Made by a program: the position numbers and the translations under genes. The notes beneath the pieces are model-generated. The model saw nothing but the letters and a program-made list of their open reading frames with translations. It ran no database searches and was not told the origin of the DNA. From Candidatus Micrarchaeota archaeon (GTDB taxonomy: Archaea > B1Sed10-29 > JAJRYS01), in NCBI GenBank assembly GCA_964643685.1, contig CAZXTN010000001.1, positions 135,936 to 199,935 of the forward strand: DNA of 64,000 nucleotides. Direction: 5' to 3'. Below are positions 1 through 64,000 of this stretch, piece after piece (position 1 is the first letter of the stretch; each line of letters opens with the position of its first letter).

Positions 1-2
1 AA

Positions 3-380
3 ATCAACGGAGGATTGACAATCGGCTCAGTAATAAAAGTAGACGACAACTCAGGAGCCAAAAAACTAAGAATAATAGGAAAAGAAGGATACCAAGGAAG
101 AAGAAAAAGAATACCAGGAATAGGAATAGGGCAAATCTTCTTCGGCTCAGTCATCGCAGGAAAAAAAGACCTAAGGAAAAAAATAGTAAGGGCAGTTGTA
201 ATAAGACAAAGAAAACCTTTCAAAAGAGCAAACGGACTGACAGTCCAATTCGAAGACAACGCATGCGTAATAATCACAGACAAAAACGAGCCAAAAGCTT
301 CTGAAATAAAAGGAGTAGTGGCAAAAGAAATAGGAGAAAAATACCCAAAAATATCAACAATCGCAAAAAACGTAGTATAA
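3..380 (+). CDS. rpl14: 50S ribosomal protein uL14 (5' end probably outside the window)
   Basis: DDNSGAKK and FEDNACVI motifs. The frame is open back to the window edge. Confidence 0.95.
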   Translation: MNGGLTIGSVIKVDDNSGAKKLRIIGKEGYQGRRKRIPGIGIGQIFFGSVIAGKKDLRKKIVRAVVIRQRKPFKRANGLTVQFEDNACVIITDKNEPKASEIKGVVAKEIGEKYPKISTIAKNVV

Positions 381-391
381 AGTGATAATCA

Positions 392-748
392 ATGACAATC
401 GCAACTAAACCAAGAACGCAGAGAAGAAACTTGTACAACCTGCCAATGCACAAGAGAAGAAAACAAGTAAGCGCAGGGCTAAGTAAAGAATTGAAAAAAG
501 AATACGGAAAAAACAGCGTGCCAATTGTAAAAGAAGACGTAGTCAAGATAATAAGAGGAGAATACAAAGGAAAAAAAGGAAAAGTAGTAAGAGTAAACTT
601 GAAAAACTATAAAATATACGTTGAAGGAATCACAGTAAAAAAACCAGATGGAAAAGAAGAACACATTGCAATAAGCCCATCAAACGTCATGATAATAGAA
701 TTGAATTTAAAAGATGAGAAAAGAAAACAATCTATAAAGAGGAAATAA
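392..748 (+). CDS. rpl24: 50S ribosomal protein uL24
   Basis: KOW motif (VKIIRGEYKGKKGKV) and spc operon order. Confidence 0.95.
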   Translation: MTIATKPRTQRRNLYNLPMHKRRKQVSAGLSKELKKEYGKNSVPIVKEDVVKIIRGEYKGKKGKVVRVNLKNYKIYVEGITVKKPDGKEEHIAISPSNVMIIELNLKDEKRKQSIKRK

Positions 749-750
749 AT

Positions 751-1470
751 ATGGGAAGCAAAGGAGGAAAAAACCACTTGAAAAGGCTCGCGACGCCTAA
801 AAAAGTAAAAATACTTAGAAAAAACACTGTCTGGACAGTAAGAGGAAACCCAGGAGCACACAAGCTCACAGAATCAGTGCCACTAACAACAATCATCAGA
901 GACTACCTGGGATACGCAAAAACAGCAAAAGAAGCTGAAAAAATAATCAAAGAAAAAAAAGTATTAATTGACAAAAAACCAGAAACAAACCCAAAAAGAA
1001 CAGTTGGATTCATGGACTTAATAGACATCCCCCTTACAAAAGAACAATACAGAGTAACGCTTGACAACAAAGGAAGAATAATCCTCAAAAAAATAGAAAA
1101 GCCAACAGACTTCAAACTAGTCAAAATCAAAGGCAAAAAAATCCTCAAAAAAGGAACAACACAACTAAACCTCCACGACAACAGAAACATACTCGTAAAA
1201 AACGACACTTACAAAGTAGGAGACGTCCTGAAAATAAAATTACCAAACCAAGAAATTGAAAAACACTTGAAAATGGAAAAAGGAAACATAGCATATATAA
1301 CAAAAGGAAAACACGCAGGAAAAACAGGAAAAATAACAAACATAGAAAAAGGAACCCTTCAAAGAAAACCACTAGTAACAATCAAAAAAGATGAACAAGA
1401 ATTCACAACAAGAAAAGACAACATCTTCATCATAGGAGAAAAAACAAGCGAACTTGAAACGATAGAATAA
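751..1470 (+). CDS. rps4e: 30S ribosomal protein eS4
   Basis: HLKRLATP, PGAH and C-terminal KOW motifs; synteny. Confidence 0.95.
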   Translation: MGSKGGKNHLKRLATPKKVKILRKNTVWTVRGNPGAHKLTESVPLTTIIRDYLGYAKTAKEAEKIIKEKKVLIDKKPETNPKRTVGFMDLIDIPLTKEQYRVTLDNKGRIILKKIEKPTDFKLVKIKGKKILKKGTTQLNLHDNRNILVKNDTYKVGDVLKIKLPNQEIEKHLKMEKGNIAYITKGKHAGKTGKITNIEKGTLQRKPLVTIKKDEQEFTTRKDNIFIIGEKTSELETIE

Positions 1471-1490
1471 AAAAAAGAGATGAAAAACAA

Positions 1491-1982
1491 ATGATATCCA
1501 TTGAAAAAGTCACAATCAACATAGGAGTCGGGCAAGCAGGAGAACAAATGGAAAAAGCCAAAAAGCTAATTGAAAAACTAACAGGACAAAAAGCAATAGA
1601 AAGGCACACACAAAAAAGAATACCAACCTGGGGAGTCAGAAAAGGACTAGCAATAGGAGCAAAAACAACACTAAGAAAACAAAAAGCAGAAGAATTCCTA
1701 AAAAAATGCCTAGACGCAGTTGACAACAAAATCAAATCAAAATCATTCGATGAATATGGAAACTTCGGATTCGGGGTAAAAGAATACATAGACCTACCAG
1801 GAGTAAAATACGACCCAGAAATAGGAATGTTTGGATTCGACGTAAACGTGACAATGAAAAAATGGGGATACAGAAACACAAAAAGAAAAATAAAACAAAC
1901 AAAAATACCAAAAAAACACAGGGTTACAAAACAAGAAGCAATTGATTACATGAAGCAAAAATACAACGTAGAGGTGGAATAA
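1491..1982 (+). CDS. rpl5: 50S ribosomal protein uL5
   Basis: EKVTINIGVG and FDEYGNFGFG motifs. Confidence 0.95.
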   Translation: MISIEKVTINIGVGQAGEQMEKAKKLIEKLTGQKAIERHTQKRIPTWGVRKGLAIGAKTTLRKQKAEEFLKKCLDAVDNKIKSKSFDEYGNFGFGVKEYIDLPGVKYDPEIGMFGFDVNVTMKKWGYRNTKRKIKQTKIPKKHRVTKQEAIDYMKQKYNVEVE

Positions 1983-2156
1983 TTGACAAAAGTAAAAGAA
2001 AAGCAAACATACAAGCACCCAAGAGCAGGTGAACCAGGAAGATACTGCGAAATCTGCGGAAGAAACAGGGGACTAGTAAGAAGATACGGCTTAACCTTAT
2101 GCAGGCAATGCTTCAAAGCAAAAGCAAAAGAATTAGGCTTCGAAAAATACAACTAA
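1983..2156 (+). CDS. rps14: 30S ribosomal protein uS14 (57 aa, TTG start, absent from ORF track)
   Basis: Manual translation gives CEICG...LCRQCF...LGFEKY, located between L5 and S8. Confidence 0.93.
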
Positions 2157-2174
2157 AAAAAAGAGGGCTTAAAA

Positions 2175-2561
2175 ATGGCAGACAACTTAACAAACGCATT
2201 AATCAACATAAAAAACAACGAAAACGCTGGAAAAAAAGAGTGCATAATAAAACCAGCATCCAAGCTAATCGGAGGAGTGCTGAAAATAATACAAAAAGAA
2301 GGATACATCGGCAAATATGAATACATCGAAGACGGAAAAGCAGGACAATACAAAGTCCAGCTAATAGGAAAAATCAACAACTGCAAAGCAATCAAGCCAA
2401 GATACGCAGTAAAAAAAGACGAGTATGCAAAATGGGAGCAAAGATACCTCCCATCAAAAAACTTAGGAATACTCATAATCTCAACACCTAAAGGGCTAAT
2501 GACACAACACGAAGCAAAAAAAGCAGGAACAGGTGGAAAACTAATAGCATACATATACTAA
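2175..2561 (+). CDS. rps8: 30S ribosomal protein uS8
   Basis: [10 protein letters not shown] and GGKLIAYIY motifs. Confidence 0.95.
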
Positions 2562-2578
2562 AAATCAAGTGATAACAG

Positions 2579-3103
2579 ATGGTAAAATACGAAATTGAAA
2601 TCCCAGAAGAAGTGGAAATAAAAATAGAAAAGAACAAGGTAACAGTAAAAGGACCACTAGGACAAGTTGAAAGGGAATTCAAACTAAACGGAATAAAAAC
2701 AATACTGGAAAAAGACAAACTTACTCTTCAAAAAGAAGAAGCCAGAAAAAAACAAAAAGCATACCTTGGAAGCGTAAGAGCACACATCAAAAACATGATA
2801 AAAGGAGTAACAAAAGGACACACTTACCAGTTAAAAATAGTCTACAAGCACTTCCCAATAAACGTGGCACTGCAAGGAAACCAACTAGCAATCAAAAACT
2901 TCGCAGGAGAAAAAAAGCCAAGATTTGCAAAAATATTAGATGGAGTAAAAGTAGACATAAACAACAACATAATAGAACTAACAGGAATAGACATTGAAAA
3001 AGTAGGACAAACAGCAGCAAACATAGAACAAAAAACAAGAATAAAAGACAAAGACATAAGAATCTTCCAAGACGGAATATTCATCATAAAAAAATCAAAT
3101 TAA
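2579..3103 (+). CDS. rpl6: 50S ribosomal protein uL6
   Basis: VKGPLG, HFPI and DIRIFQDGI motifs. Confidence 0.95.
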   Translation: MVKYEIEIPEEVEIKIEKNKVTVKGPLGQVEREFKLNGIKTILEKDKLTLQKEEARKKQKAYLGSVRAHIKNMIKGVTKGHTYQLKIVYKHFPINVALQGNQLAIKNFAGEKKPRFAKILDGVKVDINNNIIELTGIDIEKVGQTAANIEQKTRIKDKDIRIFQDGIFIIKKSN

Positions 3104-3121
3104 TCCCGGTGAAAACAAAAA

Positions 3122-3586
3122 ATGATTAAAAAATTAAAAAAACCAAAATTCCACAGGCAAAACAGCCAAGTAAAAAAAAGACAAGGCACAAGATGGAGAA
3201 AACCAAAAGGAATAGACTCCAAACAAAGAGAAGGCCACAAATCAAGAGGAGCAAAACCAACAACAGGATACAGACAGCCTAAAAAAATAAGAGGACTCCA
3301 CCCATCAGGATACGAAGAAATACTAATCACAAACTTAAAGCAAATAGAACAAATCAACCCAGAAAAACAAGCAATAAGAATAAGCTCCTCAATAGGAGCA
3401 AAAAAGAAACAAGAAATAGTGAAAAAAGTACAAGAGAAAAAAATCAAGATATTAAACCCAAAAATAAACAAGAAAAAAACAAAAACAGCAGACAAAAAAG
3501 AAGAAACTGAAAAAAAGAAAGAGAAAGACGAAAAGAAAAAACAAGAAAAAGCAACTCCTGAAAAAGAAAAAGGTGAAAAGAAATGA
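3122..3586 (+). CDS. rpl32e: 50S ribosomal protein eL32 with K/E-rich tail
   Basis: WRKPKGIDSKQR and RGLHPSG motifs. Confidence 0.95.
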   Translation: MIKKLKKPKFHRQNSQVKKRQGTRWRKPKGIDSKQREGHKSRGAKPTTGYRQPKKIRGLHPSGYEEILITNLKQIEQINPEKQAIRISSSIGAKKKQEIVKKVQEKKIKILNPKINKKKTKTADKKEETEKKKEKDEKKKQEKATPEKEKGEKK

Positions 3587-4026
3587 ATTTGAACCAAGTG
3601 AAAGAAATAGGAAAAAAAGTCTTAAAAGCAGGGAAAAAAAGAATAAAAATAAGAAAGCCTGAAGAAGCACTGCAAGCAATGACAAGAGACGATGTAAGAG
3701 ACTTGGTTAAAAAAGGAGTTGTTGAAAAAAAGAAGAAAAAAGGAACAAGCAGAATAAGAGCAAAAAAAATAAAAGAACAGAAAAAGAAAGGCAGGAAAAA
3801 AGGAAAAGGAAAAAGAAAAGGAGCAACAGGAGCAAGAACAAACAAGAAAGAGAAATGGATGACAAAAATAAGGTCGCAAAGAAAATACTTAAGAGAAATA
3901 AAACCAAAACTAAAAGAAGACGCTTACAGAAAACTATACTTAATGTGCAAAGGAGGATACTTCAGAAGCAAAGCACACCTCAACCTGTACATAAAAGAAA
4001 AAAAATTATGGAAACAAAACAAATAA
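3583..4026 (+). CDS. rpl19e: 50S ribosomal protein eL19
   Basis: TRDDVRDLV, WMTKIR and YRKLYLMCKGG motifs. Confidence 0.95.
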   Translation: MNLNQVKEIGKKVLKAGKKRIKIRKPEEALQAMTRDDVRDLVKKGVVEKKKKKGTSRIRAKKIKEQKKKGRKKGKGKRKGATGARTNKKEKWMTKIRSQRKYLREIKPKLKEDAYRKLYLMCKGGYFRSKAHLNLYIKEKKLWKQNK

Positions 4027-4038
4027 AAATGATGAAAA

Positions 4039-4503
4039 ATGGCAAGCAAAACAACATACAAGGTAAAATTTAAGAGAAGAAGAGAAGGAAAAACAGACTA
4101 CGCAAAAAGACTAAGGCTGCTTAAAGGAAAAAAAGAAAGAGCAGTCATAAGAATAACGAACAACAATGTAATCGTGCAAGTAATCAAATACGTGCCAAAA
4201 GGAGACGAGACAATAATAAACACAACAGCACTTGAACTAAAAAAATACGGATACAAAGGACACAAAGGAAACAAAAAAGCAGCATACTTAACAGGATACT
4301 TATGCGGCAAAAAAGCAGTAAAAAAAGGAGTAAAAGAAGCAATAGCAGACATTGGATTAAAAACACCAGTGCACAAGTCAAACGTGTTCGCAGCAATAAA
4401 AGGACTCACAGATGCAGGGTTAAAAATGAATTACAAAGAACAAGCAATTCCTGAAGTAACTGAAACCGAGAACATTAAAAACGAAATTGATAAAAAATAT
4501 TAA
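4039..4503 (+). CDS. rpl18: 50S ribosomal protein uL18
   Basis: RRREGKTDY and AAYLTG motifs. Confidence 0.95.
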   Translation: MASKTTYKVKFKRRREGKTDYAKRLRLLKGKKERAVIRITNNNVIVQVIKYVPKGDETIINTTALELKKYGYKGHKGNKKAAYLTGYLCGKKAVKKGVKEAIADIGLKTPVHKSNVFAAIKGLTDAGLKMNYKEQAIPEVTETENIKNEIDKKY

Positions 4504-4514
4504 GGGATGAAAAA

Positions 4515-5144
4515 ATGAGAGAAAGAAGAAGAGTAGAAGAAAAAAAACCAGAATGGGTGCCTAAAACAAAACTTGGAAAAATGGTTCAAAACAACGAAAT
4601 AACAAGCATGGAACAGATATATGAAAAAGGATTGCCAATACTTGAACCTGAAATAGTAGACAAGCTCATACCAGACTTAGAAGAAGAAGTGCTTCAAATA
4701 AAAAGCGTTCAAAGAACAACAGACTCAGGAAGAAAAGCCTCATTCATGGTGACAGTCGCAGTAGGAAACAAAAAAGGATATGTAGGAGTAGGAACAGGAA
4801 AAGGCCTTGAAGTCCGCCCAACAATAGAAAGAGCAGTAAGAAACGCCAAAAAGAACATAATAAGCATTAGAAGAGGATGTGGTTCATGGCAATGCGGATG
4901 CAATGAAGAGCACTCACTGCCACATAAAGTCAAAGGAACATACTCATCAATAAAAGTAGAATTAATGCCAGCTCCAAAAGGAACAGGAATAGTAGCAGGT
5001 AAAAAAGCAGCGCAAATACTAAAACTCGCTGGAATAAAAGACGTCTGGAGCAAGACAAGCGGAAACACAAGGACAACCTTCAACTTCGCAAAAGCAATAA
5101 TAAAAGCATTAAAACAAACAAGAAAAATGAAAGTAAAAGAGTGA
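4515..5144 (+). CDS. rps5: 30S ribosomal protein uS5
   Basis: WVPKTKLG and RGCGSW motifs. Confidence 0.95.
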   Translation: MRERRRVEEKKPEWVPKTKLGKMVQNNEITSMEQIYEKGLPILEPEIVDKLIPDLEEEVLQIKSVQRTTDSGRKASFMVTVAVGNKKGYVGVGTGKGLEVRPTIERAVRNAKKNIISIRRGCGSWQCGCNEEHSLPHKVKGTYSSIKVELMPAPKGTGIVAGKKAAQILKLAGIKDVWSKTSGNTRTTFNFAKAIIKALKQTRKMKVKE

Positions 5145-5151
5145 AAACAAA

Positions 5152-5595
5152 ATGACAATAGCAATAATAAGACTAAGAGGGAAAGTAGGAGTAAATAAGG
5201 GAATAGAAGACACAATGCAAATGCTAAAACTAAAAGCACCTTACAACTGCGTAATAATACAAGAAAATCCTCAGTACAAAGGAATGCTTCAAAAAATAAA
5301 AGACTACGTGACATTCGGAACAATCACAAAAGAAACATTTGAAAAAATGCTATTCAAATGGGGAAGGGTGGAAGGAGACAAAAAAGTAACCCCAGAATAC
5401 TTAAAAGAAAAAAACACAACACTGGAAGAGCTATTCACAGGAAAAAAGAAATTCAAAGAAGTGGGAATAAAACAGCCATTCAGGCTACATCCACCAACAA
5501 AAGGACTTAAATCAATCAAAAGACCATTCACAATGAAAGGAGACCTCGGAAACAGAGGAGATAAAATCAACGAGTTACTTGAAAGAATGATTTAA
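5152..5595 (+). CDS. rpl30: 50S ribosomal protein uL30 (archaeal long form)
   Basis: FRLHPP and INELLERMI motifs. Confidence 0.95.
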   Translation: MTIAIIRLRGKVGVNKGIEDTMQMLKLKAPYNCVIIQENPQYKGMLQKIKDYVTFGTITKETFEKMLFKWGRVEGDKKVTPEYLKEKNTTLEELFTGKKKFKEVGIKQPFRLHPPTKGLKSIKRPFTMKGDLGNRGDKINELLERMI

Positions 5596-5611
5596 AGAAA
5601 GTGATTAAAAA

Positions 5612-6046
5612 ATGACAACGAGACACAAAGCCAAAATAAGCAAATTAAGAGGCAAAAGAAGCCACGCAAGAGGAAAAGCAAAAAGAGGAAGAGGACGCGG
5701 AAGCAGAATGGGCAGAGCCTCAGTAAAAAGAAGCCAAAGGAACATACAGCATATCATAAAATATGAGCCTGAAAGATTCCATCAAAAAGGATTCCATTCA
5801 CTAAGCAAAAAACTAAAAACAATAAACGTCACAGACTTAGAAAAAATATCAGAAAAACAAAATAAAACAAGCTTCGCACTAAAAAACATCAAAGTCCTTG
5901 GTAAAGGAAAAATAACAAAAAAATTAAAAGTCACAGCAAGCGCTTTTACAAAAAAAGCAATGGAAAAAATAACCAAGGCAGGAGGACAAGCGATTGTCGC
6001 AAAAGGTGAAAACATTGGACTTGAAAGTACTGAAACCAATAATTAA
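5612..6046 (+). CDS. rpl15: 50S ribosomal protein uL15
   Basis: KVLGKG and KITKAGG motifs; precedes secY. Confidence 0.9.
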   Translation: MTTRHKAKISKLRGKRSHARGKAKRGRGRGSRMGRASVKRSQRNIQHIIKYEPERFHQKGFHSLSKKLKTINVTDLEKISEKQNKTSFALKNIKVLGKGKITKKLKVTASAFTKKAMEKITKAGGQAIVAKGENIGLESTETNN

Positions 6047-7391
6047 AATGCTACCAGAAGTAACCAGCCCTGAAAAAAAACCAGTACTAAAACAAAGACT
6101 ATACTGGGTCGGCTTTGCATTACTAGTTTTTGCAATTTTAGGTGTAACAAAACCAATAGGAGTCGCAGCAGTTGAACAATCAAACTATTTGCAGCAAATA
6201 CAATTAATAACAGCTTCTAAAATAGGTTCACTTGCAACACTTGGAATAGGACCAATAGTAATGGCATCAATAATACTCCAACTGCTAATGGGAGCCAAAA
6301 TAATAGACATCAACCTGCAAGACAAAGAGCAAAAAAAGTTATACCAAGGACTTCAAAAAATAGCAGGCATACTATTCGCATTCTTTGAAGCAGGAATCTA
6401 CGTAATGAGCGGATTCGTACCAGCACAACCAGGAATAATCAGCACCTTCTTCTTAATATTCCAACTAGCATTCGCAGCAATAATCCTAATGTACTTAGAC
6501 GAACTCATATCAAAATACGGAATCGGCTCAGGAATAGGGTTATTCATAGCAGCAGGAGTTTCATTTACAATAATATGGAGAGCGCTATCATGGGTAAAAG
6601 CACCAGGAACAATGACATACATAGGACTCATACCACAGTTATTCCAAGGGATAATGACAGGGAACATACCAGAAACAGCAATATTCCCATTAATATCAAC
6701 AGTAATAGTCTTCCTAGCAGTAGTCTTCGCCGAATCCATGAAAATAGAAATACCTCTAACTTTCGGAAGAATAAAGGGATACGGAGCAAAATACCCACTT
6801 AAATTCTTATACGTTTCAAATATACCCGTCATATTCGCAGCAGCACTCCTATCAAACATACAGCTAATAGGAATAACACTACAAGGATTCGGATTCCCAA
6901 TACTAGGACAATTCGTAAACAACAGACCAGTCAGCGGAATAGCATACTACCTAAAAGCACCATACGGAGCATTAGCAAACCCAGCGCAGATAGCAATCAC
7001 ACTAAGCTCAACACAAACAATACTAAACATAATAGTTTACGCAATAGTATTAACAGTACTTTGCGTCATATTCGGAAAATTCTGGATAGAAATAAGCGGA
7101 ATGAGCTCAAAAGAAGTAGCACAACAACTCCAGCAAGTAGGATTACACGTACCAGGATTCAGAAGAGACCCAAGAGTAATAGAAAGCGTACTAGACAGAT
7201 ACATCCCAATAATAACAGTAGTTGGATCAGCAGCAGTAGGACTACTTGCCATATTCGCAGACCTCACAGGAGCACTTGGAACAGGTACAGGAATCCTCCT
7301 AACAGTAGGAATACTCTATAAGATGTACGAAGAACTCGCAGCACAACAAGCAGCAGAACTAATGCCAATGCTAAAAGGGTTAATAGGATAA
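6015..7391 (+). CDS. secY: Preprotein translocase SecY
   Basis: LGIGPIV, LYVSNIPVI, PGFRRD and GTGILL motifs. TTG start chosen from the AGGTGA SD at 6004. Confidence 0.95.
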   Translation: MDLKVLKPIIKMLPEVTSPEKKPVLKQRLYWVGFALLVFAILGVTKPIGVAAVEQSNYLQQIQLITASKIGSLATLGIGPIVMASIILQLLMGAKIIDINLQDKEQKKLYQGLQKIAGILFAFFEAGIYVMSGFVPAQPGIISTFFLIFQLAFAAIILMYLDELISKYGIGSGIGLFIAAGVSFTIIWRALSWVKAPGTMTYIGLIPQLFQGIMTGNIPETAIFPLISTVIVFLAVVFAESMKIEIPLTFGRIKGYGAKYPLKFLYVSNIPVIFAAALLSNIQLIGITLQGFGFPILGQFVNNRPVSGIAYYLKAPYGALANPAQIAITLSSTQTILNIIVYAIVLTVLCVIFGKFWIEISGMSSKEVAQQLQQVGLHVPGFRRDPRVIESVLDRYIPIITVVGSAAVGLLAIFADLTGALGTGTGILLTVGILYKMYEELAAQQAAELMPMLKGLIG

Positions 7392-7392
7392 A

Positions 7393-7878
7393 GTGAAAAA
7401 TAAAATGGCAATAATAGAACTAACAGCATCAGGAACAGAAGTAACATTAATAGCAATAGCAATAACTTTGCTAACATTCACAGCAAACAAAATATTTATC
7501 AACCAAGATGAATTTGAAAAAGTGCAAAAAAGAACAAAAGAAATAAACAAAAACATGAAAAAACACGCAAAAACAACAGACGAAAACATAATGAAAAAAA
7601 TAGAAGAAGAACAAAAAGAGCTAATGGAATTAATGAGCAAACAATTCAAAATGAGCATAAAACCAATGATAGTGACATTAATCCCAATAATGATAATATT
7701 TACAGCAATAAAAGCAAAATATGACAAATCAGGAACAATAGCAACACTCCTTGGAATAAACCTCACATGGTTCTGGTGGTACTTTGTAGTTGTAATCATA
7801 ACAAGCTCAATACTTAACAAAGCATACACAGCAATAAGACAATACAAAAAAACAAAGAAAGCAAAGGAGGGAAAATAA
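7393..7878 (+). CDS. DUF106 / EMC3-TMCO1 (Oxa1 superfamily) membrane protein
   Basis: TM, coiled coil, KPMIVT, then WFWWY; conserved position after secY. Confidence 0.85.
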   Translation: MKNKMAIIELTASGTEVTLIAIAITLLTFTANKIFINQDEFEKVQKRTKEINKNMKKHAKTTDENIMKKIEEEQKELMELMSKQFKMSIKPMIVTLIPIMIIFTAIKAKYDKSGTIATLLGINLTWFWWYFVVVIITSSILNKAYTAIRQYKKTKKAKEGK

Positions 7879-7879
7879 A

Positions 7880-8203
7880 ATGCCAAGACCAAGCGAAAGA
7901 ACAACAAAAAGAAGAAAAATATACAAAAAGACACCAAAAGGAACAGTAAAAAAAATAGTCAAAAGAAGAACAACAACAAAAGCAAAATGCGCAATCTGCG
8001 GAAAAACACTACAAGGAGTAAAAACAACAAAAGGACTTGCAAAAACAAAAAAACGCCCAGGCAGAAAATACTCAGGACACTTATGCTCAACATGCACACA
8101 AAAAATCATAAAACTACAAACAAGAATAAACGAAGGAAAAATGTACAAAAAAGACGCTGACATAAAATACCAAAAATATCTAACAGGCAAACAAAAACAA
8201 TAA
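7880..8203 (+). CDS. rpl34e: 50S ribosomal protein eL34
   Basis: KTPKG and CAICG...LCSTC motifs. Confidence 0.9.
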   Translation: MPRPSERTTKRRKIYKKTPKGTVKKIVKRRTTTKAKCAICGKTLQGVKTTKGLAKTKKRPGRKYSGHLCSTCTQKIIKLQTRINEGKMYKKDADIKYQKYLTGKQKQ

Positions 8204-8217
8204 AAAAAGATGAAAAA

Positions 8218-8778
8218 ATGCAAGTAACAATAGCAGGAGAACCAGGAGCAGGAAGCACAACAATAGCAAAAAAACTCGCAAAAAAAACAGGATACAAATT
8301 AATAACAACCGGAGAAATAGTAAAACAAATAGCAAAAAAACAAAACAAGACAATAGAACAACTCTGGCAAGAACAAGACAAAAACCCAAAAAAAGAAAAA
8401 CAATTCAACAACAAAATAAACAAACAGCAAAAAGAACAAGCAAAAAAATACAAAAACGTGATAATAAACGGAAAACTAAGCGCATACAACAACCCAAAAG
8501 CAGAACTCAAAATACTCCTAACAGCAGACATAAAAACAAGAGCAAAAAGAACAGCAAAAAGAGACAAAAGAACAATAAAAAAACAACAACAAGAACTTGA
8601 AAAAAGAGAAAAAGAAGAAAGAACAAACTGGAAAAAAATGTACAAATTCGACTACGTAAAAGACAAAAACAAATACGACATGATAATAGACACAACAAAC
8701 CTAACGCCGATAAAAATAACAAACGCAATAATAAAAGAAATAAAAAACATACAAGAACAAGCAAAAAGGAGGAAATAG
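8218..8778 (+). CDS. cmk: Cytidylate kinase, archaeal type
   Basis: GEPGAGSTT P-loop and YDMIIDTTNL; L34e-cmk-L14e synteny. Confidence 0.85.
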   Translation: MQVTIAGEPGAGSTTIAKKLAKKTGYKLITTGEIVKQIAKKQNKTIEQLWQEQDKNPKKEKQFNNKINKQQKEQAKKYKNVIINGKLSAYNNPKAELKILLTADIKTRAKRTAKRDKRTIKKQQQELEKREKEERTNWKKMYKFDYVKDKNKYDMIIDTTNLTPIKITNAIIKEIKNIQEQAKRRK

Positions 8779-8780
8779 AA

Positions 8781-9047
8781 ATGGCAATCATAGAAAAAGG
8801 AAGAATCTGCATAATAACAAAAGGAGCAGACACAGGCAAAGAAGCAGTAATCAAAGAAGTAATAGACAAGAACTTCGTAATAATCATAGGAGAGAAAGTA
8901 AAAGAAAGACGCTCAAACATCAAGCACTTGGAACCAACAGACAGGACAACAAATACAATGCCAACACCAAAAACAAAACCAGCAAAAGAAAAAAAGCCGC
9001 AGCAAACAAAAAAAGCAGCACCTAAAAAGGAAGAAAAGAAAAAATAA
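8781..9047 (+). CDS. rpl14e: 50S ribosomal protein eL14
   Basis: GRICIITKGADTGK and NIKHLEPT motifs. Confidence 0.9.
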   Translation: MAIIEKGRICIITKGADTGKEAVIKEVIDKNFVIIIGEKVKERRSNIKHLEPTDRTTNTMPTPKTKPAKEKKPQQTKKAAPKKEEKKK

Positions 9048-9088
9048 AAACCCAACAGCTACTTCTCTTTTTTCCAAGTGAATAAAAA

Positions 9089-9919
9089 ATGAAAGGAATA
9101 ATAATCCTAGACAAGCCGAAAGGCATGACAAGCAACCAAACAAGTCTAGCAGTAAAGCAAATTCTAAACGAAAAAACAGCACACGTAGGAACACTAGACC
9201 CAAACGTAACAGGCATCCTGCCAATACTAGTAGGAAAAGCAATCAAACTGCAGGAATTTCTACAAGCACATGACAAAGAATACGTATGCATAATGAAAAC
9301 AAAAGAAAAAATTCCAGAAGAGGAGATAAAAAAAACATTCGAAGAATTCACTGGAAAAATTTACCAAAAACCACCTGAAATAAGCGCAGTAGCAAAAAAA
9401 ACAAGAGTAAGGAAAATTTACTCACTTGAATTACTGGAAACAAAAGACAACTTCATCTTATTCAAAACCTTCTGCCAGCACGGCACATACATAAGAAAAT
9501 TAATCGAAGACTTTGGATTAATCTGGGGAACAGAAACAGAAATGATAGAACTCAGAAGAACAAACGCAGGAGGATTCACAGAACAAGAAGCAGTAACTTT
9601 GCAGGAAGTCTTAGATGCTGTCAAATTAAAAGAAAAAAAACCAGAACTATTAAACAAAATAATCAAGCCAGTTGAATACGCAGTTAAAAGAATGCCCAAG
9701 GCAATAGTTAAAAACACAGCAGTTAAAAACATCCAAAACGGGGCGCCAGTATACTCAGCAGGAATAATCGAATTAAAAGGAGACGTAAAACACGACAAGC
9801 CAGTGGCAATCTTAACGCAGGAAGGAAAGTTAATAGCAGTTGGAATAAGCTTGTACGATAAGCCAGAGACAAGGAAACATAAAAAAGCAATAAAAACAAA
9901 AAAAGTAATGAGAATATGA
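9089..9919 (+). CDS. cbf5: H/ACA pseudouridine synthase Cbf5 (TruB family) with PUA domain
   Basis: LDKPKG, HVGTLDP, GTYIRKL and C-terminal PUA. Confidence 0.92.
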   Translation: MKGIIILDKPKGMTSNQTSLAVKQILNEKTAHVGTLDPNVTGILPILVGKAIKLQEFLQAHDKEYVCIMKTKEKIPEEEIKKTFEEFTGKIYQKPPEISAVAKKTRVRKIYSLELLETKDNFILFKTFCQHGTYIRKLIEDFGLIWGTETEMIELRRTNAGGFTEQEAVTLQEVLDAVKLKEKKPELLNKIIKPVEYAVKRMPKAIVKNTAVKNIQNGAPVYSAGIIELKGDVKHDKPVAILTQEGKLIAVGISLYDKPETRKHKKAIKTKKVMRI

Positions 9920-10471
9920 GATATGACTACTATGATAAATTCATTGACAAAAAAACAATAGGGATAAGAGACATAACTCCCATATTTTACAAAAAAAAAG
10001 GCATTCAACCAACTAATCAAAGACATGTCAAAACCATTTAAAAAACAAAAAATAGATAAAATAGCAGCTATTGACGCAATGGGATTTATACTCGGCTCAG
10101 CAATGGCTCTAGAATTAAAAACAGGATTTGTGCCAATAAGAAAAGAAGAAAGATTACCTGGAATGAAAAAAATAAGCACTTCATTCATAGATTTCAGCAA
10201 GAAGAAAAAAGCACTTGAAATAAACCAAGCATCAATTAAAAAAAATGAAAAAATATTAATAGTAGATGACTGGATGGAAACAGGCTCACAAATAAGAGCA
10301 GCAATCAAGCTAATTCAAAAACAAAAAGGAAAAGTAATAGGCATAAGCCTCTTTGCAGCAGAAAAAAAAGAAGAAACAAAAGAACTGTTTGACAAATACA
10401 AAATAAAAGCAGTAGGAGTATTTGAAGGAGAAGAACTTGAAAGAATAAAAAAACAAATAAAAAGGTATTAA
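9916..10471 (+). pseudogene. apt: Adenine phosphoribosyltransferase, split by a +1 frameshift near an A9 run (pseudogene, slippage or sequencing error)
   Basis: ATG 9916 frame gives RDITPIF. The second frame gives AFNQLIK...RK...LPG...IVDDWMETG. Confidence 0.75.
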
Positions 10472-10498
10472 GGAGTATAATAACTATAAAAAATAAAA

Positions 10499-10692
10499 GC
10501 GGTGGTCGCATAGTCCCTCGTAAAAACGAAGTTTTTTCGTTGGGTGCAATGGCTATTGCGCCAGCCTGGAAACAACCCATAAAAATACAAAAAGGTTGAC
10601 TGCAAGCTGGTGTCCTCCGGGGCACGCGAGTTCAAGTTTGCGACAAGGTTCCCTCGTCGAACTTTTCGCAAGCGAAAATCTCGCCCACCGCG
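10499..10692 (+). tRNA. tRNA-Ser(GGA) with three introns (about 10514-10549, 10572-10604, 10637-10678)
   Basis: Acceptor stem GCGGTGG/CCACCGC with G73, anticodon stem CCAGC/GCTGG, long variable arm, T stem GCGAG/CTCGC. Confidence 0.85.
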
Positions 10693-10707
10693 CTTTAGAA
10701 AGATAAA

Positions 10708-10723
10708 TCAAAACGTTTATAAA
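10708..10723 (+). promoter_or_regulatory. BRE/TATA promoter of the rps13 operon
   Basis: A-rich stretch followed by TTTATAAA; the same motif recurs before other operons. Confidence 0.55.
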
Positions 10724-10846
10724 TGAATTGAATTACAAATAATACACTTAAAAATTCTTTTTAAAAAAAGTCGGCGAGCTCCTTAAAAGCGATGACCTAC
10801 TGGAAACAAAACTAATTCAAAAAAAAATTGGAAAAAAAGATGCAAG

Positions 10847-11428
10847 ATGGCTAAAGTTAAAGAAGTTAAAAAAGAAAAACCTAAGCAGGAAAAGCAGAAA
10901 AAGAAAATTGTCCAGGAAAATTCAGAATTTAAAGGAAGGTTAAGGATAGCTGGAAAAGAAGTAAAAGGGCAGTATTCTATTAAAAAAGCAATTAGTCAAA
11001 TAAGAGGAATTGGAACTAATTTAGCTGACACTCTTGAAAAAATTATAATTAAAAAATTAAACCTTAAAGAAAATGAAAAAATAGGAAACTTGACAGATGA
11101 GCAGTTAGATGAACTTGAAAAAATAATAGCAAATCCGAAAGAAAACGGAGTACCTGCTTGGATGTTGAACAGAAAAAAAGACCCTGAAACAGGAGAAGAT
11201 AAGCATTTAATATCATCAGATCTTGACTTCCAGAAAAAACAAGACATAAAAGGATTAATTAAAATAAAGGCATACCGCGGAGTAAGGCACATGTATGGAT
11301 TGACATCAAGAGGACAGAGGACAAAAACAAGCGGAAGAAAAGGATTAACTCTTGGAGTACAGAGGAAGAAAAACAAGCCTGCTCAGAAGAAGAAATCAAG
11401 CGGGCAATCAAGTGGAAAAAAGAAATAA
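10847..11428 (+). CDS. rps13: 30S ribosomal protein uS13
   Basis: IRGIG, PAWMLNR and RGQRTK motifs. Confidence 0.95.
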   Translation: MAKVKEVKKEKPKQEKQKKKIVQENSEFKGRLRIAGKEVKGQYSIKKAISQIRGIGTNLADTLEKIIIKKLNLKENEKIGNLTDEQLDELEKIIANPKENGVPAWMLNRKKDPETGEDKHLISSDLDFQKKQDIKGLIKIKAYRGVRHMYGLTSRGQRTKTSGRKGLTLGVQRKKNKPAQKKKSSGQSSGKKK

Positions 11429-11441
11429 AAAAAGTGATTAA

Positions 11442-12209
11442 ATGGGTTCGCCAAGAAAACTAAGGAAAAAATACAACACCCCCTCACATCCATGGGAAAA
11501 AGAAAGAATAAAAGAAGAAAACAGGTTCCTTAAAGAATATGGGTTGAAAAACAAAAGAGAAATTTGGAAAGCAAAAACCATGCTTAAAAAGTACAGGCAA
11601 CAAGCAAGAGAATTAGTAGGTTTGTCAGGAGAAGAGAGAAAAGAAGCTGAACAAATACTTGTGTCAAAACTTCAAAGATTAGGTTTACTGCAAAAAGAAG
11701 CAGGATTAGATGAAATTTTATCCTTAAAAGTAGAAGACTTGCTATCAAGAAGACTACAGACAATTGTATGGAAAAAAGGATTGGCATTAAGCCCAAAGCA
11801 AGCAAGACAATTCATAACACACGGTCATATCTCATTAAATGGAAGAAAAGTAACAGCACCTGGAATGATGATAAAAGTAGAAGAAGAAAAAGAAATTGAC
11901 TGGTATGGCAAACCAATTGAATTGCAGTACCCTAAAAAAGACACTACTCTTGAAGTAATTGAAAAAGAAGCAAAAAAAGACAAGGAAACGACAAAATTAG
12001 AAGAAAAAGCAGCTGAAGAAATAATTGAAGAAGAGCAAGCAAAAGAGGAGAAACAAGAGAAAGAGGAAGAAAAAGAAGCAGCTGAAACAGCAGAAGAAAT
12101 TCAAGAAGAAAAAGAAAAAACAATAAAAGAAATAGCAGAAGAAGCAAAACCAACACCAGAAGAAAAACAAGCAGCAGAAGAGGTAAAAAAAGAAGCAGAA
12201 AGTGAATGA
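11442..12209 (+). CDS. rps4: 30S ribosomal protein uS4 with acidic C-terminal tail
   Basis: [15 protein letters not shown] and [10 protein letters not shown] motifs. Confidence 0.95.
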
Positions 12210-12211
12210 TT

Positions 12212-12607
12212 ATGGCAGCTAAAAAAGACATTTGGGCAGTAGCACATATTTACTCATCAAAAAACAATACAATAATAACAATAACAGACTTGACGGGAGC
12301 AGAAACAATAGCAAAATGCTCAGGTGGAATGGTTACTGACTCTCAGAGAAAAGAAGGAGCAGCTTCAACAGCAATGGTAGCAGCTCAAAAAGTAGCAGAA
12401 GTATGCAAAAACAGAAACATTTACGGATTACATATTCAAGTAAGAGCCCCAGGCGGACACAAGTCAAAAATGCCAGGACAAGGAGCACAAGCAACAATAA
12501 GAGCCCTTGCAAGAAGCGGAATAAGAATAGGCAGAATAGAAGACGTGACCCCAATCCCACATGACACGACACAAAAACCAGGTGGAAAAAGAGGAAGAAG
12601 AGTATGA
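12212..12607 (+). CDS. rps11: 30S ribosomal protein uS11
   Basis: [10 protein letters not shown] and GGKRGRRV motifs. Confidence 0.95.
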
Positions 12608-13197
12608 GCATGAAAATTGAAAACATAAAAGAAAAAGGAGACAAGATCACATTTACTTTAAAAGGACCTGTTGAATTAGCAAACGCAATAAGAAGAACAG
12701 CAATGGCAGAAGTTCCAACAATGGCAATAGATGAAATAGACGTGTATGAAAATACTTCAAGCTTGTTTGATGAATTCATCGCCCACAGGCTAGGAATGAT
12801 CCCATTAACAACTGACCTTAAAACATACGACATAAACAGCAAGTCAGAAAACAAAAAATCAGTCATAATAAGTTTAGACATTCAAGGGCCAGGAGTGTTT
12901 TACTCAAAAGAACTTAAATCAAAAGACCCTGCAGTAAAACCAGTCTACGACACAATCCCAATAATAGAATTAGCAGAAGGGCAAGCCCTTAGAATAGAAG
13001 CAAAAGCAAGACTAGGCAGAGCAAAAGAACATGCCAAGTTCCAATCATGCCTATGCTACTACAAGGAAAAAAAGCCAGATGAAGAATACCAAGTAACAAT
13101 AGAAAGCTACGGAAACCACAAGCCTAAAACAGTGCTCGAAGAAACAATAAAAATACTGAAAAGCAAAGCAGAAGAACTTGAAAAGCAACTAAAATAA
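12604..13197 (+). CDS. rpoD: RNA polymerase subunit Rpo3 (D), short form without Fe-S domain
   Basis: [15 protein letters not shown] and EHAKF motifs. Confidence 0.93.
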
Positions 13198-13216
13198 CAA
13201 AAGGTGCTAAGTTAAA

Positions 13217-13552
13217 ATGAAAAAAGGAACAACTAACCCGGAATTAAAAAAACTCATAATTACCTTGAAAAAAACAAAAAAACCAGCATTCATAAAAATA
13301 GCTGAAATGCTGGAAAAGCCAAACAGAAAAAGGCCAGAAGTCAATTTATGGAAAATAAACAAACACGCAAAAGAAGGAGAATTAATAATAGTGCCAGGAA
13401 AAGTACTTGCTCACGGTGAACTTACAAAAAAATTAACAATAGCTTCATTCAACGCATCAAAAAAAGCAATTGAAAAAATAAACAAAACAGGCAAATACAT
13501 CAAAATACAAGATGCATTAAAAGAAAAAGCGAGAATAAGAATAATGGGATGA
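13217..13552 (+). CDS. rpl18e: 50S ribosomal protein eL18
   Basis: TNPEL, VNLWKIN and VPGKVL motifs. Confidence 0.93.
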   Translation: MKKGTTNPELKKLIITLKKTKKPAFIKIAEMLEKPNRKRPEVNLWKINKHAKEGELIIVPGKVLAHGELTKKLTIASFNASKKAIEKINKTGKYIKIQDALKEKARIRIMG

Positions 13553-13559
13553 ACAAAAA

Positions 13560-13982
13560 ATGATAATCATAGACGGCGAAAACAGCATAATGGGAAGACT
13601 CGGAGCAAAAGTAGCAAAAGAACTCCTAAAAGGAGAAGAAGTCAGAATAATAAACGCTGAAAAAATAATCATAACAGGAAACCCAAAAAACACCGTGGAA
13701 AAATACATGCAAAGAAGAAACTTAAGAGACCCAGCAAAACCAGAAAAAAGCAGGAAAACACCAAGACGCCCTGACTTATTCGTAAAAAGAATAATAAGAG
13801 GAATGCTTCCATACAAGTCAAAAAAAGGACAAGAAGCATACAGAAGACTCCTAGTGCACATTGGAACGCCAAAAGAATATGAAGGAAAAGCAGTCAGAAT
13901 AGCAGAGTCAAAATCAAACACAAGCGATTACAAATACATTACAATTGAAAAACTATGCAAAGAACTAGGATGGAAAGGATGA
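13560..13982 (+). CDS. rpl13: 50S ribosomal protein uL13
   Basis: GRLGAKVAK and IRGMLPYK motifs. Confidence 0.95.
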   Translation: MIIIDGENSIMGRLGAKVAKELLKGEEVRIINAEKIIITGNPKNTVEKYMQRRNLRDPAKPEKSRKTPRRPDLFVKRIIRGMLPYKSKKGQEAYRRLLVHIGTPKEYEGKAVRIAESKSNTSDYKYITIEKLCKELGWKG

Positions 13983-13987
13983 GAAAA

Positions 13988-14419
13988 ATGGCAGTAAAGA
14001 AAAAAGAAAAGATAGTAGTTACAAAAGGAAAAAAGAAAAAAGCAGTAGCAAGAGTAAGAATAAGAGAAGGCAAAGGAGCAATAAGAATAAACAGGAAGCT
14101 AATAGACTCAATTGAAGAAAATTACTCAAAAGAAGTCATACTTGAACCAATAAAAATAGCAGAAGAAGTGCTTGGAAACAACTTCTACGAAAAACTAGAC
14201 ATAAGCATAAACGCGCAAGGAGGAGGAATAATGGGCCAAGCACACGCAGCAAGAACAGCCCTAGGAAAAGCGCTTATAGAATGGACAGGAAATGAAAAAC
14301 TAAAAGAAAAATACTTAGAATATGACCGTTCACTTGTAATAGATGACATAAGACAGAAAGAACCTAAGAAGTACTTAAGAAAAGGAGCAAGAGCAAAACC
14401 AATCAAATCATACAGGTAA
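13988..14419 (+). CDS. rps9: 30S ribosomal protein uS9
   Basis: GGGIMGQA and GARAKPIKSYR motifs. Confidence 0.95.
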   Translation: MAVKKKEKIVVTKGKKKKAVARVRIREGKGAIRINRKLIDSIEENYSKEVILEPIKIAEEVLGNNFYEKLDISINAQGGGIMGQAHAARTALGKALIEWTGNEKLKEKYLEYDRSLVIDDIRQKEPKKYLRKGARAKPIKSYR

Positions 14420-14432
14420 AGAGGTAAAAAAG

Positions 14433-14627
14433 ATGATAATACCAGTAAGATGCTTTTCATGCGGAAAGCCAATAGCACAACATTGGGATGAATACCAGAA
14501 AAAAATAGCTGAAGGCCAAACACCTGAAACAGCACTAAATGACCTGGGAATTGAAAGATACTGCTGCAGAAGAATGTTCCTCTCACACAAGGATTACCTG
14601 AAAGAAATAATCAAATACAAAAAATAA
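14433..14627 (+). CDS. rpoN: RNA polymerase subunit Rpo10 (N)
   Basis: PVRCFSCGK and RYCCRRM motifs. Confidence 0.96.
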   Translation: MIIPVRCFSCGKPIAQHWDEYQKKIAEGQTPETALNDLGIERYCCRRMFLSHKDYLKEIIKYKK

Positions 14628-14634
14628 AAAAAGA

Positions 14635-15813
14635 GTGTTTTCCTTGATAAAAAAAATAATAATCAGAAAAATAAAAAACTCAAAAAAAGAAGACACCATA
14701 GAAACAACAATAACCACAAACAAAGGAAAAACAAAAGCATCAGCTCCTTCTGGAACATCAGCAGGAAAACATGAAGTAAAAGCATACAACAAAACAATTG
14801 AAAACTCAATAAAAGAAGCAAAACAAGTTCTTCCGAAACTAATAGGCGAAGACGAAACAAACCAAGAAGAAATAGACGAGTTCTTGAAAAGCAACATAAA
14901 AAAGATAGGCGGAAGCATAGCAATAGCCACTTCAATAGCAATCGCAAGAGCAGGCGCAAAAAAACAAAAAAAACAACTATACCAATACATCAACAAAGGA
15001 GAAGAATACTCAAAACCAATAATGCTAGGAAAATGCATAGGAGGAGGAGCGCATGCAAAAAACTCGACAACAATACAAGAATTCCTCAGCATACCCCTAA
15101 CAGAAAACATGCGCAAAGCAGTGAAGATAAACAAGATAGTTCACAAAGAAACAGCAAGAATACTGAAAAACTACAAAGGATTCACTAAAAAACTAGACTA
15201 TGAAGGAGGATGGACAGCAAACATAACAGACGAAAACGCCCTAGGAGTATTATCAAGCGCAATTGAAAGAACAAGCAAAAAAACAAAAACAAACATCGCG
15301 TTAGGAATAGACGTCGCAGCAAGCGAATTCTGGGACGGAAAAAAATACAAATACAAAAAACACTCAAAAACACCAAAACAACACTATGACTTCATAAAAT
15401 ACTTAATAAAAGAATATGACATTTACTACATAGAAGACCCATTCCATGAAGAAGACTTCAAGTCAACAGCAAAGTTAACAAAACAATTCAAAGACAGGCT
15501 AATAGTCGGAGACGACTTGTTCACAACAAACCCTAAACGCCTCAAAAAAGGCATAAAATTAAAAGCAGGAAATTCAATAATAATCAAGCCAAACCAAATA
15601 GGCACATTGACAGAAGCTTATGAAACAGTTGAAATTGCAAAAAATAACGCTTACACGCCAGTGATCTCGCATCGCTCAGGCGAAACCAAAGATCCAGCAA
15701 TAGCGGATCTTGCTGTTGGATGGGGCATCCCTTTCATCAAAATAGGAATAAAAGGAAAAGAAAGGGAAGCAAAAACCAACAGATTGATAAAAATAGAGAA
15801 GGTGATGAAATGA
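14635..15813 (+). CDS. eno: Enolase (divergent)
   Basis: PSGTSAG, IEDPF, VGDDL, KPNQIG and SHRSGET motifs. Confidence 0.92.
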   Translation: MFSLIKKIIIRKIKNSKKEDTIETTITTNKGKTKASAPSGTSAGKHEVKAYNKTIENSIKEAKQVLPKLIGEDETNQEEIDEFLKSNIKKIGGSIAIATSIAIARAGAKKQKKQLYQYINKGEEYSKPIMLGKCIGGGAHAKNSTTIQEFLSIPLTENMRKAVKINKIVHKETARILKNYKGFTKKLDYEGGWTANITDENALGVLSSAIERTSKKTKTNIALGIDVAASEFWDGKKYKYKKHSKTPKQHYDFIKYLIKEYDIYYIEDPFHEEDFKSTAKLTKQFKDRLIVGDDLFTTNPKRLKKGIKLKAGNSIIIKPNQIGTLTEAYETVEIAKNNAYTPVISHRSGETKDPAIADLAVGWGIPFIKIGIKGKEREAKTNRLIKIEKVMK

Positions 15814-16499
15814 AAAAAAATGAAAAACAGCAAACAGCCCCAGATGAAATGACAATAGAAAAATCCCTAGTGCCCCTTGAAAAATACCTGGAAGCAGGAG
15901 TGCACATCGGCTCAAAATACAAGTCAGGGCAAATGAGAAAATTCATATATAAAATAAGAAACGATGGGCTCTGCATACTAAACATAAACGAGTTAAACAA
16001 AAGAATAGCAATAGCAGCAAAATTCCTGGCACAATACGAGCCATCAGACATACTAGTAGTAGCAGGAAGAAACTACTCACAAAAACCAGCAAAAGTATTT
16101 GCTGAAACAATCGGAGCAAAATATATAATAGGAAGATTCATACCAGGAACCCTAACAAACCCTGAAAACGAAAACTTCATAGAACCAAAAATACTATTCA
16201 CAGCAGACCCACCAGTAGACAGGCAAGCAATAAAAGAAGCAAAAAAAGCAAAAATACCAGTAATTTCACTATGCGACACAAGCAATCTCACAAAAAACAT
16301 AGACTTAGTAATACCATGCAACAACAAAGGAAAAAAATCAATAGCATTAATCTACTGGATACTAGCAAGAGAATACCTAAAACTAAAAGGAATCATCGAA
16401 TCAGACAAACAATTTGAAAAAACACCAGCTGACTTCGAAACAAGAATAAAAAGAACAAACAAAGAAAGAGACACAAGAAGAAGATTCCAAAGAAGGTAA
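15810..16499 (+). CDS. rps2: 30S ribosomal protein uS2
   Basis: YLEAGVHIG, GRFIPGTLTN and PCNNKG motifs. Confidence 0.95.
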   Translation: MKKNEKQQTAPDEMTIEKSLVPLEKYLEAGVHIGSKYKSGQMRKFIYKIRNDGLCILNINELNKRIAIAAKFLAQYEPSDILVVAGRNYSQKPAKVFAETIGAKYIIGRFIPGTLTNPENENFIEPKILFTADPPVDRQAIKEAKKAKIPVISLCDTSNLTKNIDLVIPCNNKGKKSIALIYWILAREYLKLKGIIESDKQFEKTPADFETRIKRTNKERDTRRRFQRR

Positions 16500-16589
16500 A
16501 CAAAAAACCTTCATCCCCTTTTTTTATTTATTTAAGCATAAATAATAAGTCTACTTCTTGTTTTAAAAAAAACAAAAACCTATAAACAA

Positions 16590-17813
16590 ATGAGTAAAAT
16601 GAAAGAGTTAATCAGAAAACACGCCTTAAAAAACGCATTAGAACATGAAGGAAAAGCAGCACCAGGCGCAGTGATAAACAGGGTCCTAGGAGAAAACCCA
16701 GAGCTAAAAAAAGACATGAAAACACTAGGACAAGCAGTAAAACAAGAAATAGAAAAAGTAAACCAAATGACTCTAAAAGAAATAAAACAAGAGCTTGAAC
16801 AAAAACACCCTGAACTGCTTGAAAAAAAAGACGAAGAAAGAAGAGACTTACCTGAACTGCCAGGCGACACTTCAAAAGTAGTCATGAGAATGGCTCCAAA
16901 CCCAAACGGTCCACTGCACTTAGGACACGCAAGACAAGCTATACTCAACTGGTTCTACGTAAAAAAATACAATGGAAAATACATACTAAGATTCGACGAC
17001 ACTGACCCAAAAAACAAAGTGCCACTAAAAGAAGCATATGACTGGATAATAGAAGACCTAAAATGGCTAGGCATAAAACCCGACGAAATACTTTACGCCT
17101 CAGACAGGCTAGATCTTTACTACAAATACGCTGAAAAATTAATTGAAATGGAAAAAGCATACATCTGCACGTGCCCACCTGAAAAATTCAGAGAATTAAA
17201 AAACAAAGGAGAACCATGCCAATGCAGGAACCTGCCAAAAGAAGAGCAGATGAAAAGATGGAAAAAAATGTTCACAGAATACAAAGAAGGAGAAGCAGTA
17301 TACAGAGTAAAAACAGACTTGAAAGACCCAAACCCTGCTCTGCGCGACTGGCCTGGATTTAGAATAATTGAAAACAACAAACACCCACGCAACAAAAACG
17401 CAAGAGTATGGCCATTGCTTAACTTCAACTCATCAATAGACGACCACCTCACAGGAGTCACGCATATAATAAGAGGAAGAGACCTTGACTTCACAGAACA
17501 CCAGCAAAAATACTTATACAATCACTTCAACTGGAAATACCCAGAAACAATAGTTACAGGAAAACTAAACCTAGAAGGAGCAATACTAAGCTCGTCAGAA
17601 ATAAAAAAAGGAATACAAGAAGGAAAATACACAGGCTGGGACGACAAACGACTAGGAACGCTAAAAGCATTGAGAAAAAAAGGACTAAAACCAGAAGCAA
17701 TAAAACAACTAATCTGGGACCTTGGAGTCAGAAAAAACAACGCCACAGTAACATGGGCAAACATAGAAGCAGCTGCAAAAAAAGCAGAAAAAAACAAGAC
17801 ATACAAAGAATAA
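16590..17813 (+). CDS. gltX: Glutamyl-tRNA synthetase, C-terminally shortened
   Basis: RMAPNPNGPLHLGH, RFDDTDP, THIIRG and GWDDKRL motifs; only 407 aa. Confidence 0.88.
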   Translation: MSKMKELIRKHALKNALEHEGKAAPGAVINRVLGENPELKKDMKTLGQAVKQEIEKVNQMTLKEIKQELEQKHPELLEKKDEERRDLPELPGDTSKVVMRMAPNPNGPLHLGHARQAILNWFYVKKYNGKYILRFDDTDPKNKVPLKEAYDWIIEDLKWLGIKPDEILYASDRLDLYYKYAEKLIEMEKAYICTCPPEKFRELKNKGEPCQCRNLPKEEQMKRWKKMFTEYKEGEAVYRVKTDLKDPNPALRDWPGFRIIENNKHPRNKNARVWPLLNFNSSIDDHLTGVTHIIRGRDLDFTEHQQKYLYNHFNWKYPETIVTGKLNLEGAILSSSEIKKGIQEGKYTGWDDKRLGTLKALRKKGLKPEAIKQLIWDLGVRKNNATVTWANIEAAAKKAEKNKTYKE

Positions 17814-17824
17814 ACCTTTATAAA
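17810..17824 (+). promoter_or_regulatory. BRE/TATA promoter of the rpl7ae operon
   Basis: AAACCTTTATAAA. Confidence 0.55.
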
Positions 17825-17917
17825 TGACAAAATTGAAAAAAATAATACTCATTCTCAAAAAAAGCCAATGAGTTTTAAGCAGCGTAAAAAACTGCAATGA
17901 AAAAGGAGGAATTAAAA

Positions 17918-18286
17918 ATGGCAAGCCCATACGTGAAATTCAAAGTACCTAAAGAAATAGCAGAACAAACATACCAAGCAGTTGAAAAAGCAAGAGACAC
18001 AGGAAAAATCAAAAAAGGAGTAAACGAAGCAACAAAAGCAGTTGAAAGAGCAACAGCAAAACTAGTTGTGATAGCAGAAGACGTAGCACCACCAGAAATA
18101 GTTGCATACCTGCCAATACTCTGCGAAGAAAAGAAAATACCCTACACATTCATCCCAACAAAAAAAGAACTAGGAAAAGCAGCAGGAATAAAAGTAGGAA
18201 CAACAGCAATAGCAATAATAGAAGAAGGAAGCGCAAAACAACTTGTTGAAAACATTGCAAAAAAAGTCGAAGAACTGAAAAAATAA
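17918..18286 (+). CDS. rpl7ae: 50S ribosomal protein L7Ae (eL8)
   Basis: [13 protein letters not shown] and [10 protein letters not shown] motifs; GGAGG SD at 17905. Confidence 0.96.
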
Positions 18287-18301
18287 GGGGATGAATAAAA
18301 A

Positions 18302-18511
18302 ATGGCAGACGACGCAGTACCAGCACAAGTAATGGAAATAATAGGAAAAACCGGCGTACACGGCGAAATATGGCAAGTCATGGTAAAAATACTAGAAGGA
18401 AGAGACAAGGGGAGAATCATAAGAAGAAACGTAAAAGGACCAGTAAGAAAAGACGACTTGCTAATGCTAATAGACACAGAAACAGAAGCAAAACCAATAA
18501 GAGGACGCTAA
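18302..18511 (+). CDS. rps28e: 30S ribosomal protein eS28
   Basis: [11 protein letters not shown] motif. Confidence 0.95.
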
Positions 18512-18599
18512 ATAGGTGAAAATAAATGAAATCAATCGCAAAAGAAGGATATGAAAGCTCAAGATTTCATTTTCTTACTATAAAGAAAGGTGAAAGCAA

Positions 18600-18782
18600 A
18601 TGAAATGTTCATTTTGTAAACAAGAAATACCAAAAGGAAGCGGAAAACTCTACGTGCTGAAAGACGGCACTAGATATTACTTCTGCTCCAGCAAATGCCA
18701 AAACAATATGCTTAAACTCAAAAGAAAACCAAGAAAAGTAAAATGGATAACAAAAAAGAAAAAAGAGGAGAAAAAGCAATGA
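18600..18782 (+). CDS. rpl24e: 50S ribosomal protein eL24
   Basis: CSFC...FCSSKC TRASH motif. Confidence 0.95.
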   Translation: MKCSFCKQEIPKGSGKLYVLKDGTRYYFCSSKCQNNMLKLKRKPRKVKWITKKKKEEKKQ

Positions 18783-19444
18783 CTAAAAACTACATATTCC
18801 TAGGAAGACCAGGTTCAGGAAAAGGAACATACTCAACAAAAGTAGCAAAAGAACTGAACATCCCACACATCTCAACAGGAGACATCTTCAGAGAGAACAT
18901 AAAACAACAAACAGAACTAGGGAAAAAAATACAAGAATTAGTAAAAGAAGGAAAACTAGTTCCAGACGGGATAGTCAACGAAATAGCAAAAAACAGATTA
19001 GAGCAAGAGGACTGCAAAGAAGGATTTATACTAGACGGATACCCAAGAACAATACAACAAGCAGAAACACTAGACACATACAAAAAAATAGACAAAGTAC
19101 TAAACATAGACGTTCCAGAAGAAGTAATCATAAGAAGAATAACAACAAGAAGAGTATGCAAAAACTGCGGAGCTGTATACAACATACTGACACTAAAACC
19201 AAAACAAGAAGGAATCTGCGACAAATGCGGAGGAGAATTATACCAACGCCCAGACGACACAGAAGAAGCAGTAAAAATAAGGCTACAGGAATACGAAAAC
19301 TTAACACAACCATTAATAAAATATTACGAAGAAAAAGGCATTCTCAGAACAGTAAAATACGACAAGTCCATGATACCAGAAGGAGAAATGGACATACCAA
19401 TAGAAGTAATGCTTCAGAAGATACTAGACATTCTAAAACAATAA
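18779..19444 (+). CDS. adk: Adenylate kinase, bacterial/long type with Zn LID
   Basis: GRPGSGKGT, HISTGDIFR, LDGYPR and CKNC...CDKC motifs. Confidence 0.93.
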   Translation: MTKNYIFLGRPGSGKGTYSTKVAKELNIPHISTGDIFRENIKQQTELGKKIQELVKEGKLVPDGIVNEIAKNRLEQEDCKEGFILDGYPRTIQQAETLDTYKKIDKVLNIDVPEEVIIRRITTRRVCKNCGAVYNILTLKPKQEGICDKCGGELYQRPDDTEEAVKIRLQEYENLTQPLIKYYEEKGILRTVKYDKSMIPEGEMDIPIEVMLQKILDILKQ

Positions 19445-19555
19445 AAAAACAACAGCAAGCAAGAAAGCAATTAAAAAAAAGGAATGTCCTCCGGCTTAAC
19501 ACCAAACAAAAACCAAGCTGAGGAACTAATTAAAAAAAGAAACAGATGAAAAAAA

Positions 19556-21286
19556 ATGAGCGTAAGATCACCAATAGTAACAGTGCTAGGACATGTAGAC
19601 CATGGAAAAACAACCCTGCTAGACAAAATAAGAGGCACAGCCATAGCTTCAAAAGAAGCAGGAGCAATAACCCAACACGTAGGAGCATCATTCATACCCA
19701 CAAGCGTGATAAAAAAGCAATGCAAAAAGCTCCTTGAAAAATACCACGTGGAACTAACAATACCTGGCCTCCTGTTCATAGACACGCCTGGACACGAAGC
19801 ATTCACAAACCTCAGAAAAAGAGGAGGTTCAATAGCAGACTTAGCAATAGTAATAATTGACATAAACCAAGGCATACAACCGCAAACAGTAGAATCAATA
19901 GAGATACTTAAAGTAAACAAAGTGCCATTCATAATAGCTGCAAACAAGATAGACTTAATCAACGGCTGGAACAGCCAGCCAGAAAAAACAATAATAGAAT
20001 CAATAAATAGTCAAAGAGAATTCGTGCAACAAATAGTAGAACAAAAAATATACGAAATAGTAGGGCAACTAGCAGAACAGGGAATAAGTTCAGAAAGATA
20101 CGACAGAGTAACAGACAGGACAAAAGAAGTCATGATAATCCCAGTATCAGCAAAAACAGGAGAAGGAATAGAAGAACTCCTCCTGACACTAGCAGGACTT
20201 TCACAAAAATACATGCTGAAAAAACTAGACATAGACACTGAAAAACACGCAAAAGGAACAGTACTAGAAGTGAAAGAAGCAACAGGACTCGGAACAACAA
20301 TAGACGTCATAATATACGAGGGAAAAATACAGCAAGGAGATACAATAGCACTAGCAGGAAAAAAAGGCGCATTCACAACAAAAGTAAGAGCGCTTCTGGA
20401 ACCAGCGCCGCTTGAAGAGATAAGGGATACTGGAAAAAAGTTCAAGTCAGTGAAAGAAGTGCATGCAGCAGCAGGAGTTAAGATATCAGCACCTGGATTA
20501 GAAGAAGCACTGGCAGGCTCTCCGCTGATAATAAAAGATAACGCAGAAGAAGCACTAGAAGAAGTAAGAAAAGAAGTTGAAAAAATAGAAATAGAAACAA
20601 AAGAAGAAGGAGTGATAGTAAAAACAGACGCTCTCGGCTCACTTGAGGCAATAGAAAAGCTGTTTAAATTGAACGGCATACCAATCAAAAAAGCAGAAGT
20701 AGGGATAGTTAACAAGAAAGACCTCACAGAAGCTGAGACAATCAAAAAACAGAACAGGTACTATGGAGTAATATTTGCATTCAATACAAAAGTGCCAGAA
20801 GAAATAAGACAAGAAGCGCACAAGAACAACATAAGAATATTTGAATCAAAAGTAATATACCAGCTGGAAGAAGAGTACAAAGAATGGAAAGAACAGGAAA
20901 AGAAAAAAGAAAAAGAAGAGCAATTAACAAATTACATCTACCCTGCAAAAATAAAAATATTGCCAGGACACATATTCAGAATAAGCAAACCAGCAGTAGT
21001 AGGAGTAGAAGTGCTAGCAGGGATAATAAAAAGCGACTACCCATTAATGAACGAGCATGGCGAAACAATCGGCAGGATAAAAAGCATACAAAAAGAACAG
21101 CAGAAAGTGGACAAAGCAGAGAAAGGGGACAAAGTAGCAGTTTCAATAGAAGGAGCAGTTGCAAACAAAAACATACACGCAAAACAGACCCTATTCACAG
21201 CAGTTCCAAAAGAACAGTTGTATGAAATAGAAGACAAGATAGAGGATAAGGAACTAATAAAAGAATTGAAAAACATAAAAAGATAA
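19556..21286 (+). CDS. infB: Translation initiation factor aIF5B (IF-2)
   Basis: GHVDHGKT, GAITQHVGA, DTPGHEAF and NKID motifs. Confidence 0.96.
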   Translation: MSVRSPIVTVLGHVDHGKTTLLDKIRGTAIASKEAGAITQHVGASFIPTSVIKKQCKKLLEKYHVELTIPGLLFIDTPGHEAFTNLRKRGGSIADLAIVIIDINQGIQPQTVESIEILKVNKVPFIIAANKIDLINGWNSQPEKTIIESINSQREFVQQIVEQKIYEIVGQLAEQGISSERYDRVTDRTKEVMIIPVSAKTGEGIEELLLTLAGLSQKYMLKKLDIDTEKHAKGTVLEVKEATGLGTTIDVIIYEGKIQQGDTIALAGKKGAFTTKVRALLEPAPLEEIRDTGKKFKSVKEVHAAAGVKISAPGLEEALAGSPLIIKDNAEEALEEVRKEVEKIEIETKEEGVIVKTDALGSLEAIEKLFKLNGIPIKKAEVGIVNKKDLTEAETIKKQNRYYGVIFAFNTKVPEEIRQEAHKNNIRIFESKVIYQLEEEYKEWKEQEKKKEKEEQLTNYIYPAKIKILPGHIFRISKPAVVGVEVLAGIIKSDYPLMNEHGETIGRIKSIQKEQQKVDKAEKGDKVAVSIEGAVANKNIHAKQTLFTAVPKEQLYEIEDKIEDKELIKELKNIKR

Positions 21287-21307
21287 GCAAAAGGAGGAGT
21301 ATGAAAA

Positions 21308-21703
21308 ATGAAAATAGTGATTTCAGATCCAAAAACAGGAAAAAGCTACCAAACAGAAATAGATGAAAACAAAAGCAAAGCACTATACGGCACAAAAATA
21401 GACGAAGAGATAGACGGAGCACTCATAGGACTAAACGGGTACAAGCTCCAGATAAGAGGAGGAACAGACAAAGACGGATTCCCAATGAGAAAAGACGTGC
21501 ATGGAACAGAAAGAAAAAGAATTCTAATCTCGTCAGGCCCAGGCTTCAAGAAAAAAAGGAAAGGAGAAAGAAGAAGAAAAGGAGTGAGAGGAAACACCAT
21601 TTCAGAATTCATAGAGCAAGTCAATTTGAAAGTTGTTAAAGAAGGAAATAAAAAACTTGAAGAAGTATATGGAAAAAAAGAAGAAAAAAAAGAAGGTGAG
21701 TAA
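21308..21703 (+). CDS. rps6e: 30S ribosomal protein eS6
   Basis: GGTDKDGFPM and VRGN motifs. Confidence 0.95.
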   Translation: MKIVISDPKTGKSYQTEIDENKSKALYGTKIDEEIDGALIGLNGYKLQIRGGTDKDGFPMRKDVHGTERKRILISSGPGFKKKRKGERRRKGVRGNTISEFIEQVNLKVVKEGNKKLEEVYGKKEEKKEGE

Positions 21704-21705
21704 GT

Positions 21706-22899
21706 ATCAAAAAAGTAATTCAATCTGAAGTAAACATCGGAGTAGTCGGCCACGTAGACCATGGAAAAACGACATTAGTAAAAGCACTTACAGGAGAATG
21801 GGCTGACAAGCACTCTGAAGAAATCAAAAGAGGAATAACAATTAGATTGGGTTACGCAGAAGCTTCAATATACTACTGCAAAAAAAGCAAGAAGTACTCT
21901 CCAAAACAAGACTGCGGAAACGGAGAAAAAGGAGAATTTAAAAGAAAAGTGTCATTCGTAGATTGCCCTGGACACGAAACCTTAATGGCAGTGACAATGA
22001 GCGGAGCTTCACTCATGGATGGAGCAATACTCATAATCGCTGCAAACGAGCCATGCCCACAACCGCAGACAAAGGAACACTTGCAAGCCCTTAATATTTC
22101 AGGAATAAAAAACATTGTAGTTGTGCAAAACAAGATTGACACAGTTACAAAAGAAGAAGCATTGAAAAACTACAAGCAAATAAAAGAATTCTTAAAAGGA
22201 AGCATAGCTGAAAACGCTCCTATAATACCAGTAGCTTCAAACTATGGGTTGAACATAAGCGCTTTACTTGAAGCAATTGAAAAAACAATACCAACTCCAA
22301 AAAGAGATGAAAAGAAAAATCCTAAAATGCTAATCGCACGTTCATTTGACATAAACAAGCCTAACTCGGAAATAAAAAAACTAAAAGGAGGAGTAGTTGG
22401 GGGATCAGTAATTCAAGGAAAATTAAAAGTAGGTGATGAAATTGAAATTTCACCTGGAATAAAAGTAAATGGAAAATATTTGCCCCTTAAAACAAAAATA
22501 GTAAGCTTATCTACAAAAGAAGGACAGATTAAAGAGGCCCATCCAGGAGGATTAATAGGTGTAGGCACAACTTTAGATCCTTCACTAACAAGAGGAGACA
22601 ATTTAATTGGAAACATTGTTGAATTGAAAGGAAAAACAACCAAGCCAAAAAACTCAATATTAATCAAATTCAAATTATTTGAAAAATTCAAGAACGAGCC
22701 ATTGAAAAAAGGCGAAACAATTGTAATAAATTCAGGCACAACAACCACAATAGGAACAGTTGAACATGAAAACAGGAAAAAAGAAGAAGCTGAAATCAGC
22801 TTAAAAAAGCCAATATGCGCTGAGAAAGGAGACAAGATAGGAATTTCAAGAAAAGAAAGAAGATGGATTCTCATAGGACACGGAGAACTGTTGAAATGA
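21706..22899 (+). CDS. eif2g: Translation initiation factor aIF2 gamma (start uncertain, probably ATC)
   Basis: In-frame extension upstream of the track ORF gives QSEVNIGVVGHVDHGKT and HSEEIKRGITIRLGYA; also DCPGHE and PQPQT. Confidence 0.92.
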   Translation: MKKVIQSEVNIGVVGHVDHGKTTLVKALTGEWADKHSEEIKRGITIRLGYAEASIYYCKKSKKYSPKQDCGNGEKGEFKRKVSFVDCPGHETLMAVTMSGASLMDGAILIIAANEPCPQPQTKEHLQALNISGIKNIVVVQNKIDTVTKEEALKNYKQIKEFLKGSIAENAPIIPVASNYGLNISALLEAIEKTIPTPKRDEKKNPKMLIARSFDINKPNSEIKKLKGGVVGGSVIQGKLKVGDEIEISPGIKVNGKYLPLKTKIVSLSTKEGQIKEAHPGGLIGVGTTLDPSLTRGDNLIGNIVELKGKTTKPKNSILIKFKLFEKFKNEPLKKGETIVINSGTTTTIGTVEHENRKKEEAEISLKKPICAEKGDKIGISRKERRWILIGHGELLK

Positions 22900-23261
22900 A
22901 AGTGATTATTGACACTAACGCATTTGCAATGATAGAACAATTCAAAATAGATTTGATTGAACAAATCAAAAAAGAGATTCCAAACGCGGAGATAATCACA
23001 ATAAAACAAGTGATAAGTGAATTGAAAAATTTGAAAGACAAAAAAGCAGCAAGATATGCTCTTGCTTTAATAGAAAAAGAAAAAATAAAAATAGAAGACG
23101 CAGGAGAAGGAAAAGCAGACGACGTGATAATCAAATATGCTGAGGAAAAAAAAGCAGCAGTTGCAACAAACGACAAAGAACTTAAAAAAAGATGCATAGA
23201 AAAAGAAATTCCAATAATTTACATGAGGCAAAAGAAAAGAATTGAAACAAGAGGGATGTAA
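22896..23261 (+). CDS. PIN-domain nuclease (Fcf1/Utp24-like)
   Basis: IIDTN, ADD and VATND motifs; usual position after eif2g. Confidence 0.85.
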   Translation: MKVIIDTNAFAMIEQFKIDLIEQIKKEIPNAEIITIKQVISELKNLKDKKAARYALALIEKEKIKIEDAGEGKADDVIIKYAEEKKAAVATNDKELKKRCIEKEIPIIYMRQKKRIETRGM

Positions 23262-23264
23262 AAC

Positions 23265-23774
23265 ATGAATTACAAAACAATAAAATGGGGAAAAATTGAA
23301 GAATTGAATGTAATTATTGAAATTCCAAAAGGAAGCAGCAACAAATATGAGTACGACAAAGAAAACGACTTGTTCAAACTTGACAGGACAATGCACTCAG
23401 CAGTATTTTATCCCTTTGACTACGGCTTCATTCCCGGAACAGAAGCAGAAGACGGCGATGCATTAGATGCAATAGTGCTCGTGGAAAAGCCTACTTTTCC
23501 AGGATGCCTTGTCAAAGCAAGACCCGTTGGCTTGCTTGAAATGGAAGATGAAAATGGAAAAGATTATAAGATAATTACCGTGCCTATTGAAAAGATAGAG
23601 CCGAGAAAAGCAGAAATAAAAACAATAGAAAACTTAAGTAAACATGAAAAAGAGGAAATTGAAGAATTCATGAAACATTACAAGGACCTTGAACCTAGGA
23701 AATGGGTTAAGATAACAGGCTTCAAATCAAAAGAAGAAGCAATTAAGATCATTGAAAAAAGCATAAAGGAGTGA
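23265..23774 (+). CDS. ppa: Inorganic pyrophosphatase, family I
   Basis: IEIPKGS, YGFIP and DGDALD motifs. Confidence 0.95.
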   Translation: MNYKTIKWGKIEELNVIIEIPKGSSNKYEYDKENDLFKLDRTMHSAVFYPFDYGFIPGTEAEDGDALDAIVLVEKPTFPGCLVKARPVGLLEMEDENGKDYKIITVPIEKIEPRKAEIKTIENLSKHEKEEIEEFMKHYKDLEPRKWVKITGFKSKEEAIKIIEKSIKE

Positions 23775-23782
23775 AGATAAAC

Positions 23783-24364
23783 ATGTATGAATTGGTTACA
23801 ATGAAGGACACTATAAGAATCCCGCCTAAACTGTTTTCAAAATCCCTTGAAGAATCAGCTGTAAAAGCACTTAAAGAAAGGTATGAAAGCAAAATAATCC
23901 CTGACTTAGGAGTAGTTATAACAGCAGTAAACCCAAGGGAAATAACAGACGGAAGAATCATCCCAGGAGACGGAGGGACTTATCACAACATAACTTTCGA
24001 TTTGCTTACTTTCAAGCCAAAACCGCATGAAATAATAAAAGGAAAAGTCACTGAATTAGCTGAGTTCGGAGCGTTCATAAGATTCGGTCCAATAGATGGG
24101 TTAGTGCACGTGTCACAGATAACAGATGACTACATGAGTTTGAATCCAAAAACAGAAGCTTTAACAGGAAAAGAATCAAAAAAAGTAGTGAAAAAAGACG
24201 ACGAAGTAACAGCAAGAATAATAGCAATTTCAATGAAAAACAGCGTCACAGAAAGCAAGATAAACCTTACAATGAGACAAGAAGGGCTTGGAAAAGAAGA
24301 ATGGTTAAAAATGAAAAAAAAGAAAAAAACAAGCTCTAAAAAGACAAGCAAGAAAAAGAAGTGA
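23783..24364 (+). CDS. rpoE1: RNA polymerase subunit Rpo7 (E')
   Basis: IPGDGG, FGAFIRFGPIDGLVH and LTMRQ motifs. Confidence 0.95.
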   Translation: MYELVTMKDTIRIPPKLFSKSLEESAVKALKERYESKIIPDLGVVITAVNPREITDGRIIPGDGGTYHNITFDLLTFKPKPHEIIKGKVTELAEFGAFIRFGPIDGLVHVSQITDDYMSLNPKTEALTGKESKKVVKKDDEVTARIIAISMKNSVTESKINLTMRQEGLGKEEWLKMKKKKKTSSKKTSKKKK

Positions 24365-24388
24365 AATTGAAAGGAGTTGAATAAAAAA

Positions 24389-24577
24389 ATGACTGAAAAA
24401 GCATGTGAAAGATGCAGGTTAATAGTTGAAGGAGACATTTGCCCTGTTTGCAAGGATTCAAAACTAACTTCAAACTGGAAGGGCTTTACACAAATAATAG
24501 ACCCTGAAAAATCAGAAATAGCAAAACTCATGGGCATAACAATGCCAGGAAAATATGCTATAAGAATAGGAAAATAA
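24389..24577 (+). CDS. spt4: Transcription elongation factor Spt4
   Basis: CERC...CPVC, SEIAK and PGKYA motifs. Confidence 0.95.
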   Translation: MTEKACERCRLIVEGDICPVCKDSKLTSNWKGFTQIIDPEKSEIAKLMGITMPGKYAIRIGK

Positions 24578-24595
24578 AAAAAAGGTGGATGAAAG

Positions 24596-24916
24596 ATGAA
24601 AATAGAAGTAATTGAAGAAAAAGAAAATCCTTTGCTACATAGGAGAGAGATAAAAGCAATTGCAACAGGTTTTGACAAGACACCTTCAAGAGAAGAAGTC
24701 AGAAACCAATTGATTGCAAAACTAGGAGCAGAAAAAGACACTCTTCTTTTAGATGAAATAAAACAAGAATATGGAAAAAAAGAAGCAGTTGTCTTTGTAA
24801 AAATATACGAGTCAAAAGAAAAACTTCTAAGATACGAGCAGAAACACAAGATAAAAAGAAACAAGCTAGAAGAAAAAAAAGAAAACAAAAATGAAGAAGA
24901 GGAGAAAAAGGAGTGA
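24596..24916 (+). CDS. rps24e: 30S ribosomal protein eS24
   Basis: NPLLHRRE and TPSR motifs. Confidence 0.93.
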   Translation: MKIEVIEEKENPLLHRREIKAIATGFDKTPSREEVRNQLIAKLGAEKDTLLLDEIKQEYGKKEAVVFVKIYESKEKLLRYEQKHKIKRNKLEEKKENKNEEEEKKE

Positions 24917-24923
24917 AGATTAA

Positions 24924-25073
24924 ATGGCTAAAAAAGACGCTTATGAAGTGAAAGACGGAAAAATAATAAGAAAAAAACAAAGCTGCCCTAAATGCGGGGA
25001 GGGTGTTTTCCTAGCAGAGCATAAGGACAGGTACCACTGTGGAAAATGCGGTTACACAAGGTGGAAAAATTAA
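24924..25073 (+). CDS. rps27ae: 30S ribosomal protein eS31 (S27ae), absent from ORF track
   Basis: Manual translation gives [25 protein letters not shown]. Confidence 0.95.
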
Positions 25074-25074
25074 A

Positions 25075-25593
25075 ATGATAAAATCAATCCTCCTTTACGC
25101 AATAATGCTCGCACTTGCAATTGCAAGCGCTAAAAGAAAAAAAGGAGGAATTGTCAAAAACATTGGATTCAGAAAAACGGAAGTAGTTGAAGAAACAAAA
25201 TACGCTTTATCAACCCTATTTCTCCTGTTCACTGCTTCATTAATAATCGGGCTTATTTTTTTCAGCATAGGGCTAAGCAAAGACGCTTCAATTGTAAGAA
25301 GCACTTTGAAAGAAATACCCCTGTCAGATATCTTGATAGTGCTGGTAATAGGTTCAATCACAGAAGAAATTTTTTTCAGAGGATACATACAGAAAAAAAC
25401 AAACATAACAACAGCTTCTTTTATTTTTGCTTATTTTCACATAATTTACGGTTCATTAACAGAAGTAGTAGGCGCCTTTTTCCTGGGATTAATTCTCGGA
25501 TACGCGTTTGAAAAAAGGAAAAACTTGTACGCGCCGACACTAGCTCATTTATTGTACAACTTGATAACAGTGTCTATATTAAATATGGTTTAA
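25075..25593 (+). CDS. CPBP/Abi (Rce1-like) intramembrane protease
   Basis: EEIFFRG, FAYFH and HLLYN motifs; hydrophobic. Confidence 0.88.
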   Translation: MIKSILLYAIMLALAIASAKRKKGGIVKNIGFRKTEVVEETKYALSTLFLLFTASLIIGLIFFSIGLSKDASIVRSTLKEIPLSDILIVLVIGSITEEIFFRGYIQKKTNITTASFIFAYFHIIYGSLTEVVGAFFLGLILGYAFEKRKNLYAPTLAHLLYNLITVSILNMV

Positions 25594-25608
25594 GGAAAGT
25601 GAGGGCAG

Positions 25609-26544
25609 ATGATTGTTCTTGGAATTGAAAGCACTGCACATACTTTTGGAGTAGGCATAGTTGATTCAAAAGGCAAAGTGCTTGCTAACCAGAGAAGCAT
25701 GTACAAAGCACAACCAGGAAAAGGGATAATTCCAGCAGACGCCGCGTTTCATCATAAAAAACAAGCTCCAATTGTGCTTAAAAAAGCGCTTGAAGAAGCA
25801 GGATTAAGCTTAAGCGAAATTGACAAAGTAGCTGTAGCCATAGGGCCAGGCATACCTCCTACATTATGGGAGGGGATTAATTTTTCAAAAACTCTTGGAA
25901 AAGAGTTGATAGGAGTAAATCACTGCGTAGCGCATATTGAAATAGGAAAATTAACAGGAAAGCTAAAAGACCCTTTAACTCTTTACACTTCAGGTGGAAA
26001 CACGCAAATCACAGCAAAATTAGGTAACTTGTATAGGGTTTTTGGAGAAACTCTTGACATAGGTGTTGGAAACGCTATTGACAAGTTTGCTAGAAGCAAG
26101 GGGCTTGAGATGCCAGGCGGGCCTAAAGTTGAAAAACTTGCATTAAAAGGAAAAGAGTACATTAACTTGCCTTATACAATCAAGGGCATGGACCTTGCTT
26201 TTTCAGGATTAGTTACTTCAGCTTCTAAGAAAAAAGGAAAACTAGAAGACTTATGTTACTCTTTTCAAGAAACAGCTTTTGCCATGCTTACAGAAGTAAC
26301 TGAAAGAGCTCTTGCGCACACTGGGAAAAAAGAAGTTCTCTTAGTAGGAGGAGTTGCTCAGAACAAAAGACTCCAGGAGATGATTAAACAAATGAGCAGA
26401 GAGCATAAGGCAAAATTTCACGTGCCACCAGCAAGCTTATGCGGAGACAATGGGGCAATGATAGCATGGGCAGGAGTAGTTAAAAAAACAAGGGAAGAAA
26501 TAACAGCAAAGCCAAGATGGAGAACAGATGAAGCAAGTTTATAA
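25609..26544 (+). CDS. kae1: KEOPS t6A transferase Kae1
   Basis: GIESTAHT, NHCVAHIE, SGGNTQ and DNGAMIA motifs. Confidence 0.95.
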   Translation: MIVLGIESTAHTFGVGIVDSKGKVLANQRSMYKAQPGKGIIPADAAFHHKKQAPIVLKKALEEAGLSLSEIDKVAVAIGPGIPPTLWEGINFSKTLGKELIGVNHCVAHIEIGKLTGKLKDPLTLYTSGGNTQITAKLGNLYRVFGETLDIGVGNAIDKFARSKGLEMPGGPKVEKLALKGKEYINLPYTIKGMDLAFSGLVTSASKKKGKLEDLCYSFQETAFAMLTEVTERALAHTGKKEVLLVGGVAQNKRLQEMIKQMSREHKAKFHVPPASLCGDNGAMIAWAGVVKKTREEITAKPRWRTDEASL

Positions 26545-26568
26545 AAAACAAAAGAGTTGAATAAAAAC

Positions 26569-26937
26569 ATGAAAACAAATGAAAAAGTATTAATTCTAAT
26601 GGCTTCAGCAATAGCGCTCATAATCCTAAGCAGTTTCATAAACTTTCCTTCTCCTGGAAACAAGTTAAAAATAGAAGTGCTGAATCAAAAAGCAGTAAAA
26701 TTAAATACAAACGAAGAAGGGCAATGCAAGTACGTGTTGAACGTGACTATAATAAACAAAGGAAAACAGTTAGATGATGCTATATTTATAGTTAAGATGG
26801 TAAAAGGAGGAGCAGTAGTGGAACAAGATGACTTTGAAACAGGAACAATGAACGAATTAGAAGTGAAGAGCTTTCAAAGGAATTACACAAGAAGCTGCGA
26901 CTACATTGACGAGTTTAACCTGTCTTTTTCAAGATGA
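26569..26937 (+). CDS. Hypothetical N-anchored beta-rich exported protein
   Basis: N-terminal TM followed by an Ig/CARDB-like pattern (VTIINKG) and two Cys. Confidence 0.6.
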   Translation: MKTNEKVLILMASAIALIILSSFINFPSPGNKLKIEVLNQKAVKLNTNEEGQCKYVLNVTIINKGKQLDDAIFIVKMVKGGAVVEQDDFETGTMNELEVKSFQRNYTRSCDYIDEFNLSFSR

Positions 26938-26947
26938 AAAGAAACGC

Positions 26948-27709
26948 TTAAACTGCTTCTGAAAGAAGATCCTCTTTTGTCAATACAAGAACATCTTCAA
27001 AACCATGCTCCTTGACATACCCGTACCAGTAAACAACAGCACCAGGTCCATACAACTCCAAATAAGGCTTTAACTGATTCCTGTAATTTTTTCTGATTTC
27101 ACGAATATCTCCGAAACTTGACTTTGATTCAACCCAGTTAATTTTTCTTCCTTTAATTTTAATAGGTTTTTTCAGCAAAAAATCAGGCGTCTTGCTCCTA
27201 CCCAAAGCAATGCTGTCCTTCTCTGTTTCAAAACCAACCCTTTTGCTTTTCAACCACAAGGCAATCTCACTTTCAGCGCTTTTTCCATTCCTCGCCTGGG
27301 ACTCAGAAGAAGCAGGAGAGTAAACAAAATCCTTCTCAATGCACTTTTCAACTTCCCTTTTTACTCTCTTATCTTCAAACAAGGAAGTGTCTTTCAAAGC
27401 CTGCTTTAGAAACTTTTTAGAATAACCAGCTTCATTCAAAATAAAATTAGCCATAAGCACAGGTGGAAAATTATACTTTTTAGACAATTGGTAAATCGTC
27501 TTTCCTTTCTTCCATTCCCTATACAGCTTCTTAGCATCCTTTTTAACAACATAATAACTGCGCAAAGTGTTCCTTGTTATTTTTTTAGCTAAAATGTTAA
27601 AAAGCATGTTAAAAGGAAAACCCATCTTGTTATGCATCAGCTCAACATCGCTTGGGGAATTCAAACGAGAGTAAATGAAATCATACTCATCTTTGGATAA
27701 AACAACCAT
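26948..27709 (-). CDS. C15orf41/CDIN1 (TPD domain) PD-(D/E)XK nuclease-like protein
   Basis: KTPDFLL, WVESKSSFG and YGPGAVVYWYG motifs. Confidence 0.85.
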   Translation of the reverse strand: MVVLSKDEYDFIYSRLNSPSDVELMHNKMGFPFNMLFNILAKKITRNTLRSYYVVKKDAKKLYREWKKGKTIYQLSKKYNFPPVLMANFILNEAGYSKKFLKQALKDTSLFEDKRVKREVEKCIEKDFVYSPASSESQARNGKSAESEIALWLKSKRVGFETEKDSIALGRSKTPDFLLKKPIKIKGRKINWVESKSSFGDIREIRKNYRNQLKPYLELYGPGAVVYWYGYVKEHGFEDVLVLTKEDLLSEAV

Positions 27710-27744
27710 AATAAACTTAAACACAAAAAAGTATAATAAGCAAT

Positions 27745-28332
27745 ATGTTGATTTACAAAGGAGCAGAAGCAGACTTAAACAAAATCCATTACCTGGGATT
27801 CAGCGCAGTGGAAAAAAGAAGAAAAAAGAAAAAATACAGAATAAAGCAAATAGACGAAAGAATAAGAAAACAAAGAACAAAACAAGAAGCTTCAATGATG
27901 ATAAAAGCAAGAAAAAAAACAAACACACCCTTCATTTTCAGCATAGACCTTGAAAAAAAATCAATAACAATGGAGTACATTGAAGGCAAAAAAGCAAAAG
28001 ACTTCTTCAACGAAAAAAGCAACGCAAAAATAATGGAAAAAATAGCAGAACAAATAAGAAAAATGCATGACGAAAACATAATACACGGCGACTTGACAAC
28101 TTCAAACATAATAATAAAAGAAAAAGAACCTTTCTTCATTGACTTCGGTTTAAGCTACACATCCGGCAAAACAGAAGACAAAGCAGTTGACTTGCTTAAT
28201 CTTAAAAAAATGATGAAAGCAACGCACTTCAAAAACTTTGAACATTTATGGAAAGCATTTGAAAAAGGATACAAAGACTCTGAAATTTTCAAAAAAATAA
28301 AAGAAATAGAAGCAAGAGCAAGATACTCCTAG
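27745..28332 (+). CDS. bud32: KEOPS kinase Bud32
   Basis: GAEA, HGDLTTSN, IDFGL, EDKAVDL and RARY motifs. Confidence 0.95.
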   Translation: MLIYKGAEADLNKIHYLGFSAVEKRRKKKKYRIKQIDERIRKQRTKQEASMMIKARKKTNTPFIFSIDLEKKSITMEYIEGKKAKDFFNEKSNAKIMEKIAEQIRKMHDENIIHGDLTTSNIIIKEKEPFFIDFGLSYTSGKTEDKAVDLLNLKKMMKATHFKNFEHLWKAFEKGYKDSEIFKKIKEIEARARYS

Positions 28333-28347
28333 AAAAACCTTTATAAA
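28332..28347 (+). promoter_or_regulatory. BRE/TATA promoter of the rps15 operon
   Basis: GAAAAACCTTTATAAA. Confidence 0.6.
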
Positions 28348-28532
28348 CCACATTATTCAATAAATTAAACGCTGATTATAGTAAAAAAATGAAAATGTTT
28401 TCTAATTCAGCACTTAAAAAACAGCTTACGAGGACAAGCGCCAAAACACGCTTGAACCTGACGCTGGAAAAAAAGAGCAGGAAAAAGTAAGATAAACCAA
28501 AGGCTCTTAAAAATTAAAAGGTGAAAACGCAA

Positions 28533-28991
28533 ATGGCAAGAATGCATAGCAGAAGAAAAGGAAAATCAGGATCCACACACCCAGTCAAAAAAGTAGCACC
28601 TGAATGGGTGCAATACTCAAAAGAAGAGATAAGAGAGATAATCGTAAAAATGTACAAAGAAGGAAAATCAATGTCCTTAATAGGAGTAATTTTAAGAGAC
28701 CAGTATGGAATCCCTTCAGTAAAAACGGTAGTAGGAAAATCAATAAAACAGATACTGGCAGAAGAGAAGCTTCTTGGAAAATGGCCAGAGGACTTAATGA
28801 ACCTGATGAAAAAAGCAGTAAGGCTAAGAAAACACTTGGAAGAAAACAAAATGGACAAGCACAACAAAAGAGCACTTCAATTAACAGAATCAAAAATAAG
28901 AAGGCTAGTTAAGTACTACAAGTCAATAAACGTAATTGACAAAAAATGGTATTACAAACCAAAAGAAGCAGCTTTGTTAATCAGGGAATAA
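28533..28991 (+). CDS. rps15: 30S ribosomal protein uS15
   Basis: MARMHSRRKGKSGS and ESKIRRLVKYY motifs. Confidence 0.96.
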   Translation: MARMHSRRKGKSGSTHPVKKVAPEWVQYSKEEIREIIVKMYKEGKSMSLIGVILRDQYGIPSVKTVVGKSIKQILAEEKLLGKWPEDLMNLMKKAVRLRKHLEENKMDKHNKRALQLTESKIRRLVKYYKSINVIDKKWYYKPKEAALLIRE

Positions 28992-29001
28992 TGGTGATTA
29001 A

Positions 29002-29592
29002 ATGGTTAGGAAAATAAAAACTAAAAGGAAAACAACAGACACTTGGAAAAAAAAGCAGTGGTACACAATCAAAAGCCCTAAAGAATGGGAAGAAAAAGAC
29101 ATCGCAGAAACACCTGCAAACGATGACAAAAAAATAATAAACAGAGTCGTGAAAGTGCCTTTAAGAGAAATCACAGGAAACATAAAACACCAATTCGTCA
29201 AAATACACTTCAGAGTAAAAGAAGTGAAAGGCTTAACAGCCTACACAGAACTAGATGGATTTGAAATGATAAGAGAAGCCCTGAAAAGAAACGTAAGAAG
29301 GCACAGAAGCTTAATAAGAACAATACAAAAGATAAAAACAAAAGACAACAAAACAATCAGAATAACAGCACACTGCTTCACTGCAAGAAAAACAGAAACA
29401 ACAAAAAAAGACGAAATAAGAAAAATAATGGCTGAAAAACTACAAGCACTAAGCAAAGAAACACTCGACTCACTAACAAGAAAATGCCTGTTTGGACAAA
29501 CAGCTTCAGAAATAGCAAAACAAGCTAAAAAAATAGCACCAATCAAAAGAGTTGAAATAACAAAAGGAAAAGTAATCAGGGAGAAAGAATGA
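29002..29592 (+). CDS. rps3ae: 30S ribosomal protein eS1 (S3Ae)
   Basis: WKKKQWY and KIAPIKRVEITK motifs. Confidence 0.92.
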   Translation: MVRKIKTKRKTTDTWKKKQWYTIKSPKEWEEKDIAETPANDDKKIINRVVKVPLREITGNIKHQFVKIHFRVKEVKGLTAYTELDGFEMIREALKRNVRRHRSLIRTIQKIKTKDNKTIRITAHCFTARKTETTKKDEIRKIMAEKLQALSKETLDSLTRKCLFGQTASEIAKQAKKIAPIKRVEITKGKVIREKE

Positions 29593-30266
29593 TTGACATA
29601 CAATACGCCCTTCCATTGTTCATAGTGCTCATAAGCCTTGAAAGCAGCTCCTTGAACATGGAAGGAGCAGTGTCAGCCCTCTTAATGGCTTACTTAATCC
29701 TGCTAACCCAAAACGTCTGGTGGTTCTTTTACTTACTAGCATTTTTCATAATAGCCATGCTTGGAACAAAATATGGAGAGAAAAAAAAAGAAAAAAAGAA
29801 ACTAATACAACAAACAAGAGGATCAAAAAACGTAATGGCAAACGGAGGAATAGCTCTTCTCATGGCTTTGCTTGGAGGCCCTTATGCAGTATACGGTTTC
29901 GTCGGCGCACTTGCAGCAGCAACAGCAGACACAACAGGTTCTGAAATAGGAGTGCTTTCAAAAACAAAACCAATAATGATAACAACACTCAAACCAGCAA
30001 AACCAGGAATAAACGGAGCAATTTCACTAAAAGGAACAATAGCAGCTGCAATTGCTTCCTTTTTAATGGGTTTAATTGCATTGACTCTTACAAGAGACTT
30101 TAACATTATATGGATAACAACAATAGCAGGCATGGCAGGAATGCTTGCAGACTCACTAATAGGAGCAGTGTTTGAAAACAAAGGATATTGGGGCAACTCA
30201 ATCACAAACATGTTCGCTACAACAACAGGAGCAACAGTAGCACTTTTATTAACAACATTAATATAA
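29589..30266 (+). CDS. DUF92/TMEM19 membrane protein
   Basis: NVMANG, ADTTGSEIG, NGAIS and DSLIGA motifs. Confidence 0.88.
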   Translation: MIDIQYALPLFIVLISLESSSLNMEGAVSALLMAYLILLTQNVWWFFYLLAFFIIAMLGTKYGEKKKEKKKLIQQTRGSKNVMANGGIALLMALLGGPYAVYGFVGALAAATADTTGSEIGVLSKTKPIMITTLKPAKPGINGAISLKGTIAAAIASFLMGLIALTLTRDFNIIWITTIAGMAGMLADSLIGAVFENKGYWGNSITNMFATTTGATVALLLTTLI

Positions 30267-30312
30267 AAAAATATAAATAAAAAACAAAACAATAAAACAA
30301 AAAATAAAAAAA

Positions 30313-30331
30313 AGTCCCGTAGTCTAGTGGC
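30313..30331 (+). repeat. Orphan exact copy of the first 19 nt of tRNA-Gln
   Basis: AGTCCCGTAGTCTAGTGGC is identical to 30468-30486. Confidence 0.92.
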
Positions 30332-30467
30332 TGCCCCTTTCTTTTTTCGAAAAAAGAAAGTGGTAAGTGTTGCAATTAACGAAGTTAATTGAACCATCAA
30401 ACAATCTTCGATTGTTTGCATGTAGCCCAAAGAAAAAACAGGACTGAGAGAAGTATAAACCAAAAAT

Positions 30468-30721
30468 AGTCCCGTAGTCTAGTGGCCAAGGATTCTGGCC
30501 TTTGGAACGTTTCAACGCCTTCAAAAAAAGGAGTTAAGCGTGGAAACAGCCAGAGACGGCGGTTCGAAACAAAGGGTTACACCCTCTTGACACCTGTCAT
30601 TGGGATGCGCTTGCGCTTACCCAATTGTCAATGATAAGGGAAGGGGGGTCAGGAGGACCCTGAAACTGGGGGGGAAACCGCAGGTGTCCCCCGCGGTTCG
30701 GCGAAACTCCGCCCGGGACTA
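30468..30721 (+). tRNA. tRNA-Gln(TTG) with introns at 37/38 (30506-30547) and 59/60 (30569-30707)
   Basis: Acceptor stem AGTCCCG/CGGGACT with A73, anticodon stem CTGGC/GCCAG, T stem GGCGG/CCGCC, BHB central helix TTCG/CGAA. Confidence 0.88.
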
Positions 30722-30840
30722 TAACCCATCACTTATTATAAAATCACTAACAGATTTACAAAAAGACCACTAAGCGAAGCGCATGTGGTCTGCGGGGAGA
30801 TCAGAAACTCCCTAGAAATGAGAGGGGCAGCAAGCCCCTC

Positions 30841-30869
30841 GCGTTTCGGAGAAACTCCGCCCGGGACTA
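30841..30869 (+). repeat. Orphan copy of the intron end plus 3' exon of tRNA-Gln
   Basis: 27 of 29 nt match 30693-30721; the last 19 nt are identical. Confidence 0.92.
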
Positions 30870-30897
30870 CTTAAAAATTCTTTTTTTTGCAAGAAGG

Positions 30898-31620
30898 TTA
30901 GAAGCTAGCTGTTGCTAGTCTCATTCCATTTTCATTAATGTCAATCAAATACTTGGACATTGGAAATCTTGTTGCTATCATTTTTCTAATCATGAGAGTT
31001 TGGTTTAAAGAATCTTGCCCAGGGTTGAAAAACAAGTCAATCACTCCATCAAGTACAAAAGGCTCAACTCCATACTCAGTTAAACCACCTGAAATGCTAG
31101 AAGAACCAGCTGTAGAAGTTTGCCTCTCAGCAACAAACAAAGTAGTACATCCTTTTTCTTTCAAAGAACGTGAAAGGTAATAAAGAAGAGTTCTGAATTT
31201 TGACTTGTTATTAATAGCCTGTGCAAGAGGAGAAAGAGAATCAAAAACAATTCTCTTAGCGCCTATTTCATTAATAACTTTGTTAAGCTGAAGGATAATT
31301 TCAGAATGAAGAGAACGTAATTCAAACTTGTCAAACTCCACAGGGTCATAAGAAGAAAAAATTAACTTGTTCTGCTTCTGTAAACTAACAATATCCCAAT
31401 TAAACCTTTCAGCATACCATTGAAAATCTTTTTCATAAGCTTCTACGCTAATCATAAACCCAGGTTCATCGTATAATTTAACGCCGTTGTACAAGTACTG
31501 TAAACTAAAAATAGACTTGCCTACACCAGGAGGACCTGTTAACAAAATAGAAGAAGGACGTGGAAAACCTCCTTCAATCAAGCTATCTAAACCAGGAATG
31601 CCTGTTTTAACCCTATCCAT
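30898..31620 (-). CDS. KaiC/RAD55-like RecA-superfamily ATPase
   Basis: KTGIPGLD, GPPGVGKS, RIVFDS and IRKM motifs. Confidence 0.9.
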   Translation of the reverse strand: MDRVKTGIPGLDSLIEGGFPRPSSILLTGPPGVGKSIFSLQYLYNGVKLYDEPGFMISVEAYEKDFQWYAERFNWDIVSLQKQNKLIFSSYDPVEFDKFELRSLHSEIILQLNKVINEIGAKRIVFDSLSPLAQAINNKSKFRTLLYYLSRSLKEKGCTTLFVAERQTSTAGSSSISGGLTEYGVEPFVLDGVIDLFFNPGQDSLNQTLMIRKMIATRFPMSKYLIDINENGMRLATASF

Positions 31621-31832
31621 AGCACACTCACAACCCAATTAATAAACCTTTTTTTCTTTTCCCAAGTTTTCTTTTTTTTCAAAAGAAAACATTTGAGGTG
31701 AAGCTGATTGAGTTTTCTTTTTTTTATAAAAAAGAAAAGCTGTTTTTACCATATTCATAAAAGAAGAAAACGCAAAAAAGGTTTAAAAAACAATGTATCA
31801 CAAACAACAAAAAATTCAAAACAAAGAAAAAC

Positions 31833-33377
31833 TTAAATTATTTTTTTAATAATTGAAGCATAAGCTGGCCTTGTGATAAACACTCCAACTATAACTCCTA
31901 TTATTGTAGTAATTGCAAATCCTTTCAAGATACCCAAACCCATGAACAATAAAGGAGCCATGGCAAAAGTCAAAGCTCCTGCTGACATGAAAACAATTGA
32001 AAAAGCTTTCTTAATCTTAGAAGCTAAGCTGGCAAGTTTTTCTTCTTCTGTTTCTTTTCTTAAAACCTCATCAACAATAACCACTTGGTCGTCAATACCA
32101 GAGCCGATGGCTCCAATGATGCCTGCAACTGAAGGCAAGTCCATTTGCCAGCCAATTAAAGAAGAAACTCCAAGAACCATTGTAACTTCAAAAATAAGAG
32201 TAATCATAATAGGGACAGTTATCCTGATTTTTCTATATCTAACAAATAGGCAAAGAGCAACCACAAACATGGCAACAATTCCAGCATACAGGCTGTAAGT
32301 TAGGAATTCGCTTCCAAGAGTAGGTGAGATAGTTGAGACACTACCTACGCTTACACTTACAGGCAACTTACCTGATTTCAACAAGATAACAACCCTGTTC
32401 ATTTCATCAGCTGCTTGCTGCTGTGTCTGAGCAGAACCTGTGATAGAAGGACGAGTAACAGGAGTGCCAGAAGCAATTCCAGGAGTAATGTGGACAATGT
32501 TTTCTAAGTTTAAAGCATTGGCAATCCAGTATTTTCCAACCTGTTGCTTTTCAACAACTTTAGAAGCGTCTTTTTTCAAAAGAGCAACTTCCTGTTCAGA
32601 GTAATTGCCATAAGGGATTATAACTTGCTTTCCCTTAACCTTGTTTAAAATACTTCCATCAATTTTATCAGATACAATTAAATGAACTCCTGAGTTGTTT
32701 ACAAGTTCATCAATAGGGATAAGTTCATCACTTAAATCCAAGTCGCTTGGGACATTTCTTTCTTTCTCATACAAGTCATTTGGAATAATGATATAAGCTC
32801 CTTCAGGCCTGTCAATGAACATGTACAGCAATTCAGGACAAGTCTGCGCATTAGGAGTGCTGCATTGTCCAAGCAAAGCATTTGAAAATTCTTCAGAAGC
32901 TTGTGAGGTAATCAAGAAAGGAACGGTCCACCTGTAGCCATAATCACTTGGACGGAAACCATAACCCTGCTGAGGGTCAGTGATAACTGAGACAATATCC
33001 TCCCCTTTCAAAACAACTTTTCCATTGTAAAGAGTTTCAAATTTACCCTGCTGTCCCAGAAGGGATTGAATTTGGTTAATTGCAGCTGGGTCAGTTTCAG
33101 CTATTTCAACAACAATGTAGGAAACGGGATCACCCCATGGCTTGACTGAAACATCCTTTAATCCAAACGCGTTTATCCTATTCTGTAAAACAGTTACTAT
33201 GGTTTGAGAATCAACAGTTTCATTAGCTGTTTTATCTAGGTTAACTTGGATAAGAGTGCCTCCACTGAAATCCATTCCATAATCAAGCCCCTTGAAAGCA
33301 AGAGGAAGCACGCCAATAAGAATAAAAGCAGTGAATGCAAAAATAACTTTCTTGTCTTTCATTACTTCTTTAATCAT
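31833..33377 (-). CDS. secD: Protein translocase subunit SecD
   Basis: GMDFSGG, RINAFG, LKSGKLP and GSGIDD motifs. Confidence 0.92.
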   Translation of the reverse strand: MIKEVMKDKKVIFAFTAFILIGVLPLAFKGLDYGMDFSGGTLIQVNLDKTANETVDSQTIVTVLQNRINAFGLKDVSVKPWGDPVSYIVVEIAETDPAAINQIQSLLGQQGKFETLYNGKVVLKGEDIVSVITDPQQGYGFRPSDYGYRWTVPFLITSQASEEFSNALLGQCSTPNAQTCPELLYMFIDRPEGAYIIIPNDLYEKERNVPSDLDLSDELIPIDELVNNSGVHLIVSDKIDGSILNKVKGKQVIIPYGNYSEQEVALLKKDASKVVEKQQVGKYWIANALNLENIVHITPGIASGTPVTRPSITGSAQTQQQAADEMNRVVILLKSGKLPVSVSVGSVSTISPTLGSEFLTYSLYAGIVAMFVVALCLFVRYRKIRITVPIMITLIFEVTMVLGVSSLIGWQMDLPSVAGIIGAIGSGIDDQVVIVDEVLRKETEEEKLASLASKIKKAFSIVFMSAGALTFAMAPLLFMGLGILKGFAITTIIGVIVGVFITRPAYASIIKKII

Positions 33378-34378
33378 TTTTTACCCCTCGCTTCTTTTTT
33401 TTCCATAAGCCACAGCACAAGAACAGCGTTAGTGAACCAAGTTGCTATGATGTCAGCAAGCAAGCCAATAACCATCATAAGAGAGATGTCAAAAAGAACT
33501 GAAATGCTTGCATAGTAAGAGACAATAAGCAAGCTAAGCATTGTGAAAAAAGCAGTTAAAGTCATTGTAAGCCCTGTTTTCAAAGCACCGTTAAGACGCT
33601 CGTATTTTGTGCCTGATTTTCTTTTAATCATTCTGTCATTAAGCATGATGTCCGTGTCAATTGAATAACCAATGAGCATAAGTAAAGGGGCAAAAGTTGC
33701 AAGAGTTAATGGAATGTGAAAAGCCCCTAGAACTGCATAGCCAACTAAAACGTCAAAAAAAGCAGACTGCACAGCTGCAAAAGACAAGACAAAAGTCCTG
33801 AAGTAATAGAAAATTAAAATTGTTATGAAAACAAAAGCTAGGATGATTGCTGTTGTCGCTTGCTTTAAGAAGAAGTCACCAAGAGAAGGGCCGATATCTT
33901 GTATGGAAAGCTGTGAAGATTCAACTTGAAGTTCTGAAGAAAGGAAGGAAATCAGTTTGTCTTTGAATTCTTGTCTTGCTTTTGAAAAGTAAGCATCAGC
34001 TTGATCTTTCAATGGAAGGTTAGACACTCCAAGATCACCTACAGTTGGCTTAAGAAGGGAAATAACTTGCTCATATTTCTGGTTCTTAAAGTAATTCTGA
34101 GCTTTTAAAAGAGTTTTTTCACCTAAAAATTCAATGTAAACACTTTTAGTAGCGCCAGTAACCTGCCTAACTGACAAGTCCTCTAAATCAAAATTTGATT
34201 CAAGTTTGCTTTGAAATTCCTGGACATTTATATCCTTGTTAACAGGAGATACTATTGAAGTCCCTCCTTTCAAATCAATTCCATACTCAACTTGCGTTGA
34301 AAAATAAAGAGACAAGATAAGAATTAAAATTGGGACTATTAGCAATAATTTATAATGCTTAGATGAGTAAATCTTCAT
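33374..34378 (-). CDS. secF: Protein translocase subunit SecF
   Basis: GIDLKGG, IGPSLG and IGYSIDTDI motifs. Confidence 0.92.
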   Translation of the reverse strand: MKIYSSKHYKLLLIVPILILILSLYFSTQVEYGIDLKGGTSIVSPVNKDINVQEFQSKLESNFDLEDLSVRQVTGATKSVYIEFLGEKTLLKAQNYFKNQKYEQVISLLKPTVGDLGVSNLPLKDQADAYFSKARQEFKDKLISFLSSELQVESSQLSIQDIGPSLGDFFLKQATTAIILAFVFITILIFYYFRTFVLSFAAVQSAFFDVLVGYAVLGAFHIPLTLATFAPLLMLIGYSIDTDIMLNDRMIKRKSGTKYERLNGALKTGLTMTLTAFFTMLSLLIVSYYASISVLFDISLMMVIGLLADIIATWFTNAVLVLWLMEKKEARGKK

Positions 34379-34380
34379 TG

Positions 34381-35130
34381 ATGAACACCTTGTTAATTGA
34401 TAGAAAAGGCAAAAAAACCTTAATAAGCACTGAGGAAAGAAAAGCCAACACTCAGTATGGAATAATTAGTGAAACAGACCTTAATAAACTTAATGGTGGG
34501 CTTGTGAAAACGCATACAGGCAAGCAACTGCTTGCAGTGAAACCAAGCTTTCAGGACATGGTTGAAAGCATGAAAATGGGCTCGCGTCCAATATACCCTT
34601 ATGACTCGGGAATAATGTCAGCAATGCTTTCAATTAAAAAAGGAACAAAGGTTCTTGAATCAGGCACAGGAAGCGGAGGAAATACAATTTACTTAGCTGA
34701 ACTTGGAGCAGAGATAGACACGTGGGAAAAAGAAAAAAGGTTCTATGACATAGCTGAAAAAAACCTGGCAAAGTACAAGAATGTGAAAACACATTACGGA
34801 AACGTGTTGGAACAGAAATTAAAGAGAGAATTTTACGACGTGATTTTTCTGGACTTGCAGAATCCTTCTCAGGCAATTGAGCAAATTGATTACTCTTTAA
34901 GGATAGGTGGTTTTGTGGGTGTTTATTCTCCTATCATGGATGACATCAAGCCGGTTTGGAGGAAACTAGAGGAAAGAGGTTACTTTGACATCAGGGCAAT
35001 TCAGTTGGATTTGAAGGAAGTAATTGTTAAAAAGTATGCTCGTGTAAAAGGATTACTAGGATACCCTGGCTGGTTTATCTGGGGTAGGAAAGGAAGTGAG
35101 TTAAAAAATGATGAGTTTGGAAGAAATTGA
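34381..35130 (+). CDS. trmI: tRNA m1A58 methyltransferase TrmI-like
   Basis: IYPYD, ESGTGSG, IFLDL and YSP motifs. Confidence 0.85.
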   Translation: MNTLLIDRKGKKTLISTEERKANTQYGIISETDLNKLNGGLVKTHTGKQLLAVKPSFQDMVESMKMGSRPIYPYDSGIMSAMLSIKKGTKVLESGTGSGGNTIYLAELGAEIDTWEKEKRFYDIAEKNLAKYKNVKTHYGNVLEQKLKREFYDVIFLDLQNPSQAIEQIDYSLRIGGFVGVYSPIMDDIKPVWRKLEERGYFDIRAIQLDLKEVIVKKYARVKGLLGYPGWFIWGRKGSELKNDEFGRN

Positions 35131-35266
35131 AGCTGAAATTGTAATGCTTAAAAACAAGATTAAGAACACTAAATCGCATCTTGGAAGAATAGAATTGGAG
35201 AAAAGGTTAAGCGAATTAATTGAAATGAAAAAGACAGCTAAGAACAAAGAACCATGGGAATTATGA
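35108..35266 (+). CDS. Small coiled-coil hypothetical protein (52 aa, absent from ORF track)
   Basis: GTGAG SD; translation MMSLEEIEAEIVMLKNKI...EPWEL; fills the intergenic gap. Confidence 0.5.
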   Translation: MMSLEEIEAEIVMLKNKIKNTKSHLGRIELEKRLSELIEMKKTAKNKEPWEL

Positions 35267-35269
35267 CTT

Positions 35270-36967
35270 TCATTCTTTTTTCTTGTTTTTCCATCTTGGC
35301 TTTACAGCAACTCCTTTTTCAAAGTCAAGCATTTCTTTCTTGTTAAGAAGAGCTTCGCCTGACGCAAGCAATTCTCCCTCCTCGTTTATGACTAGAACTT
35401 CTTGTCCTGGGATAATTGAATCATCAGCATCTAAGACATGCTTTGCAAACACGCTTCTGCCCTCTCTTATAAACTCGCTTGCCTCATTTTTTACCTTGAC
35501 TCTGAATTGCATTCCGCTGGTTTTCTCAAACAACAACTCAGCTCCAAAGTGGAGGAGTATTTTGAAGTCAGTTGCCCTGAAAGTAGTTAAGAGCTTGCCG
35601 TTTTTGTTAACTTCCCTTATTTTATGTGTTTTTGGCGACACCCTTATCTTGCAATCCTCGTCAAAGATATTCACTCCAAACCAGTATAATGAAACATCTT
35701 TTATTTTTTCATAATTGTTTTTTGTCTTAGGGTACTTGGAATCACCTGTAACTGAATGTGAAAAGGGATAGCATTCAAGCAGAGTTTTCGGAACCCTGCC
35801 AAATAATTCATGCATGTAATAATCTTTTGATGGCACGCGTGCTAGCATTTTTTCAACTCTTTCAATCAAAGGTTGTTTTGTGGAGAATTCTGTTGATACA
35901 AAGAAATGGCTTTTTGTCAGCTTGTCTTTCTTTGCCAAGTATCTCAAGTTAGCTTGGCTTGTGAATGCTTTCATTGCCTTGTATAATTCTGGATGAGCAG
36001 CTGCTCTTTGTTCTATTAATTCAAACAAACTTCCTTGCTTGATGTTTTCTTTGATCAAATTTATTTCATTGAAAGTAACGTAAAGGTTGTGTTCAGCTAA
36101 GTCTTTGAAAGTCAAGTCGCTTGGTTTTTTTCCAACGCAAGCTGGGCAAGAGCATGGAAGGTGTGTCATTTCATCCAAGTGAAGGGTTCCTGTTGGCGTC
36201 AAGTACCTCTTGTCTTTTGCGTAGAGGATGTAAGCTGCTGAGTCAAACAAGTCAATTCCCATTGCAACTGCGAATGCGAAGAACATTGGATGCCCTGCTC
36301 CGAACAAGTGCACTGGCCTGTTTTCAGGAAGGTTTTCTTTTGCGTTGCGCATGATGTCAATTAATTCAGCGAATTTGTATTTTACGAGAAGAGGAACAAC
36401 AGAACCTATTGGGTGAATGTCAAAGTTCAATTCACTCATTGCTCTGCTTGTTTTCACAACCAAGTCAGAATGAACCCCTCCTTGAATCGGCCCGCACCAC
36501 AACCTCTCTTTATCAATTAATTCCTGAGCTTCTTTCGCCCTTTGAATTGTTTCTTCGACGTTTTTTTCAATTGCTTTCTTGTAGCTTGTTTTTGAAGGAA
36601 TGTCAAGGATTACCCCTATGTCTACTCCTATTTTTTTCTGAAAGTCAATTATCTGCTCGTTTGAAACGTCAATGTCCCCGTATTCCATTAATTGGAAAGC
36701 TCCTGAGTCAGTCATAATAGGGCCTGTGTATTGCAGAAAGTTGTGCACTCCTTGTGCCAGGACTTCTTCTTGATGATTTTTCCATAAAATGTATGAGTTT
36801 GTAATCACTGCTTGTGCTCCGAATTTCTGCATTTCGCTTGCTTTAATTACTTGCTGGTTGGGGTTGATTACTGGAAAAATCGTAGGCGTCTCTATGTTAC
36901 CGTGTGGCGTTTTCAAAACACCTATTCTGCCTCCTAAGTCTCTTGCTTTGATTTCAAATTCAACCAT
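35270..36967 (-). CDS. tgtA: Archaeosine tRNA-guanine(15) transglycosylase
   Basis: MTDSGAFQ, HLFGAGHP, DLFDSAAY, CSCPAC and C-terminal PUA. Confidence 0.95.
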   Translation of the reverse strand: MVEFEIKARDLGGRIGVLKTPHGNIETPTIFPVINPNQQVIKASEMQKFGAQAVITNSYILWKNHQEEVLAQGVHNFLQYTGPIMTDSGAFQLMEYGDIDVSNEQIIDFQKKIGVDIGVILDIPSKTSYKKAIEKNVEETIQRAKEAQELIDKERLWCGPIQGGVHSDLVVKTSRAMSELNFDIHPIGSVVPLLVKYKFAELIDIMRNAKENLPENRPVHLFGAGHPMFFAFAVAMGIDLFDSAAYILYAKDKRYLTPTGTLHLDEMTHLPCSCPACVGKKPSDLTFKDLAEHNLYVTFNEINLIKENIKQGSLFELIEQRAAAHPELYKAMKAFTSQANLRYLAKKDKLTKSHFFVSTEFSTKQPLIERVEKMLARVPSKDYYMHELFGRVPKTLLECYPFSHSVTGDSKYPKTKNNYEKIKDVSLYWFGVNIFDEDCKIRVSPKTHKIREVNKNGKLLTTFRATDFKILLHFGAELLFEKTSGMQFRVKVKNEASEFIREGRSVFAKHVLDADDSIIPGQEVLVINEEGELLASGEALLNKKEMLDFEKGVAVKPRWKNKKKE

Positions 36968-37016
36968 TTTCAAAAAAACCTCTTTAAGAAAAAGTGAAAA
37001 AAAGAGTTTAAAAGGA

Positions 37017-37733
37017 TTAGTGTTTAGGCATGTATTTTTCTCTTAGTTTCTTTGCATATTTTTCCTTGACATTTATTTTTATTTCTTTGAATTTCTGTTT
37101 TGGTTTTTCAGGCACGTAGCTTGAGGCAAAGTCGCTTGCTTTTCTTCTCACTATTGGCTGTTCTTTTTTAATTACTTTTTTTTCTGGCTTAAGTTGAGAG
37201 ATTATTTCTTTTAATTCTTCATTTTGAGTAAATAAGTAAGAAAGGACAAGGAGTGAAAGGATTAGTGAAACAAGTGATATTATGCCTATTATGTTGATGA
37301 AGTCAATTGAATTGCTTGTGTTCAAGGCGACAATAAGGCCTGTTATTCTTGCTCCTTCTTCATTGAATCCGTATCTTTCATAAGTTGCTTTTGATTTTTC
37401 ATAAAGTTGTATTGCTTTGCTTTTAAGCCCTTCTTTTTTGTAGGCTTCTGCTGCTTTTTCATAGGAGCTTGCTCTTAAGAAATTGTCTGCTCCTGGAAGA
37501 AGGGAATCAGCAGCGTCAATGTAATACTCGGCTGATTTTTCATAGTAAAAATTAGCTTGTTTAATGTTTCCTTGGTTGTAAAAGCAGTCTCCTGCGTGCA
37601 TGTATTCTCCAGCTGCGCCGAAGTAGCTTGGGTAAGGTGGTGCTAGTCTGTCTTCTGCTAGTGACACGAAGTCGTAGCAGTTGGCAAAAACAAGCCCTGT
37701 TAAAACAAGTAAAGAGAATAAAATTTTTTTCAT
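37017..37733 (-). CDS. Signal peptide + TPR/SNAP-like repeats + TM protein
   Basis: Repeated YEKSAEYY, YEKAAEAY and YEKSKATY helices; TM segment; basic tail. Confidence 0.6.
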   Translation of the reverse strand: MKKILFSLLVLTGLVFANCYDFVSLAEDRLAPPYPSYFGAAGEYMHAGDCFYNQGNIKQANFYYEKSAEYYIDAADSLLPGADNFLRASSYEKAAEAYKKEGLKSKAIQLYEKSKATYERYGFNEEGARITGLIVALNTSNSIDFINIIGIISLVSLILSLLVLSYLFTQNEELKEIISQLKPEKKVIKKEQPIVRRKASDFASSYVPEKPKQKFKEIKINVKEKYAKKLREKYMPKH

Positions 37734-37831
37734 GATTATTTTTATGAAAAAACTTGTTTATTTAGTTTTTCTTTTAGAGAAAAGTAGATAAACTAAAAGA
37801 AAAACGTTTGAGCAAACAAGAAAAAGGCGAT

Positions 37832-38956
37832 TTACCTTTTCTTTTTTCTATTGTTGCTTTTTTTCTTTGTTTTCTGTTGTGGTATGAATGGAGGTATTTT
37901 TCCAGCTGGCTCTGATATTATAACTTGTTTTGGGTAAGGTATTTCCACGTCATGTTTTGAGAATTCGTTTAATATTATTCTTTTGGCATCTGATTGGGCG
38001 TCAACAAGGCTTCCTTTTTTAGTGTCAAGCCAGAACCTTAATTGCAGGTCTATTGAAGATGCTCCGAAGTTTTGAAGCAGGACTTGTATTGGTTTTTTTG
38101 AATTGTTTAAGATAGCTCCTTTTATTTTTGTAGGCACTTTTTTCATTATATCCATTGCTGTTTTCAAGTCGCTTTCATAAGCAATGCCTACGTCAACTTC
38201 TATTCTTCTGTTTTTTTCTCTTGTGTAATTTATGACTGGGTTGCTGTTGATGATGAGGTTTGGTATCATTATTACTTTATTGTCAAATGTTTTCAGCTTT
38301 GTCATTCTTAACCCTATTTCATCAACTACTCCTAGTTTTCCTTGTATTTCAACAACTTCTCCGTATCTCAATGGCTTGTCAAAAGCAATGAATATTCCTG
38401 CTAAAGTGTTTGACACAACATCTTTTGCGGCGAAACCTACTGTGATTCCAATTACTCCTGCTCCTGCTATGAAGCCGGTAAACACGCTGGTATATCCTAA
38501 GATTGACAAGGCTGCGAAGAAGGCAATGGTGTAAATAGTGTAGCTTATTATGTTTTCAATCATTTTATGAGTGTGTTCTGACAAGTCAATTGACTCCATT
38601 TTTTCGTCAATTTTTCTGATTGAAGGACGCAGTACTGCGAGAGAAATTTTCATTACAAAAAAAAGCAGGATTAACTGGTAGTACTTGTTATTGAAAACAT
38701 CATTTACTCCCAAAATGAGGAACAGAATGTAGAAGGATATTATGTATATTGCGAATCTTATTGCGTTTGCAAGTTCCTTGTGTGCTGTTTCTGACAGGTC
38801 CATTTTGTGATATTGGTCTACCCAATCGTCAAGCCATTTTGGAATACGGGGGATGATTTTTACGCTGAGGAAAGTAGATACTGCCCATATTCCAATTTCT
38901 ATTGCTTTTGCAAGCAAGACTGCTTCTTCAATTGAGTATCCGAATAATTCAATCAT
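37832..38956 (-). CDS. mscS: Small-conductance mechanosensitive channel
   Basis: GFAAKDVVSN, IPN, VGIAYESD and EIPYP motifs. Confidence 0.92.
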   Translation of the reverse strand: MIELFGYSIEEAVLLAKAIEIGIWAVSTFLSVKIIPRIPKWLDDWVDQYHKMDLSETAHKELANAIRFAIYIISFYILFLILGVNDVFNNKYYQLILLFFVMKISLAVLRPSIRKIDEKMESIDLSEHTHKMIENIISYTIYTIAFFAALSILGYTSVFTGFIAGAGVIGITVGFAAKDVVSNTLAGIFIAFDKPLRYGEVVEIQGKLGVVDEIGLRMTKLKTFDNKVIMIPNLIINSNPVINYTREKNRRIEVDVGIAYESDLKTAMDIMKKVPTKIKGAILNNSKKPIQVLLQNFGASSIDLQLRFWLDTKKGSLVDAQSDAKRIILNEFSKHDVEIPYPKQVIISEPAGKIPPFIPQQKTKKKSNNRKKKR

Positions 38957-39034
38957 GTGTTTAATAGTAAAATCAAGGTTGTTTAAATAACTTTAACAAG
39001 AGCTTTTAAACACGTGTTTTCATTAATAATAGTC

Positions 39035-39934
39035 ATGAATGGAAAAGAGATAATTGATGTTGCTTTGAAACAGGCGAAGAAGCAGGCAAGAGCCAAGAAG
39101 AGGTGGAAAGAAGCTGACTTGGTTAAAATTAATTCTATTCATGCAATCACTTTAGGCTACTTGAATAATTACATTCGTGAAACAAGCGTGGAGTTAACTG
39201 ATTTTCAAAAAAAGCTTGCTGAAACAATGATTGACGTAAAGGAAAAGAACAATGAGATACAGAGGATAAAGGCAAGTATTAGGATACTTAAGAAGCTGAA
39301 AGATGAGTATGAGATGAAATTGAAATACGGCGACAGCCCTAAACAAAACAAGCAGGTAATGAAGGAGTATATTGGAAGGTATTCGTCTGTTGTAAAGAAA
39401 ATAAGGACAAGTGAGATTGACAAGTTTTTGAAGAAACTGAACACTCTTCCGAAAATAAAGGAGATGAGCACTATTATCTTAGCTGGGTATCCGAATGTTG
39501 GAAAATCTCAGTTTCTTAAAACAGCAACAGGGCATAAAGTAAGAACTGCTCCTTATCCTTTCACTACAAAAGAAATTCTCATTGGTTATGTTAAGAACAG
39601 GTATGATAAAGTGCAGTTGATTGATACTCCTGGGCTTCTTGACCGTCCTTTTGAAAAGAGGAACAAGACAGAGCAGAAAGCAGTGCTTGCATTAAAGTAC
39701 TTGTCCAAGAACGTGTTGTTTTTAATTGATGCAAGTGAAACCTGTGGTTACTCCTTGAAAGAGCAGGAGAATTTGCTGAAAGAGATTAAGAAGCAGTTTA
39801 ATCCAAAATTAGTTGTAATTGCAACAAAAATCGACTTGCCTCATAAGGAAGTTAAATCAGATTACAAGGTGAATGCTACTGACAAAAAGCAAGTGCAGGA
39901 AGTTCTTAAAGAAGTTATGAAAAAATTTTTTTAG
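39035..39934 (+). CDS. Nog1-family GTPase
   Basis: GYPNVGKS, YPFTT, DTPGLLDR and TKID motifs. Confidence 0.9.
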   Translation: MNGKEIIDVALKQAKKQARAKKRWKEADLVKINSIHAITLGYLNNYIRETSVELTDFQKKLAETMIDVKEKNNEIQRIKASIRILKKLKDEYEMKLKYGDSPKQNKQVMKEYIGRYSSVVKKIRTSEIDKFLKKLNTLPKIKEMSTIILAGYPNVGKSQFLKTATGHKVRTAPYPFTTKEILIGYVKNRYDKVQLIDTPGLLDRPFEKRNKTEQKAVLALKYLSKNVLFLIDASETCGYSLKEQENLLKEIKKQFNPKLVVIATKIDLPHKEVKSDYKVNATDKKQVQEVLKEVMKKFF

Positions 39935-40029
39935 GAAAAAATAGAGACTAATTATCAGGAGTAGTTTGTGATAAAACAAAAGTTTTTAATCAGATGAAGG
40001 ATACAAAAGAAAAGAGAAGGTGATGGCAG

Positions 40030-40296
40030 ATGAAGGTAGATGAGAGGTTGAAAGAAGTTGCTGAATTAATGGAACCTATAATTGAAGACACCACTGTTCC
40101 TAAAAATATTAGAAACAAGATAAATGAAGCTAAGGAGAAAGTGCTGTCAAAAGAAGGGGAAAAAGCAGTGAACATAGCTAATGCGATTTACTTAATTGAC
40201 GAGATTTCAAATGACATAAACATGCCTTTTCATATAAGAACAGAAATGTGGAGCATTCTATCTGAACTTGAAGCGATAAAAGAAGAAATAAAATAA
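40030..40296 (+). CDS. UPF0147 family protein
   Basis: DTTVPKNIR and ISNDINMP motifs. Confidence 0.9.
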   Translation: MKVDERLKEVAELMEPIIEDTTVPKNIRNKINEAKEKVLSKEGEKAVNIANAIYLIDEISNDINMPFHIRTEMWSILSELEAIKEEIK

Positions 40297-40315
40297 GAAA
40301 AAGGAATTGAAGAAA

Positions 40316-41359
40316 ATGGATGTTGAAAAAAAACTAGCTTTGATAACAAGAATTCCTGTAGAAGAAGTGGTTACTGAACAGGAACTAAAAGAGCTTCTTG
40401 AAACAAAAAGCAACCCTTTAGCTTATGACGGTTTTGAACCAAGCGGAATGGCTCATCTTGGAACCGGCTTAATGAGGGCACAGAAAATAAGAGACTTGCA
40501 GGAAGCTGGTGTTGATTTCGTGCTTTACCTTGCTGATTGGCACGCGATGATAAACAACAAGCTAGGCGGGGACTTGGAAAGAATACAAGCAGCTGGAAGA
40601 TACTTGATTAAAGTATGGGAAACGCTTGGAGTAGACACTTCTAAAATTAAAATCAGGTGGGCAAGCGAGTTCGTAAACGACCCTGAATACTGGAAAAAAG
40701 TCATAAGCGTCTCAAAAAACACTACAATGAAAAGAATGATGAGAGCAACGACAATAATGGGAAGAAAGGAAGGGGAATTGACAGATGCTGCGCAGGTGCT
40801 TTACCCTGCAATGCAAGTGGCTGACATTTTCCACATGAACATTGACATTTGCCAGCTTGGAATGGATCAAAGAAAAGCAAACATGCTTGCAAGAGAACTT
40901 GCCCCTAAGCTTGGTTTTAAAAAGCCAATTGTTGTTTCTCATCATTTAATAATGGGCTTGCAGGGCCCTCAGAGAATGGAGATGGATGCTAAAATGAGCA
41001 AAAGTAATCCTGACTCATCAATACTTGTGCATGACTCGCCTGAAGAGATAATGAGGAAAATAAGCAAAGCATACTGCCCTGAAAAAGAAGTTGAATCAAA
41101 CCCTCTAATGGAGTATTCCAAGTACTTGATTTTCAGAGGAGAGGAGAAGAGCATTGAAATAAAACGCCCTGAGAAATTCGGAGGCAATATGGAAATTCAT
41201 TCATATGAAGAACTTGAAAACGTTTACAAGCAGGGAAAACTGCATCCAATGGACTTGAAGAAAATGGTTGCAGAACGGCTTTCAATACTGCTGAAACCTG
41301 CAAGGGATTATTTTGAAAAAGAACCTGAACTGCTTGAAATTTTCAAAGAAAAACCATGA
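40316..41359 (+). CDS. tyrS: Tyrosyl-tRNA synthetase
   Basis: YDGFEPSG, YPAMQVAD, GMDQRK and KMSKS motifs. Confidence 0.95.
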   Translation: MDVEKKLALITRIPVEEVVTEQELKELLETKSNPLAYDGFEPSGMAHLGTGLMRAQKIRDLQEAGVDFVLYLADWHAMINNKLGGDLERIQAAGRYLIKVWETLGVDTSKIKIRWASEFVNDPEYWKKVISVSKNTTMKRMMRATTIMGRKEGELTDAAQVLYPAMQVADIFHMNIDICQLGMDQRKANMLARELAPKLGFKKPIVVSHHLIMGLQGPQRMEMDAKMSKSNPDSSILVHDSPEEIMRKISKAYCPEKEVESNPLMEYSKYLIFRGEEKSIEIKRPEKFGGNMEIHSYEELENVYKQGKLHPMDLKKMVAERLSILLKPARDYFEKEPELLEIFKEKP

Positions 41360-41433
41360 TATACAAAAGGAGCTCTTAAAAATTAACTTGAAAAAAGGGT
41401 ATGCATTTAAGGACTCCGACGAGTTGATTTTGC

Positions 41434-42903
41434 ATGAACATAATAGAAGAAATTCAGAAAAAAGGCTACTTGCTTACTCCTGATGCTCTTGAATACTTGA
41501 AAACAAGCGTGGACGCCGAGGAAATAGCAAGAAGAGCAATGGAAGAGGCAAAAGGAAAGCTTGTTATTGAAAAAAAAGACCTTGAGCAAAAGCAGAAAGC
41601 AAAAGAAGTGATAAGAGAAGAAGCTAAAGCAATTGTTGAATTTACAAGCTTCAAGCCTATTGGAAAAGAAGTAAGTGCAGAAGTTAAGATTATAGGAAAT
41701 AACGTGACAAGCAAGTCAACTTCCACTGGAAAATTAGAGGATTTTGTTTCTTATTTCAACAGCAGGTATGAGAAGATAAGTGAAATGCTGAAAAAAAGAG
41801 GACAGCATCCTTATAAAAAAATAGAAAACTTGAGAAGCGGTTATGAGAAAGTAAAAGTAATAGGCATCTTCAATGAAAAAAGAACAACAAAAAACGGGCA
41901 TGTGTTAATGAACATAGAAGACCCTACTGGCACGCTTAATGTCCTTATCCCAAAAAGCAACAAAAGGCTTCTTGAATTTTCAGCAAACATAATAAATGAC
42001 GAGATAATAGCAGTTGAAGGAAGGCTGAGCAAAGAACTGTTCATAGCAGACGAAATATACCAACCTGAAATTCCAATAAGGCCAGTTAAAACAACAGAAG
42101 ATGACATAGCAATAGTGCTCACTTCAGACATGCATATTGGAAGCAAGCTTTTCATGAAAAAAAATTTTGAAAACTTTCTAGAATGGCTTCATGGCAAAAG
42201 GGGAAATGAAAAGCAAAGGAAACTAGCTGAAAAAGTCAAGTACTTGACAATTTCAGGAGACAATGTTGACGGAATTGGAATTTACCCAACTCAAGAAGAA
42301 GAATTAGAAGAAAGTGACATTTTCAAGCAGTATGAAATGCTTGAGGACTATTTGTTGAAAGTGCCTGATTACATTCACATAGTTTTAGCTCCTGGAAACC
42401 ACGATGCTGTTAAAACAGCAGACCCACAGCCTCAGCTGACAAAAGAGTTAGTGCCAAGGTTATATGAATCAAAAGATGTAACGCTCATAGGAAGCCCAAC
42501 AATGGTTGAAATACATGGATTGAAGCAGCTTATTTACCATGGAACCTGCTTCGTTGACTTCGTAAATGCCTTGCCTACAGCTAGTTTTGACAAAGGAAGC
42601 GAGATAATGACTGAAATGCTTAAACGCAGGCATCTTCATCCAATTTACGGTGGAAAACCAATCACTCCTGAAAAAGAAGATTACTTGGTAATTGAACAAG
42701 TGCCTGATATTTTCCAAGCAGGAGAAAGCCATAACAATTCATACAAAATTTACAGGGGAACAATAAACATAAATGCAGGCACATGGCAGGCTCTTACAGA
42801 ATATCAGGTAAAGCAAGGGCACAAAGCAACCCCTGCAATAGTGCCTGTTATTGAAACAAAATACGGCAGAATAAACGCTATTCACTTTGACAAGCAAGTG
42901 TGA
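41434..42903 (+). CDS. polB: DNA polymerase D small subunit DP1
   Basis: OB fold, SDMHIGS, GNHD and RRHLHP motifs; precedes DP2. Confidence 0.93.
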   Translation: MNIIEEIQKKGYLLTPDALEYLKTSVDAEEIARRAMEEAKGKLVIEKKDLEQKQKAKEVIREEAKAIVEFTSFKPIGKEVSAEVKIIGNNVTSKSTSTGKLEDFVSYFNSRYEKISEMLKKRGQHPYKKIENLRSGYEKVKVIGIFNEKRTTKNGHVLMNIEDPTGTLNVLIPKSNKRLLEFSANIINDEIIAVEGRLSKELFIADEIYQPEIPIRPVKTTEDDIAIVLTSDMHIGSKLFMKKNFENFLEWLHGKRGNEKQRKLAEKVKYLTISGDNVDGIGIYPTQEEELEESDIFKQYEMLEDYLLKVPDYIHIVLAPGNHDAVKTADPQPQLTKELVPRLYESKDVTLIGSPTMVEIHGLKQLIYHGTCFVDFVNALPTASFDKGSEIMTEMLKRRHLHPIYGGKPITPEKEDYLVIEQVPDIFQAGESHNNSYKIYRGTININAGTWQALTEYQVKQGHKATPAIVPVIETKYGRINAIHFDKQV

Positions 42904-42909
42904 TTGAAA

Positions 42910-45900
42910 ATGAAGGTTTTTGACATAATACAAGAGCAGATGAAAAAAGCTTATGAAGAAGCAGCTGAAGCAAGAGCAATGGGCATTGATGCAGGTGAAG
43001 AAGTAGAGATAACCCAGGCATCTGACTTGGCTGCCAGAACAGAGGGGCTTGTTGGCCCACCTGGTTCAGCTGAAAGAATAAGAGAGTTGATAAAAGAACA
43101 TGGAAGAGACAAAGCAGCTTTAAAAATAATTGAAGAGATAATTGAAGGAAAATTTATAAAAGGAACAGACGCAGAGAGGGTGGAGCAGGCAATAAGAACA
43201 GCAATAACAATGCTTACAGAAGGCATTCTTGTTGCAGGAACAGAAGGGATAGCAAAAGTAGAGGTTAACAAAAACCCTGACAATACTGAGTACTTAAGCT
43301 TGTATTTCGCATCTCCAATCCGTTCAGCTGGAGGAACAGCAGCTGGGTTAGCTGTAATGGTTGCTGATTATGCAAGAAAATTAGTTGGCTTGGACAGGTA
43401 CAAGCCTAAAGAAGAAGAAGTAGAGAGGTATGTTGAAGAAATAGCTTTGTATAACAGTTCAATTTCACGTCTTCAATACAATCCAACTGAAGATGAAATC
43501 AGAAAAATAATAAGCAACTGTCCTGTATGCGTTGACGGCGAACCAACTTCAACTGTGGAAGTAAGTGTTTACAAAAATCTTGAAAGAGTGAAGACAAACT
43601 GCGTGAGAGGAGGGATGTGCCTCGTAGTAGCAGAGGGGCTTGCTCAAAAAGCACCTAAACTTCTGAAATTTTCAAACAAGCATGACATAGGATGGAACTG
43701 GCTTGAATCACTTGTAAAAGTCGTGAAAAAAAGCGGAAAAATTGAAATACAGCCAATAACAAAATACTTGAAAGAAGTTGTAGGCGGACGCCCTATCTTC
43801 GCTTACCCTTCAACTCCAGGCGGATTCAGGTTAAGGTACGGCAGGGCAAGAAACACTGGAATCAATTCAAGAGCAGTGCATCCTGCTTCAATGGAAATAC
43901 TTGACGAGTTTCCAGTCATAGGAACGCAGTTGAAAATCGAACGCCCTAAAAAAGGCTGCGCTTTGACTCCATGCGACAAAATAGAGCCCCCTGTAGTCCT
44001 GTTGAAAAACGGCGACGTTGTACGCGTGAAAAATTTCGAAGAAGCTAAAAAACTGAAAAAAGAAGTCAAAGAAATTCTTTTCCTTGGAGACATGCTTGTT
44101 CCTTACGGCGATTTTTTAAATGCTAATCACCCTTTGATTCCAAGCGGCATAGTTGAAGAATGGTGGAACTTGATTGTTGAAAAAAAAGGAGTAAAAGTTC
44201 CTGAGAATTTGACAGCTGAAGAAGCTGTTGGTTTAAGCAGACTGCATAGCATTCCACTGCATCCTAAATACACTTATTTTTACGCAGATGTTTCAAAAGA
44301 ACAAATCAAAGAGCTTGTTGAATGGCTGAAAACAGGAAAAGCAGAGGTAATTGGAGGACTGCTTGACAAGAAAACAAGAAGATTAGTGGTTGAAAACAAA
44401 GAAGCTAAAAGGGTTCTTGAATTGCTCTGCGTGCCTCATAAACTAAGGGAAGGAAGAGTCATTATAGAGGATTCTTTTGCTTTGGAGGAGACTCTTGGTT
44501 TAAGCAAGGAAATTGACTTGGAAAAATTAAGTGAAGAAAAAGAAGACGCGTTGGAATTAGTTAATGCTCTTGCTGGCTTTCCTGTTTATAATAAGGCGCC
44601 TGTTTACATTGGTGCTAGGATGGGACGTCCTGAAAAATCAAAGGAGAGAAAAATGAACCCTGCACCAAACGGCTTATTTCCAGTTGGAAACTATGGAGGG
44701 AAGACAAGAAGCGTTGAAAAAGCAGCTGAGAAAGGAAAAATTACTCTTGAACTGCCTAATCTTGTTTGTGAAAAATGCGGCAAGGAGTTGTTGTCTTACA
44801 AATGCGATGAATGCGGCGGAAGGGCTGTTGTAAAAAGAGTGTGCATTAATTGCGGAAAATTCAATGAAAGTGAAACTTGCAAATACTGCGGAGGCAGGAC
44901 TTCTGGTTACAGGAAAAGGATCGTTGACTTAGGTGAAATTTTAAACAAAGCTCTTGTAAACTTAAGTGAAAACAAGGCTCCTGAAAAAATGAAAGGAGTT
45001 ATTGGAACAATTAGTGATGACAAGTACTTTGAACCTCTTGAAAAACTTGTTTTAAGAGCTAAGCACAAGGTATGGTGCTTTAAAGACGGCACTGCTAGAA
45101 TCGATGCAACGAACCTGCCTTTGACTCATTTCAAGCCAAGGGAGATTCACTTGACTGTTGAAAAAGCAAGGGAACTTGGTTACGAAAAAGATTATCTGGG
45201 AAACGAGCTTGTTGATGAAGAACAGATTGTGGAGCTATGGCCTCAGGATGTAGTGATTTCAGAAGCAGCTGGTGATTACTTTGTAAGAGTATGCAATTTT
45301 GTTGATGACGAGCTTGTGAAATTTTACAAGAAAAAACCTTATTACAACGTTAAAGAAAAAGAGGACTTGATTGGCAAGCTAGTGCTTGGAATGGCTCCGC
45401 ATATTTCAGCTGGGACTCTTGGAAGAATAATTGGTTTCACTAAAGCACGCGGAACTTACGCTCATCCTTACTTTCACGGAGCAACTAGAAGAGACTGCGA
45501 CGGAGATGAAAACTCATTGACTTTGTTAATGGATGCTTTGATTAATTTTTCAAAGAAGTACTTGCCTTCAAAAGCAGGTGGAACAGAAGACATTCCATTA
45601 ATTTTGTCAACTAAAATCAACCCAAGTGAAGTTGACGACCAAGTATGGGATGTTGAAACAATAAGCCACTTGCCTCTTGAATTCTACGAAGCAGCTGAAA
45701 AAATAGTAAACGCGTACGACGTTAAAATTCCAATAATTAAAGACAAGCTTGGGAAAGAAGATGAGATGTATGGAATTAATTTCATGTTTGACACTTACTC
45801 TATTGATGAAGGCCCTCATCAATCCAACTACACTCAATTAGGTGCTATGAGCGAGAAAGTGCAGAGGCAGTTGGAATTAGCTGAAAAAATAAGAGCAGTT

Positions 45901-46242
45901 GATGAAAAAGACGTTGCTAAAAAAATAATCAACTCCCATTTCTTGAGGGACATTTACGGCAACCTGCGTTCGTTCGGACAGCAGAGTTTCAGATGCGTTG
46001 ACTGCAATGCTAAGTACAGGAGAGTCCCTTTAAGCGGAAAATGCACTAAATGCGGAGGCAAGTTGTTGTTGACAGTGCATAGGGGAGGCATTGAGAAGTA
46101 CTTGAAAGTGTCGCAGGAAATGGCTGAAAAATACGGGCTAGGGGACTATTTGGAGCAAAGGTTGAAGTTGATTGAAACTGATTTGGAAATGATTTTCGAA
46201 AGCGAAAAATCAAAACAATATTCACTATCAAGCTTCATGTGA
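42910..46242 (+). CDS. polC: DNA polymerase D large subunit DP2
   Basis: IRSAGGTA, GGFRLRYGR, RRDCDGDE, Zn fingers and PIP box QYSLSSF. Confidence 0.96.
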   Translation: MKVFDIIQEQMKKAYEEAAEARAMGIDAGEEVEITQASDLAARTEGLVGPPGSAERIRELIKEHGRDKAALKIIEEIIEGKFIKGTDAERVEQAIRTAITMLTEGILVAGTEGIAKVEVNKNPDNTEYLSLYFASPIRSAGGTAAGLAVMVADYARKLVGLDRYKPKEEEVERYVEEIALYNSSISRLQYNPTEDEIRKIISNCPVCVDGEPTSTVEVSVYKNLERVKTNCVRGGMCLVVAEGLAQKAPKLLKFSNKHDIGWNWLESLVKVVKKSGKIEIQPITKYLKEVVGGRPIFAYPSTPGGFRLRYGRARNTGINSRAVHPASMEILDEFPVIGTQLKIERPKKGCALTPCDKIEPPVVLLKNGDVVRVKNFEEAKKLKKEVKEILFLGDMLVPYGDFLNANHPLIPSGIVEEWWNLIVEKKGVKVPENLTAEEAVGLSRLHSIPLHPKYTYFYADVSKEQIKELVEWLKTGKAEVIGGLLDKKTRRLVVENKEAKRVLELLCVPHKLREGRVIIEDSFALEETLGLSKEIDLEKLSEEKEDALELVNALAGFPVYNKAPVYIGARMGRPEKSKERKMNPAPNGLFPVGNYGGKTRSVEKAAEKGKITLELPNLVCEKCGKELLSYKCDECGGRAVVKRVCINCGKFNESETCKYCGGRTSGYRKRIVDLGEILNKALVNLSENKAPEKMKGVIGTISDDKYFEPLEKLVLRAKHKVWCFKDGTARIDATNLPLTHFKPREIHLTVEKARELGYEKDYLGNELVDEEQIVELWPQDVVISEAAGDYFVRVCNFVDDELVKFYKKKPYYNVKEKEDLIGKLVLGMAPHISAGTLGRIIGFTKARGTYAHPYFHGATRRDCDGDENSLTLLMDALINFSKKYLPSKAGGTEDIPLILSTKINPSEVDDQVWDVETISHLPLEFYEAAEKIVNAYDVKIPIIKDKLGKEDEMYGINFMFDTYSIDEGPHQSNYTQLGAMSEKVQRQLELAEKIRAVDEKDVAKKIINSHFLRDIYGNLRSFGQQSFRCVDCNAKYRRVPLSGKCTKCGGKLLLTVHRGGIEKYLKVSQEMAEKYGLGDYLEQRLKLIETDLEMIFESEKSKQYSLSSFM

Positions 46243-46271
46243 AAAAAGAAGAGCATAGCTAGGGGCTAGAG

Positions 46272-49200
46272 TTAGATTACTTCTTGTTTTCTTAGCCCTC
46301 CATTGTTGTTCATGTAAGTAAAAGGCACTTTTCCTATTATTTTATGTGGTTTTTTAACCATTGGTATTCCAAGTTCTTTTGCTTTTTGTTCATAAAATTT
46401 TAAAATTAATTGTTTTGCTTGAGTGTTATGCGAGTAAATGTCATCTAAATATAACTCCCATTCGCCTGAACTATTTTTTGTTAAATACATGACTGCTCTT
46501 GCTTCCATTTTTCCTGTTTCTGTGTTTATTATTATAATTGGTTTTTTGGTTGCGTCCCCTATAAAACTCACTAAAGCAGGGTTAAATCTTCCTTTACTTA
46601 AGTAAGATTGGCAGGTGTTAAACTCTTTCCCAATATTAAACCACGATACGACATCTGCTTCATCGCTTGCTTTTAAAACTGCCTCTTTTTCATTTGTTTT
46701 TGCAAGTAGTCCTGCTGCATATTGTAAGTGTTTTGATGCATCTGAATTCTCTTCTGTAATCTGTTTTATTAGCTCTTGTATTTTGTTTTGAGCTTTGCCA
46801 TATTCTTGTTCTTCAATTAATTTTTGTATTTTATTGTACTCTTCTTGATGTTTTTCTTGGTTTTCTGCAGTGAGTTCTTGCTTGCTTTCTTCAAGTCTCT
46901 TAATTACTTCTTCTATTTTATCTTCAGTGGATTCTTTTCCTACTTGCATTGTTATGGTTGTTGTTTGTTTCCATTTATCTTGCAGTTTTTCAGGCACTCC
47001 TATTTCATCAAGTTCTTTATACTTGTACTCTTTGAATGAGTCTATTCCGGCAAGCCAAGCATTCATTATTTGTTTTAATGCTTCTTGTTCTTTTTCCGTT
47101 CTTATTACTTCATTTTTTACTTTTTTGAAATTGATGGTTTTGTAATGATTTTCTAATGTTCTTATAATCACCACCATGTCTACAAGTTGTTGTTCTTGGT
47201 GTTGGTCTTGCAATTGCTTGTATTTTATTTCAAAATTTTCTCCAAATTCTTGCGTTCCTGTTTTTACTATTTCATCTTGTAATTGCTTGTTTAATTTTTT
47301 TAAATCTGTTTCTTGGATGCTTATTTCTTTGTCAAATAATGCATTTAATAATTGTAATTTCTGAGCAATGCTTGGCAGTTCTTTTATTTGTCTTTTTCCT
47401 ATTTTTTCACCTGCTTTTAACTTATTTCTTATTATTGCTTGGATTTGTTCTGCTACTTTTTCATCTCTCATTAAAGGAATAATCAACTCTCTTGCTCTGT
47501 TCTTGCTTCTGCTTATGATGTAGCTGTTGAATACTTCTCTCATTTCCTCAGAAATCATTAACTCTAATTGTTTATAAGGCTTGTTTACCCATCCTTTCTT
47601 TAATCTTACTATTTCTTCACTTAAAACAGATAGAGGCAGTTCTTTTATTTTTAAAAACTTTTCAAAATGTTTACGGGATAAAGTGTCTCTGAAAATCACG
47701 CTTGCTTCTAAAAAAGTATTAACATCTTGTTTTTTTTCTACTAGTTTATATGTTAATTCAAGCAATTTATGTGACTGCTCTCCTTTTAATCCTTTTATCA
47801 TTAGAACATTTAAATTATCAACAAATGAGCGTAATTCTCTATTTTGATCTGTTAATTTAATTAATCTTTTCAATTCTTCTTCATCAAAATTTAATAATTC
47901 TTCAAGAGCAACTTCTCCAAGAAAAGTCGTAGCTGGATTTAGAGAACCAAAAGTTATATTGTCTGTTAAAAATTTTAGATTCTTCAATTTCCTTTCATTA
48001 TCTTCATTTTTTATTGCTTGTTTCAGTACATCTCTAAAGATATATTCTGAATAATTTAAGATTTCCTCTCTTTCTTCTTCATTAAATAACTCTTTAAAGA
48101 GTTTAACCTGCTTTATCTCATCTACTCTCATGTTTGGTTTGATTAACTTTTTTCGAAGTTCAGGGTAATCCATTAATTCTTTTATTATTTCTTTTTGCTG
48201 TTTCATTTCTTCAAAAGTTAATTTTTTAAGATTGTTTAAAACTGCCTTTTTTTCAGTTGGTTTTAATGCTCTTAGCTTTCTAGTTAATTCTTTATCATGA
48301 ACAATTTCTTCTACTGATTCTTTATTTTCTTTTTTTAATTCTAATGCTATTGACAAGAGATTATCTTGTTCTTCAATAATTTCATTAATCTCCCTCATCT
48401 TTGATTTTAATTTTTCAAAAGAAAAAGCTACTTTGGTTCTTAGTCGTTTTTCAAATTCAAATTCAAGTTCCTTGAAAAGAGACTCGTTGAATTTTCTTAA
48501 TTCAATGGATTTTTTTATTAACTTGTTTACTTTTTTTCTTTCATCCTGGCTTAATTCCCCATAAAAAGAGACTAAGGCAGGCGCTGAATTTTTTTTATAA
48601 AAATTAACTAAAGCAGGCGTCGGATTTTTTTCATCAATTTTAAGTTTTAAGTAAAAAATTAAGTTTTTAAATTCTTCTTCATTGACTAAATTGCTTTTTT
48701 TAATTTTAATTAAAAAATTCTCTTCTTCTAAAAGAGTATGGGAAGTAAATTTTTTGCTTGAACTAGGCAAATTTTTCAACAAGTAAAGGTAATCTTTCTT
48801 GCTTAAGTAACCTTCTTTAAATAATTTTATAACCAATACTTTTGCCTTAAGGTCATTTTCACTCTTTATTCTCTTTTGTTTTATTTCATTAAATAAATCC
48901 TTTAAAGCAGATTTTTCCGCAGCTTCTTGCTTTTCAAAAGGTGAAATTAATTCATTGTTAATCAAATTGATAAACTCAACAGGATTAAAATTCAATTCCT
49001 GTAAATAAGAAGTTGCTTCATAAACTTCTCTTATTTCCTCTTTTTTTGTAATACCCAATTTCGCTATTGCTTCGGAAAATTTGCTTGGCTCTCCTCCTGA
49101 TAAAGCAAATTTCTCTAAAATTTCAACAACATAATCAGCATACTCTTTATCTCCAGCTTTAATTAACTTGTCTACCTCTTTCAAATAAGAAATTGCATAA

Positions 49201-50243
49201 ACCCTCTTCTGTGTGAGCAGAACAATTCCATTAATTAGCTCTTTCTGCTGTTCTTCGCTTAATTTTTCAGCAACTTCAGAATACTTGTCAATTAAAAGAT
49301 TAGCATAAACTCTTCCTCTGAATCTTTCTACTTTGTCCCTTACTTTAACAAGCTTTAATACATCTGAAAAACCAGATTTTTCAACTAATAAAAAAACCCG
49401 CGGGTACTTTTTTTTATCCTCTTCAATCCTATCAATTAACTCCCTTAACTCAGAAGACCCTCTCACTTGTTTTTTAGTTACATTCAACTTCATTTGCTCT
49501 GCTTTTTCAAACAACTTTTGAATCACTTTGCCTCCTGGAACCTGCTGCTCTGCCTTAATGTCCTGAGATAACTTTTTTCTAGGCATGAACAACTTTACCC
49601 TATCATAAACGCCACTCGATTTGCTTCTATCACTCTTTTCTTGGTTCTTTATTAGTTGCTTTTTTTGAACTTTATTTCTTGTTTTAGAATCTGAAAAACT
49701 TTGCATTTTTAGGTTAGAGGTTATCCTTTTCCTCATTTTAAAAAAAGAAAACAAACTTAAAACATTTCCTCTTTTTCTTTTTTTAATCCCTATTTTTACT
49801 GAGTGGCTTTTTGCTTTTGTTAATGCTTGTCTCTCATTGTTTGCTTTTTTTATTTTTATTCTTGTTTTTAGAGTTATTAATTTGGTTGTTGTTTTCCGAA
49901 TTGGTTCTGTTGTTTTGGTTGCTATTTTTGGAATTGTTTTTGCTGGTGTTTTGTTTGCTTGAGTTTTTGTTTGTTTTTTCCATTGGGTTATTTTAGGTGT
50001 TGTTTTTGATGACTGTTGTTTTATTTTTGTTGTTGAGAGTTTTGTTAACTGTTCTTTTGTTAGGGTTAAGTTTTGTTGTTTTTCTTGCTTCTCTCTTATT
50101 TTTAATGCTTTTTCCAATTCTCTTCTTGCTTTCAGTTCCTGCAGTAATTGCAGCGCTTTTACTCTGTGCTGTAAAGAATTAGTTTTATTTTCTCCTGTTT
50201 TTTTTGCTGTTTTTTTTGCTTTTATTCTCTGCAAATAACCCAT
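46272..50243 (-). CDS. Very large K/E-rich hypothetical protein (1323 aa)
   Basis: Uninterrupted 4-kb ORF with basic low-complexity N-terminus, helical middle and globular C-terminus. Confidence 0.8.
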   Translation of the reverse strand: MGYLQRIKAKKTAKKTGENKTNSLQHRVKALQLLQELKARRELEKALKIREKQEKQQNLTLTKEQLTKLSTTKIKQQSSKTTPKITQWKKQTKTQANKTPAKTIPKIATKTTEPIRKTTTKLITLKTRIKIKKANNERQALTKAKSHSVKIGIKKRKRGNVLSLFSFFKMRKRITSNLKMQSFSDSKTRNKVQKKQLIKNQEKSDRSKSSGVYDRVKLFMPRKKLSQDIKAEQQVPGGKVIQKLFEKAEQMKLNVTKKQVRGSSELRELIDRIEEDKKKYPRVFLLVEKSGFSDVLKLVKVRDKVERFRGRVYANLLIDKYSEVAEKLSEEQQKELINGIVLLTQKRVYAISYLKEVDKLIKAGDKEYADYVVEILEKFALSGGEPSKFSEAIAKLGITKKEEIREVYEATSYLQELNFNPVEFINLINNELISPFEKQEAAEKSALKDLFNEIKQKRIKSENDLKAKVLVIKLFKEGYLSKKDYLYLLKNLPSSSKKFTSHTLLEEENFLIKIKKSNLVNEEEFKNLIFYLKLKIDEKNPTPALVNFYKKNSAPALVSFYGELSQDERKKVNKLIKKSIELRKFNESLFKELEFEFEKRLRTKVAFSFEKLKSKMREINEIIEEQDNLLSIALELKKENKESVEEIVHDKELTRKLRALKPTEKKAVLNNLKKLTFEEMKQQKEIIKELMDYPELRKKLIKPNMRVDEIKQVKLFKELFNEEEREEILNYSEYIFRDVLKQAIKNEDNERKLKNLKFLTDNITFGSLNPATTFLGEVALEELLNFDEEELKRLIKLTDQNRELRSFVDNLNVLMIKGLKGEQSHKLLELTYKLVEKKQDVNTFLEASVIFRDTLSRKHFEKFLKIKELPLSVLSEEIVRLKKGWVNKPYKQLELMISEEMREVFNSYIISRSKNRARELIIPLMRDEKVAEQIQAIIRNKLKAGEKIGKRQIKELPSIAQKLQLLNALFDKEISIQETDLKKLNKQLQDEIVKTGTQEFGENFEIKYKQLQDQHQEQQLVDMVVIIRTLENHYKTINFKKVKNEVIRTEKEQEALKQIMNAWLAGIDSFKEYKYKELDEIGVPEKLQDKWKQTTTITMQVGKESTEDKIEEVIKRLEESKQELTAENQEKHQEEYNKIQKLIEEQEYGKAQNKIQELIKQITEENSDASKHLQYAAGLLAKTNEKEAVLKASDEADVVSWFNIGKEFNTCQSYLSKGRFNPALVSFIGDATKKPIIIINTETGKMEARAVMYLTKNSSGEWELYLDDIYSHNTQAKQLILKFYEQKAKELGIPMVKKPHKIIGKVPFTYMNNNGGLRKQEVI

Positions 50244-50308
50244 TGTAACTCAATAATAATTAATGAAGAAAGGGATATAAAAAATAAATGACAAGCCAAA
50301 AAAAGAAG

Positions 50309-51100
50309 TTATTTTGTCATTAGTATTATTGCTATGAGTATTGCGATTAGCAGTAAGGAGTATCTCCCGCTTTTGGTTTTAGTGAACCATTGGATTAAGC
50401 TGCTTAGCCCGCTTGTTGATTTTGAAGTTCCTTTCAAGCCTGATGAGGTTACTTCAACTGCTTTTTTAGTCAAGTTAATCCATCCTTCAGGTGTTTTTAG
50501 AGAGTCGAGTGTTTCTTCAGTGACTTCAATCCATGTTTTTTCTCTTTCAGGCACTTGTTCAATGTTCATTGGATATCCTGACACTGCTTCTATTTGTATT
50601 TTTTGAATTCCTCCTTTTGGAAGGGTTACGAATACTATCCATATTGGCCAATAAACTAGCCTGAAGCCGGTTGTTGACATTGAGTCTTTGCCGACGTTGA
50701 ATTTAGCAGCTAGTTTTATTTTAGCTGCTTCTTTGGCTTCGTTCATGCTGATTGCTGGGTTTTGAATTTCGTATTTTAGCTCGTGTGAAATTTCTCTTTC
50801 ATAGTCAACTGGTTGTGATTCAAGAATCTGGGTTAAGAGTGGCTCGAGTTTTCCGTCTATTGCGTTCATTGCCATTAAGCCTGAGAATCCTTGGGAGTAA
50901 GTTTGTCCTTGCATTTCTTGTTCTATTAAAGTGTCGTAGTTGAATAAGTAGTAGGGGATGTAAGAGAGTTTCAGGTTTATTAGTTCAAAATGCCCCCAGT
51001 TTCTTTCTTTTAAAATGCTTTCAATTATTTCAGTTACGTCTTTGGTTCCTATTGAAAGAACTAAGGCAGGGTTTTCAAGAATCATTGAATAAAACCTCAT
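50309..51100 (-). CDS. Hypothetical C-terminally anchored membrane protein
   Basis: Internal repeat YIPYYLF...AIDG / YWPIWIV...AVSG; C-terminal TM. Confidence 0.7.
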   Translation of the reverse strand: MRFYSMILENPALVLSIGTKDVTEIIESILKERNWGHFELINLKLSYIPYYLFNYDTLIEQEMQGQTYSQGFSGLMAMNAIDGKLEPLLTQILESQPVDYEREISHELKYEIQNPAISMNEAKEAAKIKLAAKFNVGKDSMSTTGFRLVYWPIWIVFVTLPKGGIQKIQIEAVSGYPMNIEQVPEREKTWIEVTEETLDSLKTPEGWINLTKKAVEVTSSGLKGTSKSTSGLSSLIQWFTKTKSGRYSLLLIAILIAIILMTK

Positions 51101-51122
51101 CTTGCCTTTTTTTAAAAGCAGC

Positions 51123-51479
51123 TTACTGCTTTGCTATTTTAACGCCTGAGGGGGTTAATAGCAGTTTGCTTTCAGTGATTCTTGCAATGTCTCCGTTTAT
51201 TCCTCTTACTGTGTCTTTTATTTCAGAAACAGCTTGCCTTAGTTTGATGCTGTTTTTCTTGAAAAGAGGCTGAATGTTTAGTATGACCATGTTTCCTTTT
51301 CTTAGTTCAGATGATACTTTTTCAACATCCATTACGTCTTCTAGTGAGAATGGTTTTACCCACATGTCAGCGTGTTCTTCAAGCATGTCGTCTTGTTCGA
51401 GTCCTAGTGTATTTAAGTACTCCTCTATGTCTACTGAAGCTCCGCTTCCTCCTCTTAGTTTTTCCAAAATGCCAGCCAT
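51123..51479 (-). CDS. sepF: Cell division protein SepF
   Basis: ELRKGNMVILNI, GDIARI and LLTPSGVKI motifs. Confidence 0.9.
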   Translation of the reverse strand: MAGILEKLRGGSGASVDIEEYLNTLGLEQDDMLEEHADMWVKPFSLEDVMDVEKVSSELRKGNMVILNIQPLFKKNSIKLRQAVSEIKDTVRGINGDIARITESKLLLTPSGVKIAKQ

Positions 51480-51579
51480 TTTATAATACCTCCTGGTTTT
51501 TTAATTTACAAAAGCATAAAAACCTATACCTATTTTTAGGTGTTAGTAGTATTTTAATGTATTGCTTATGGGTGTTTGA

Positions 51580-52782
51580 ATGGAGGATATTTTTGAAAAA
51601 GAATTGATGAAAGAAACTATTTTTCAGGATAGGAACGTGCTTAGTCCTCATTACATCCCTGAAACTTTGCCTCATCGTGAAAAAGAAGTTGAGAGGATTA
51701 TGAAGAACTTGGCTCCTTTGCTAAGTGGAAAAAGGACGAACAATCTTTTCATTTATGGAAAAACAGGAACAGGGAAGACAGCTTCCACCAAGCTTGTGAT
51801 TGAGAAGCTTATGAATGTGAAGGAGAAGTATAATGTGAATGTTGACATGATTTACATAAATGCAAGAGTGATTAATACGAAGTACCAGGTTCTTCTTAAA
51901 ATCATAGAGCATTTGGAGCCTGGGGAAAGTTATATTGGTTATCCTTTCAGCCACTTGTATGACAAGATGCTTAAAGTCATAACTAGAAAAAACGAGCATG
52001 TTATAGTGATTTTGGATGAAATTGACAAGATTAAGAGTTTAGATGACTTGGTTTATACTCTTACAAGGGCAAATGATGAGCTTGTGAAAGGCAGGATAAG
52101 CATCATAGGAATAACAAACAATGTAATGATGAAAAAGAAGCTTGATCCTCGTTCAAAATCAACGTTATGCGAAGAAGAAATGATTTTTGCCCCTTATAAT
52201 GCTGAGCAGCTTGAAGATATTTTGAACCAAAGGGCAGAGAAGGGGTTTAAGAAAGGAAGTGTTAAGAAATCAGCAATTAGCTACGCCGCTGCTTTGGCTG
52301 CACAGGAATCAGGGGATGCAAGGTACGCTTTGAAGCTTCTTCTGAAAGCAGGTGAAATTGCCGATGAGAAGCAGGAAAAAGAAGTGACTGACAAGGATGT
52401 TTTGAAAGCAAGGGAAGGTGTTGAAGAGGAGATTGTAATGGAAGCAATTAACACTTTGCCTGAGCATCAGAAAATAATGCTGTATGCAATTGCTTTGCTG
52501 AGCACTTCAAAAGCGCATTACTCCAAGCTTGATGGTTCAAAAGAAGATAAGGTGTTGTTCACAGGGGAAATTTATGAAAAATATGAAGCTTTGTGCAACA
52601 GGCTTGGCAAAGAGGCAAGAAGCGCGAGATGGGGAAAGGAGTATATTAACGAGCTTGAAATGCTTGGGCTTGTGACAACCACTTTGTCAGGAAAAGGAGT
52701 AAGAGGAAACACTACTCTTGTTCGCGTGGCTTTTGATCCTGAAAAGATAAAGAGAGCAATTGAAAAATATTTTAAAGAATAA
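51580..52782 (+). CDS. cdc6: Orc1/Cdc6 replication initiator
   Basis: LPHRE, GKTGTGKT, LDEID, GDAR and winged helix. Confidence 0.95.
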   Translation: MEDIFEKELMKETIFQDRNVLSPHYIPETLPHREKEVERIMKNLAPLLSGKRTNNLFIYGKTGTGKTASTKLVIEKLMNVKEKYNVNVDMIYINARVINTKYQVLLKIIEHLEPGESYIGYPFSHLYDKMLKVITRKNEHVIVILDEIDKIKSLDDLVYTLTRANDELVKGRISIIGITNNVMMKKKLDPRSKSTLCEEEMIFAPYNAEQLEDILNQRAEKGFKKGSVKKSAISYAAALAAQESGDARYALKLLLKAGEIADEKQEKEVTDKDVLKAREGVEEEIVMEAINTLPEHQKIMLYAIALLSTSKAHYSKLDGSKEDKVLFTGEIYEKYEALCNRLGKEARSARWGKEYINELEMLGLVTTTLSGKGVRGNTTLVRVAFDPEKIKRAIEKYFKE

Positions 52783-52831
52783 GCTTGTTAGTAATTCTTA
52801 AAAAAGATGAAAAAAAGAAGGTGTTGCTTAT

Positions 52832-53449
52832 ATGAAGTCAGTTGAAATTATAAGGTCTTGGTTTTCAGTGCTAACTAAGCCTGACAAGACAGTGAAGTTG
52901 CTTGAAAAAAAGAAGCTGAAAGCAGTTGATGGTTTCAAGTCAATTGCTTTGCTTAGCTTGATAGCTAGTTTAATTGCCTGCTTTTTAATGCTTTTAGTAG
53001 CTGGTTTTGCAAGTTTTACTGAAATTGTAAAAGAAGCTGTTTTAATGTTTATTGGAATAAGCTTGTTTGGGATAGTTGTTTTGTCAGTTTTCTCTTACTT
53101 GTTTGTCAAAATAATGAAAAGGCACAAGGGAAAAGCAAAGTTTGACAAGATAACAGGAGTATACGGCTTGTTTGCTGGAATGATGGCTGTTGCAATGATT
53201 CCATACGCAGCTGGTTACATTTTAATGAGGGTGTTCATGACAATTCCATTGCTTGCTTATTTTTTAATGGGAGCAGGCGTCGTGGTAAGCACTGCTTATT
53301 CAGGAAGGATTTTAGGAGTGCTGATAGAAGCTGTTTCAGGAATTGAAAAAGTAAAAGTAAATGAAATGATGTGGGTTCAGAACTTAGTCATTGGGCTTGG
53401 TTATTTTACCTTGCTTGTGGTTACAGGAGTGTTAGTTAGCTTAAGCTGA
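52832..53449 (+). CDS. Polytopic membrane protein, Yip1-like
   Basis: VLTKP N-terminal motif and about five TM segments. Confidence 0.6.
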   Translation: MKSVEIIRSWFSVLTKPDKTVKLLEKKKLKAVDGFKSIALLSLIASLIACFLMLLVAGFASFTEIVKEAVLMFIGISLFGIVVLSVFSYLFVKIMKRHKGKAKFDKITGVYGLFAGMMAVAMIPYAAGYILMRVFMTIPLLAYFLMGAGVVVSTAYSGRILGVLIEAVSGIEKVKVNEMMWVQNLVIGLGYFTLLVVTGVLVSLS

Positions 53450-53466
53450 AAAAAAGGTGTTTTAAA

Positions 53467-53667
53467 ATGAAGTTGATGCTGTTCGCGTTAAGCTGGTTGC
53501 TTAATGTCGCCTTAGTTTCTTTAATGATAGCTGTTTTTGACAAGGCAGTTGGAACTGAAATAGAAGAAAATCAGGGAATTGCTGCTTTTCTTATCTTTGT
53601 AATACCTACTTTGATAGAAGCAATTTCCTATTACTTCACAGGACAGCCTTTCATGGCATCCTTGTAA
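53467..53667 (+). CDS. Small two-TM hypothetical protein
   Basis: AGGTG SD and two hydrophobic segments. Confidence 0.6.
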   Translation: MKLMLFALSWLLNVALVSLMIAVFDKAVGTEIEENQGIAAFLIFVIPTLIEAISYYFTGQPFMASL

Positions 53668-53686
53668 ACAAAAGGAGGGCAATTGT

Positions 53687-54406
53687 TTGACAGAACTTCT
53701 TTTTTTAGAAGATTGTTATGCTAGAGAATTTAACGCTGAAGTTGTGCAAAACAACAAAGGCTACCTTCTTTTAAACAAGACTCTTTTTTACGGCAGAAGC
53801 GGAGGGCAACCAGGAGACACTGGAATTTTAAAAACAAGCGAAGGCAAGGAAGTGAAAGTGCTTGACACCAGGAAGGAGCAAGGGGAATTAAGGCATTATG
53901 TAGAAGAGGAAACCACAGTTGGAACAAAAGTACATGGGATAATTGACTGGGAAAGGAGATACAAGTTAATGAAAATGCATACTGCTCAGCATTTATTATC
54001 CGCAATTATTCTTGACAAGTACGGCGCTGAAACAGTTGGAAATCAAATACATGAGGACTATTCAAGAGTTGATTTCAAGCCATTCAAGCCAACTCAAGAA
54101 GTGCTTGAAGAGATTGTAAAAGAATTCAACAAAGCAGTTGAAGAAAATAAGAGAGTTTGGTTTGAAACTGTTTCAAGAGAAGAAATGCTTGAAAAAGTCG
54201 ATGAAAAAAGAAGAAAGCTGTTTGAAAAACTACCTTCTTTCATAAAACAAGTTCGCTTAGTGCATATTGAAGGAATTGACATCTGCCCATGCGCAGGCAC
54301 CCATGTTAAAAGCACATCAGAACTTGGATTCATCAAAATCACTGACGTTCAAGGAAAAGGAAAAGAAACTACAAGAATAAAATATGCCTTAATCAACCCA
54401 GTTTAA
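53687..54406 (+). CDS. alaX: AlaX trans-editing protein (AlaX-M)
   Basis: GGQPGDTG, HTAQH and CAGTH motifs. Confidence 0.93.
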   Translation: MTELLFLEDCYAREFNAEVVQNNKGYLLLNKTLFYGRSGGQPGDTGILKTSEGKEVKVLDTRKEQGELRHYVEEETTVGTKVHGIIDWERRYKLMKMHTAQHLLSAIILDKYGAETVGNQIHEDYSRVDFKPFKPTQEVLEEIVKEFNKAVEENKRVWFETVSREEMLEKVDEKRRKLFEKLPSFIKQVRLVHIEGIDICPCAGTHVKSTSELGFIKITDVQGKGKETTRIKYALINPV

Positions 54407-54967
54407 GAACGCTTCAAGCGCTTTCTTTTTTTCAACTGCTATTGCTTTTTCTTTTTTAAGCTTATCTAAACGAAGCTTAAGCAACCTCTTGCTTTCTTTA
54501 ATGCTTTTTTCAATTGATTCAGTGAGATTTTGTTCGCTTATAACGCTTGTTTTTGCTTCAAACAAATTTTTCCTATAATCATCATTTTCAAGAAACTGCT
54601 CAACTATTCTCCTGTACTTCTGTTCATTTATCCTGTTTACTGGCGGAGCAACTGCTTTTGATGCTTCTCTATAATCTTCATCAAGAAGTTTTCTAAGATG
54701 ATGCTTCCAGAAAAGAGAATCAGAAGTTGTTTTAAACAAGTTGGAAATATTAAAGAAAGAGAGTTCCTTGTTCCTTTTTTCAAGTTCTTTTATTCTCGGC
54801 GACAAGTACTCTAGCTTTTTTTCAATAAGGCTTAACTGCTGTTTTATTCTCGGCTTGTCTGGGTAAATTAACTTGTCTTCTTCTACCTTAAGCACTCCTC
54901 CATGTTTCAAGTATACTTCAATTGCTTTTTGTTTTGAAAAAGGAAGAGTAGGTATTTTAAATTCCAT
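54389..54967 (-). CDS. Hypothetical coiled-coil protein
   Basis: 192-aa ORF that fills the gap; helical K/E/L composition. Confidence 0.65.
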   Translation of the reverse strand: MEFKIPTLPFSKQKAIEVYLKHGGVLKVEEDKLIYPDKPRIKQQLSLIEKKLEYLSPRIKELEKRNKELSFFNISNLFKTTSDSLFWKHHLRKLLDEDYREASKAVAPPVNRINEQKYRRIVEQFLENDDYRKNLFEAKTSVISEQNLTESIEKSIKESKRLLKLRLDKLKKEKAIAVEKKKALEAFLNWVD

Positions 54968-55004
54968 TGAAGAATAAATTAATCAGGAGAAATTAATAAA
55001 ACAA

Positions 55005-55364
55005 ATGGTGAAAAAAGGAAGTGGTTTTGAAATGTTTGGCGGAATGAACCCGAAGCAGTTGAATGCTTTGATGAAGCAAATGGGCATAAAGCAGACGCAG
55101 TTGCCAGCTGAAGAAGTTATAATCAAAGGAGAAAAAAGTTACAGGATAAAAAACCCGAATGTCATGATAATTGAAGCGCAGGGCCAGAAAACTTTTCAAA
55201 TAATGGGAGACTTGGAGGAGATTGAAACAAAGCCGTATAAAGAAGAAGATGTTGAAATGATAATGGAACAAACAGGCGCTTCGAAAGAGGAAGCTGAAAA
55301 AGCGCTTGAAGAAACTGACGGCGACTTAGCTGAAGCAGTAATGAAGCTGAAAAAAGAAGATTAG
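55005..55364 (+). CDS. nac: Nascent polypeptide-associated complex (start may be the later ATG)
   Basis: MKQMGI and GDLAEAV UBA-like tail. Confidence 0.93.
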   Translation: MVKKGSGFEMFGGMNPKQLNALMKQMGIKQTQLPAEEVIIKGEKSYRIKNPNVMIIEAQGQKTFQIMGDLEEIETKPYKEEDVEMIMEQTGASKEEAEKALEETDGDLAEAVMKLKKED

Positions 55365-56452
55365 TTTTCTGCTGTTTCTATTTTGACTATTTCATCAAAC
55401 AATGTCATTATTTTTAGTTTTACTTCTTGTTCTCCTTCAAGCTGGGTAATTGGAAAATCAAGTCTTATCAATCCATTGTCTGTTAAAACGTCATATTCTT
55501 TTCCATCAAGTTGTATTTTTGAAGGGAATTTAATGTCCCCTGTCTTATACTCCTTAGTTATGTTGTAGTTTTTCAATGCTTCTCTTATTTCTGCTACTTT
55601 TGAAATGTTTTCAACTATTATTGAAGCTGACTGGTTGTCAGGAGCAAAGTATATCCTTGCAAAGCTCAATTTTTTATCAAGACCGCTTCCAGTGAAATTT
55701 CCTTCAGCTTCAAAAACAGCTGCGTCAAAAGATAAATTTAACTCGAGGCTTTTATTGAATTGCTTCTGGTTTTGTATGATTGTGAAGTAATTCAAGCCAA
55801 ACTTGTTGCCGTAAACTTGTGGAGTGTCAATGCATGAGGGTGCTTTCATCAAAACGCCTTGTTTTGAGTAAACTACATTTGAACACTCGACTTTGACAAT
55901 GCTTCCAGGCGAGTTAGTGTAGCTCACATAAGCTAATGATGAAATGTTTTTTGCTATTACTGTCTTGTCTTTGATTGTTGAATTTCCTGTTAAAATAACT
56001 GAAGCTGGTACTAAAGCATATGAAGACAAGTATTTAGGAGTAGTGTCTAAAAGGTAATTGAGCCTGTAGCTTAATCTGAATCCAACATAATTTGCATCTG
56101 ACTCATTTTTAAGTTTTATAATTACTTCATCCCTGTATCCTGCTCCGTATGGGTTAAGCCCTACTTTTACTTGACAGTCAGCTGAATTTTCAGAGCAGTT
56201 TACATAGCCAATGCTGTTAATAGCTTCTCTTATTTTAGAATCGTCATTTGTGTTTGATAAACCTACAAATGACAAGTATTGGTTCATTCTCATGATTTTG
56301 GCATTGAACACGCCGTCTCCTGTCAAGACAAGAGAGTCATTATTTATATCTGGTTCAGGAACAGTATTTTTTGAATTGAGAAATGCAATAGGTATGACTG
56401 AAAAGAGCATTATTGCAGCTGAAAGTATTAGTATTGCTTTTTTTGAATCCAT
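55361..56452 (-). CDS. Hypothetical membrane-anchored surface protein
   Basis: N-terminal TM, many N-x-S/T sequons, Cys pairs. Confidence 0.7.
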   Translation of the reverse strand: MDSKKAILILSAAIMLFSVIPIAFLNSKNTVPEPDINNDSLVLTGDGVFNAKIMRMNQYLSFVGLSNTNDDSKIREAINSIGYVNCSENSADCQVKVGLNPYGAGYRDEVIIKLKNESDANYVGFRLSYRLNYLLDTTPKYLSSYALVPASVILTGNSTIKDKTVIAKNISSLAYVSYTNSPGSIVKVECSNVVYSKQGVLMKAPSCIDTPQVYGNKFGLNYFTIIQNQKQFNKSLELNLSFDAAVFEAEGNFTGSGLDKKLSFARIYFAPDNQSASIIVENISKVAEIREALKNYNITKEYKTGDIKFPSKIQLDGKEYDVLTDNGLIRLDFPITQLEGEQEVKLKIMTLFDEIVKIETAEN

Positions 56453-56578
56453 TTTGTAAAAACCACCAAGTAATAAATAGTGCTTAAAATAATAAAAAAA
56501 GCACTTATTAAAACTTATGCTTCATTGCATTAAAAAAAAGATTGCAGTAATTGAAGAAAAAAGGAGTTGTTTGAAAAA

Positions 56579-57235
56579 ATGAGTGAATTTGTAAAAGTAA
56601 CTTACACTGGCATAGAAAAAGGAACAGGGAAAGTTTTCGACACCAATGACAAAAAAACAGCAGAAGAAAATGGAATTTACAACCCTCAATTGAAGTACGA
56701 ACCTGTTTTAATGATTCTTGGAAAAAACCAGTTAATAAAAGGCTTTGAAGAAGCTCTTGCTGGAATGAAAGAAGGTGAAGAAAAAGAAGTTGAAATTCCC
56801 CCTGAAAAAGCTTACGGTGAAAGACGAGAAGACTTGATAAGAATAGTTCCACTTCAAGCTTTTAAAAACAGCAACATTCACCCTACTCCAGGAATGATTC
56901 TGGAACTTGAAGGAGCGCCTGCAAAAGTGCAGTCAGTAAGCAGCGGCAGAGTAAGAGTTGACTTCAATCACGAATTAGCTGGAAAAACACTTATTTTCAA
57001 AATAAAACTAGTGAAAAAAATAGAAAAAGAAGACGAAAAAGCAAAAGAGCTTGTCATGCAAGTATTTCCAATGGAAGAAAACGTTGAAATAAAAGTACAA
57101 GGAGAAGAAATTCAAATAAAACTGTCAAAAAAATCAGCGTTAATGAAAGATTACCAAGCTAGAAAAATGCTGTTAATACAGCAAATAAAAAACAACCTTG
57201 AATACAAGACAGTGAAAATAATAGAAGAATACTAA
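56579..57235 (+). CDS. slyD: FKBP-type PPIase (SlyD-like, long form)
   Basis: FDT, PEKAYG and DFNHELAGKTL motifs. Confidence 0.92.
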   Translation: MSEFVKVTYTGIEKGTGKVFDTNDKKTAEENGIYNPQLKYEPVLMILGKNQLIKGFEEALAGMKEGEEKEVEIPPEKAYGERREDLIRIVPLQAFKNSNIHPTPGMILELEGAPAKVQSVSSGRVRVDFNHELAGKTLIFKIKLVKKIEKEDEKAKELVMQVFPMEENVEIKVQGEEIQIKLSKKSALMKDYQARKMLLIQQIKNNLEYKTVKIIEEY

Positions 57236-57251
57236 AAAAAAGGTTTATAAA
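57236..57251 (+). promoter_or_regulatory. Candidate BRE/TATA promoter for psmB
   Basis: AAAAAGGTTTATAAA; a second AAAAAGGTTTAAAAA lies about 35 nt downstream. Confidence 0.45.
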
Positions 57252-57426
57252 GCACTGAAAGAAACGCAGATAAAAAGGTTTAAAAACAACCTTGACACTA
57301 AGAAAAACAAAAGACAAAGCTCACCCAAGCTTTTGTTGATAAAACGCTTATTTTAAACCAATTCAAAAAAAAACAAGCTAATTTAACAAGATAAGTAAAA
57401 TTAATTCTTCGGAGCTGATTAACAAA

Positions 57427-58044
57427 ATGGATGAAAAAGAATTGAAAAAAGGAACAACAACAGTTGGACTGCTATGCTCAGACGGAGTGATAATAGCAGC
57501 TGAACAAAAAGCCACAATGGGCTCGCTTATAGCAAACCCAGAAACCCAGAAAGTTTATGAAATCGCGCCTCATATTGGAATGACAGTAGCTGGAATGGTA
57601 GGGGACGCTCAAAGACTTGTTAAAATAATGCAAGTTGAAGCAGCGCTTTACAAAATACAAAGAAGAAGAAAAATACCAGTTGAATCAGCAGCTTCTCTCC
57701 TAGCAAACATTCTTCAAAACAACAAGTACTTCCCCTACTGGGTTCAACTAATACTAGCAGGATACGATGAAAAACCTCACTTATTCTCACTTGACGCAGC
57801 AGGAGGGCTGTCCCCTGAAAAAATGACTTCAACAGGAAGCGGCTCGCCAATAGCATACGGAGTGCTTGAAGACAAATATGAAGAAGGAAAAACAGTAAAA
57901 GAAAACCTTCCAATAGCAGTAAAAGCACTTAAATCAGCAGCAAAAAGAGACATTTACTCTGGAGGAAAAGGACTGATGATAGCAACAATAACAAAAAAAG
58001 GAATAGAATTCTTAAACGAGAAGGAAATAAAAAAAATAGAATAA
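57427..58044 (+). CDS. psmB: Proteasome beta subunit
   Basis: KG|TTTVG, GSGS and RDIYSG motifs. Confidence 0.95.
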   Translation: MDEKELKKGTTTVGLLCSDGVIIAAEQKATMGSLIANPETQKVYEIAPHIGMTVAGMVGDAQRLVKIMQVEAALYKIQRRRKIPVESAASLLANILQNNKYFPYWVQLILAGYDEKPHLFSLDAAGGLSPEKMTSTGSGSPIAYGVLEDKYEEGKTVKENLPIAVKALKSAAKRDIYSGGKGLMIATITKKGIEFLNEKEIKKIE

Positions 58045-58120
58045 AAACAAACCCCTCTCCTTTAACTCCTTTTTTTAAGACCTTAAACCCAAAAAACATT
58101 CAATAAAAAAGGTGAGAAAT

Positions 58121-60013
58121 TTGACGCAATTTTTAAAAGAAATGGAAAAAAAAGTAAAAGAAATACTACCAGAAGAATGCATGGTTACAAAACTTGAACT
58201 AGAAGGACCAGACATCATAATCTACACTGCAAACATTTCAAAATTCATAGACGAAGACTCATTAATCAAAAAACTAGCAACTCAACTGAAAAAAAGATTC
58301 GTGCTACGCTCAGAACCCTCACAACTGCTTCCACCTGAACAAGCAGAGGACAAAATAAAAGAAATAGTGCCACAAGAAGCAAACATCTCAGCAATAACAT
58401 TCAACCCTGAATTCTGCGAAGTAAACATAGAAGCAGAAAAACTAGGACTAATCATAGGACACCACGGCGAAACACTTAAAAAACTAACAAAAGAGATAGG
58501 ATGGACCCCAAAACTCTTAAGAAAACCAACAACAAGCTCGCCATTAGTAAAAGCAATAAGAGACACTCTTGTAAAAGAAGCTAAAGACAGAAAAAAAATA
58601 CTTAAAAAAGTAGGAAAAAGAGTTTACAGAGACAACCCAAAACCAACTGACTGGATAAGAATAACAGGACTAGGAGGATGGAGAGAAGTCGGACGCTCAG
58701 CAACCCTCCTTGAAACACCTGAAAGCAAAATACTAATCGACTGCGGAGTATCAGTAGCATCAACTGAAAACGCATTCCCTTACCTATCATCAGTTAACTT
58801 TTCACTTGAAGAACTAGACGCAGTAATAATCACACACGGGCACTTAGACCACAGCGGATTCCTCCCTTACCTATTCCAATACGGCTACGACGGCCCAGTT
58901 TACTGCACCCCTGCAACAAGAGACGTAATGACTCTTCTTCAAAAAGATTACATAAGCGTCTTGGCAAAAAACGCCAAAACACCATTATACACTGAAAAAG
59001 ACATCAAAGAAGAAATAAAACACTGCATACCAAGAGAATACAATGAAGTAACAGACATCACACCAGACATAAGACTTACTCTGCACAACGCAGGACATAT
59101 CCTAGGAAGCTCAACAGTACACCTGCACATAGGAGAAGGAGCCCACAACCTCATGTTCACAGGAGACATAAAATTCGGCTACACTGAATTATTCGAATCA
59201 GCTGAAACAAGATACCCTCGCTTAGAAACAGTTGTGATGGAATCAACATACGGAGGGCCACAGGACGTCCAGCAACCAAGATACGTAGCTGAAAAAAAAC
59301 TAATAGAAGTCATAAGAAAAGTCACTGAAAACAACGGCACAGTCCTAATACCTTCATTCGCCATTGGAAGAGCGCAGGAAGTAATGATGGTCATTGAAAA
59401 CTACGCTCGTCAAAAAGGAGACTGGGACGTGCCAGTTTACTTAGATGGAATGACAAGAGAAGCAAGCGCAATACACTCAACTTACCCAGAATACTTAAAA
59501 AAATCACTTCAAAGAAGAATACTTCACAACAACTCCCCATTTGACTCCAACATCTTCCAGAATGTCGACCCATCGCAAAGAAAACAAATAGCACAAGACG
59601 GAAGAGCAGTCATACTAGCCCCAGCTGGAATGATGAACGGAGGACCTGTAATAGATTACTTCAAAGAAATCTGCGACGATGAAAAAAACGCAATTGTCTT
59701 CGTAGGTTACCAAGGAGAAGGCTCGCTTGGAAGGAAAATTCAAAAAGGAGCTAAAGAAGTCGTGCTTGAAAACAACGGCAAGTCACAGCAGTACAAAATC
59801 AACGCCCAAGTATATACTATCCAAGGATTTTCAGGACACGCTGACTTGAACCAATTACTAGGTTACTTCAAAAAATTAACTCCTCGTCCAGAGAGGGTTC
59901 TTACTGTTCACGGTGAAGAGAAAAAATGCGTAAACTTAGCACGCTCACTTGCATACAAGTTCAAAGTAGAAGCAAGCGCGCCTCGTAACCTCGATTCCAT
60001 CCGTTTAAAATGA
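58121..60013 (+). CDS. fttA: aCPSF1/FttA beta-CASP ribonuclease
   Basis: KH domains, HGHLDH, AGHILG and FSGHAD motifs; psmB synteny. Confidence 0.95.
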   Translation: MTQFLKEMEKKVKEILPEECMVTKLELEGPDIIIYTANISKFIDEDSLIKKLATQLKKRFVLRSEPSQLLPPEQAEDKIKEIVPQEANISAITFNPEFCEVNIEAEKLGLIIGHHGETLKKLTKEIGWTPKLLRKPTTSSPLVKAIRDTLVKEAKDRKKILKKVGKRVYRDNPKPTDWIRITGLGGWREVGRSATLLETPESKILIDCGVSVASTENAFPYLSSVNFSLEELDAVIITHGHLDHSGFLPYLFQYGYDGPVYCTPATRDVMTLLQKDYISVLAKNAKTPLYTEKDIKEEIKHCIPREYNEVTDITPDIRLTLHNAGHILGSSTVHLHIGEGAHNLMFTGDIKFGYTELFESAETRYPRLETVVMESTYGGPQDVQQPRYVAEKKLIEVIRKVTENNGTVLIPSFAIGRAQEVMMVIENYARQKGDWDVPVYLDGMTREASAIHSTYPEYLKKSLQRRILHNNSPFDSNIFQNVDPSQRKQIAQDGRAVILAPAGMMNGGPVIDYFKEICDDEKNAIVFVGYQGEGSLGRKIQKGAKEVVLENNGKSQQYKINAQVYTIQGFSGHADLNQLLGYFKKLTPRPERVLTVHGEEKKCVNLARSLAYKFKVEASAPRNLDSIRLK

Positions 60014-60087
60014 GGCGAGGGGTTTCAATTAATCTCTGATTAATTGCAAACCGAAAAACCTTGACTCAATAAGGTTGGGGTAAGGCA

Positions 60088-60681
60088 TTAGTCAATTATT
60101 TTTATTTCAGCTGAGAAATTTAATTCAGCGTCAAGCAGGAATTCCTTGTTGTTTTTTTCAAGCCATTTTTTTAAAAAATTAGGAGCATGCAAGTTAGCGC
60201 TTTCAAAAGAATTAGCTTTTTTCATTTCAACAACTTCATAATCGCTTTGCATTGATTCAAAACGAGCGCCTACAAGTGAAGAAAAAAGCTCCTTGAAAGA
60301 AAAAAGCCTGACACCTTCTCTCAGCACGTTTTGGAAATCTGCAGATGAAGGAGGGAGGGAAAACAAGTTGCCTTTGAATACGTAAACAGAGTCAAGGGCA
60401 TTTTTTCCAAACAGCTTGTCTTCGTTTGAAAACAAGTAAACTTCCGCCTTGTTTTCAGGCCATTGTTTTTCAAAAACTTTTAACCTGTAAGGAGCTGGCT
60501 TGTTGTAATTTTCATCAATTGCTTTTTCTATTTTTTTCTTAACAAGCAAGCCGATGTCAGAATGAGGCTGTTCTTTGACGCTGAAAAATTCAGCTATCTG
60601 CTCGTCAGTCAATTCAAAATCAACTTCAGCTTCAACTGCTTTTTCAAGCAAGTTAGTTATCTGGTTCTTGTTCCATTTCAT
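60088..60681 (-). CDS. Stand-alone protein resembling the SepRS C-terminal (anticodon-binding) region
   Basis: LTDEQIAE, LFSNEDKLFG, VYVFKGNLFSLPP, EGV and ANL are collinear with recalled SepRS C-terminal motifs. Confidence 0.65.
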   Translation of the reverse strand: MKWNKNQITNLLEKAVEAEVDFELTDEQIAEFFSVKEQPHSDIGLLVKKKIEKAIDENYNKPAPYRLKVFEKQWPENKAEVYLFSNEDKLFGKNALDSVYVFKGNLFSLPPSSADFQNVLREGVRLFSFKELFSSLVGARFESMQSDYEVVEMKKANSFESANLHAPNFLKKWLEKNNKEFLLDAELNFSAEIKIID

Positions 60682-60738
60682 TAATTAAAGTAAAGCAGAG
60701 GAAGTTATTTAAAGTATTTTTTTCAAAATGAATTTAGA

Positions 60739-62019
60739 ATGGATGAGTTTATTCAAGTAAAAGAAGTGCCTGAGCATGAAGGCAAAGAAGTGAAAGTGCG
60801 TGGATGGGTTTACAGGCAAAGAGCAGGCAAGAAAATGGCTTTTGTCTTGCTTCGTGATTCAAGCGGAGTAGTTCAATGCACTTTCAAAGAAGATGCTCCT
60901 GGGTTCAAAGAAGCTTCAACTATAAGCGTTGAGTCTTCTTGTATGATTACGGGAATTGTTTCTAAAGATGAGAGGGCGCCAGGTGGCTTTGAAATAAAAG
61001 CAAGTGACATTGAAGTTGTTCACTTGGCTGAAAGGTTTCCAATTACAAGGGACCAGTCAGATGAGTTCCTGCTTGATAACAGGCACTTGTGGCTTCGTTC
61101 GCAGAAAATGACTTCTGTGCTTAAAATCAGAAGCACTGTTTTCAGGGCAATTGATGATTTTTTCAGAAGCAGGGGTTATTATGAATTTCAATCTCCTCTT
61201 TTCACTCCAGCTGCTGGCGAAGGAGGCAGTACTTTATTTGAAGTTAATTACTTTGGAAGGAAAAGTTACTTGACTCAAACTTGGCAGTTGTATGCAGAAG
61301 CAGCTATTTTTGCACTTGAAAAAATTTACACTATTGCACCTAGTTTCAGGGCTGAGAAGTCAAGCACTTCAAGGCATTTGACTGAGTATTGGCATGCTGA
61401 AATGGAAGTTGCTTGGATGAGATTCAAAGAACTTCAAGTGGAAGCAGAGGAGCTGGTTAGTTTCATATGCAAAAGAGTAGCTGAGGAAAATGAAAAAGAG
61501 CTTGAGATTCTAGGAAGGAAGAAAGAGGATTTGTTGAAAATCACTAGCCCTTTTCCTAGAATGACTTATGATGAAGCTCTTGCGAAGTTAAAGGAGCTTG
61601 GAATGGAAGTGCCTTATGGCAAGGACTTGAGGACAATTGAAGAGAAGAAGCTGACTGAATTGTATGAAAAGCCGTTGATTGTAACTCATTACCCGAAGGA
61701 AATTAAAGCGTTTTACATGAAAGAAGCTGAAGAAGACAAGTCAAAAGTTCTTGGTTTTGACATGCTTGTAAAAGGCGTTGGTGAGATAATTGGAGGAAGC
61801 GAAAGAGAAGAAGACATTAAAGTGCTTGAAAAAAAATTGAAAGAGCAAGGCGAAGATGTTGACAAGTACAAGTTTTACTTGGATACTAGAAGGTATGGAA
61901 GTGTTCCTCACTCTGGTTTTGGCTTGGGAATTGAAAGAGTAGTGATGTGGGTGTGTGGTTTGGATAATATTAAGGAAGCGATTGCTTTCCCAAGGACACC
62001 TGAAAGGGACTATCCTTAA
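60739..62019 (+). CDS. asnS: Asparaginyl-tRNA synthetase
   Basis: OB fold, RHLWLRS, RHLTEYWHAE, GGSERE and PHSGFGLGIER motifs. Confidence 0.9.
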   Translation: MDEFIQVKEVPEHEGKEVKVRGWVYRQRAGKKMAFVLLRDSSGVVQCTFKEDAPGFKEASTISVESSCMITGIVSKDERAPGGFEIKASDIEVVHLAERFPITRDQSDEFLLDNRHLWLRSQKMTSVLKIRSTVFRAIDDFFRSRGYYEFQSPLFTPAAGEGGSTLFEVNYFGRKSYLTQTWQLYAEAAIFALEKIYTIAPSFRAEKSSTSRHLTEYWHAEMEVAWMRFKELQVEAEELVSFICKRVAEENEKELEILGRKKEDLLKITSPFPRMTYDEALAKLKELGMEVPYGKDLRTIEEKKLTELYEKPLIVTHYPKEIKAFYMKEAEEDKSKVLGFDMLVKGVGEIIGGSEREEDIKVLEKKLKEQGEDVDKYKFYLDTRRYGSVPHSGFGLGIERVVMWVCGLDNIKEAIAFPRTPERDYP

Positions 62020-62064
62020 AATTCTCTTAATTGTTTTTAAACAAGTAAAGAGTGGAGATTAAAC

Positions 62065-63249
62065 ATGCTTAATTTTTACTTGTTCCTGAGCTTGTCTTTC
62101 CTGATAATTTTCTTAGCTGGGAAACTGCTTGAAAAAATCAAAGTGCCTTGGCTGTTCTCAGCTCTTATACTTGGTTTTTTTCTTTCAATAAAAAATCCTT
62201 TCGAAGCAATGACTTCAAGCAGCACCTTTAACTTCCTTGCTCAGCTTGGAATGTATTTCCTATTATTTGTAATTGGTTTTGAGATTGACTTAAAGCAGTT
62301 TAGGAAATTAGGGTTGTTTATTGTTAAAGGAACTTTGTTCATAATATTGTTTGAAACTTTTTTCGGATTCTTAGTGATTCATTACTTATTTCATTACAGT
62401 TTGTTCATTTCACTGATAATTGCTTTGTCTTTTGCAACAGTAGGTGAAGCAATACTTCTCCCAATACTTGACGAGTTCAAGCTTATAAACAGCAAGCTCG
62501 GGCAGAGCATCGTTGGGATAGGTGTATTGGATGATGTTTTTGAAGTGTTTACTTTGGTTCTCATCATTCCTCTTGTAGCTTCTCCCGTTAAGAACACTTC
62601 AGGAAACATACTTACAATATTAATTTCTCTTTCTCTTCTTTTCCTTCTTACATATGCGTTGAAAAAATTCAAGAAAGAGGAAAGCAGGTTTAATTTCAAA
62701 AACATTGAAACAATCTTTCTTTTCACTTTATTCATTTTCTTCCTTTTCCTTGGAATAGGAGAGTATGCAGATGCTCTTGCAGTAGCTGCTTTGCTAGCTG
62801 GGCTTTCAATAAAAACTTTCATTCCTGAGAAAAGGCTGCAGTTAATTGAAAGTGAAGTGAAGACAATGTGTTATGGCTTTTTTGCTCCTTTGTTTTTCCT
62901 GCAAGTGGGAGTTTCAATGAATCCTCTTGCTTTATTATCTTCTCCTTTGCTTGTGCTTCTTGTTGTGGTTGTTTCTGGCTTTTCAAAAATTTTAGGAAGT
63001 TGGGTGATTGGAGTTAAGGAGATGGGTTTCAAGCAATCAACTTTGCTTGGAATTGGCTTATCAGTTAGGTTTAGTACAAGCTTGATAGTAATGCAAATTC
63101 TTTTGAAGAACAGTGTGATAAACTCTGAAATTTATTCAGTGATTGTTGCTTCAAGCATAATATTTACTCTACTTGTTCCTGTAATATTTTCAAAACTAGT
63201 TGTCAAGTGGGGCGTAAAGAAAGAGAAGAGAAGACTTCAGGCTATCTGA
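62065..63249 (+). CDS. Cation:proton antiporter (CPA2 / KefB-NapA type)
   Basis: LFVIGFE, VLDD and FFAPLFF motifs; about 12 TM segments. Confidence 0.9.
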   Translation: MLNFYLFLSLSFLIIFLAGKLLEKIKVPWLFSALILGFFLSIKNPFEAMTSSSTFNFLAQLGMYFLLFVIGFEIDLKQFRKLGLFIVKGTLFIILFETFFGFLVIHYLFHYSLFISLIIALSFATVGEAILLPILDEFKLINSKLGQSIVGIGVLDDVFEVFTLVLIIPLVASPVKNTSGNILTILISLSLLFLLTYALKKFKKEESRFNFKNIETIFLFTLFIFFLFLGIGEYADALAVAALLAGLSIKTFIPEKRLQLIESEVKTMCYGFFAPLFFLQVGVSMNPLALLSSPLLVLLVVVVSGFSKILGSWVIGVKEMGFKQSTLLGIGLSVRFSTSLIVMQILLKNSVINSEIYSVIVASSIIFTLLVPVIFSKLVVKWGVKKEKRRLQAI

Positions 63250-63374
63250 ACGTCATTCTTGTATTTATGGTTAGGGTTACGTGGGCAGACAAGCTCTCCG
63301 TTTTTTTCAACAAGACGTATGCTTAAGCCGCTTTCAATAAAACATTGCCTGCAATAAGGCTTGAATTCAACCAT
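63237..63374 (-). CDS. Small Zn-ribbon protein (45 aa, absent from ORF track)
   Basis: MVEFKPYCRQC...LVCPRNPNHKY with an AGGTGA SD upstream. Confidence 0.65.
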   Translation of the reverse strand: MVEFKPYCRQCFIESGLSIRLVEKNGELVCPRNPNHKYKNDVQIA

Positions 63375-63477
63375 TGAAAAAATTCACCTCTGTTGTTACT
63401 GCTTTAATTAACAGAAGGAGCGTATAAAAAACTGAGGGGTTAATGTTTTTAAACAAATCCTGATTAAATGAAAACCC

Positions 63478-63987
63478 ATGTATGAAAAAATAGTAATAAC
63501 AGGCACTCCTGGAACAGGAAAAACGACTCTTGCTGACAAGATAGGAGATTATTTCAAAACGAGAGTCATTCACATAACAGATTACTTAAAGGAACATCCT
63601 GAATTGATTGAAAAAACAAGGAAAGACGGTACTATTGTCCCTAAAATGGACGAGCTTAGGAAAGCGCTGAACCAAGAGCAGGGGATAATAGATGGGCATC
63701 TTGCCTGTGAATTCAAGTTAAGGAATTCTTTTGTTATTGTTTTAAGAACTCGTCCAGATGAATTGAAAAAAAGGCTTAAAGAAAGGGGTTACAAGCCGAA
63801 GAAGATAAAGGAGAATATTGAAGCAGAGGCTCTTGATTATTGCACTCAAAAGGCTGAGGAGAATTTCAAAGCAGTTTATGAAATTGACACTACAAGCAAG
63901 ACGCCTAAAGAGACTTTTGACACTGCTTTGAAAATAATTTACGGGACTTCGCAAGGAGATAAAGTAGATTTTTCAGAATACTTGTGA
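63478..63987 (+). CDS. AK6/Fap7-family kinase/ATPase
   Basis: GTPGTGKTT, IDGH and RGY...KIKEN motifs. Confidence 0.92.
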   Translation: MYEKIVITGTPGTGKTTLADKIGDYFKTRVIHITDYLKEHPELIEKTRKDGTIVPKMDELRKALNQEQGIIDGHLACEFKLRNSFVIVLRTRPDELKKRLKERGYKPKKIKENIEAEALDYCTQKAEENFKAVYEIDTTSKTPKETFDTALKIIYGTSQGDKVDFSEYL

Positions 63988-64000
63988 AGAAATTGGTTTT

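Follow-up and report, generated by a model that had tools for sequence, protein, structure and literature searches.

A tRNA-Gln gene bracketed by copies of its own ends

The window is the whole 64-kb stretch of DNA that we analyzed (G000:C1:135936-199935). It comes from a genome, here G000, of 695,104 bp in 12 contigs, with 36% G+C and 91.75% completeness, and DNA of this genome is present in hydrothermal vent metagenomes. At 30468-30721, the window holds a complete tRNA-Gln(UUG) gene with two introns, for which the cloverleaf was built by hand. Each end of this inner gene occurs a second time as an orphan piece, with a structured block lying between the orphan and the gene. The features are given below in window coordinates.

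30307-30331, + strand: outer 5′ orphan, consisting of 6 leader nt and nt 1-19; copy 1 of the 5′ direct repeat
30332-30428, + strand: 5′ module, recognized by its fold z-score and an 89% identical copy elsewhere
30334-30365: first hairpin of the 5′ block, T-rich and palindromic, with an oligo-T run
30369-30426: two AT-rich hairpins of the 5′ module
30429-30467, + strand: promoter-like leader of the inner gene, common to the tRNA-Gln(CUG) leader
30468-30486, + strand: inner 5′ repeat (exact 19-mer), copy 2 of the direct repeat
30468-30505, + strand: exon 1, nt 1-37, with the anticodon TTG at 30502-30504
30506-30547, + strand: intron 1, 42 nt, at the canonical 37/38 position by the manual cloverleaf
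30548-30568, + strand: exon 2, nt 38-59
30569-30707, + strand: intron 2, 139 nt, at 59/60, from a module profile match and a splice motif identified by hand
30708-30721, + strand: exon 3, nt 60-73; with the preceding GAAAC it forms copy 1 of the 3′-side direct repeat
30722-30759, + strand: spacer with TTATAAAA at 30736-30743
30760-30855, + strand: 3′ module, three GC-rich hairpins and an intron-like tip ending in CGGAGAAAC
30856-30869, + strand: outer 3′ orphan, a copy of nt 60-73; copy 2 of the direct repeat is 30851-30869

An earlier sequence-only reading of this locus had noted an exact copy of nt 1-19 upstream of the gene, and this is confirmed: the 19-mer occurs exactly twice in the window (30313-30331 and 30468-30486), while 0 of 100 shuffles reached two matches. 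That reading had also described a copy of the 59/60 junction and 3′ exon downstream. This copy is real as well, as judged from the repeat and from the 18-mer AAACTCCGCCCGGGACTA, which occurs only at 30704-30721 and 30852-30869 and gave 0 chance matches in 100 shuffles. With their flanks, the repeats extend to 25 nt with 1 mismatch on the 5′ side (30307-30331 and 30462-30486) and to 34 nt with 3 mismatches on the 3′ side (30688-30721 and 30836-30869).

The assembly of the locus can be checked against Logan contigs from X1 and X2, which belong to two studies. In both, 29900-30378 and 30820-31300 were matched with 0 differences, and the part between them was covered at 30366-30827 in X1 and 30381-30827 in X2, again with 0 differences. 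The locus is therefore reproduced as three pieces but not as one; the contig breaks fall only within the repeated modules, which share exact stretches of 47 nt and 52 nt with other copies. None of the Logan contigs reaches from one end of the locus to the other, so the k=55 assembly is what links the three pieces in full; the match of each orphan to its own neighboring gene lends further support to this linkage. Depth in X1 was 69.6 for the unique inner part, compared to 86.4 and 99.4 for the flanks. Among the contigs from four runs, we found no alleles lacking either insert.

The inner gene and its splicing

The inner gene is missed by ARAGORN and by Rfam at gathering score. In fact, neither tool reports a tRNA gene anywhere in the window, although at least two are present. 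Rfam gave 0 matches to any known RNA family in the window at gathering score, and a permissive search (E up to 10) of 30200-30950 returned chance-level matches only. When the introns were removed in silico, ARAGORN called tRNA-Gln(ttg) for 88 of 941 border variants, and the cloverleaf formed both with ARAGORN and by hand, as is the case for a cis-spliced gene. A Logan contig in X1 and X2 skips exactly 30506-30547; its flanks are unlike the window, and it is probably from another organism.

At the 59/60 junction, the T-loop TTCG (30563-30566) can be paired by hand with CGAA (30702-30705), giving 4/4 central pairs and bulges of AA/A and AC/T. The inner gene thus has a bulge-helix-bulge with two 3-nt bulges and a 4-bp helix, in a relaxed version in which the intron-side outer helix does not form. 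G000 encodes a splicing endonuclease EndA domain (115.8 bits; G000:C1:21078-21338) as well as the RtcB ligase (559.7 bits). The best matches to this RtcB came mostly from bacterial MAGs and did not place the lineage; the organism is probably a small DPANN-type archaeon. The gene-proximal side of the 5′ module carries the promoter-like leader (30429-30467), for which a promoter function is inferred. The leader and the first 39 nt of the inner gene share 86% identity over 78 nt with G000:C1:107542-107619, where the leader of tRNA-Gln(CUG) is homologous. Gln(CUG) itself has a separate gene at G000:C1:107581, which is complete, contains one intron, and has an acceptor stem of its own, AGCCCTG.

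The modules and their tie to the 59/60 intron

Both blocks fold as the sequence-only reading had drawn them. The 5′ block forms three hairpins closed by GGCUGC/GUAGCC (z = -5.96), and the 3′ block forms the three hairpins named at the time (z = -6.29); in each case, 0 of 200 shuffles were as stable. The oligo-T hairpin of the 5′ module lies directly 3′ of the outer 5′ orphan. A copy of this module with 89% identity is found at G000:C4:566-668, behind another orphan tRNA 5′ piece. For the 3′ module, eight full copies, which are related rather than independent, show compensatory changes at 12 of 23 predicted pairs, so the fold is under selection, either as RNA or as single-stranded DNA. GGGGCAGC belongs to the consensus of this module. 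The box TTATAAAA is present at 30736-30743 as previously noted; by eye, no comparable box precedes the other listed module copies.

A whole-genome search with 30300-30880 found copies of the 3′ block at C9:5820-5904 (98%), C4:33980-34074, and C3:66380-66470, with further copies at C3:44261-44353, C1:114068-114126, and two in C6:36430-36615. Iterated profiles gave 13 matches in G000 for hairpin 1 and 13 for hairpins 2-3 with the tip, and copies truncated at the 5′ side exist. Most of the hairpin 2-3 matches (11 of 13) directly follow a gene on the same strand, and the 3′ end of that gene occurs again right behind the tip; one has no repeat, and the other is inside the 59/60 intron of the tRNA-Gln gene. 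The 3′ part of intron 2, 30642-30701 (G000:C1:166577-166636), reproduces hairpins 2-3 together with the tip, matching the module profile with E = 3.7e-8.

The tip mimics the 3′ end of a 59/60 intron. Among 17 tRNA orphans, 8 have 4/4 central pairs with their own T-loop (G-U counted), followed by a two-base spacer, and 2 more have 3/4 pairs by hand. At the Gln locus, the outer 3′ junction keeps the AC/T bulge and has 3/4 central pairs with the T-loop, compared to 4/4 at the inner junction. On the outer 5′ side, no bulge-helix-bulge is possible, since both strands of the central helix would be of identical sequence.

The Gln locus holds the module family in two states, as an orphan-linked insert at 30760-30855 and as part of a real intron at 30642-30701.

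The same layout at other genes

The layout of gene end, spacer, structured module, and second copy of the gene end recurs across G000. A repeat scan with inspection found 3′ orphans at 15 tRNA loci (18 orphans), while adjacent 5′ orphans are found at 5 tRNA loci; at least four loci have orphans on both sides, as Gln does. These counts were made partly by eye and can be compared to the 34 tRNA matches that Rfam gives. The loci are as follows.

3′ orphans: Gln, Leu-TAA (two), C1:112515, Asp, C1:220447, C2:1870, Glu, Leu (C2:16523)
3′ orphans, remaining loci: Arg, Ile, Gly-GCC, Gly-TCC, Val, C6:36186 (two), the C9 Leu-like gene
Adjacent 5′ orphans: Gln, Leu-TAA, C1:112515, C6:17124, C6:36186

The repeats are between 12 and about 62 nt long and have characteristic boundaries. 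The tRNA 3′ repeats begin in the T-loop (nt 54-60), with two exceptions that begin a few nt further on (C9 and Asp), and sometimes extend into the trailer, through the oligo-T run at Ile and Arg. Some repeats end just after an oligo-T run (Ile, C3:44264, and C2:1782). The tRNA 5′ repeats stop in the D-arm (nt 11-25) and sometimes include the leader. Other module types can take the same role, namely, a hairpin ending in GCTGAGGA and a T-rich palindromic hairpin. Orientation follows a rule that extends to a sister genus, represented by G004: modules at 3′ ends are in sense orientation in G000 and at 4 G004 loci, modules at 5′ ends are reverse-complemented in G004 (at L043 and twice at L044), and C6:36066 and C3:63939 of G000 carry the reverse complement of a hairpin-1 variant. 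With orientation fixed and mirrored at 5′ ends, the tip always abuts the orphan copy.

The tRNA orphans are nearly identical to their genes; between C1:112619 and 112696, one orphan turns a T-stem U-G pair into U-A. Orphans can also be dispersed, as at C4:545, a diverged copy of exon 1 and the intron start of tRNA-Ser(GGA), for which the complete gene, with three introns, is at 10499-10693 of the window. A search for the source of orphan piece B across 61 genomes (60 relatives and G000) found only matches with 2 mismatches, one of them the tRNA-Ser(GGA) of another genome, G003.

The layout is not confined to tRNA genes, as it is present at 7 protein-gene ends in G000. One of them, C3:63939, is a gene start with an exact repeat of 34 nt that takes in the ATG. 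At four 3′ ends of protein genes, 11 of the 15 codon changes between the copies are synonymous or stop-to-stop, which suggests that the copies had separate histories under selection. By hand, C3:66380 alone among the protein-gene repeats allows a 4-bp central helix, and this includes two G-U pairs; at the other protein-gene repeats, we did not find the central helix of the splice motif.

Relatives, other metagenomes, and viruses

The comparison with relatives, which the sequence-only reading had suggested, covered the tRNA-Gln loci of G004 and G001. The G004 locus is syntenic by eye, with a similar gene end on each side, and contains one tRNA-Gln without orphans or inserts, the sole intron of which is in the D-loop after nt 17. 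In G001, tRNA-Gln has only a 59/60 intron, and this is of another family. These differences between G000, G004, and G001 indicate that the introns of the tRNA-Gln gene turn over between genera of one family. The position of the G004 D-loop intron, after nt 17, is near the end of the outer 5′ piece, nt 19. Other tRNA loci of G004 (L039-L044) do carry orphans, next to modules of the same family. Two of these orphans, L039 and L041, carry changes that break the T-stem, and in G000, the C9 and Asp orphans have no T-stem strand or a broken one.

In other metagenomes, 9 of 59 tRNA-Gln genes (those that were contiguous with at least 150 nt downstream) repeat their last 14 nt within 400 nt, where the chance expectation is far below one; these nine come from far beyond the family of G000 and G004. 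Among 80 listed of 106 metagenome stretches, in which very near relatives are perhaps absent, none had two copies of the 5′ 17-mer and none held a second nested Gln locus. Viral contigs gave 3 matches to the hairpin-1 core, all unrelated in context and GC content, 0 matches to the K-type hairpin, and 0 to hairpin 3 with the tip. An 87-amino-acid open reading frame in a G002 intron had no Pfam match above cut-off.

Origin of the orphan gene ends

We consider it probable that the orphan ends are leftovers of the insertion of a hairpin-rich module at each end of the gene, and that the locus contains one working gene, the inner tRNA-Gln(UUG). Each end would have received a short, non-coding, hairpin-rich module from a genome-wide family, each insertion lying between two direct copies of the segment with which the gene begins or ends. 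This segment comprises the leader and nt 1-19 at the 5′ end, and the last 5 intron nt and nt 60-73 at the 3′ end. The repeat copy joined to the gene body would keep the gene intact, while the outer copy would be a displaced leftover. By analogy with the tRNA fragments that border integrated elements, the outer pieces are most likely by-products of insertion. The sequence-only reading had offered, as one of three options, the relic of an older intron-bearing allele into which a new allele was inserted. That option came closest, but single-ended cases of this kind abound at other loci of G000, and they speak for two separate insertions of modules, each duplicating a gene end, rather than for a new allele placed inside an old one.

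The sequences directly show the repeats, as well as families of structured modules that keep a fixed orientation and recur at other genes; the way of insertion is our inference. Our preferred mechanism, to which we would give somewhat less than an even chance if module insertion is correct, is that small DNA units carrying their own copy of a gene end, together with a promoter (5′) or trailer (3′), integrate through recombination, either site-specific or guided by short homology, within the T-loop or D-arm. We favor small DNA units because of the fixed orientation, the repeat boundaries in the crossover regions, the promoter on the 5′ side, and the 11/15 codon pattern. The layout could equally result from template switching during replication or from repair on an RNA template, each of which accounts for some of the features but not for others.

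As in attachment-site duplication, the inserts are flanked by direct repeats that overlap a tRNA end and start in the T-loop or D-arm. None of the inserts is long enough to code for a protein, and we found no integrase or recombinase in the inserts or the genome: in the 91.75%-complete G000, there was no PF00589 match for a tyrosine integrase, no PF00078 match for a reverse transcriptase, which a retroposed element would call for, and only a sub-threshold TnpB-type match (23.6 bits, cut-off 26.3). The G004 locus, syntenic by eye, is without both inserts, but it belongs to another genus and has the D-loop intron. The module family is multi-copy, as is that of a transposon or MITE, but single modules show no terminal inverted repeats, and the repeats are long and variable. 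An attachment-type model does not explain why the tips fit the 3′ half of the 59/60 motif, and it is hard to see how a site-specific enzyme would serve more than 20 targets with one module family. In addition, tRNA orphans that hardly differ from their genes, and protein-gene copies with a bias toward synonymous changes, would fit orphans that are still in use.

How do the alternatives compare? The nested locus could be an assembly artefact, in which strain alleles were combined into a chimera or the repeated modules caused a misjoin. The Logan contigs do break in the modules, none spans the locus, and the shared 47-nt and 52-nt stretches are near the k of 55; however, three pieces were reproduced without differences in two studies, the inner depth in X1 is similar to that of the flanks, and a misjoin would pair an orphan with a foreign gene, whereas orphans match their own neighbor at 15 loci. 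We give an artefact hardly any chance. We are equally disinclined to take the outer pieces as exons of a tri-split tRNA, trans-spliced to a middle exon encoded elsewhere, for which the sequence-only reading had suggested Gln(CUG). It is true that the pieces end near or at known intron positions, with an A/T-rich stretch before each, and that by eye pairing is possible between GCTGCCCCT, which follows the 5′ piece, and AGGGGCAGC of the 3′ module. Yet both Gln isoacceptors are complete genes, no second Gln-like copy of nt 20-37 or 39-58 was found with up to 3 mismatches in the 91.75%-complete G000, and the blocks belong to generic repeats that occur next to protein genes as well, with GGGGCAGC as part of the consensus of the 3′ module. 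Neither a need for the pieces, nor an exon elsewhere, nor a complementary leader and trailer was found; with Gln(CUG) complete, the tri-split reading is not needed, and no partner for it was found. Template switching, in which the polymerase would leave the gene, jump to a module copy, and return behind its starting point by microhomology between the tip (GGTTCGG...) and the T-loop, duplicating the end, requires no dedicated enzyme. It would be strand-symmetric like the orientation rule, the tip resembles a T-arm, and the tip junction is constant while the 5′ junction and repeat length vary. On the other hand, it predicts identical newborn copies and random decay of orphans, unlike the 11 of 15 synonymous changes; the microhomology is weak, by eye, at the protein-gene and D-arm junctions; and the promoter carried by the 5′ module goes unexplained. 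As the principal explanation, it has a slim chance.

Two further alternatives involve the modules as introns. The layout could be a scar of intron loss: a gene with D-loop and 59/60 introns would have had its end restored from a spliced copy or by RNA-templated break repair, leaving the rest of the intron and the old exon outside. A module with its orphan does look like the 3′ part of an intron with its exon, the module family is a component of a real 59/60 intron here, the G004 ortholog has its intron near where the outer 5′ piece ends, and some repeats stop just past an oligo-T run, where transcripts should end. However, no reverse transcriptase was found in G000, the inner gene still has its 59/60 intron, and a transcript copy would lack the promoter-like leader that the inner gene keeps. 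Neither the reversed module at 5′ ends in G004 nor a synonymous bias between a copy and its abandoned original would be expected, and we think this origin unlikely. Alternatively, the outer pieces may be alternative terminal exons of a read-through pre-tRNA, in which nt 59 is sometimes joined to the outer 3′ copy (or the outer 5′ piece to nt 20), with the orphans kept by selection as spare ends. This was another option of the sequence-only reading, and its two sides fare differently. On the 3′ side, the outer junction keeps the AC/T bulge and 3/4 T-loop pairs, most module tips in the genome fit the same pairing rule, EndA and RtcB are present, and the tRNA orphans are nearly identical to their genes, even the U-G to U-A change at C1:112619 versus 112696 preserving a pair. 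On the 5′ side, it is improbable, given the oligo-T hairpin directly behind the orphan and the impossibility of a bulge-helix-bulge. Moreover, splicing to an outer copy would yield the same tRNA as the inner gene does, the T-stem is broken in L039 and L041 of G004 and absent or broken at C9 and Asp of G000, and read-through is expected to be rare because several repeats include the gene's own oligo-T trailer (Arg and Ile). We allow alternative exons a small chance, and module insertion continues to be the explanation we prefer.

Relation to known systems

In archaea, attachment-site duplications of the SSV1 and pNOB8 types leave tRNA fragments at the borders of integrated elements. Split and tri-split tRNAs occur in Nanoarchaeum equitans and Caldivirga maquilingensis. 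The pieces of these split tRNAs likewise end at intron positions next to GC-rich sequence, but they are the sole source of their tRNA and their flanks are mutually complementary, whereas our pieces enclose a complete gene and have generic repeats as their flanks. Multiple-intron tRNA genes were reportedly found in Thermoproteales by Fujishima in 2010, with intron transposition proposed.

Among fragments linked to integration, a Caldiarchaeum tRNA-Thr fragment has a 1.8-kb insertion (Sugahara 2012, PMC3293823), and Thermococcaceae carry partial tRNA genes (van der Gulik 2022 preprint). The likeness to our loci lies in a complete tRNA and a direct-repeat end fragment with inserted DNA between them, in fragments that are sometimes scattered elsewhere, and in a proposed link to intron gain. 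The loci described here differ in that the inserts are about 55-190 nt, non-coding, and highly structured, with no integrase found in the genome; both ends of one gene and the ends of protein genes are hit; and one module family serves many targets and also occurs as a real intron. Repeated tRNA intron gain has been described in Asgard archaea, where the authors regard the route of arrival as still open (Goswami 2026 preprint). The Thermoproteales and Asgard cases resemble ours in having related introns at the D-loop and 59/60 positions of many tRNAs, with fast turnover; unlike here, those works are not known to report duplicated exon ends. Finally, Pyrobaculum calidifontis has MITE-like small-RNA elements (Lui 2018, PMC6009581), and direct repeats have been noted at intron borders (Rogers and Bendich 2025, PMC11782384). 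These share short, structured, multi-copy, non-coding elements or direct repeats adjoining inserted sequences. In contrast, our modules show no terminal inverted repeats, their repeats are long and variable and always include the gene end, and their orientation is fixed relative to the gene. A literature search of incomplete coverage found no published description of such modules.

Implications for tRNA intron gain

The origin of archaeal tRNA introns and split tRNA genes is unsettled, and G000 shows intron-like modules beside duplicated gene ends at many loci at once. Could these loci be intermediates of tRNA intron gain and tRNA gene splitting, caught in the act? We think this possible but doubtful. 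Along such a route, a module would land at one end of a gene along with a second copy of this end, with a tip that already has the 3′ half of the 59/60 motif, i.e., four T-loop-pairing bases and a two-base bulge. Later deletion of the proximal duplicate would turn the module into a spliceable 59/60 (or D-loop) intron, and separation of the pieces would give a split tRNA. If true, such intermediates would provide a concrete and testable route by which archaeal tRNA introns arrive. There is also a practical side, as standard tRNA finders miss genes like these and orphan ends can be taken for split-tRNA exons. The module-insertion process has hit many genes of G000, and it may show how tRNA introns arrive.

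Repeated and displaced gene ends

The single-unit layout, in which a gene end is followed by a spacer, a structured hairpin module and a displaced second copy of that end (the orphan), has undergone tandem growth at two other tRNA genes of the same genome (G000). At G000:C6:36186-36626 and G000:C1:110304-110596, each gene is followed by two consecutive module-plus-orphan units. An orphan may also lie on a different contig from its gene, as with a tRNA gene in the window:

Window 10499-10693, + strand: tRNA-Ser(GGA), a complete gene interrupted by three introns

Its introns lie in the D-loop (after about nt 16), in the 37/38 region and at 59/60, and the gene was detected by neither ARAGORN nor Rfam. 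A diverged orphan of its exon 1 and intron start is found at G000:C4:545.

A protein gene has received a module at its 3' end:

G000:C3:6596-6753: endonuclease-III-like gene, a probable assignment made by eye from the cysteine pattern of the C-terminus

The reading frame extends into the inserted module and stops inside it. The orphan retains 17 codons of the gene end with 4 synonymous changes, and its tail differs from that of the gene.

Introns in related genomes

Two tRNA genes from other genomes, the second from the sister genus (G004), carry introns:

L024 (G002:C77) 457-893: tRNA-Gln(CUG)-like gene with an intron
L041 (G004:C36) 66-155: tRNA gene with a doubled D-loop intron

The intron in L024 is about 370 nt long, follows the anticodon loop and contains an 87-amino-acid ORF (593-856) with two CxxC motifs. 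A Pfam search with this ORF gave nothing above the cut-off, so its assignment as a homing endonuclease is purely speculative. In L041, the D-loop intron (31-32 nt) is present as two tandem copies, and the intron found in the D-loop of the G004 tRNA-Gln belongs to their family.

Assembly traces and module distribution

Exact 55-nt duplications border 100-N gaps at window 63946-64000 and G000:C4:40522-40576; these are scaffolding traces and show that the assembly used k = 55. One such gap interrupts the tRNA at G000:C4:40464. An identical tRNA gene occurs on two contigs (G000:C1:99056-99125 and G000:C8:23267-23336), with flanks also identical over the full extent compared, which was 70 nt on the upstream side and 150 nt on the downstream side. 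This pair is either a real duplication or a product of redundant contig ends.

The T-rich palindromic hairpin, one of the G000 module types, also occurs in another genome (L046, G018:C14). There, a tandem repeat of the module (...CTCCTTTCTTTTTAGAAAAAAGAAAGT...) plus about 55 nt spans 229-401, directly 3' of a GC-rich gene, putatively 5S rRNA by its resemblance. Its presence in L046 means that this module type is common to a class.

Follow-up and report, generated by a model that had tools for sequence, protein, structure and literature searches.

A free-standing SepRS-type anticodon-binding domain encoded beside asnS in a Micrarchaeota genome

What is left of an aminoacyl-tRNA synthetase once its catalytic part has gone, and can the remainder still be of use to the cell? 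The question is raised by a 197-aa open reading frame in a 64-kb window (the whole stretch of DNA analysed, 64,000 nucleotides) from a Candidatus Micrarchaeota archaeon. The original prediction, made from the DNA alone, held that the frame encodes an O-phosphoseryl-tRNA synthetase (SepRS) with its catalytic core deleted, i.e., a stand-alone anticodon-binding (AB) module, and that it is divergently paired with asnS; a repurposed tRNA-binding or scaffolding role, perhaps in trans with a synthetase, was proposed for it. Archaeal markers are present within the window, and NCBI lists a family member at 45% identity as a hypothetical protein from a Candidatus Micrarchaeota MAG.

Identity of the 197-aa protein

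The frame is intact and has the coordinates, strand and length originally assigned to it, and the divergent pairing with asnS is as described (Table 1). The product of asnS scored above the cut-off of both NF003037 (491 bits) and TIGR00457 (436 bits), and carries the Pfam domains tRNA_anti-codon (OB-fold anticodon domain) and tRNA-synt_2 (class II core). The small gene is part of a block of conserved synteny, psmB - aCPSF1 - small gene - asnS. A hairpin past its stop codon may mark the end of the transcript; a terminator consensus scan did not call it, because the scan requires at least three G-C pairs.

Table 1. Features of the locus, in window positions. The spacer, the TATA-like box and the hairpin come from sequence reading, and the roles of the last two are putative.
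Feature	Positions	Strand	Remarks
CDS, 197-aa free-standing SepRS-type AB-domain protein	60088..60681	-	ATG start, intact ORF; stop codon 60088-60090
Residues 21-197, AB domain	60091..60621	-	Collinear with A. fulgidus SepRS 354-534 (sequence and fold)
Residues 1-20, including a single amphipathic helix (5-17) that is predicted to lie against the AB domain	60622..60681	-	AF2 model
Divergent intergenic spacer, 57 bp, common to the 197-aa gene and asnS	60682..60738	.	
TATA-like box TATTTAAA, putative promoter element	60706-60713		About 24 nt to either start codon
asnS, full-length AsnRS, 426 aa, divergent neighbour	60739..62019	+	NF003037, TIGR00457, Pfam
aCPSF1/FttA-type beta-CASP RNase gene, convergent downstream neighbour	58112..60013	+	Pfam KH_TffA, Lactamase_B, Beta-Casp, RMMBL
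Possible transcript end of the 197-aa gene	60054..60076	-	6-bp stem, 8-nt loop, then TTTTT; 12-34 nt past the stop codon

Residues 21-180 of the protein matched positions 348-517 (of 533) of the sepS model TIGR00470 with an E-value of 2.4e-12. The score of 46.1 bits is below the cut-off of 380.65 bits, i.e., below the level expected of a SepRS enzyme. All eight matches of a PDB sequence search were SepRS, the best of them being the A. fulgidus protein 2du3 (E = 7.6e-8), whose residues 354-477 align with residues 21-142. A profile built from eight family members matched PDB SepRS over residues 21-186 (E = 5.2e-14), and a profile search of 1.84 billion representatives returned SepRS-length proteins that were matched at their C-termini. 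The claim of collinearity with the C-terminal region of SepRS is thus borne out. The consensus given for that region can also be followed along the protein, as LTDEQIAE, AP, SNEDKLFGK, VYVFKGNLFSLPP, EGV, ANL, and NKEF. Five positions that are near-invariant over 85 aligned SepRS-type AB domains are retained (P39, P64, L90, E142, and N163).

The predicted structure gave the same picture. The AF2 model (85-row alignment) has a mean pLDDT of 97 and a pTM of 0.91. When compared with 2du3, as the original prediction had proposed for SepRS structures, it was matched by Foldseek at E = 7.5e-16 (TM 0.84) and by VIA-align at Z = 24.0 (rmsd 2.5 Å, 183 residues aligned); overall, superpositions on 2du3 gave rmsd values of 2.3-2.5 Å over 182-186 aligned residues. 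Among 48,161 representative chains compared by VIA, the sole match at Z >= 8 was SepRS (Z = 23.8); the next unrelated fold was a lectin (Z = 6.0), and the others scored between 4.2 and 4.6. The AB fold is otherwise met solely in SepRS in these fold searches. Given the matches to TIGR00470, to the PDB sequences, and to the SepRS fold, the homology to SepRS is solid.

The protein shares with SepRS (TIGR00470; PDB 2du3, 2du7, 2odr, 5x6c) the AB fold and the LxD, P39, SP/AP, KLxG, and GN features. Unlike SepRS, it is without an N-terminal extension and lacks both the class II core and the insertion domain, and its genome does not encode SepCysS. The absence of the class II core, which had been noticed in the translated frame, is confirmed by the total length of 197 aa with a single helix ahead of residue 21, and by a TIGR00470 match limited to positions 348-517. 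The protein cannot aminoacylate. Its gene almost certainly encodes a remnant of SepRS that comprises the complete C-terminal AB domain and one N-terminal helix.

Pfam returned just two chance-level matches for the 197-aa protein (E = 0.045 and 0.047). PF18006 (SepRS_C, gathering score 26.9 bits), a model of merely 31 positions, gave no match at E <= 10. Two SepRS-type controls (P0019 and P0043) likewise remained under its gathering score, with 21.5 and 21.8 bits, and the family member P0010 reached 15.8 bits at residues 99-122. The ESM Atlas gave no usable feature match; its own model had a pLDDT of 0.41, and the structure rows had TM values of at most 0.30.

The first 14 residues had been likened to the N-terminal helix of SepRS, and here the original prediction did no better than chance. 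A profile of the first 22 residues of the family gave a best E-value of 0.065 against 37 long SepRS-like proteins, versus 0.012 for the reversed control, and a profile of eight SepRS N-termini matched only residues 1-4 of the 197-aa protein (E ~2). Helix 5-17 is modelled with a pLDDT of 92-96 (AF2). Profile-profile comparison showed a weak preference for helix 40-54 of full-length SepRS (P = 0.0098, versus 0.36 for the reversed control), and structural superposition placed residue 5 of the model on residue 39 of 2du3, the start of a helix in that structure. Moreover, relatives of 383-389 aa (see below) start just ahead of SepRS helix 40-54 and have no extreme N-terminal helix. We lean towards a derivation of helix 5-17 from the helix that opens the SepRS catalytic domain. 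None of the four sequence tests was significant for the family; only a 210-aa relative, P0015, gave weak in-register matches to SepRS positions ~5-27, with a best E-value of 0.0023 versus 0.19 when reversed.

Graded reduction of SepRS across the phylum

We searched the genome that carries the window (695,104 bp in 12 contigs, 91.75% complete) for full sepS, SepCysS, and CysRS genes, a check proposed with the original prediction, and found only the last. The CysRS scored 472 bits, above the cut-off. No frame of the genome passed the TIGR00470 cut-off, no match to SepCysS (TIGR02539) was found at E <= 1, and a SepRS core is absent, the sole class IIc core match being a 498-aa frame resembling PheRS-alpha. 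No gene for tRNA-Cys was found in the assembly by ARAGORN (with introns) or RF00005, each of which lists 21 tRNA genes, and neither placed a tRNA gene within the 64-kb window.

We then surveyed 31 species genomes of the same phylum. Some SepRS-type AB domain is encoded in 20 of them and none in the other 11 (three of which are at least 90% complete), CysRS was found in 28 and AsnRS in all 31. Only two genomes (G015 and G016) encode sepS above the cut-off (473 and 465 bits). In these two alone does SepCysS exceed its cut-off as well (545 and 549 bits), its gene lying on the contig that bears sepS. This contig also carries cysS, which in G016 is a few kb away.

Other families encode SepRS-like proteins that are reduced to different degrees. 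Five genomes of family f11 have frames of 520-545 aa that score 185-329 bits and in which motifs 2 and 3 are progressively degraded; SepCysS was not found in any of the five. SepRS-like proteins of families f10 and f12 score 96-109 bits. The f10, f11, and f12 forms bear a C-terminal tail (RVKRLWxHEQPR), whereas the 197-aa protein is without it. In family f2, five of the six genomes encode proteins of 383-389 aa without the insertion domain and without motifs 2 and 3 (one of these proteins is split over two contigs). All five genomes of f1, the family of the window, which represent five genera, encode forms of 192-197 aa. Neither a SepRS core nor SepCysS was found in the four other f1 genomes.

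The f1 and f2 genes occupy one and the same locus, divergent from asnS, at 10 of the 11 asnS loci of both families. No SepRS-like gene was found within 1.5 kb of asnS at any of the 19 asnS loci of the remaining families. On the opposite side of the f1/f2 gene lies aCPSF1, wherever that flank is present in the contig. The arrangement recurs in a metagenome contig (L061), in which a 71%-identical orthologue of the small gene stands in a block of psmB, aCPSF1, the small gene, asnS, and a Na+/H+ exchanger gene. A search for related loci with a 12-row alignment returned just two loci, both already in the set, and a scan of metagenomes returned one.

We placed 82 AB domains in a tree by a quick maximum-likelihood search, using a midpoint root for drawing only. 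A branch supported at 96% (SH-aLRT) separates the f1 and f2 forms, together with further reduced forms of 320-432 aa, from the rest; the stand-alone forms, the 210-aa P0015 among them, come together at 95% support. The degenerate forms of f10, f11, f12, and f2 belong to the same protein lineage as the 197-aa protein in this tree. The plain reading is a single lineage that gradually shed the catalytic part in place and retained the AB domain. That the catalytic core was deleted, as originally proposed, is backed by the 383-389-aa intermediates at the same locus in the sister family f2. The series from true SepRS through dead full-length proteins and 383-389-aa forms to the 197-aa protein amounts to a natural deletion experiment, which singles out the AB domain as the part under selection.

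The gene type as such has been described. In section 3.3.2 of their article, Mukai et al. 2022 (PMC8762117) report small homologues of the C-terminal AB domain of SepRS in two bins of the pISA35 group of Micrarchaeota. [quoted passage not shown] As presented there, they resemble the 197-aa protein in consisting of the AB domain only, in being divergent from asnS, and in occurring in small Micrarchaeota-type genomes with normal synthetases, and nothing essential sets them apart from it. This contradicts the statement in the original prediction that no free-standing form was described. The available part of a 2017 paper from the same group (PMC5424206) does not mention the small form, and we found no functional study of it in the literature on SepRS and Micrarchaeota. 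A small SepRS AB-domain gene paired with asnS is therefore already in print and not new as a kind, so the value of the present analysis is that it turns a curiosity already on record into hypotheses that can be tested. What is new here is the fold model, the dN/dS values, the conserved promoter-like box, the presence of the f1 form in five of five genera, and the documentation of the reduction by syntenic 383-389-aa intermediates.

Degenerate SepRS-like proteins have likewise been reported, in Thermoplasmata and in Alv-FOS5 Micrarchaeota, in the part of PMC8762117 that deals with them. Like the 197-aa protein they are non-canonical descendants of SepRS without SepCysS; unlike it, they retain the core, in variously degraded form.

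Possible roles of the anticodon-binding domain

By the title of PDB entry 2du3, the AB fold of SepRS recognises the anticodon of tRNA-Cys, which is the only known activity for this fold. An anticodon-arm binder is therefore the best guess for the 197-aa protein. The major identity elements of tRNA-Cys are G34, C35, and A36, according to the available text of PMC9976931. PDB entry titles also state that mutation of E418 and E420 retargets the A. fulgidus SepRS to opal and amber tRNAs, and the PDB sequences of the wild type (2du3) and of the E418N/E420N protein (2du5) differ at just these two positions. We found no text in the open literature that lists all anticodon-contacting residues of 2du3.

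In the 197-aa protein, E418 and E420 align to S85-N86-E87, in a loop that is two residues shorter, and in the M. jannaschii SepRS the counterparts of these three residues are E424-N425-E426. Two substitutions that had been read from the translation are thereby upheld: the ExE motif has become SNE, with S85 and E87 at the positions of E418 and E420, and KLxGP has become KLFGK. Eleven of the 12 family sequences compared have Ser at position 85, and position 87 varies (E, N, K, or S). The acidic pair that reads G34 is not retained in the 197-aa protein. With the first acid gone and position 87 variable, the canonical read-out of G34 is not conserved. We dropped net charge and pI as proxies for RNA binding: of the 12 stand-alone sequences, 10 have an acidic pI (< 6.1), and the AB domains of true SepRS span net charges from -20 to +14, so these quantities do not discriminate RNA binders.

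By analogy with SepRS, we tentatively regard the protein as a stand-alone, non-catalytic binder of a tRNA anticodon arm, whose specificity at position 34 may be relaxed or altered. The gene arose as a SepRS lost its class II catalytic core stepwise and in place, in small Micrarchaeota-like archaea that had already lost SepCysS and make Cys-tRNA with a normal CysRS. Under the present proposal, the protein that was left would still bind a tRNA by its anticodon arm, tRNA-Cys being the likeliest, with a relaxed or altered base-specific reading of G34, and its role would be that of a non-essential accessory to aminoacylation or tRNA handling. Were tRNA-Cys the ligand, the protein could represent a new kind of factor for tRNA handling in symbiotic, minimal-genome archaea, and it would offer a ready-made small anticodon-binding module for engineering.

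PylSn, domains of the Trbp111/Arc1p type, and SepCysSn are synthetase-derived or synthetase-associated tRNA-binding domains that act in trans. They may serve as a working analogy for the 197-aa protein, to which they are unrelated in sequence and fold; none of them matched it in the Pfam or fold searches. PylSn operates with a live catalytic subunit, and, unlike PylSn, the 197-aa protein has no live catalytic subunit in its genome.

The main rival to an anticodon-arm binder is an adaptor or scaffold that has kept the protein-binding face of the AB domain, through which it would form dimers or receive a partner's helix and so link proteins of translation without touching RNA. We consider this rather unlikely. 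In its favour, the most conserved family-specific loops, PxSDxG (39-44) and FEKQ[WF]xExK (70-78), align to loops 376-380 and 411-414 of the M. jannaschii SepRS. In the part of Chen et al. 2017 concerned with these loops (PMC5688128), they and loop 494-498 are placed at the AB:AB dimer interface, the site of the SepCysE N-helix. The conservation of these loops thus speaks for protein binding no less than for RNA binding. The loss of conservation in the ExE motif and the mostly acidic character of the family are also in line with an adaptor. The mapping of the loops, however, depends on a low-identity pairwise HMMER alignment, and SepRS proteins in general conserve P39 and G44, which therefore need not mark a new function. 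Furthermore, the tRNA anticodon site is close to the very surface bound by the SepCysE helix in the M. jannaschii enzyme, in the same part of that article (PMC5688128), no partner is known, and SepCysS is absent.

A second rival, in line with the altered ExE motif, is that the protein reads the anticodon of another tRNA and serves AsnRS, or the short GluRS of this genome, in trans. Such retargeting seems improbable. It would account for the pairing with asnS at 10 of the 11 asnS loci of f1 and f2 and in L061, and for the spacer of 53-60 bp with a TATA-like box in its middle that the two genes share at three of the five f1 loci. It would also agree with the only GluRS of the genome being without an anticodon-binding domain, and with the support of other aminoacylation systems suggested in section 3.3.2 of Mukai et al. 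2022 (PMC8762117). Yet only two related families have the pairing, and aCPSF1 is equally conserved on the other side, so it may be inherited synteny, and AsnRS is full length with an OB-fold anticodon domain of its own. Prediction of a complex between AsnRS (29-row alignment) and the 197-aa protein (85-row alignment), run without controls, scored 0.00 in both runs and is given no weight for or against retargeting. As for GluRS, a short form also occurs in three families that have no SepRS-like protein (G007, G009, and G010), as well as in G015 and G016, whose family has true SepRS, and a full-length GluRS is encoded both in f2 genomes that have the 383-389-aa form (G003, G004, and G006) and in the one that lacks it (G005). 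Given this distribution, there is no co-occurrence between the module and the short GluRS. We give correspondingly little credence to a trans-acting reader that would be expressed back to back with asnS from a shared TATA-like box and lend specificity or affinity to AsnRS or GluRS. If it were true, the anticodon domains of synthetases would be exchangeable modules in reduced genomes.

Selection on the small gene

We compared the window with L061. The dN/dS of the 197-aa gene was 0.118 (NG86), 0.163 (LWL85), and 0.057 (ML), against 0.084, 0.137, and 0.056 for asnS and 0.080, 0.160, and 0.035 for the Na+/H+ exchanger gene by the same three methods; dS is high in this pair (1.1-3.4), and the ratios are therefore rough, yet far below 1. 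In the five f1 genera, all frames are open at 192-197 aa, with 39-49% identity and a dN of 0.47-0.62, which alone is usable at this distance because of saturation at synonymous sites (dS above 1.2 or undefined). The 197-aa gene is under purifying selection.

A TATA-like box (of the TATTTAAA or TATATAAA type) precedes the start of the small gene by about 22-30 nt at all five f1 loci and is a putative promoter element. Among seven sequencing runs that contain the stretch, none was listed as RNA. Purifying selection, together with a conserved TATA-like box of its own, argues that the relic does something; the function is dispensable, given that 11 of the 31 genomes have no SepRS-like AB domain at all. 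A synthetase that has been reduced to its AB domain alone and is nonetheless under purifying selection is rare, and the retention of the domain shows a use for it apart from aminoacylation.

These results leave very little room for a functionless relic, i.e., a frame on its way to loss. Such a relic would fit the loss of the catalytic function, the genomes without any such domain, and a faster evolution than that of the neighbouring genes (71% identity between the window and L061, versus 86-95% for asnS, aCPSF1, and psmB). However, neutral decay, which had been named as the outcome that would speak against a repurposed protein, is contradicted by a dN/dS of 0.06-0.16 against the orthologue in L061. 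It also sits badly with intact frames of like length in five of five genera whose synonymous sites are saturated, with the retention of core residues of the SepRS AB domain, with the highly confident fold prediction, and with the conserved box upstream.

A split SepRS, in which the AB domain would work with a separately encoded catalytic subunit, can be dismissed almost entirely: SepRS genes without the AB domain are reported for some Parcubacteria in the available parts of PMC5424206 and PMC8762117, and some database matches of ~180 aa begin exactly at the domain boundary, but neither a SepRS-type core nor SepCysS accompanies the domain in its own genome, a strong though not absolute absence in an assembly that is 91.75% complete, and both are likewise missing from the four other f1 genomes.

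As a side observation on the synthetases of this genome, the GluRS anticodon-binding domain PF03950 was found nowhere in it, and its only GluRS ends at model position ~395-429 of 560.

A short GluRS and stand-alone domains

The only GluRS of the source genome (G000) is a protein of 407 aa, and the coverage of the archaeal gltX models ends at around position 395–429 of 560–567. Its anticodon-binding domain at the C-terminal end is therefore missing, and a search of the whole genome with PF03950 gave no match anywhere. The next gene encodes L7Ae and starts 84 nt after the short GluRS. Comparison of 31 genomes of the phylum identified the short GluRS in 10 and the full-length GluRS in 15. The former include all five genomes of the window's family (f1), three from families without any SepRS-like protein (G007, G009, G010), and the two with true sepS and SepCysS (G015, G016). 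The short GluRS and the SepRS relic, i.e., the free-standing anticodon-binding (AB) domain protein of 197 aa encoded in the window, showed no co-occurrence across these 31 genomes. The papers listed by our literature search included no description of the short GluRS form.

Like the SepRS relic, the free-standing AlaXM-type protein is a stand-alone synthetase-derived domain encoded in this window. Its score is below the 300-bit cut-off. Four database proteins from other lineages (P0031, P0041, P0051, P0061; 177–182 aa) have a start Met exactly at the boundary of the AB domain. These may represent genuine AB domains that are split or stand-alone in those lineages, or else mis-called fragments.

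Features of the window and of the source genome
Feature	Position	Strand	Remark
Ribosomal-protein/SecY/cytidylate kinase block	1-15000
GluRS, 407 aa	16590-17813	+	archaeal gltX models
ORF, 1323 aa	46272-50243	-	adjoins PolD large-subunit gene
Alanyl-tRNA editing protein, AlaXM type	53687-54406	+	260 bits
Cluster noted with the genome-wide tRNA genes	C1:108630-113769		outside the window

C-terminal tail of the degenerate SepRS-like proteins

The catalytically degraded full-length SepRS-like proteins of families f10, f11, and f12 have in common the C-terminal tail RVKRLWxHEQPR, which neither true SepRS nor the small form possesses. It was found at six loci (L017, L018, L020, L023, L026, L028) and in three database proteins (P0020, P0024, P0025). 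This tail may be a docking peptide.

tRNA genes and host

Only 21 tRNA genes, many with introns, were detectable in the source genome (695 kb, 92% complete), including one call with an odd anticodon of four bases. The window contains no tRNA gene, and the whole assembly yielded none for Cys, Ala, Asp, His, Lys, Met, Phe, or Trp. The undetected genes are possibly split, permuted, or unassembled.

The 1323-aa ORF had no match in Pfam or NCBIfam. The ribosomal-protein block and further archaeal information-processing genes (PolD, Cdc6/Orc1, aIF2-gamma, aIF5B, Kae1, archaeosine TGT) confirm that the host is archaeal.
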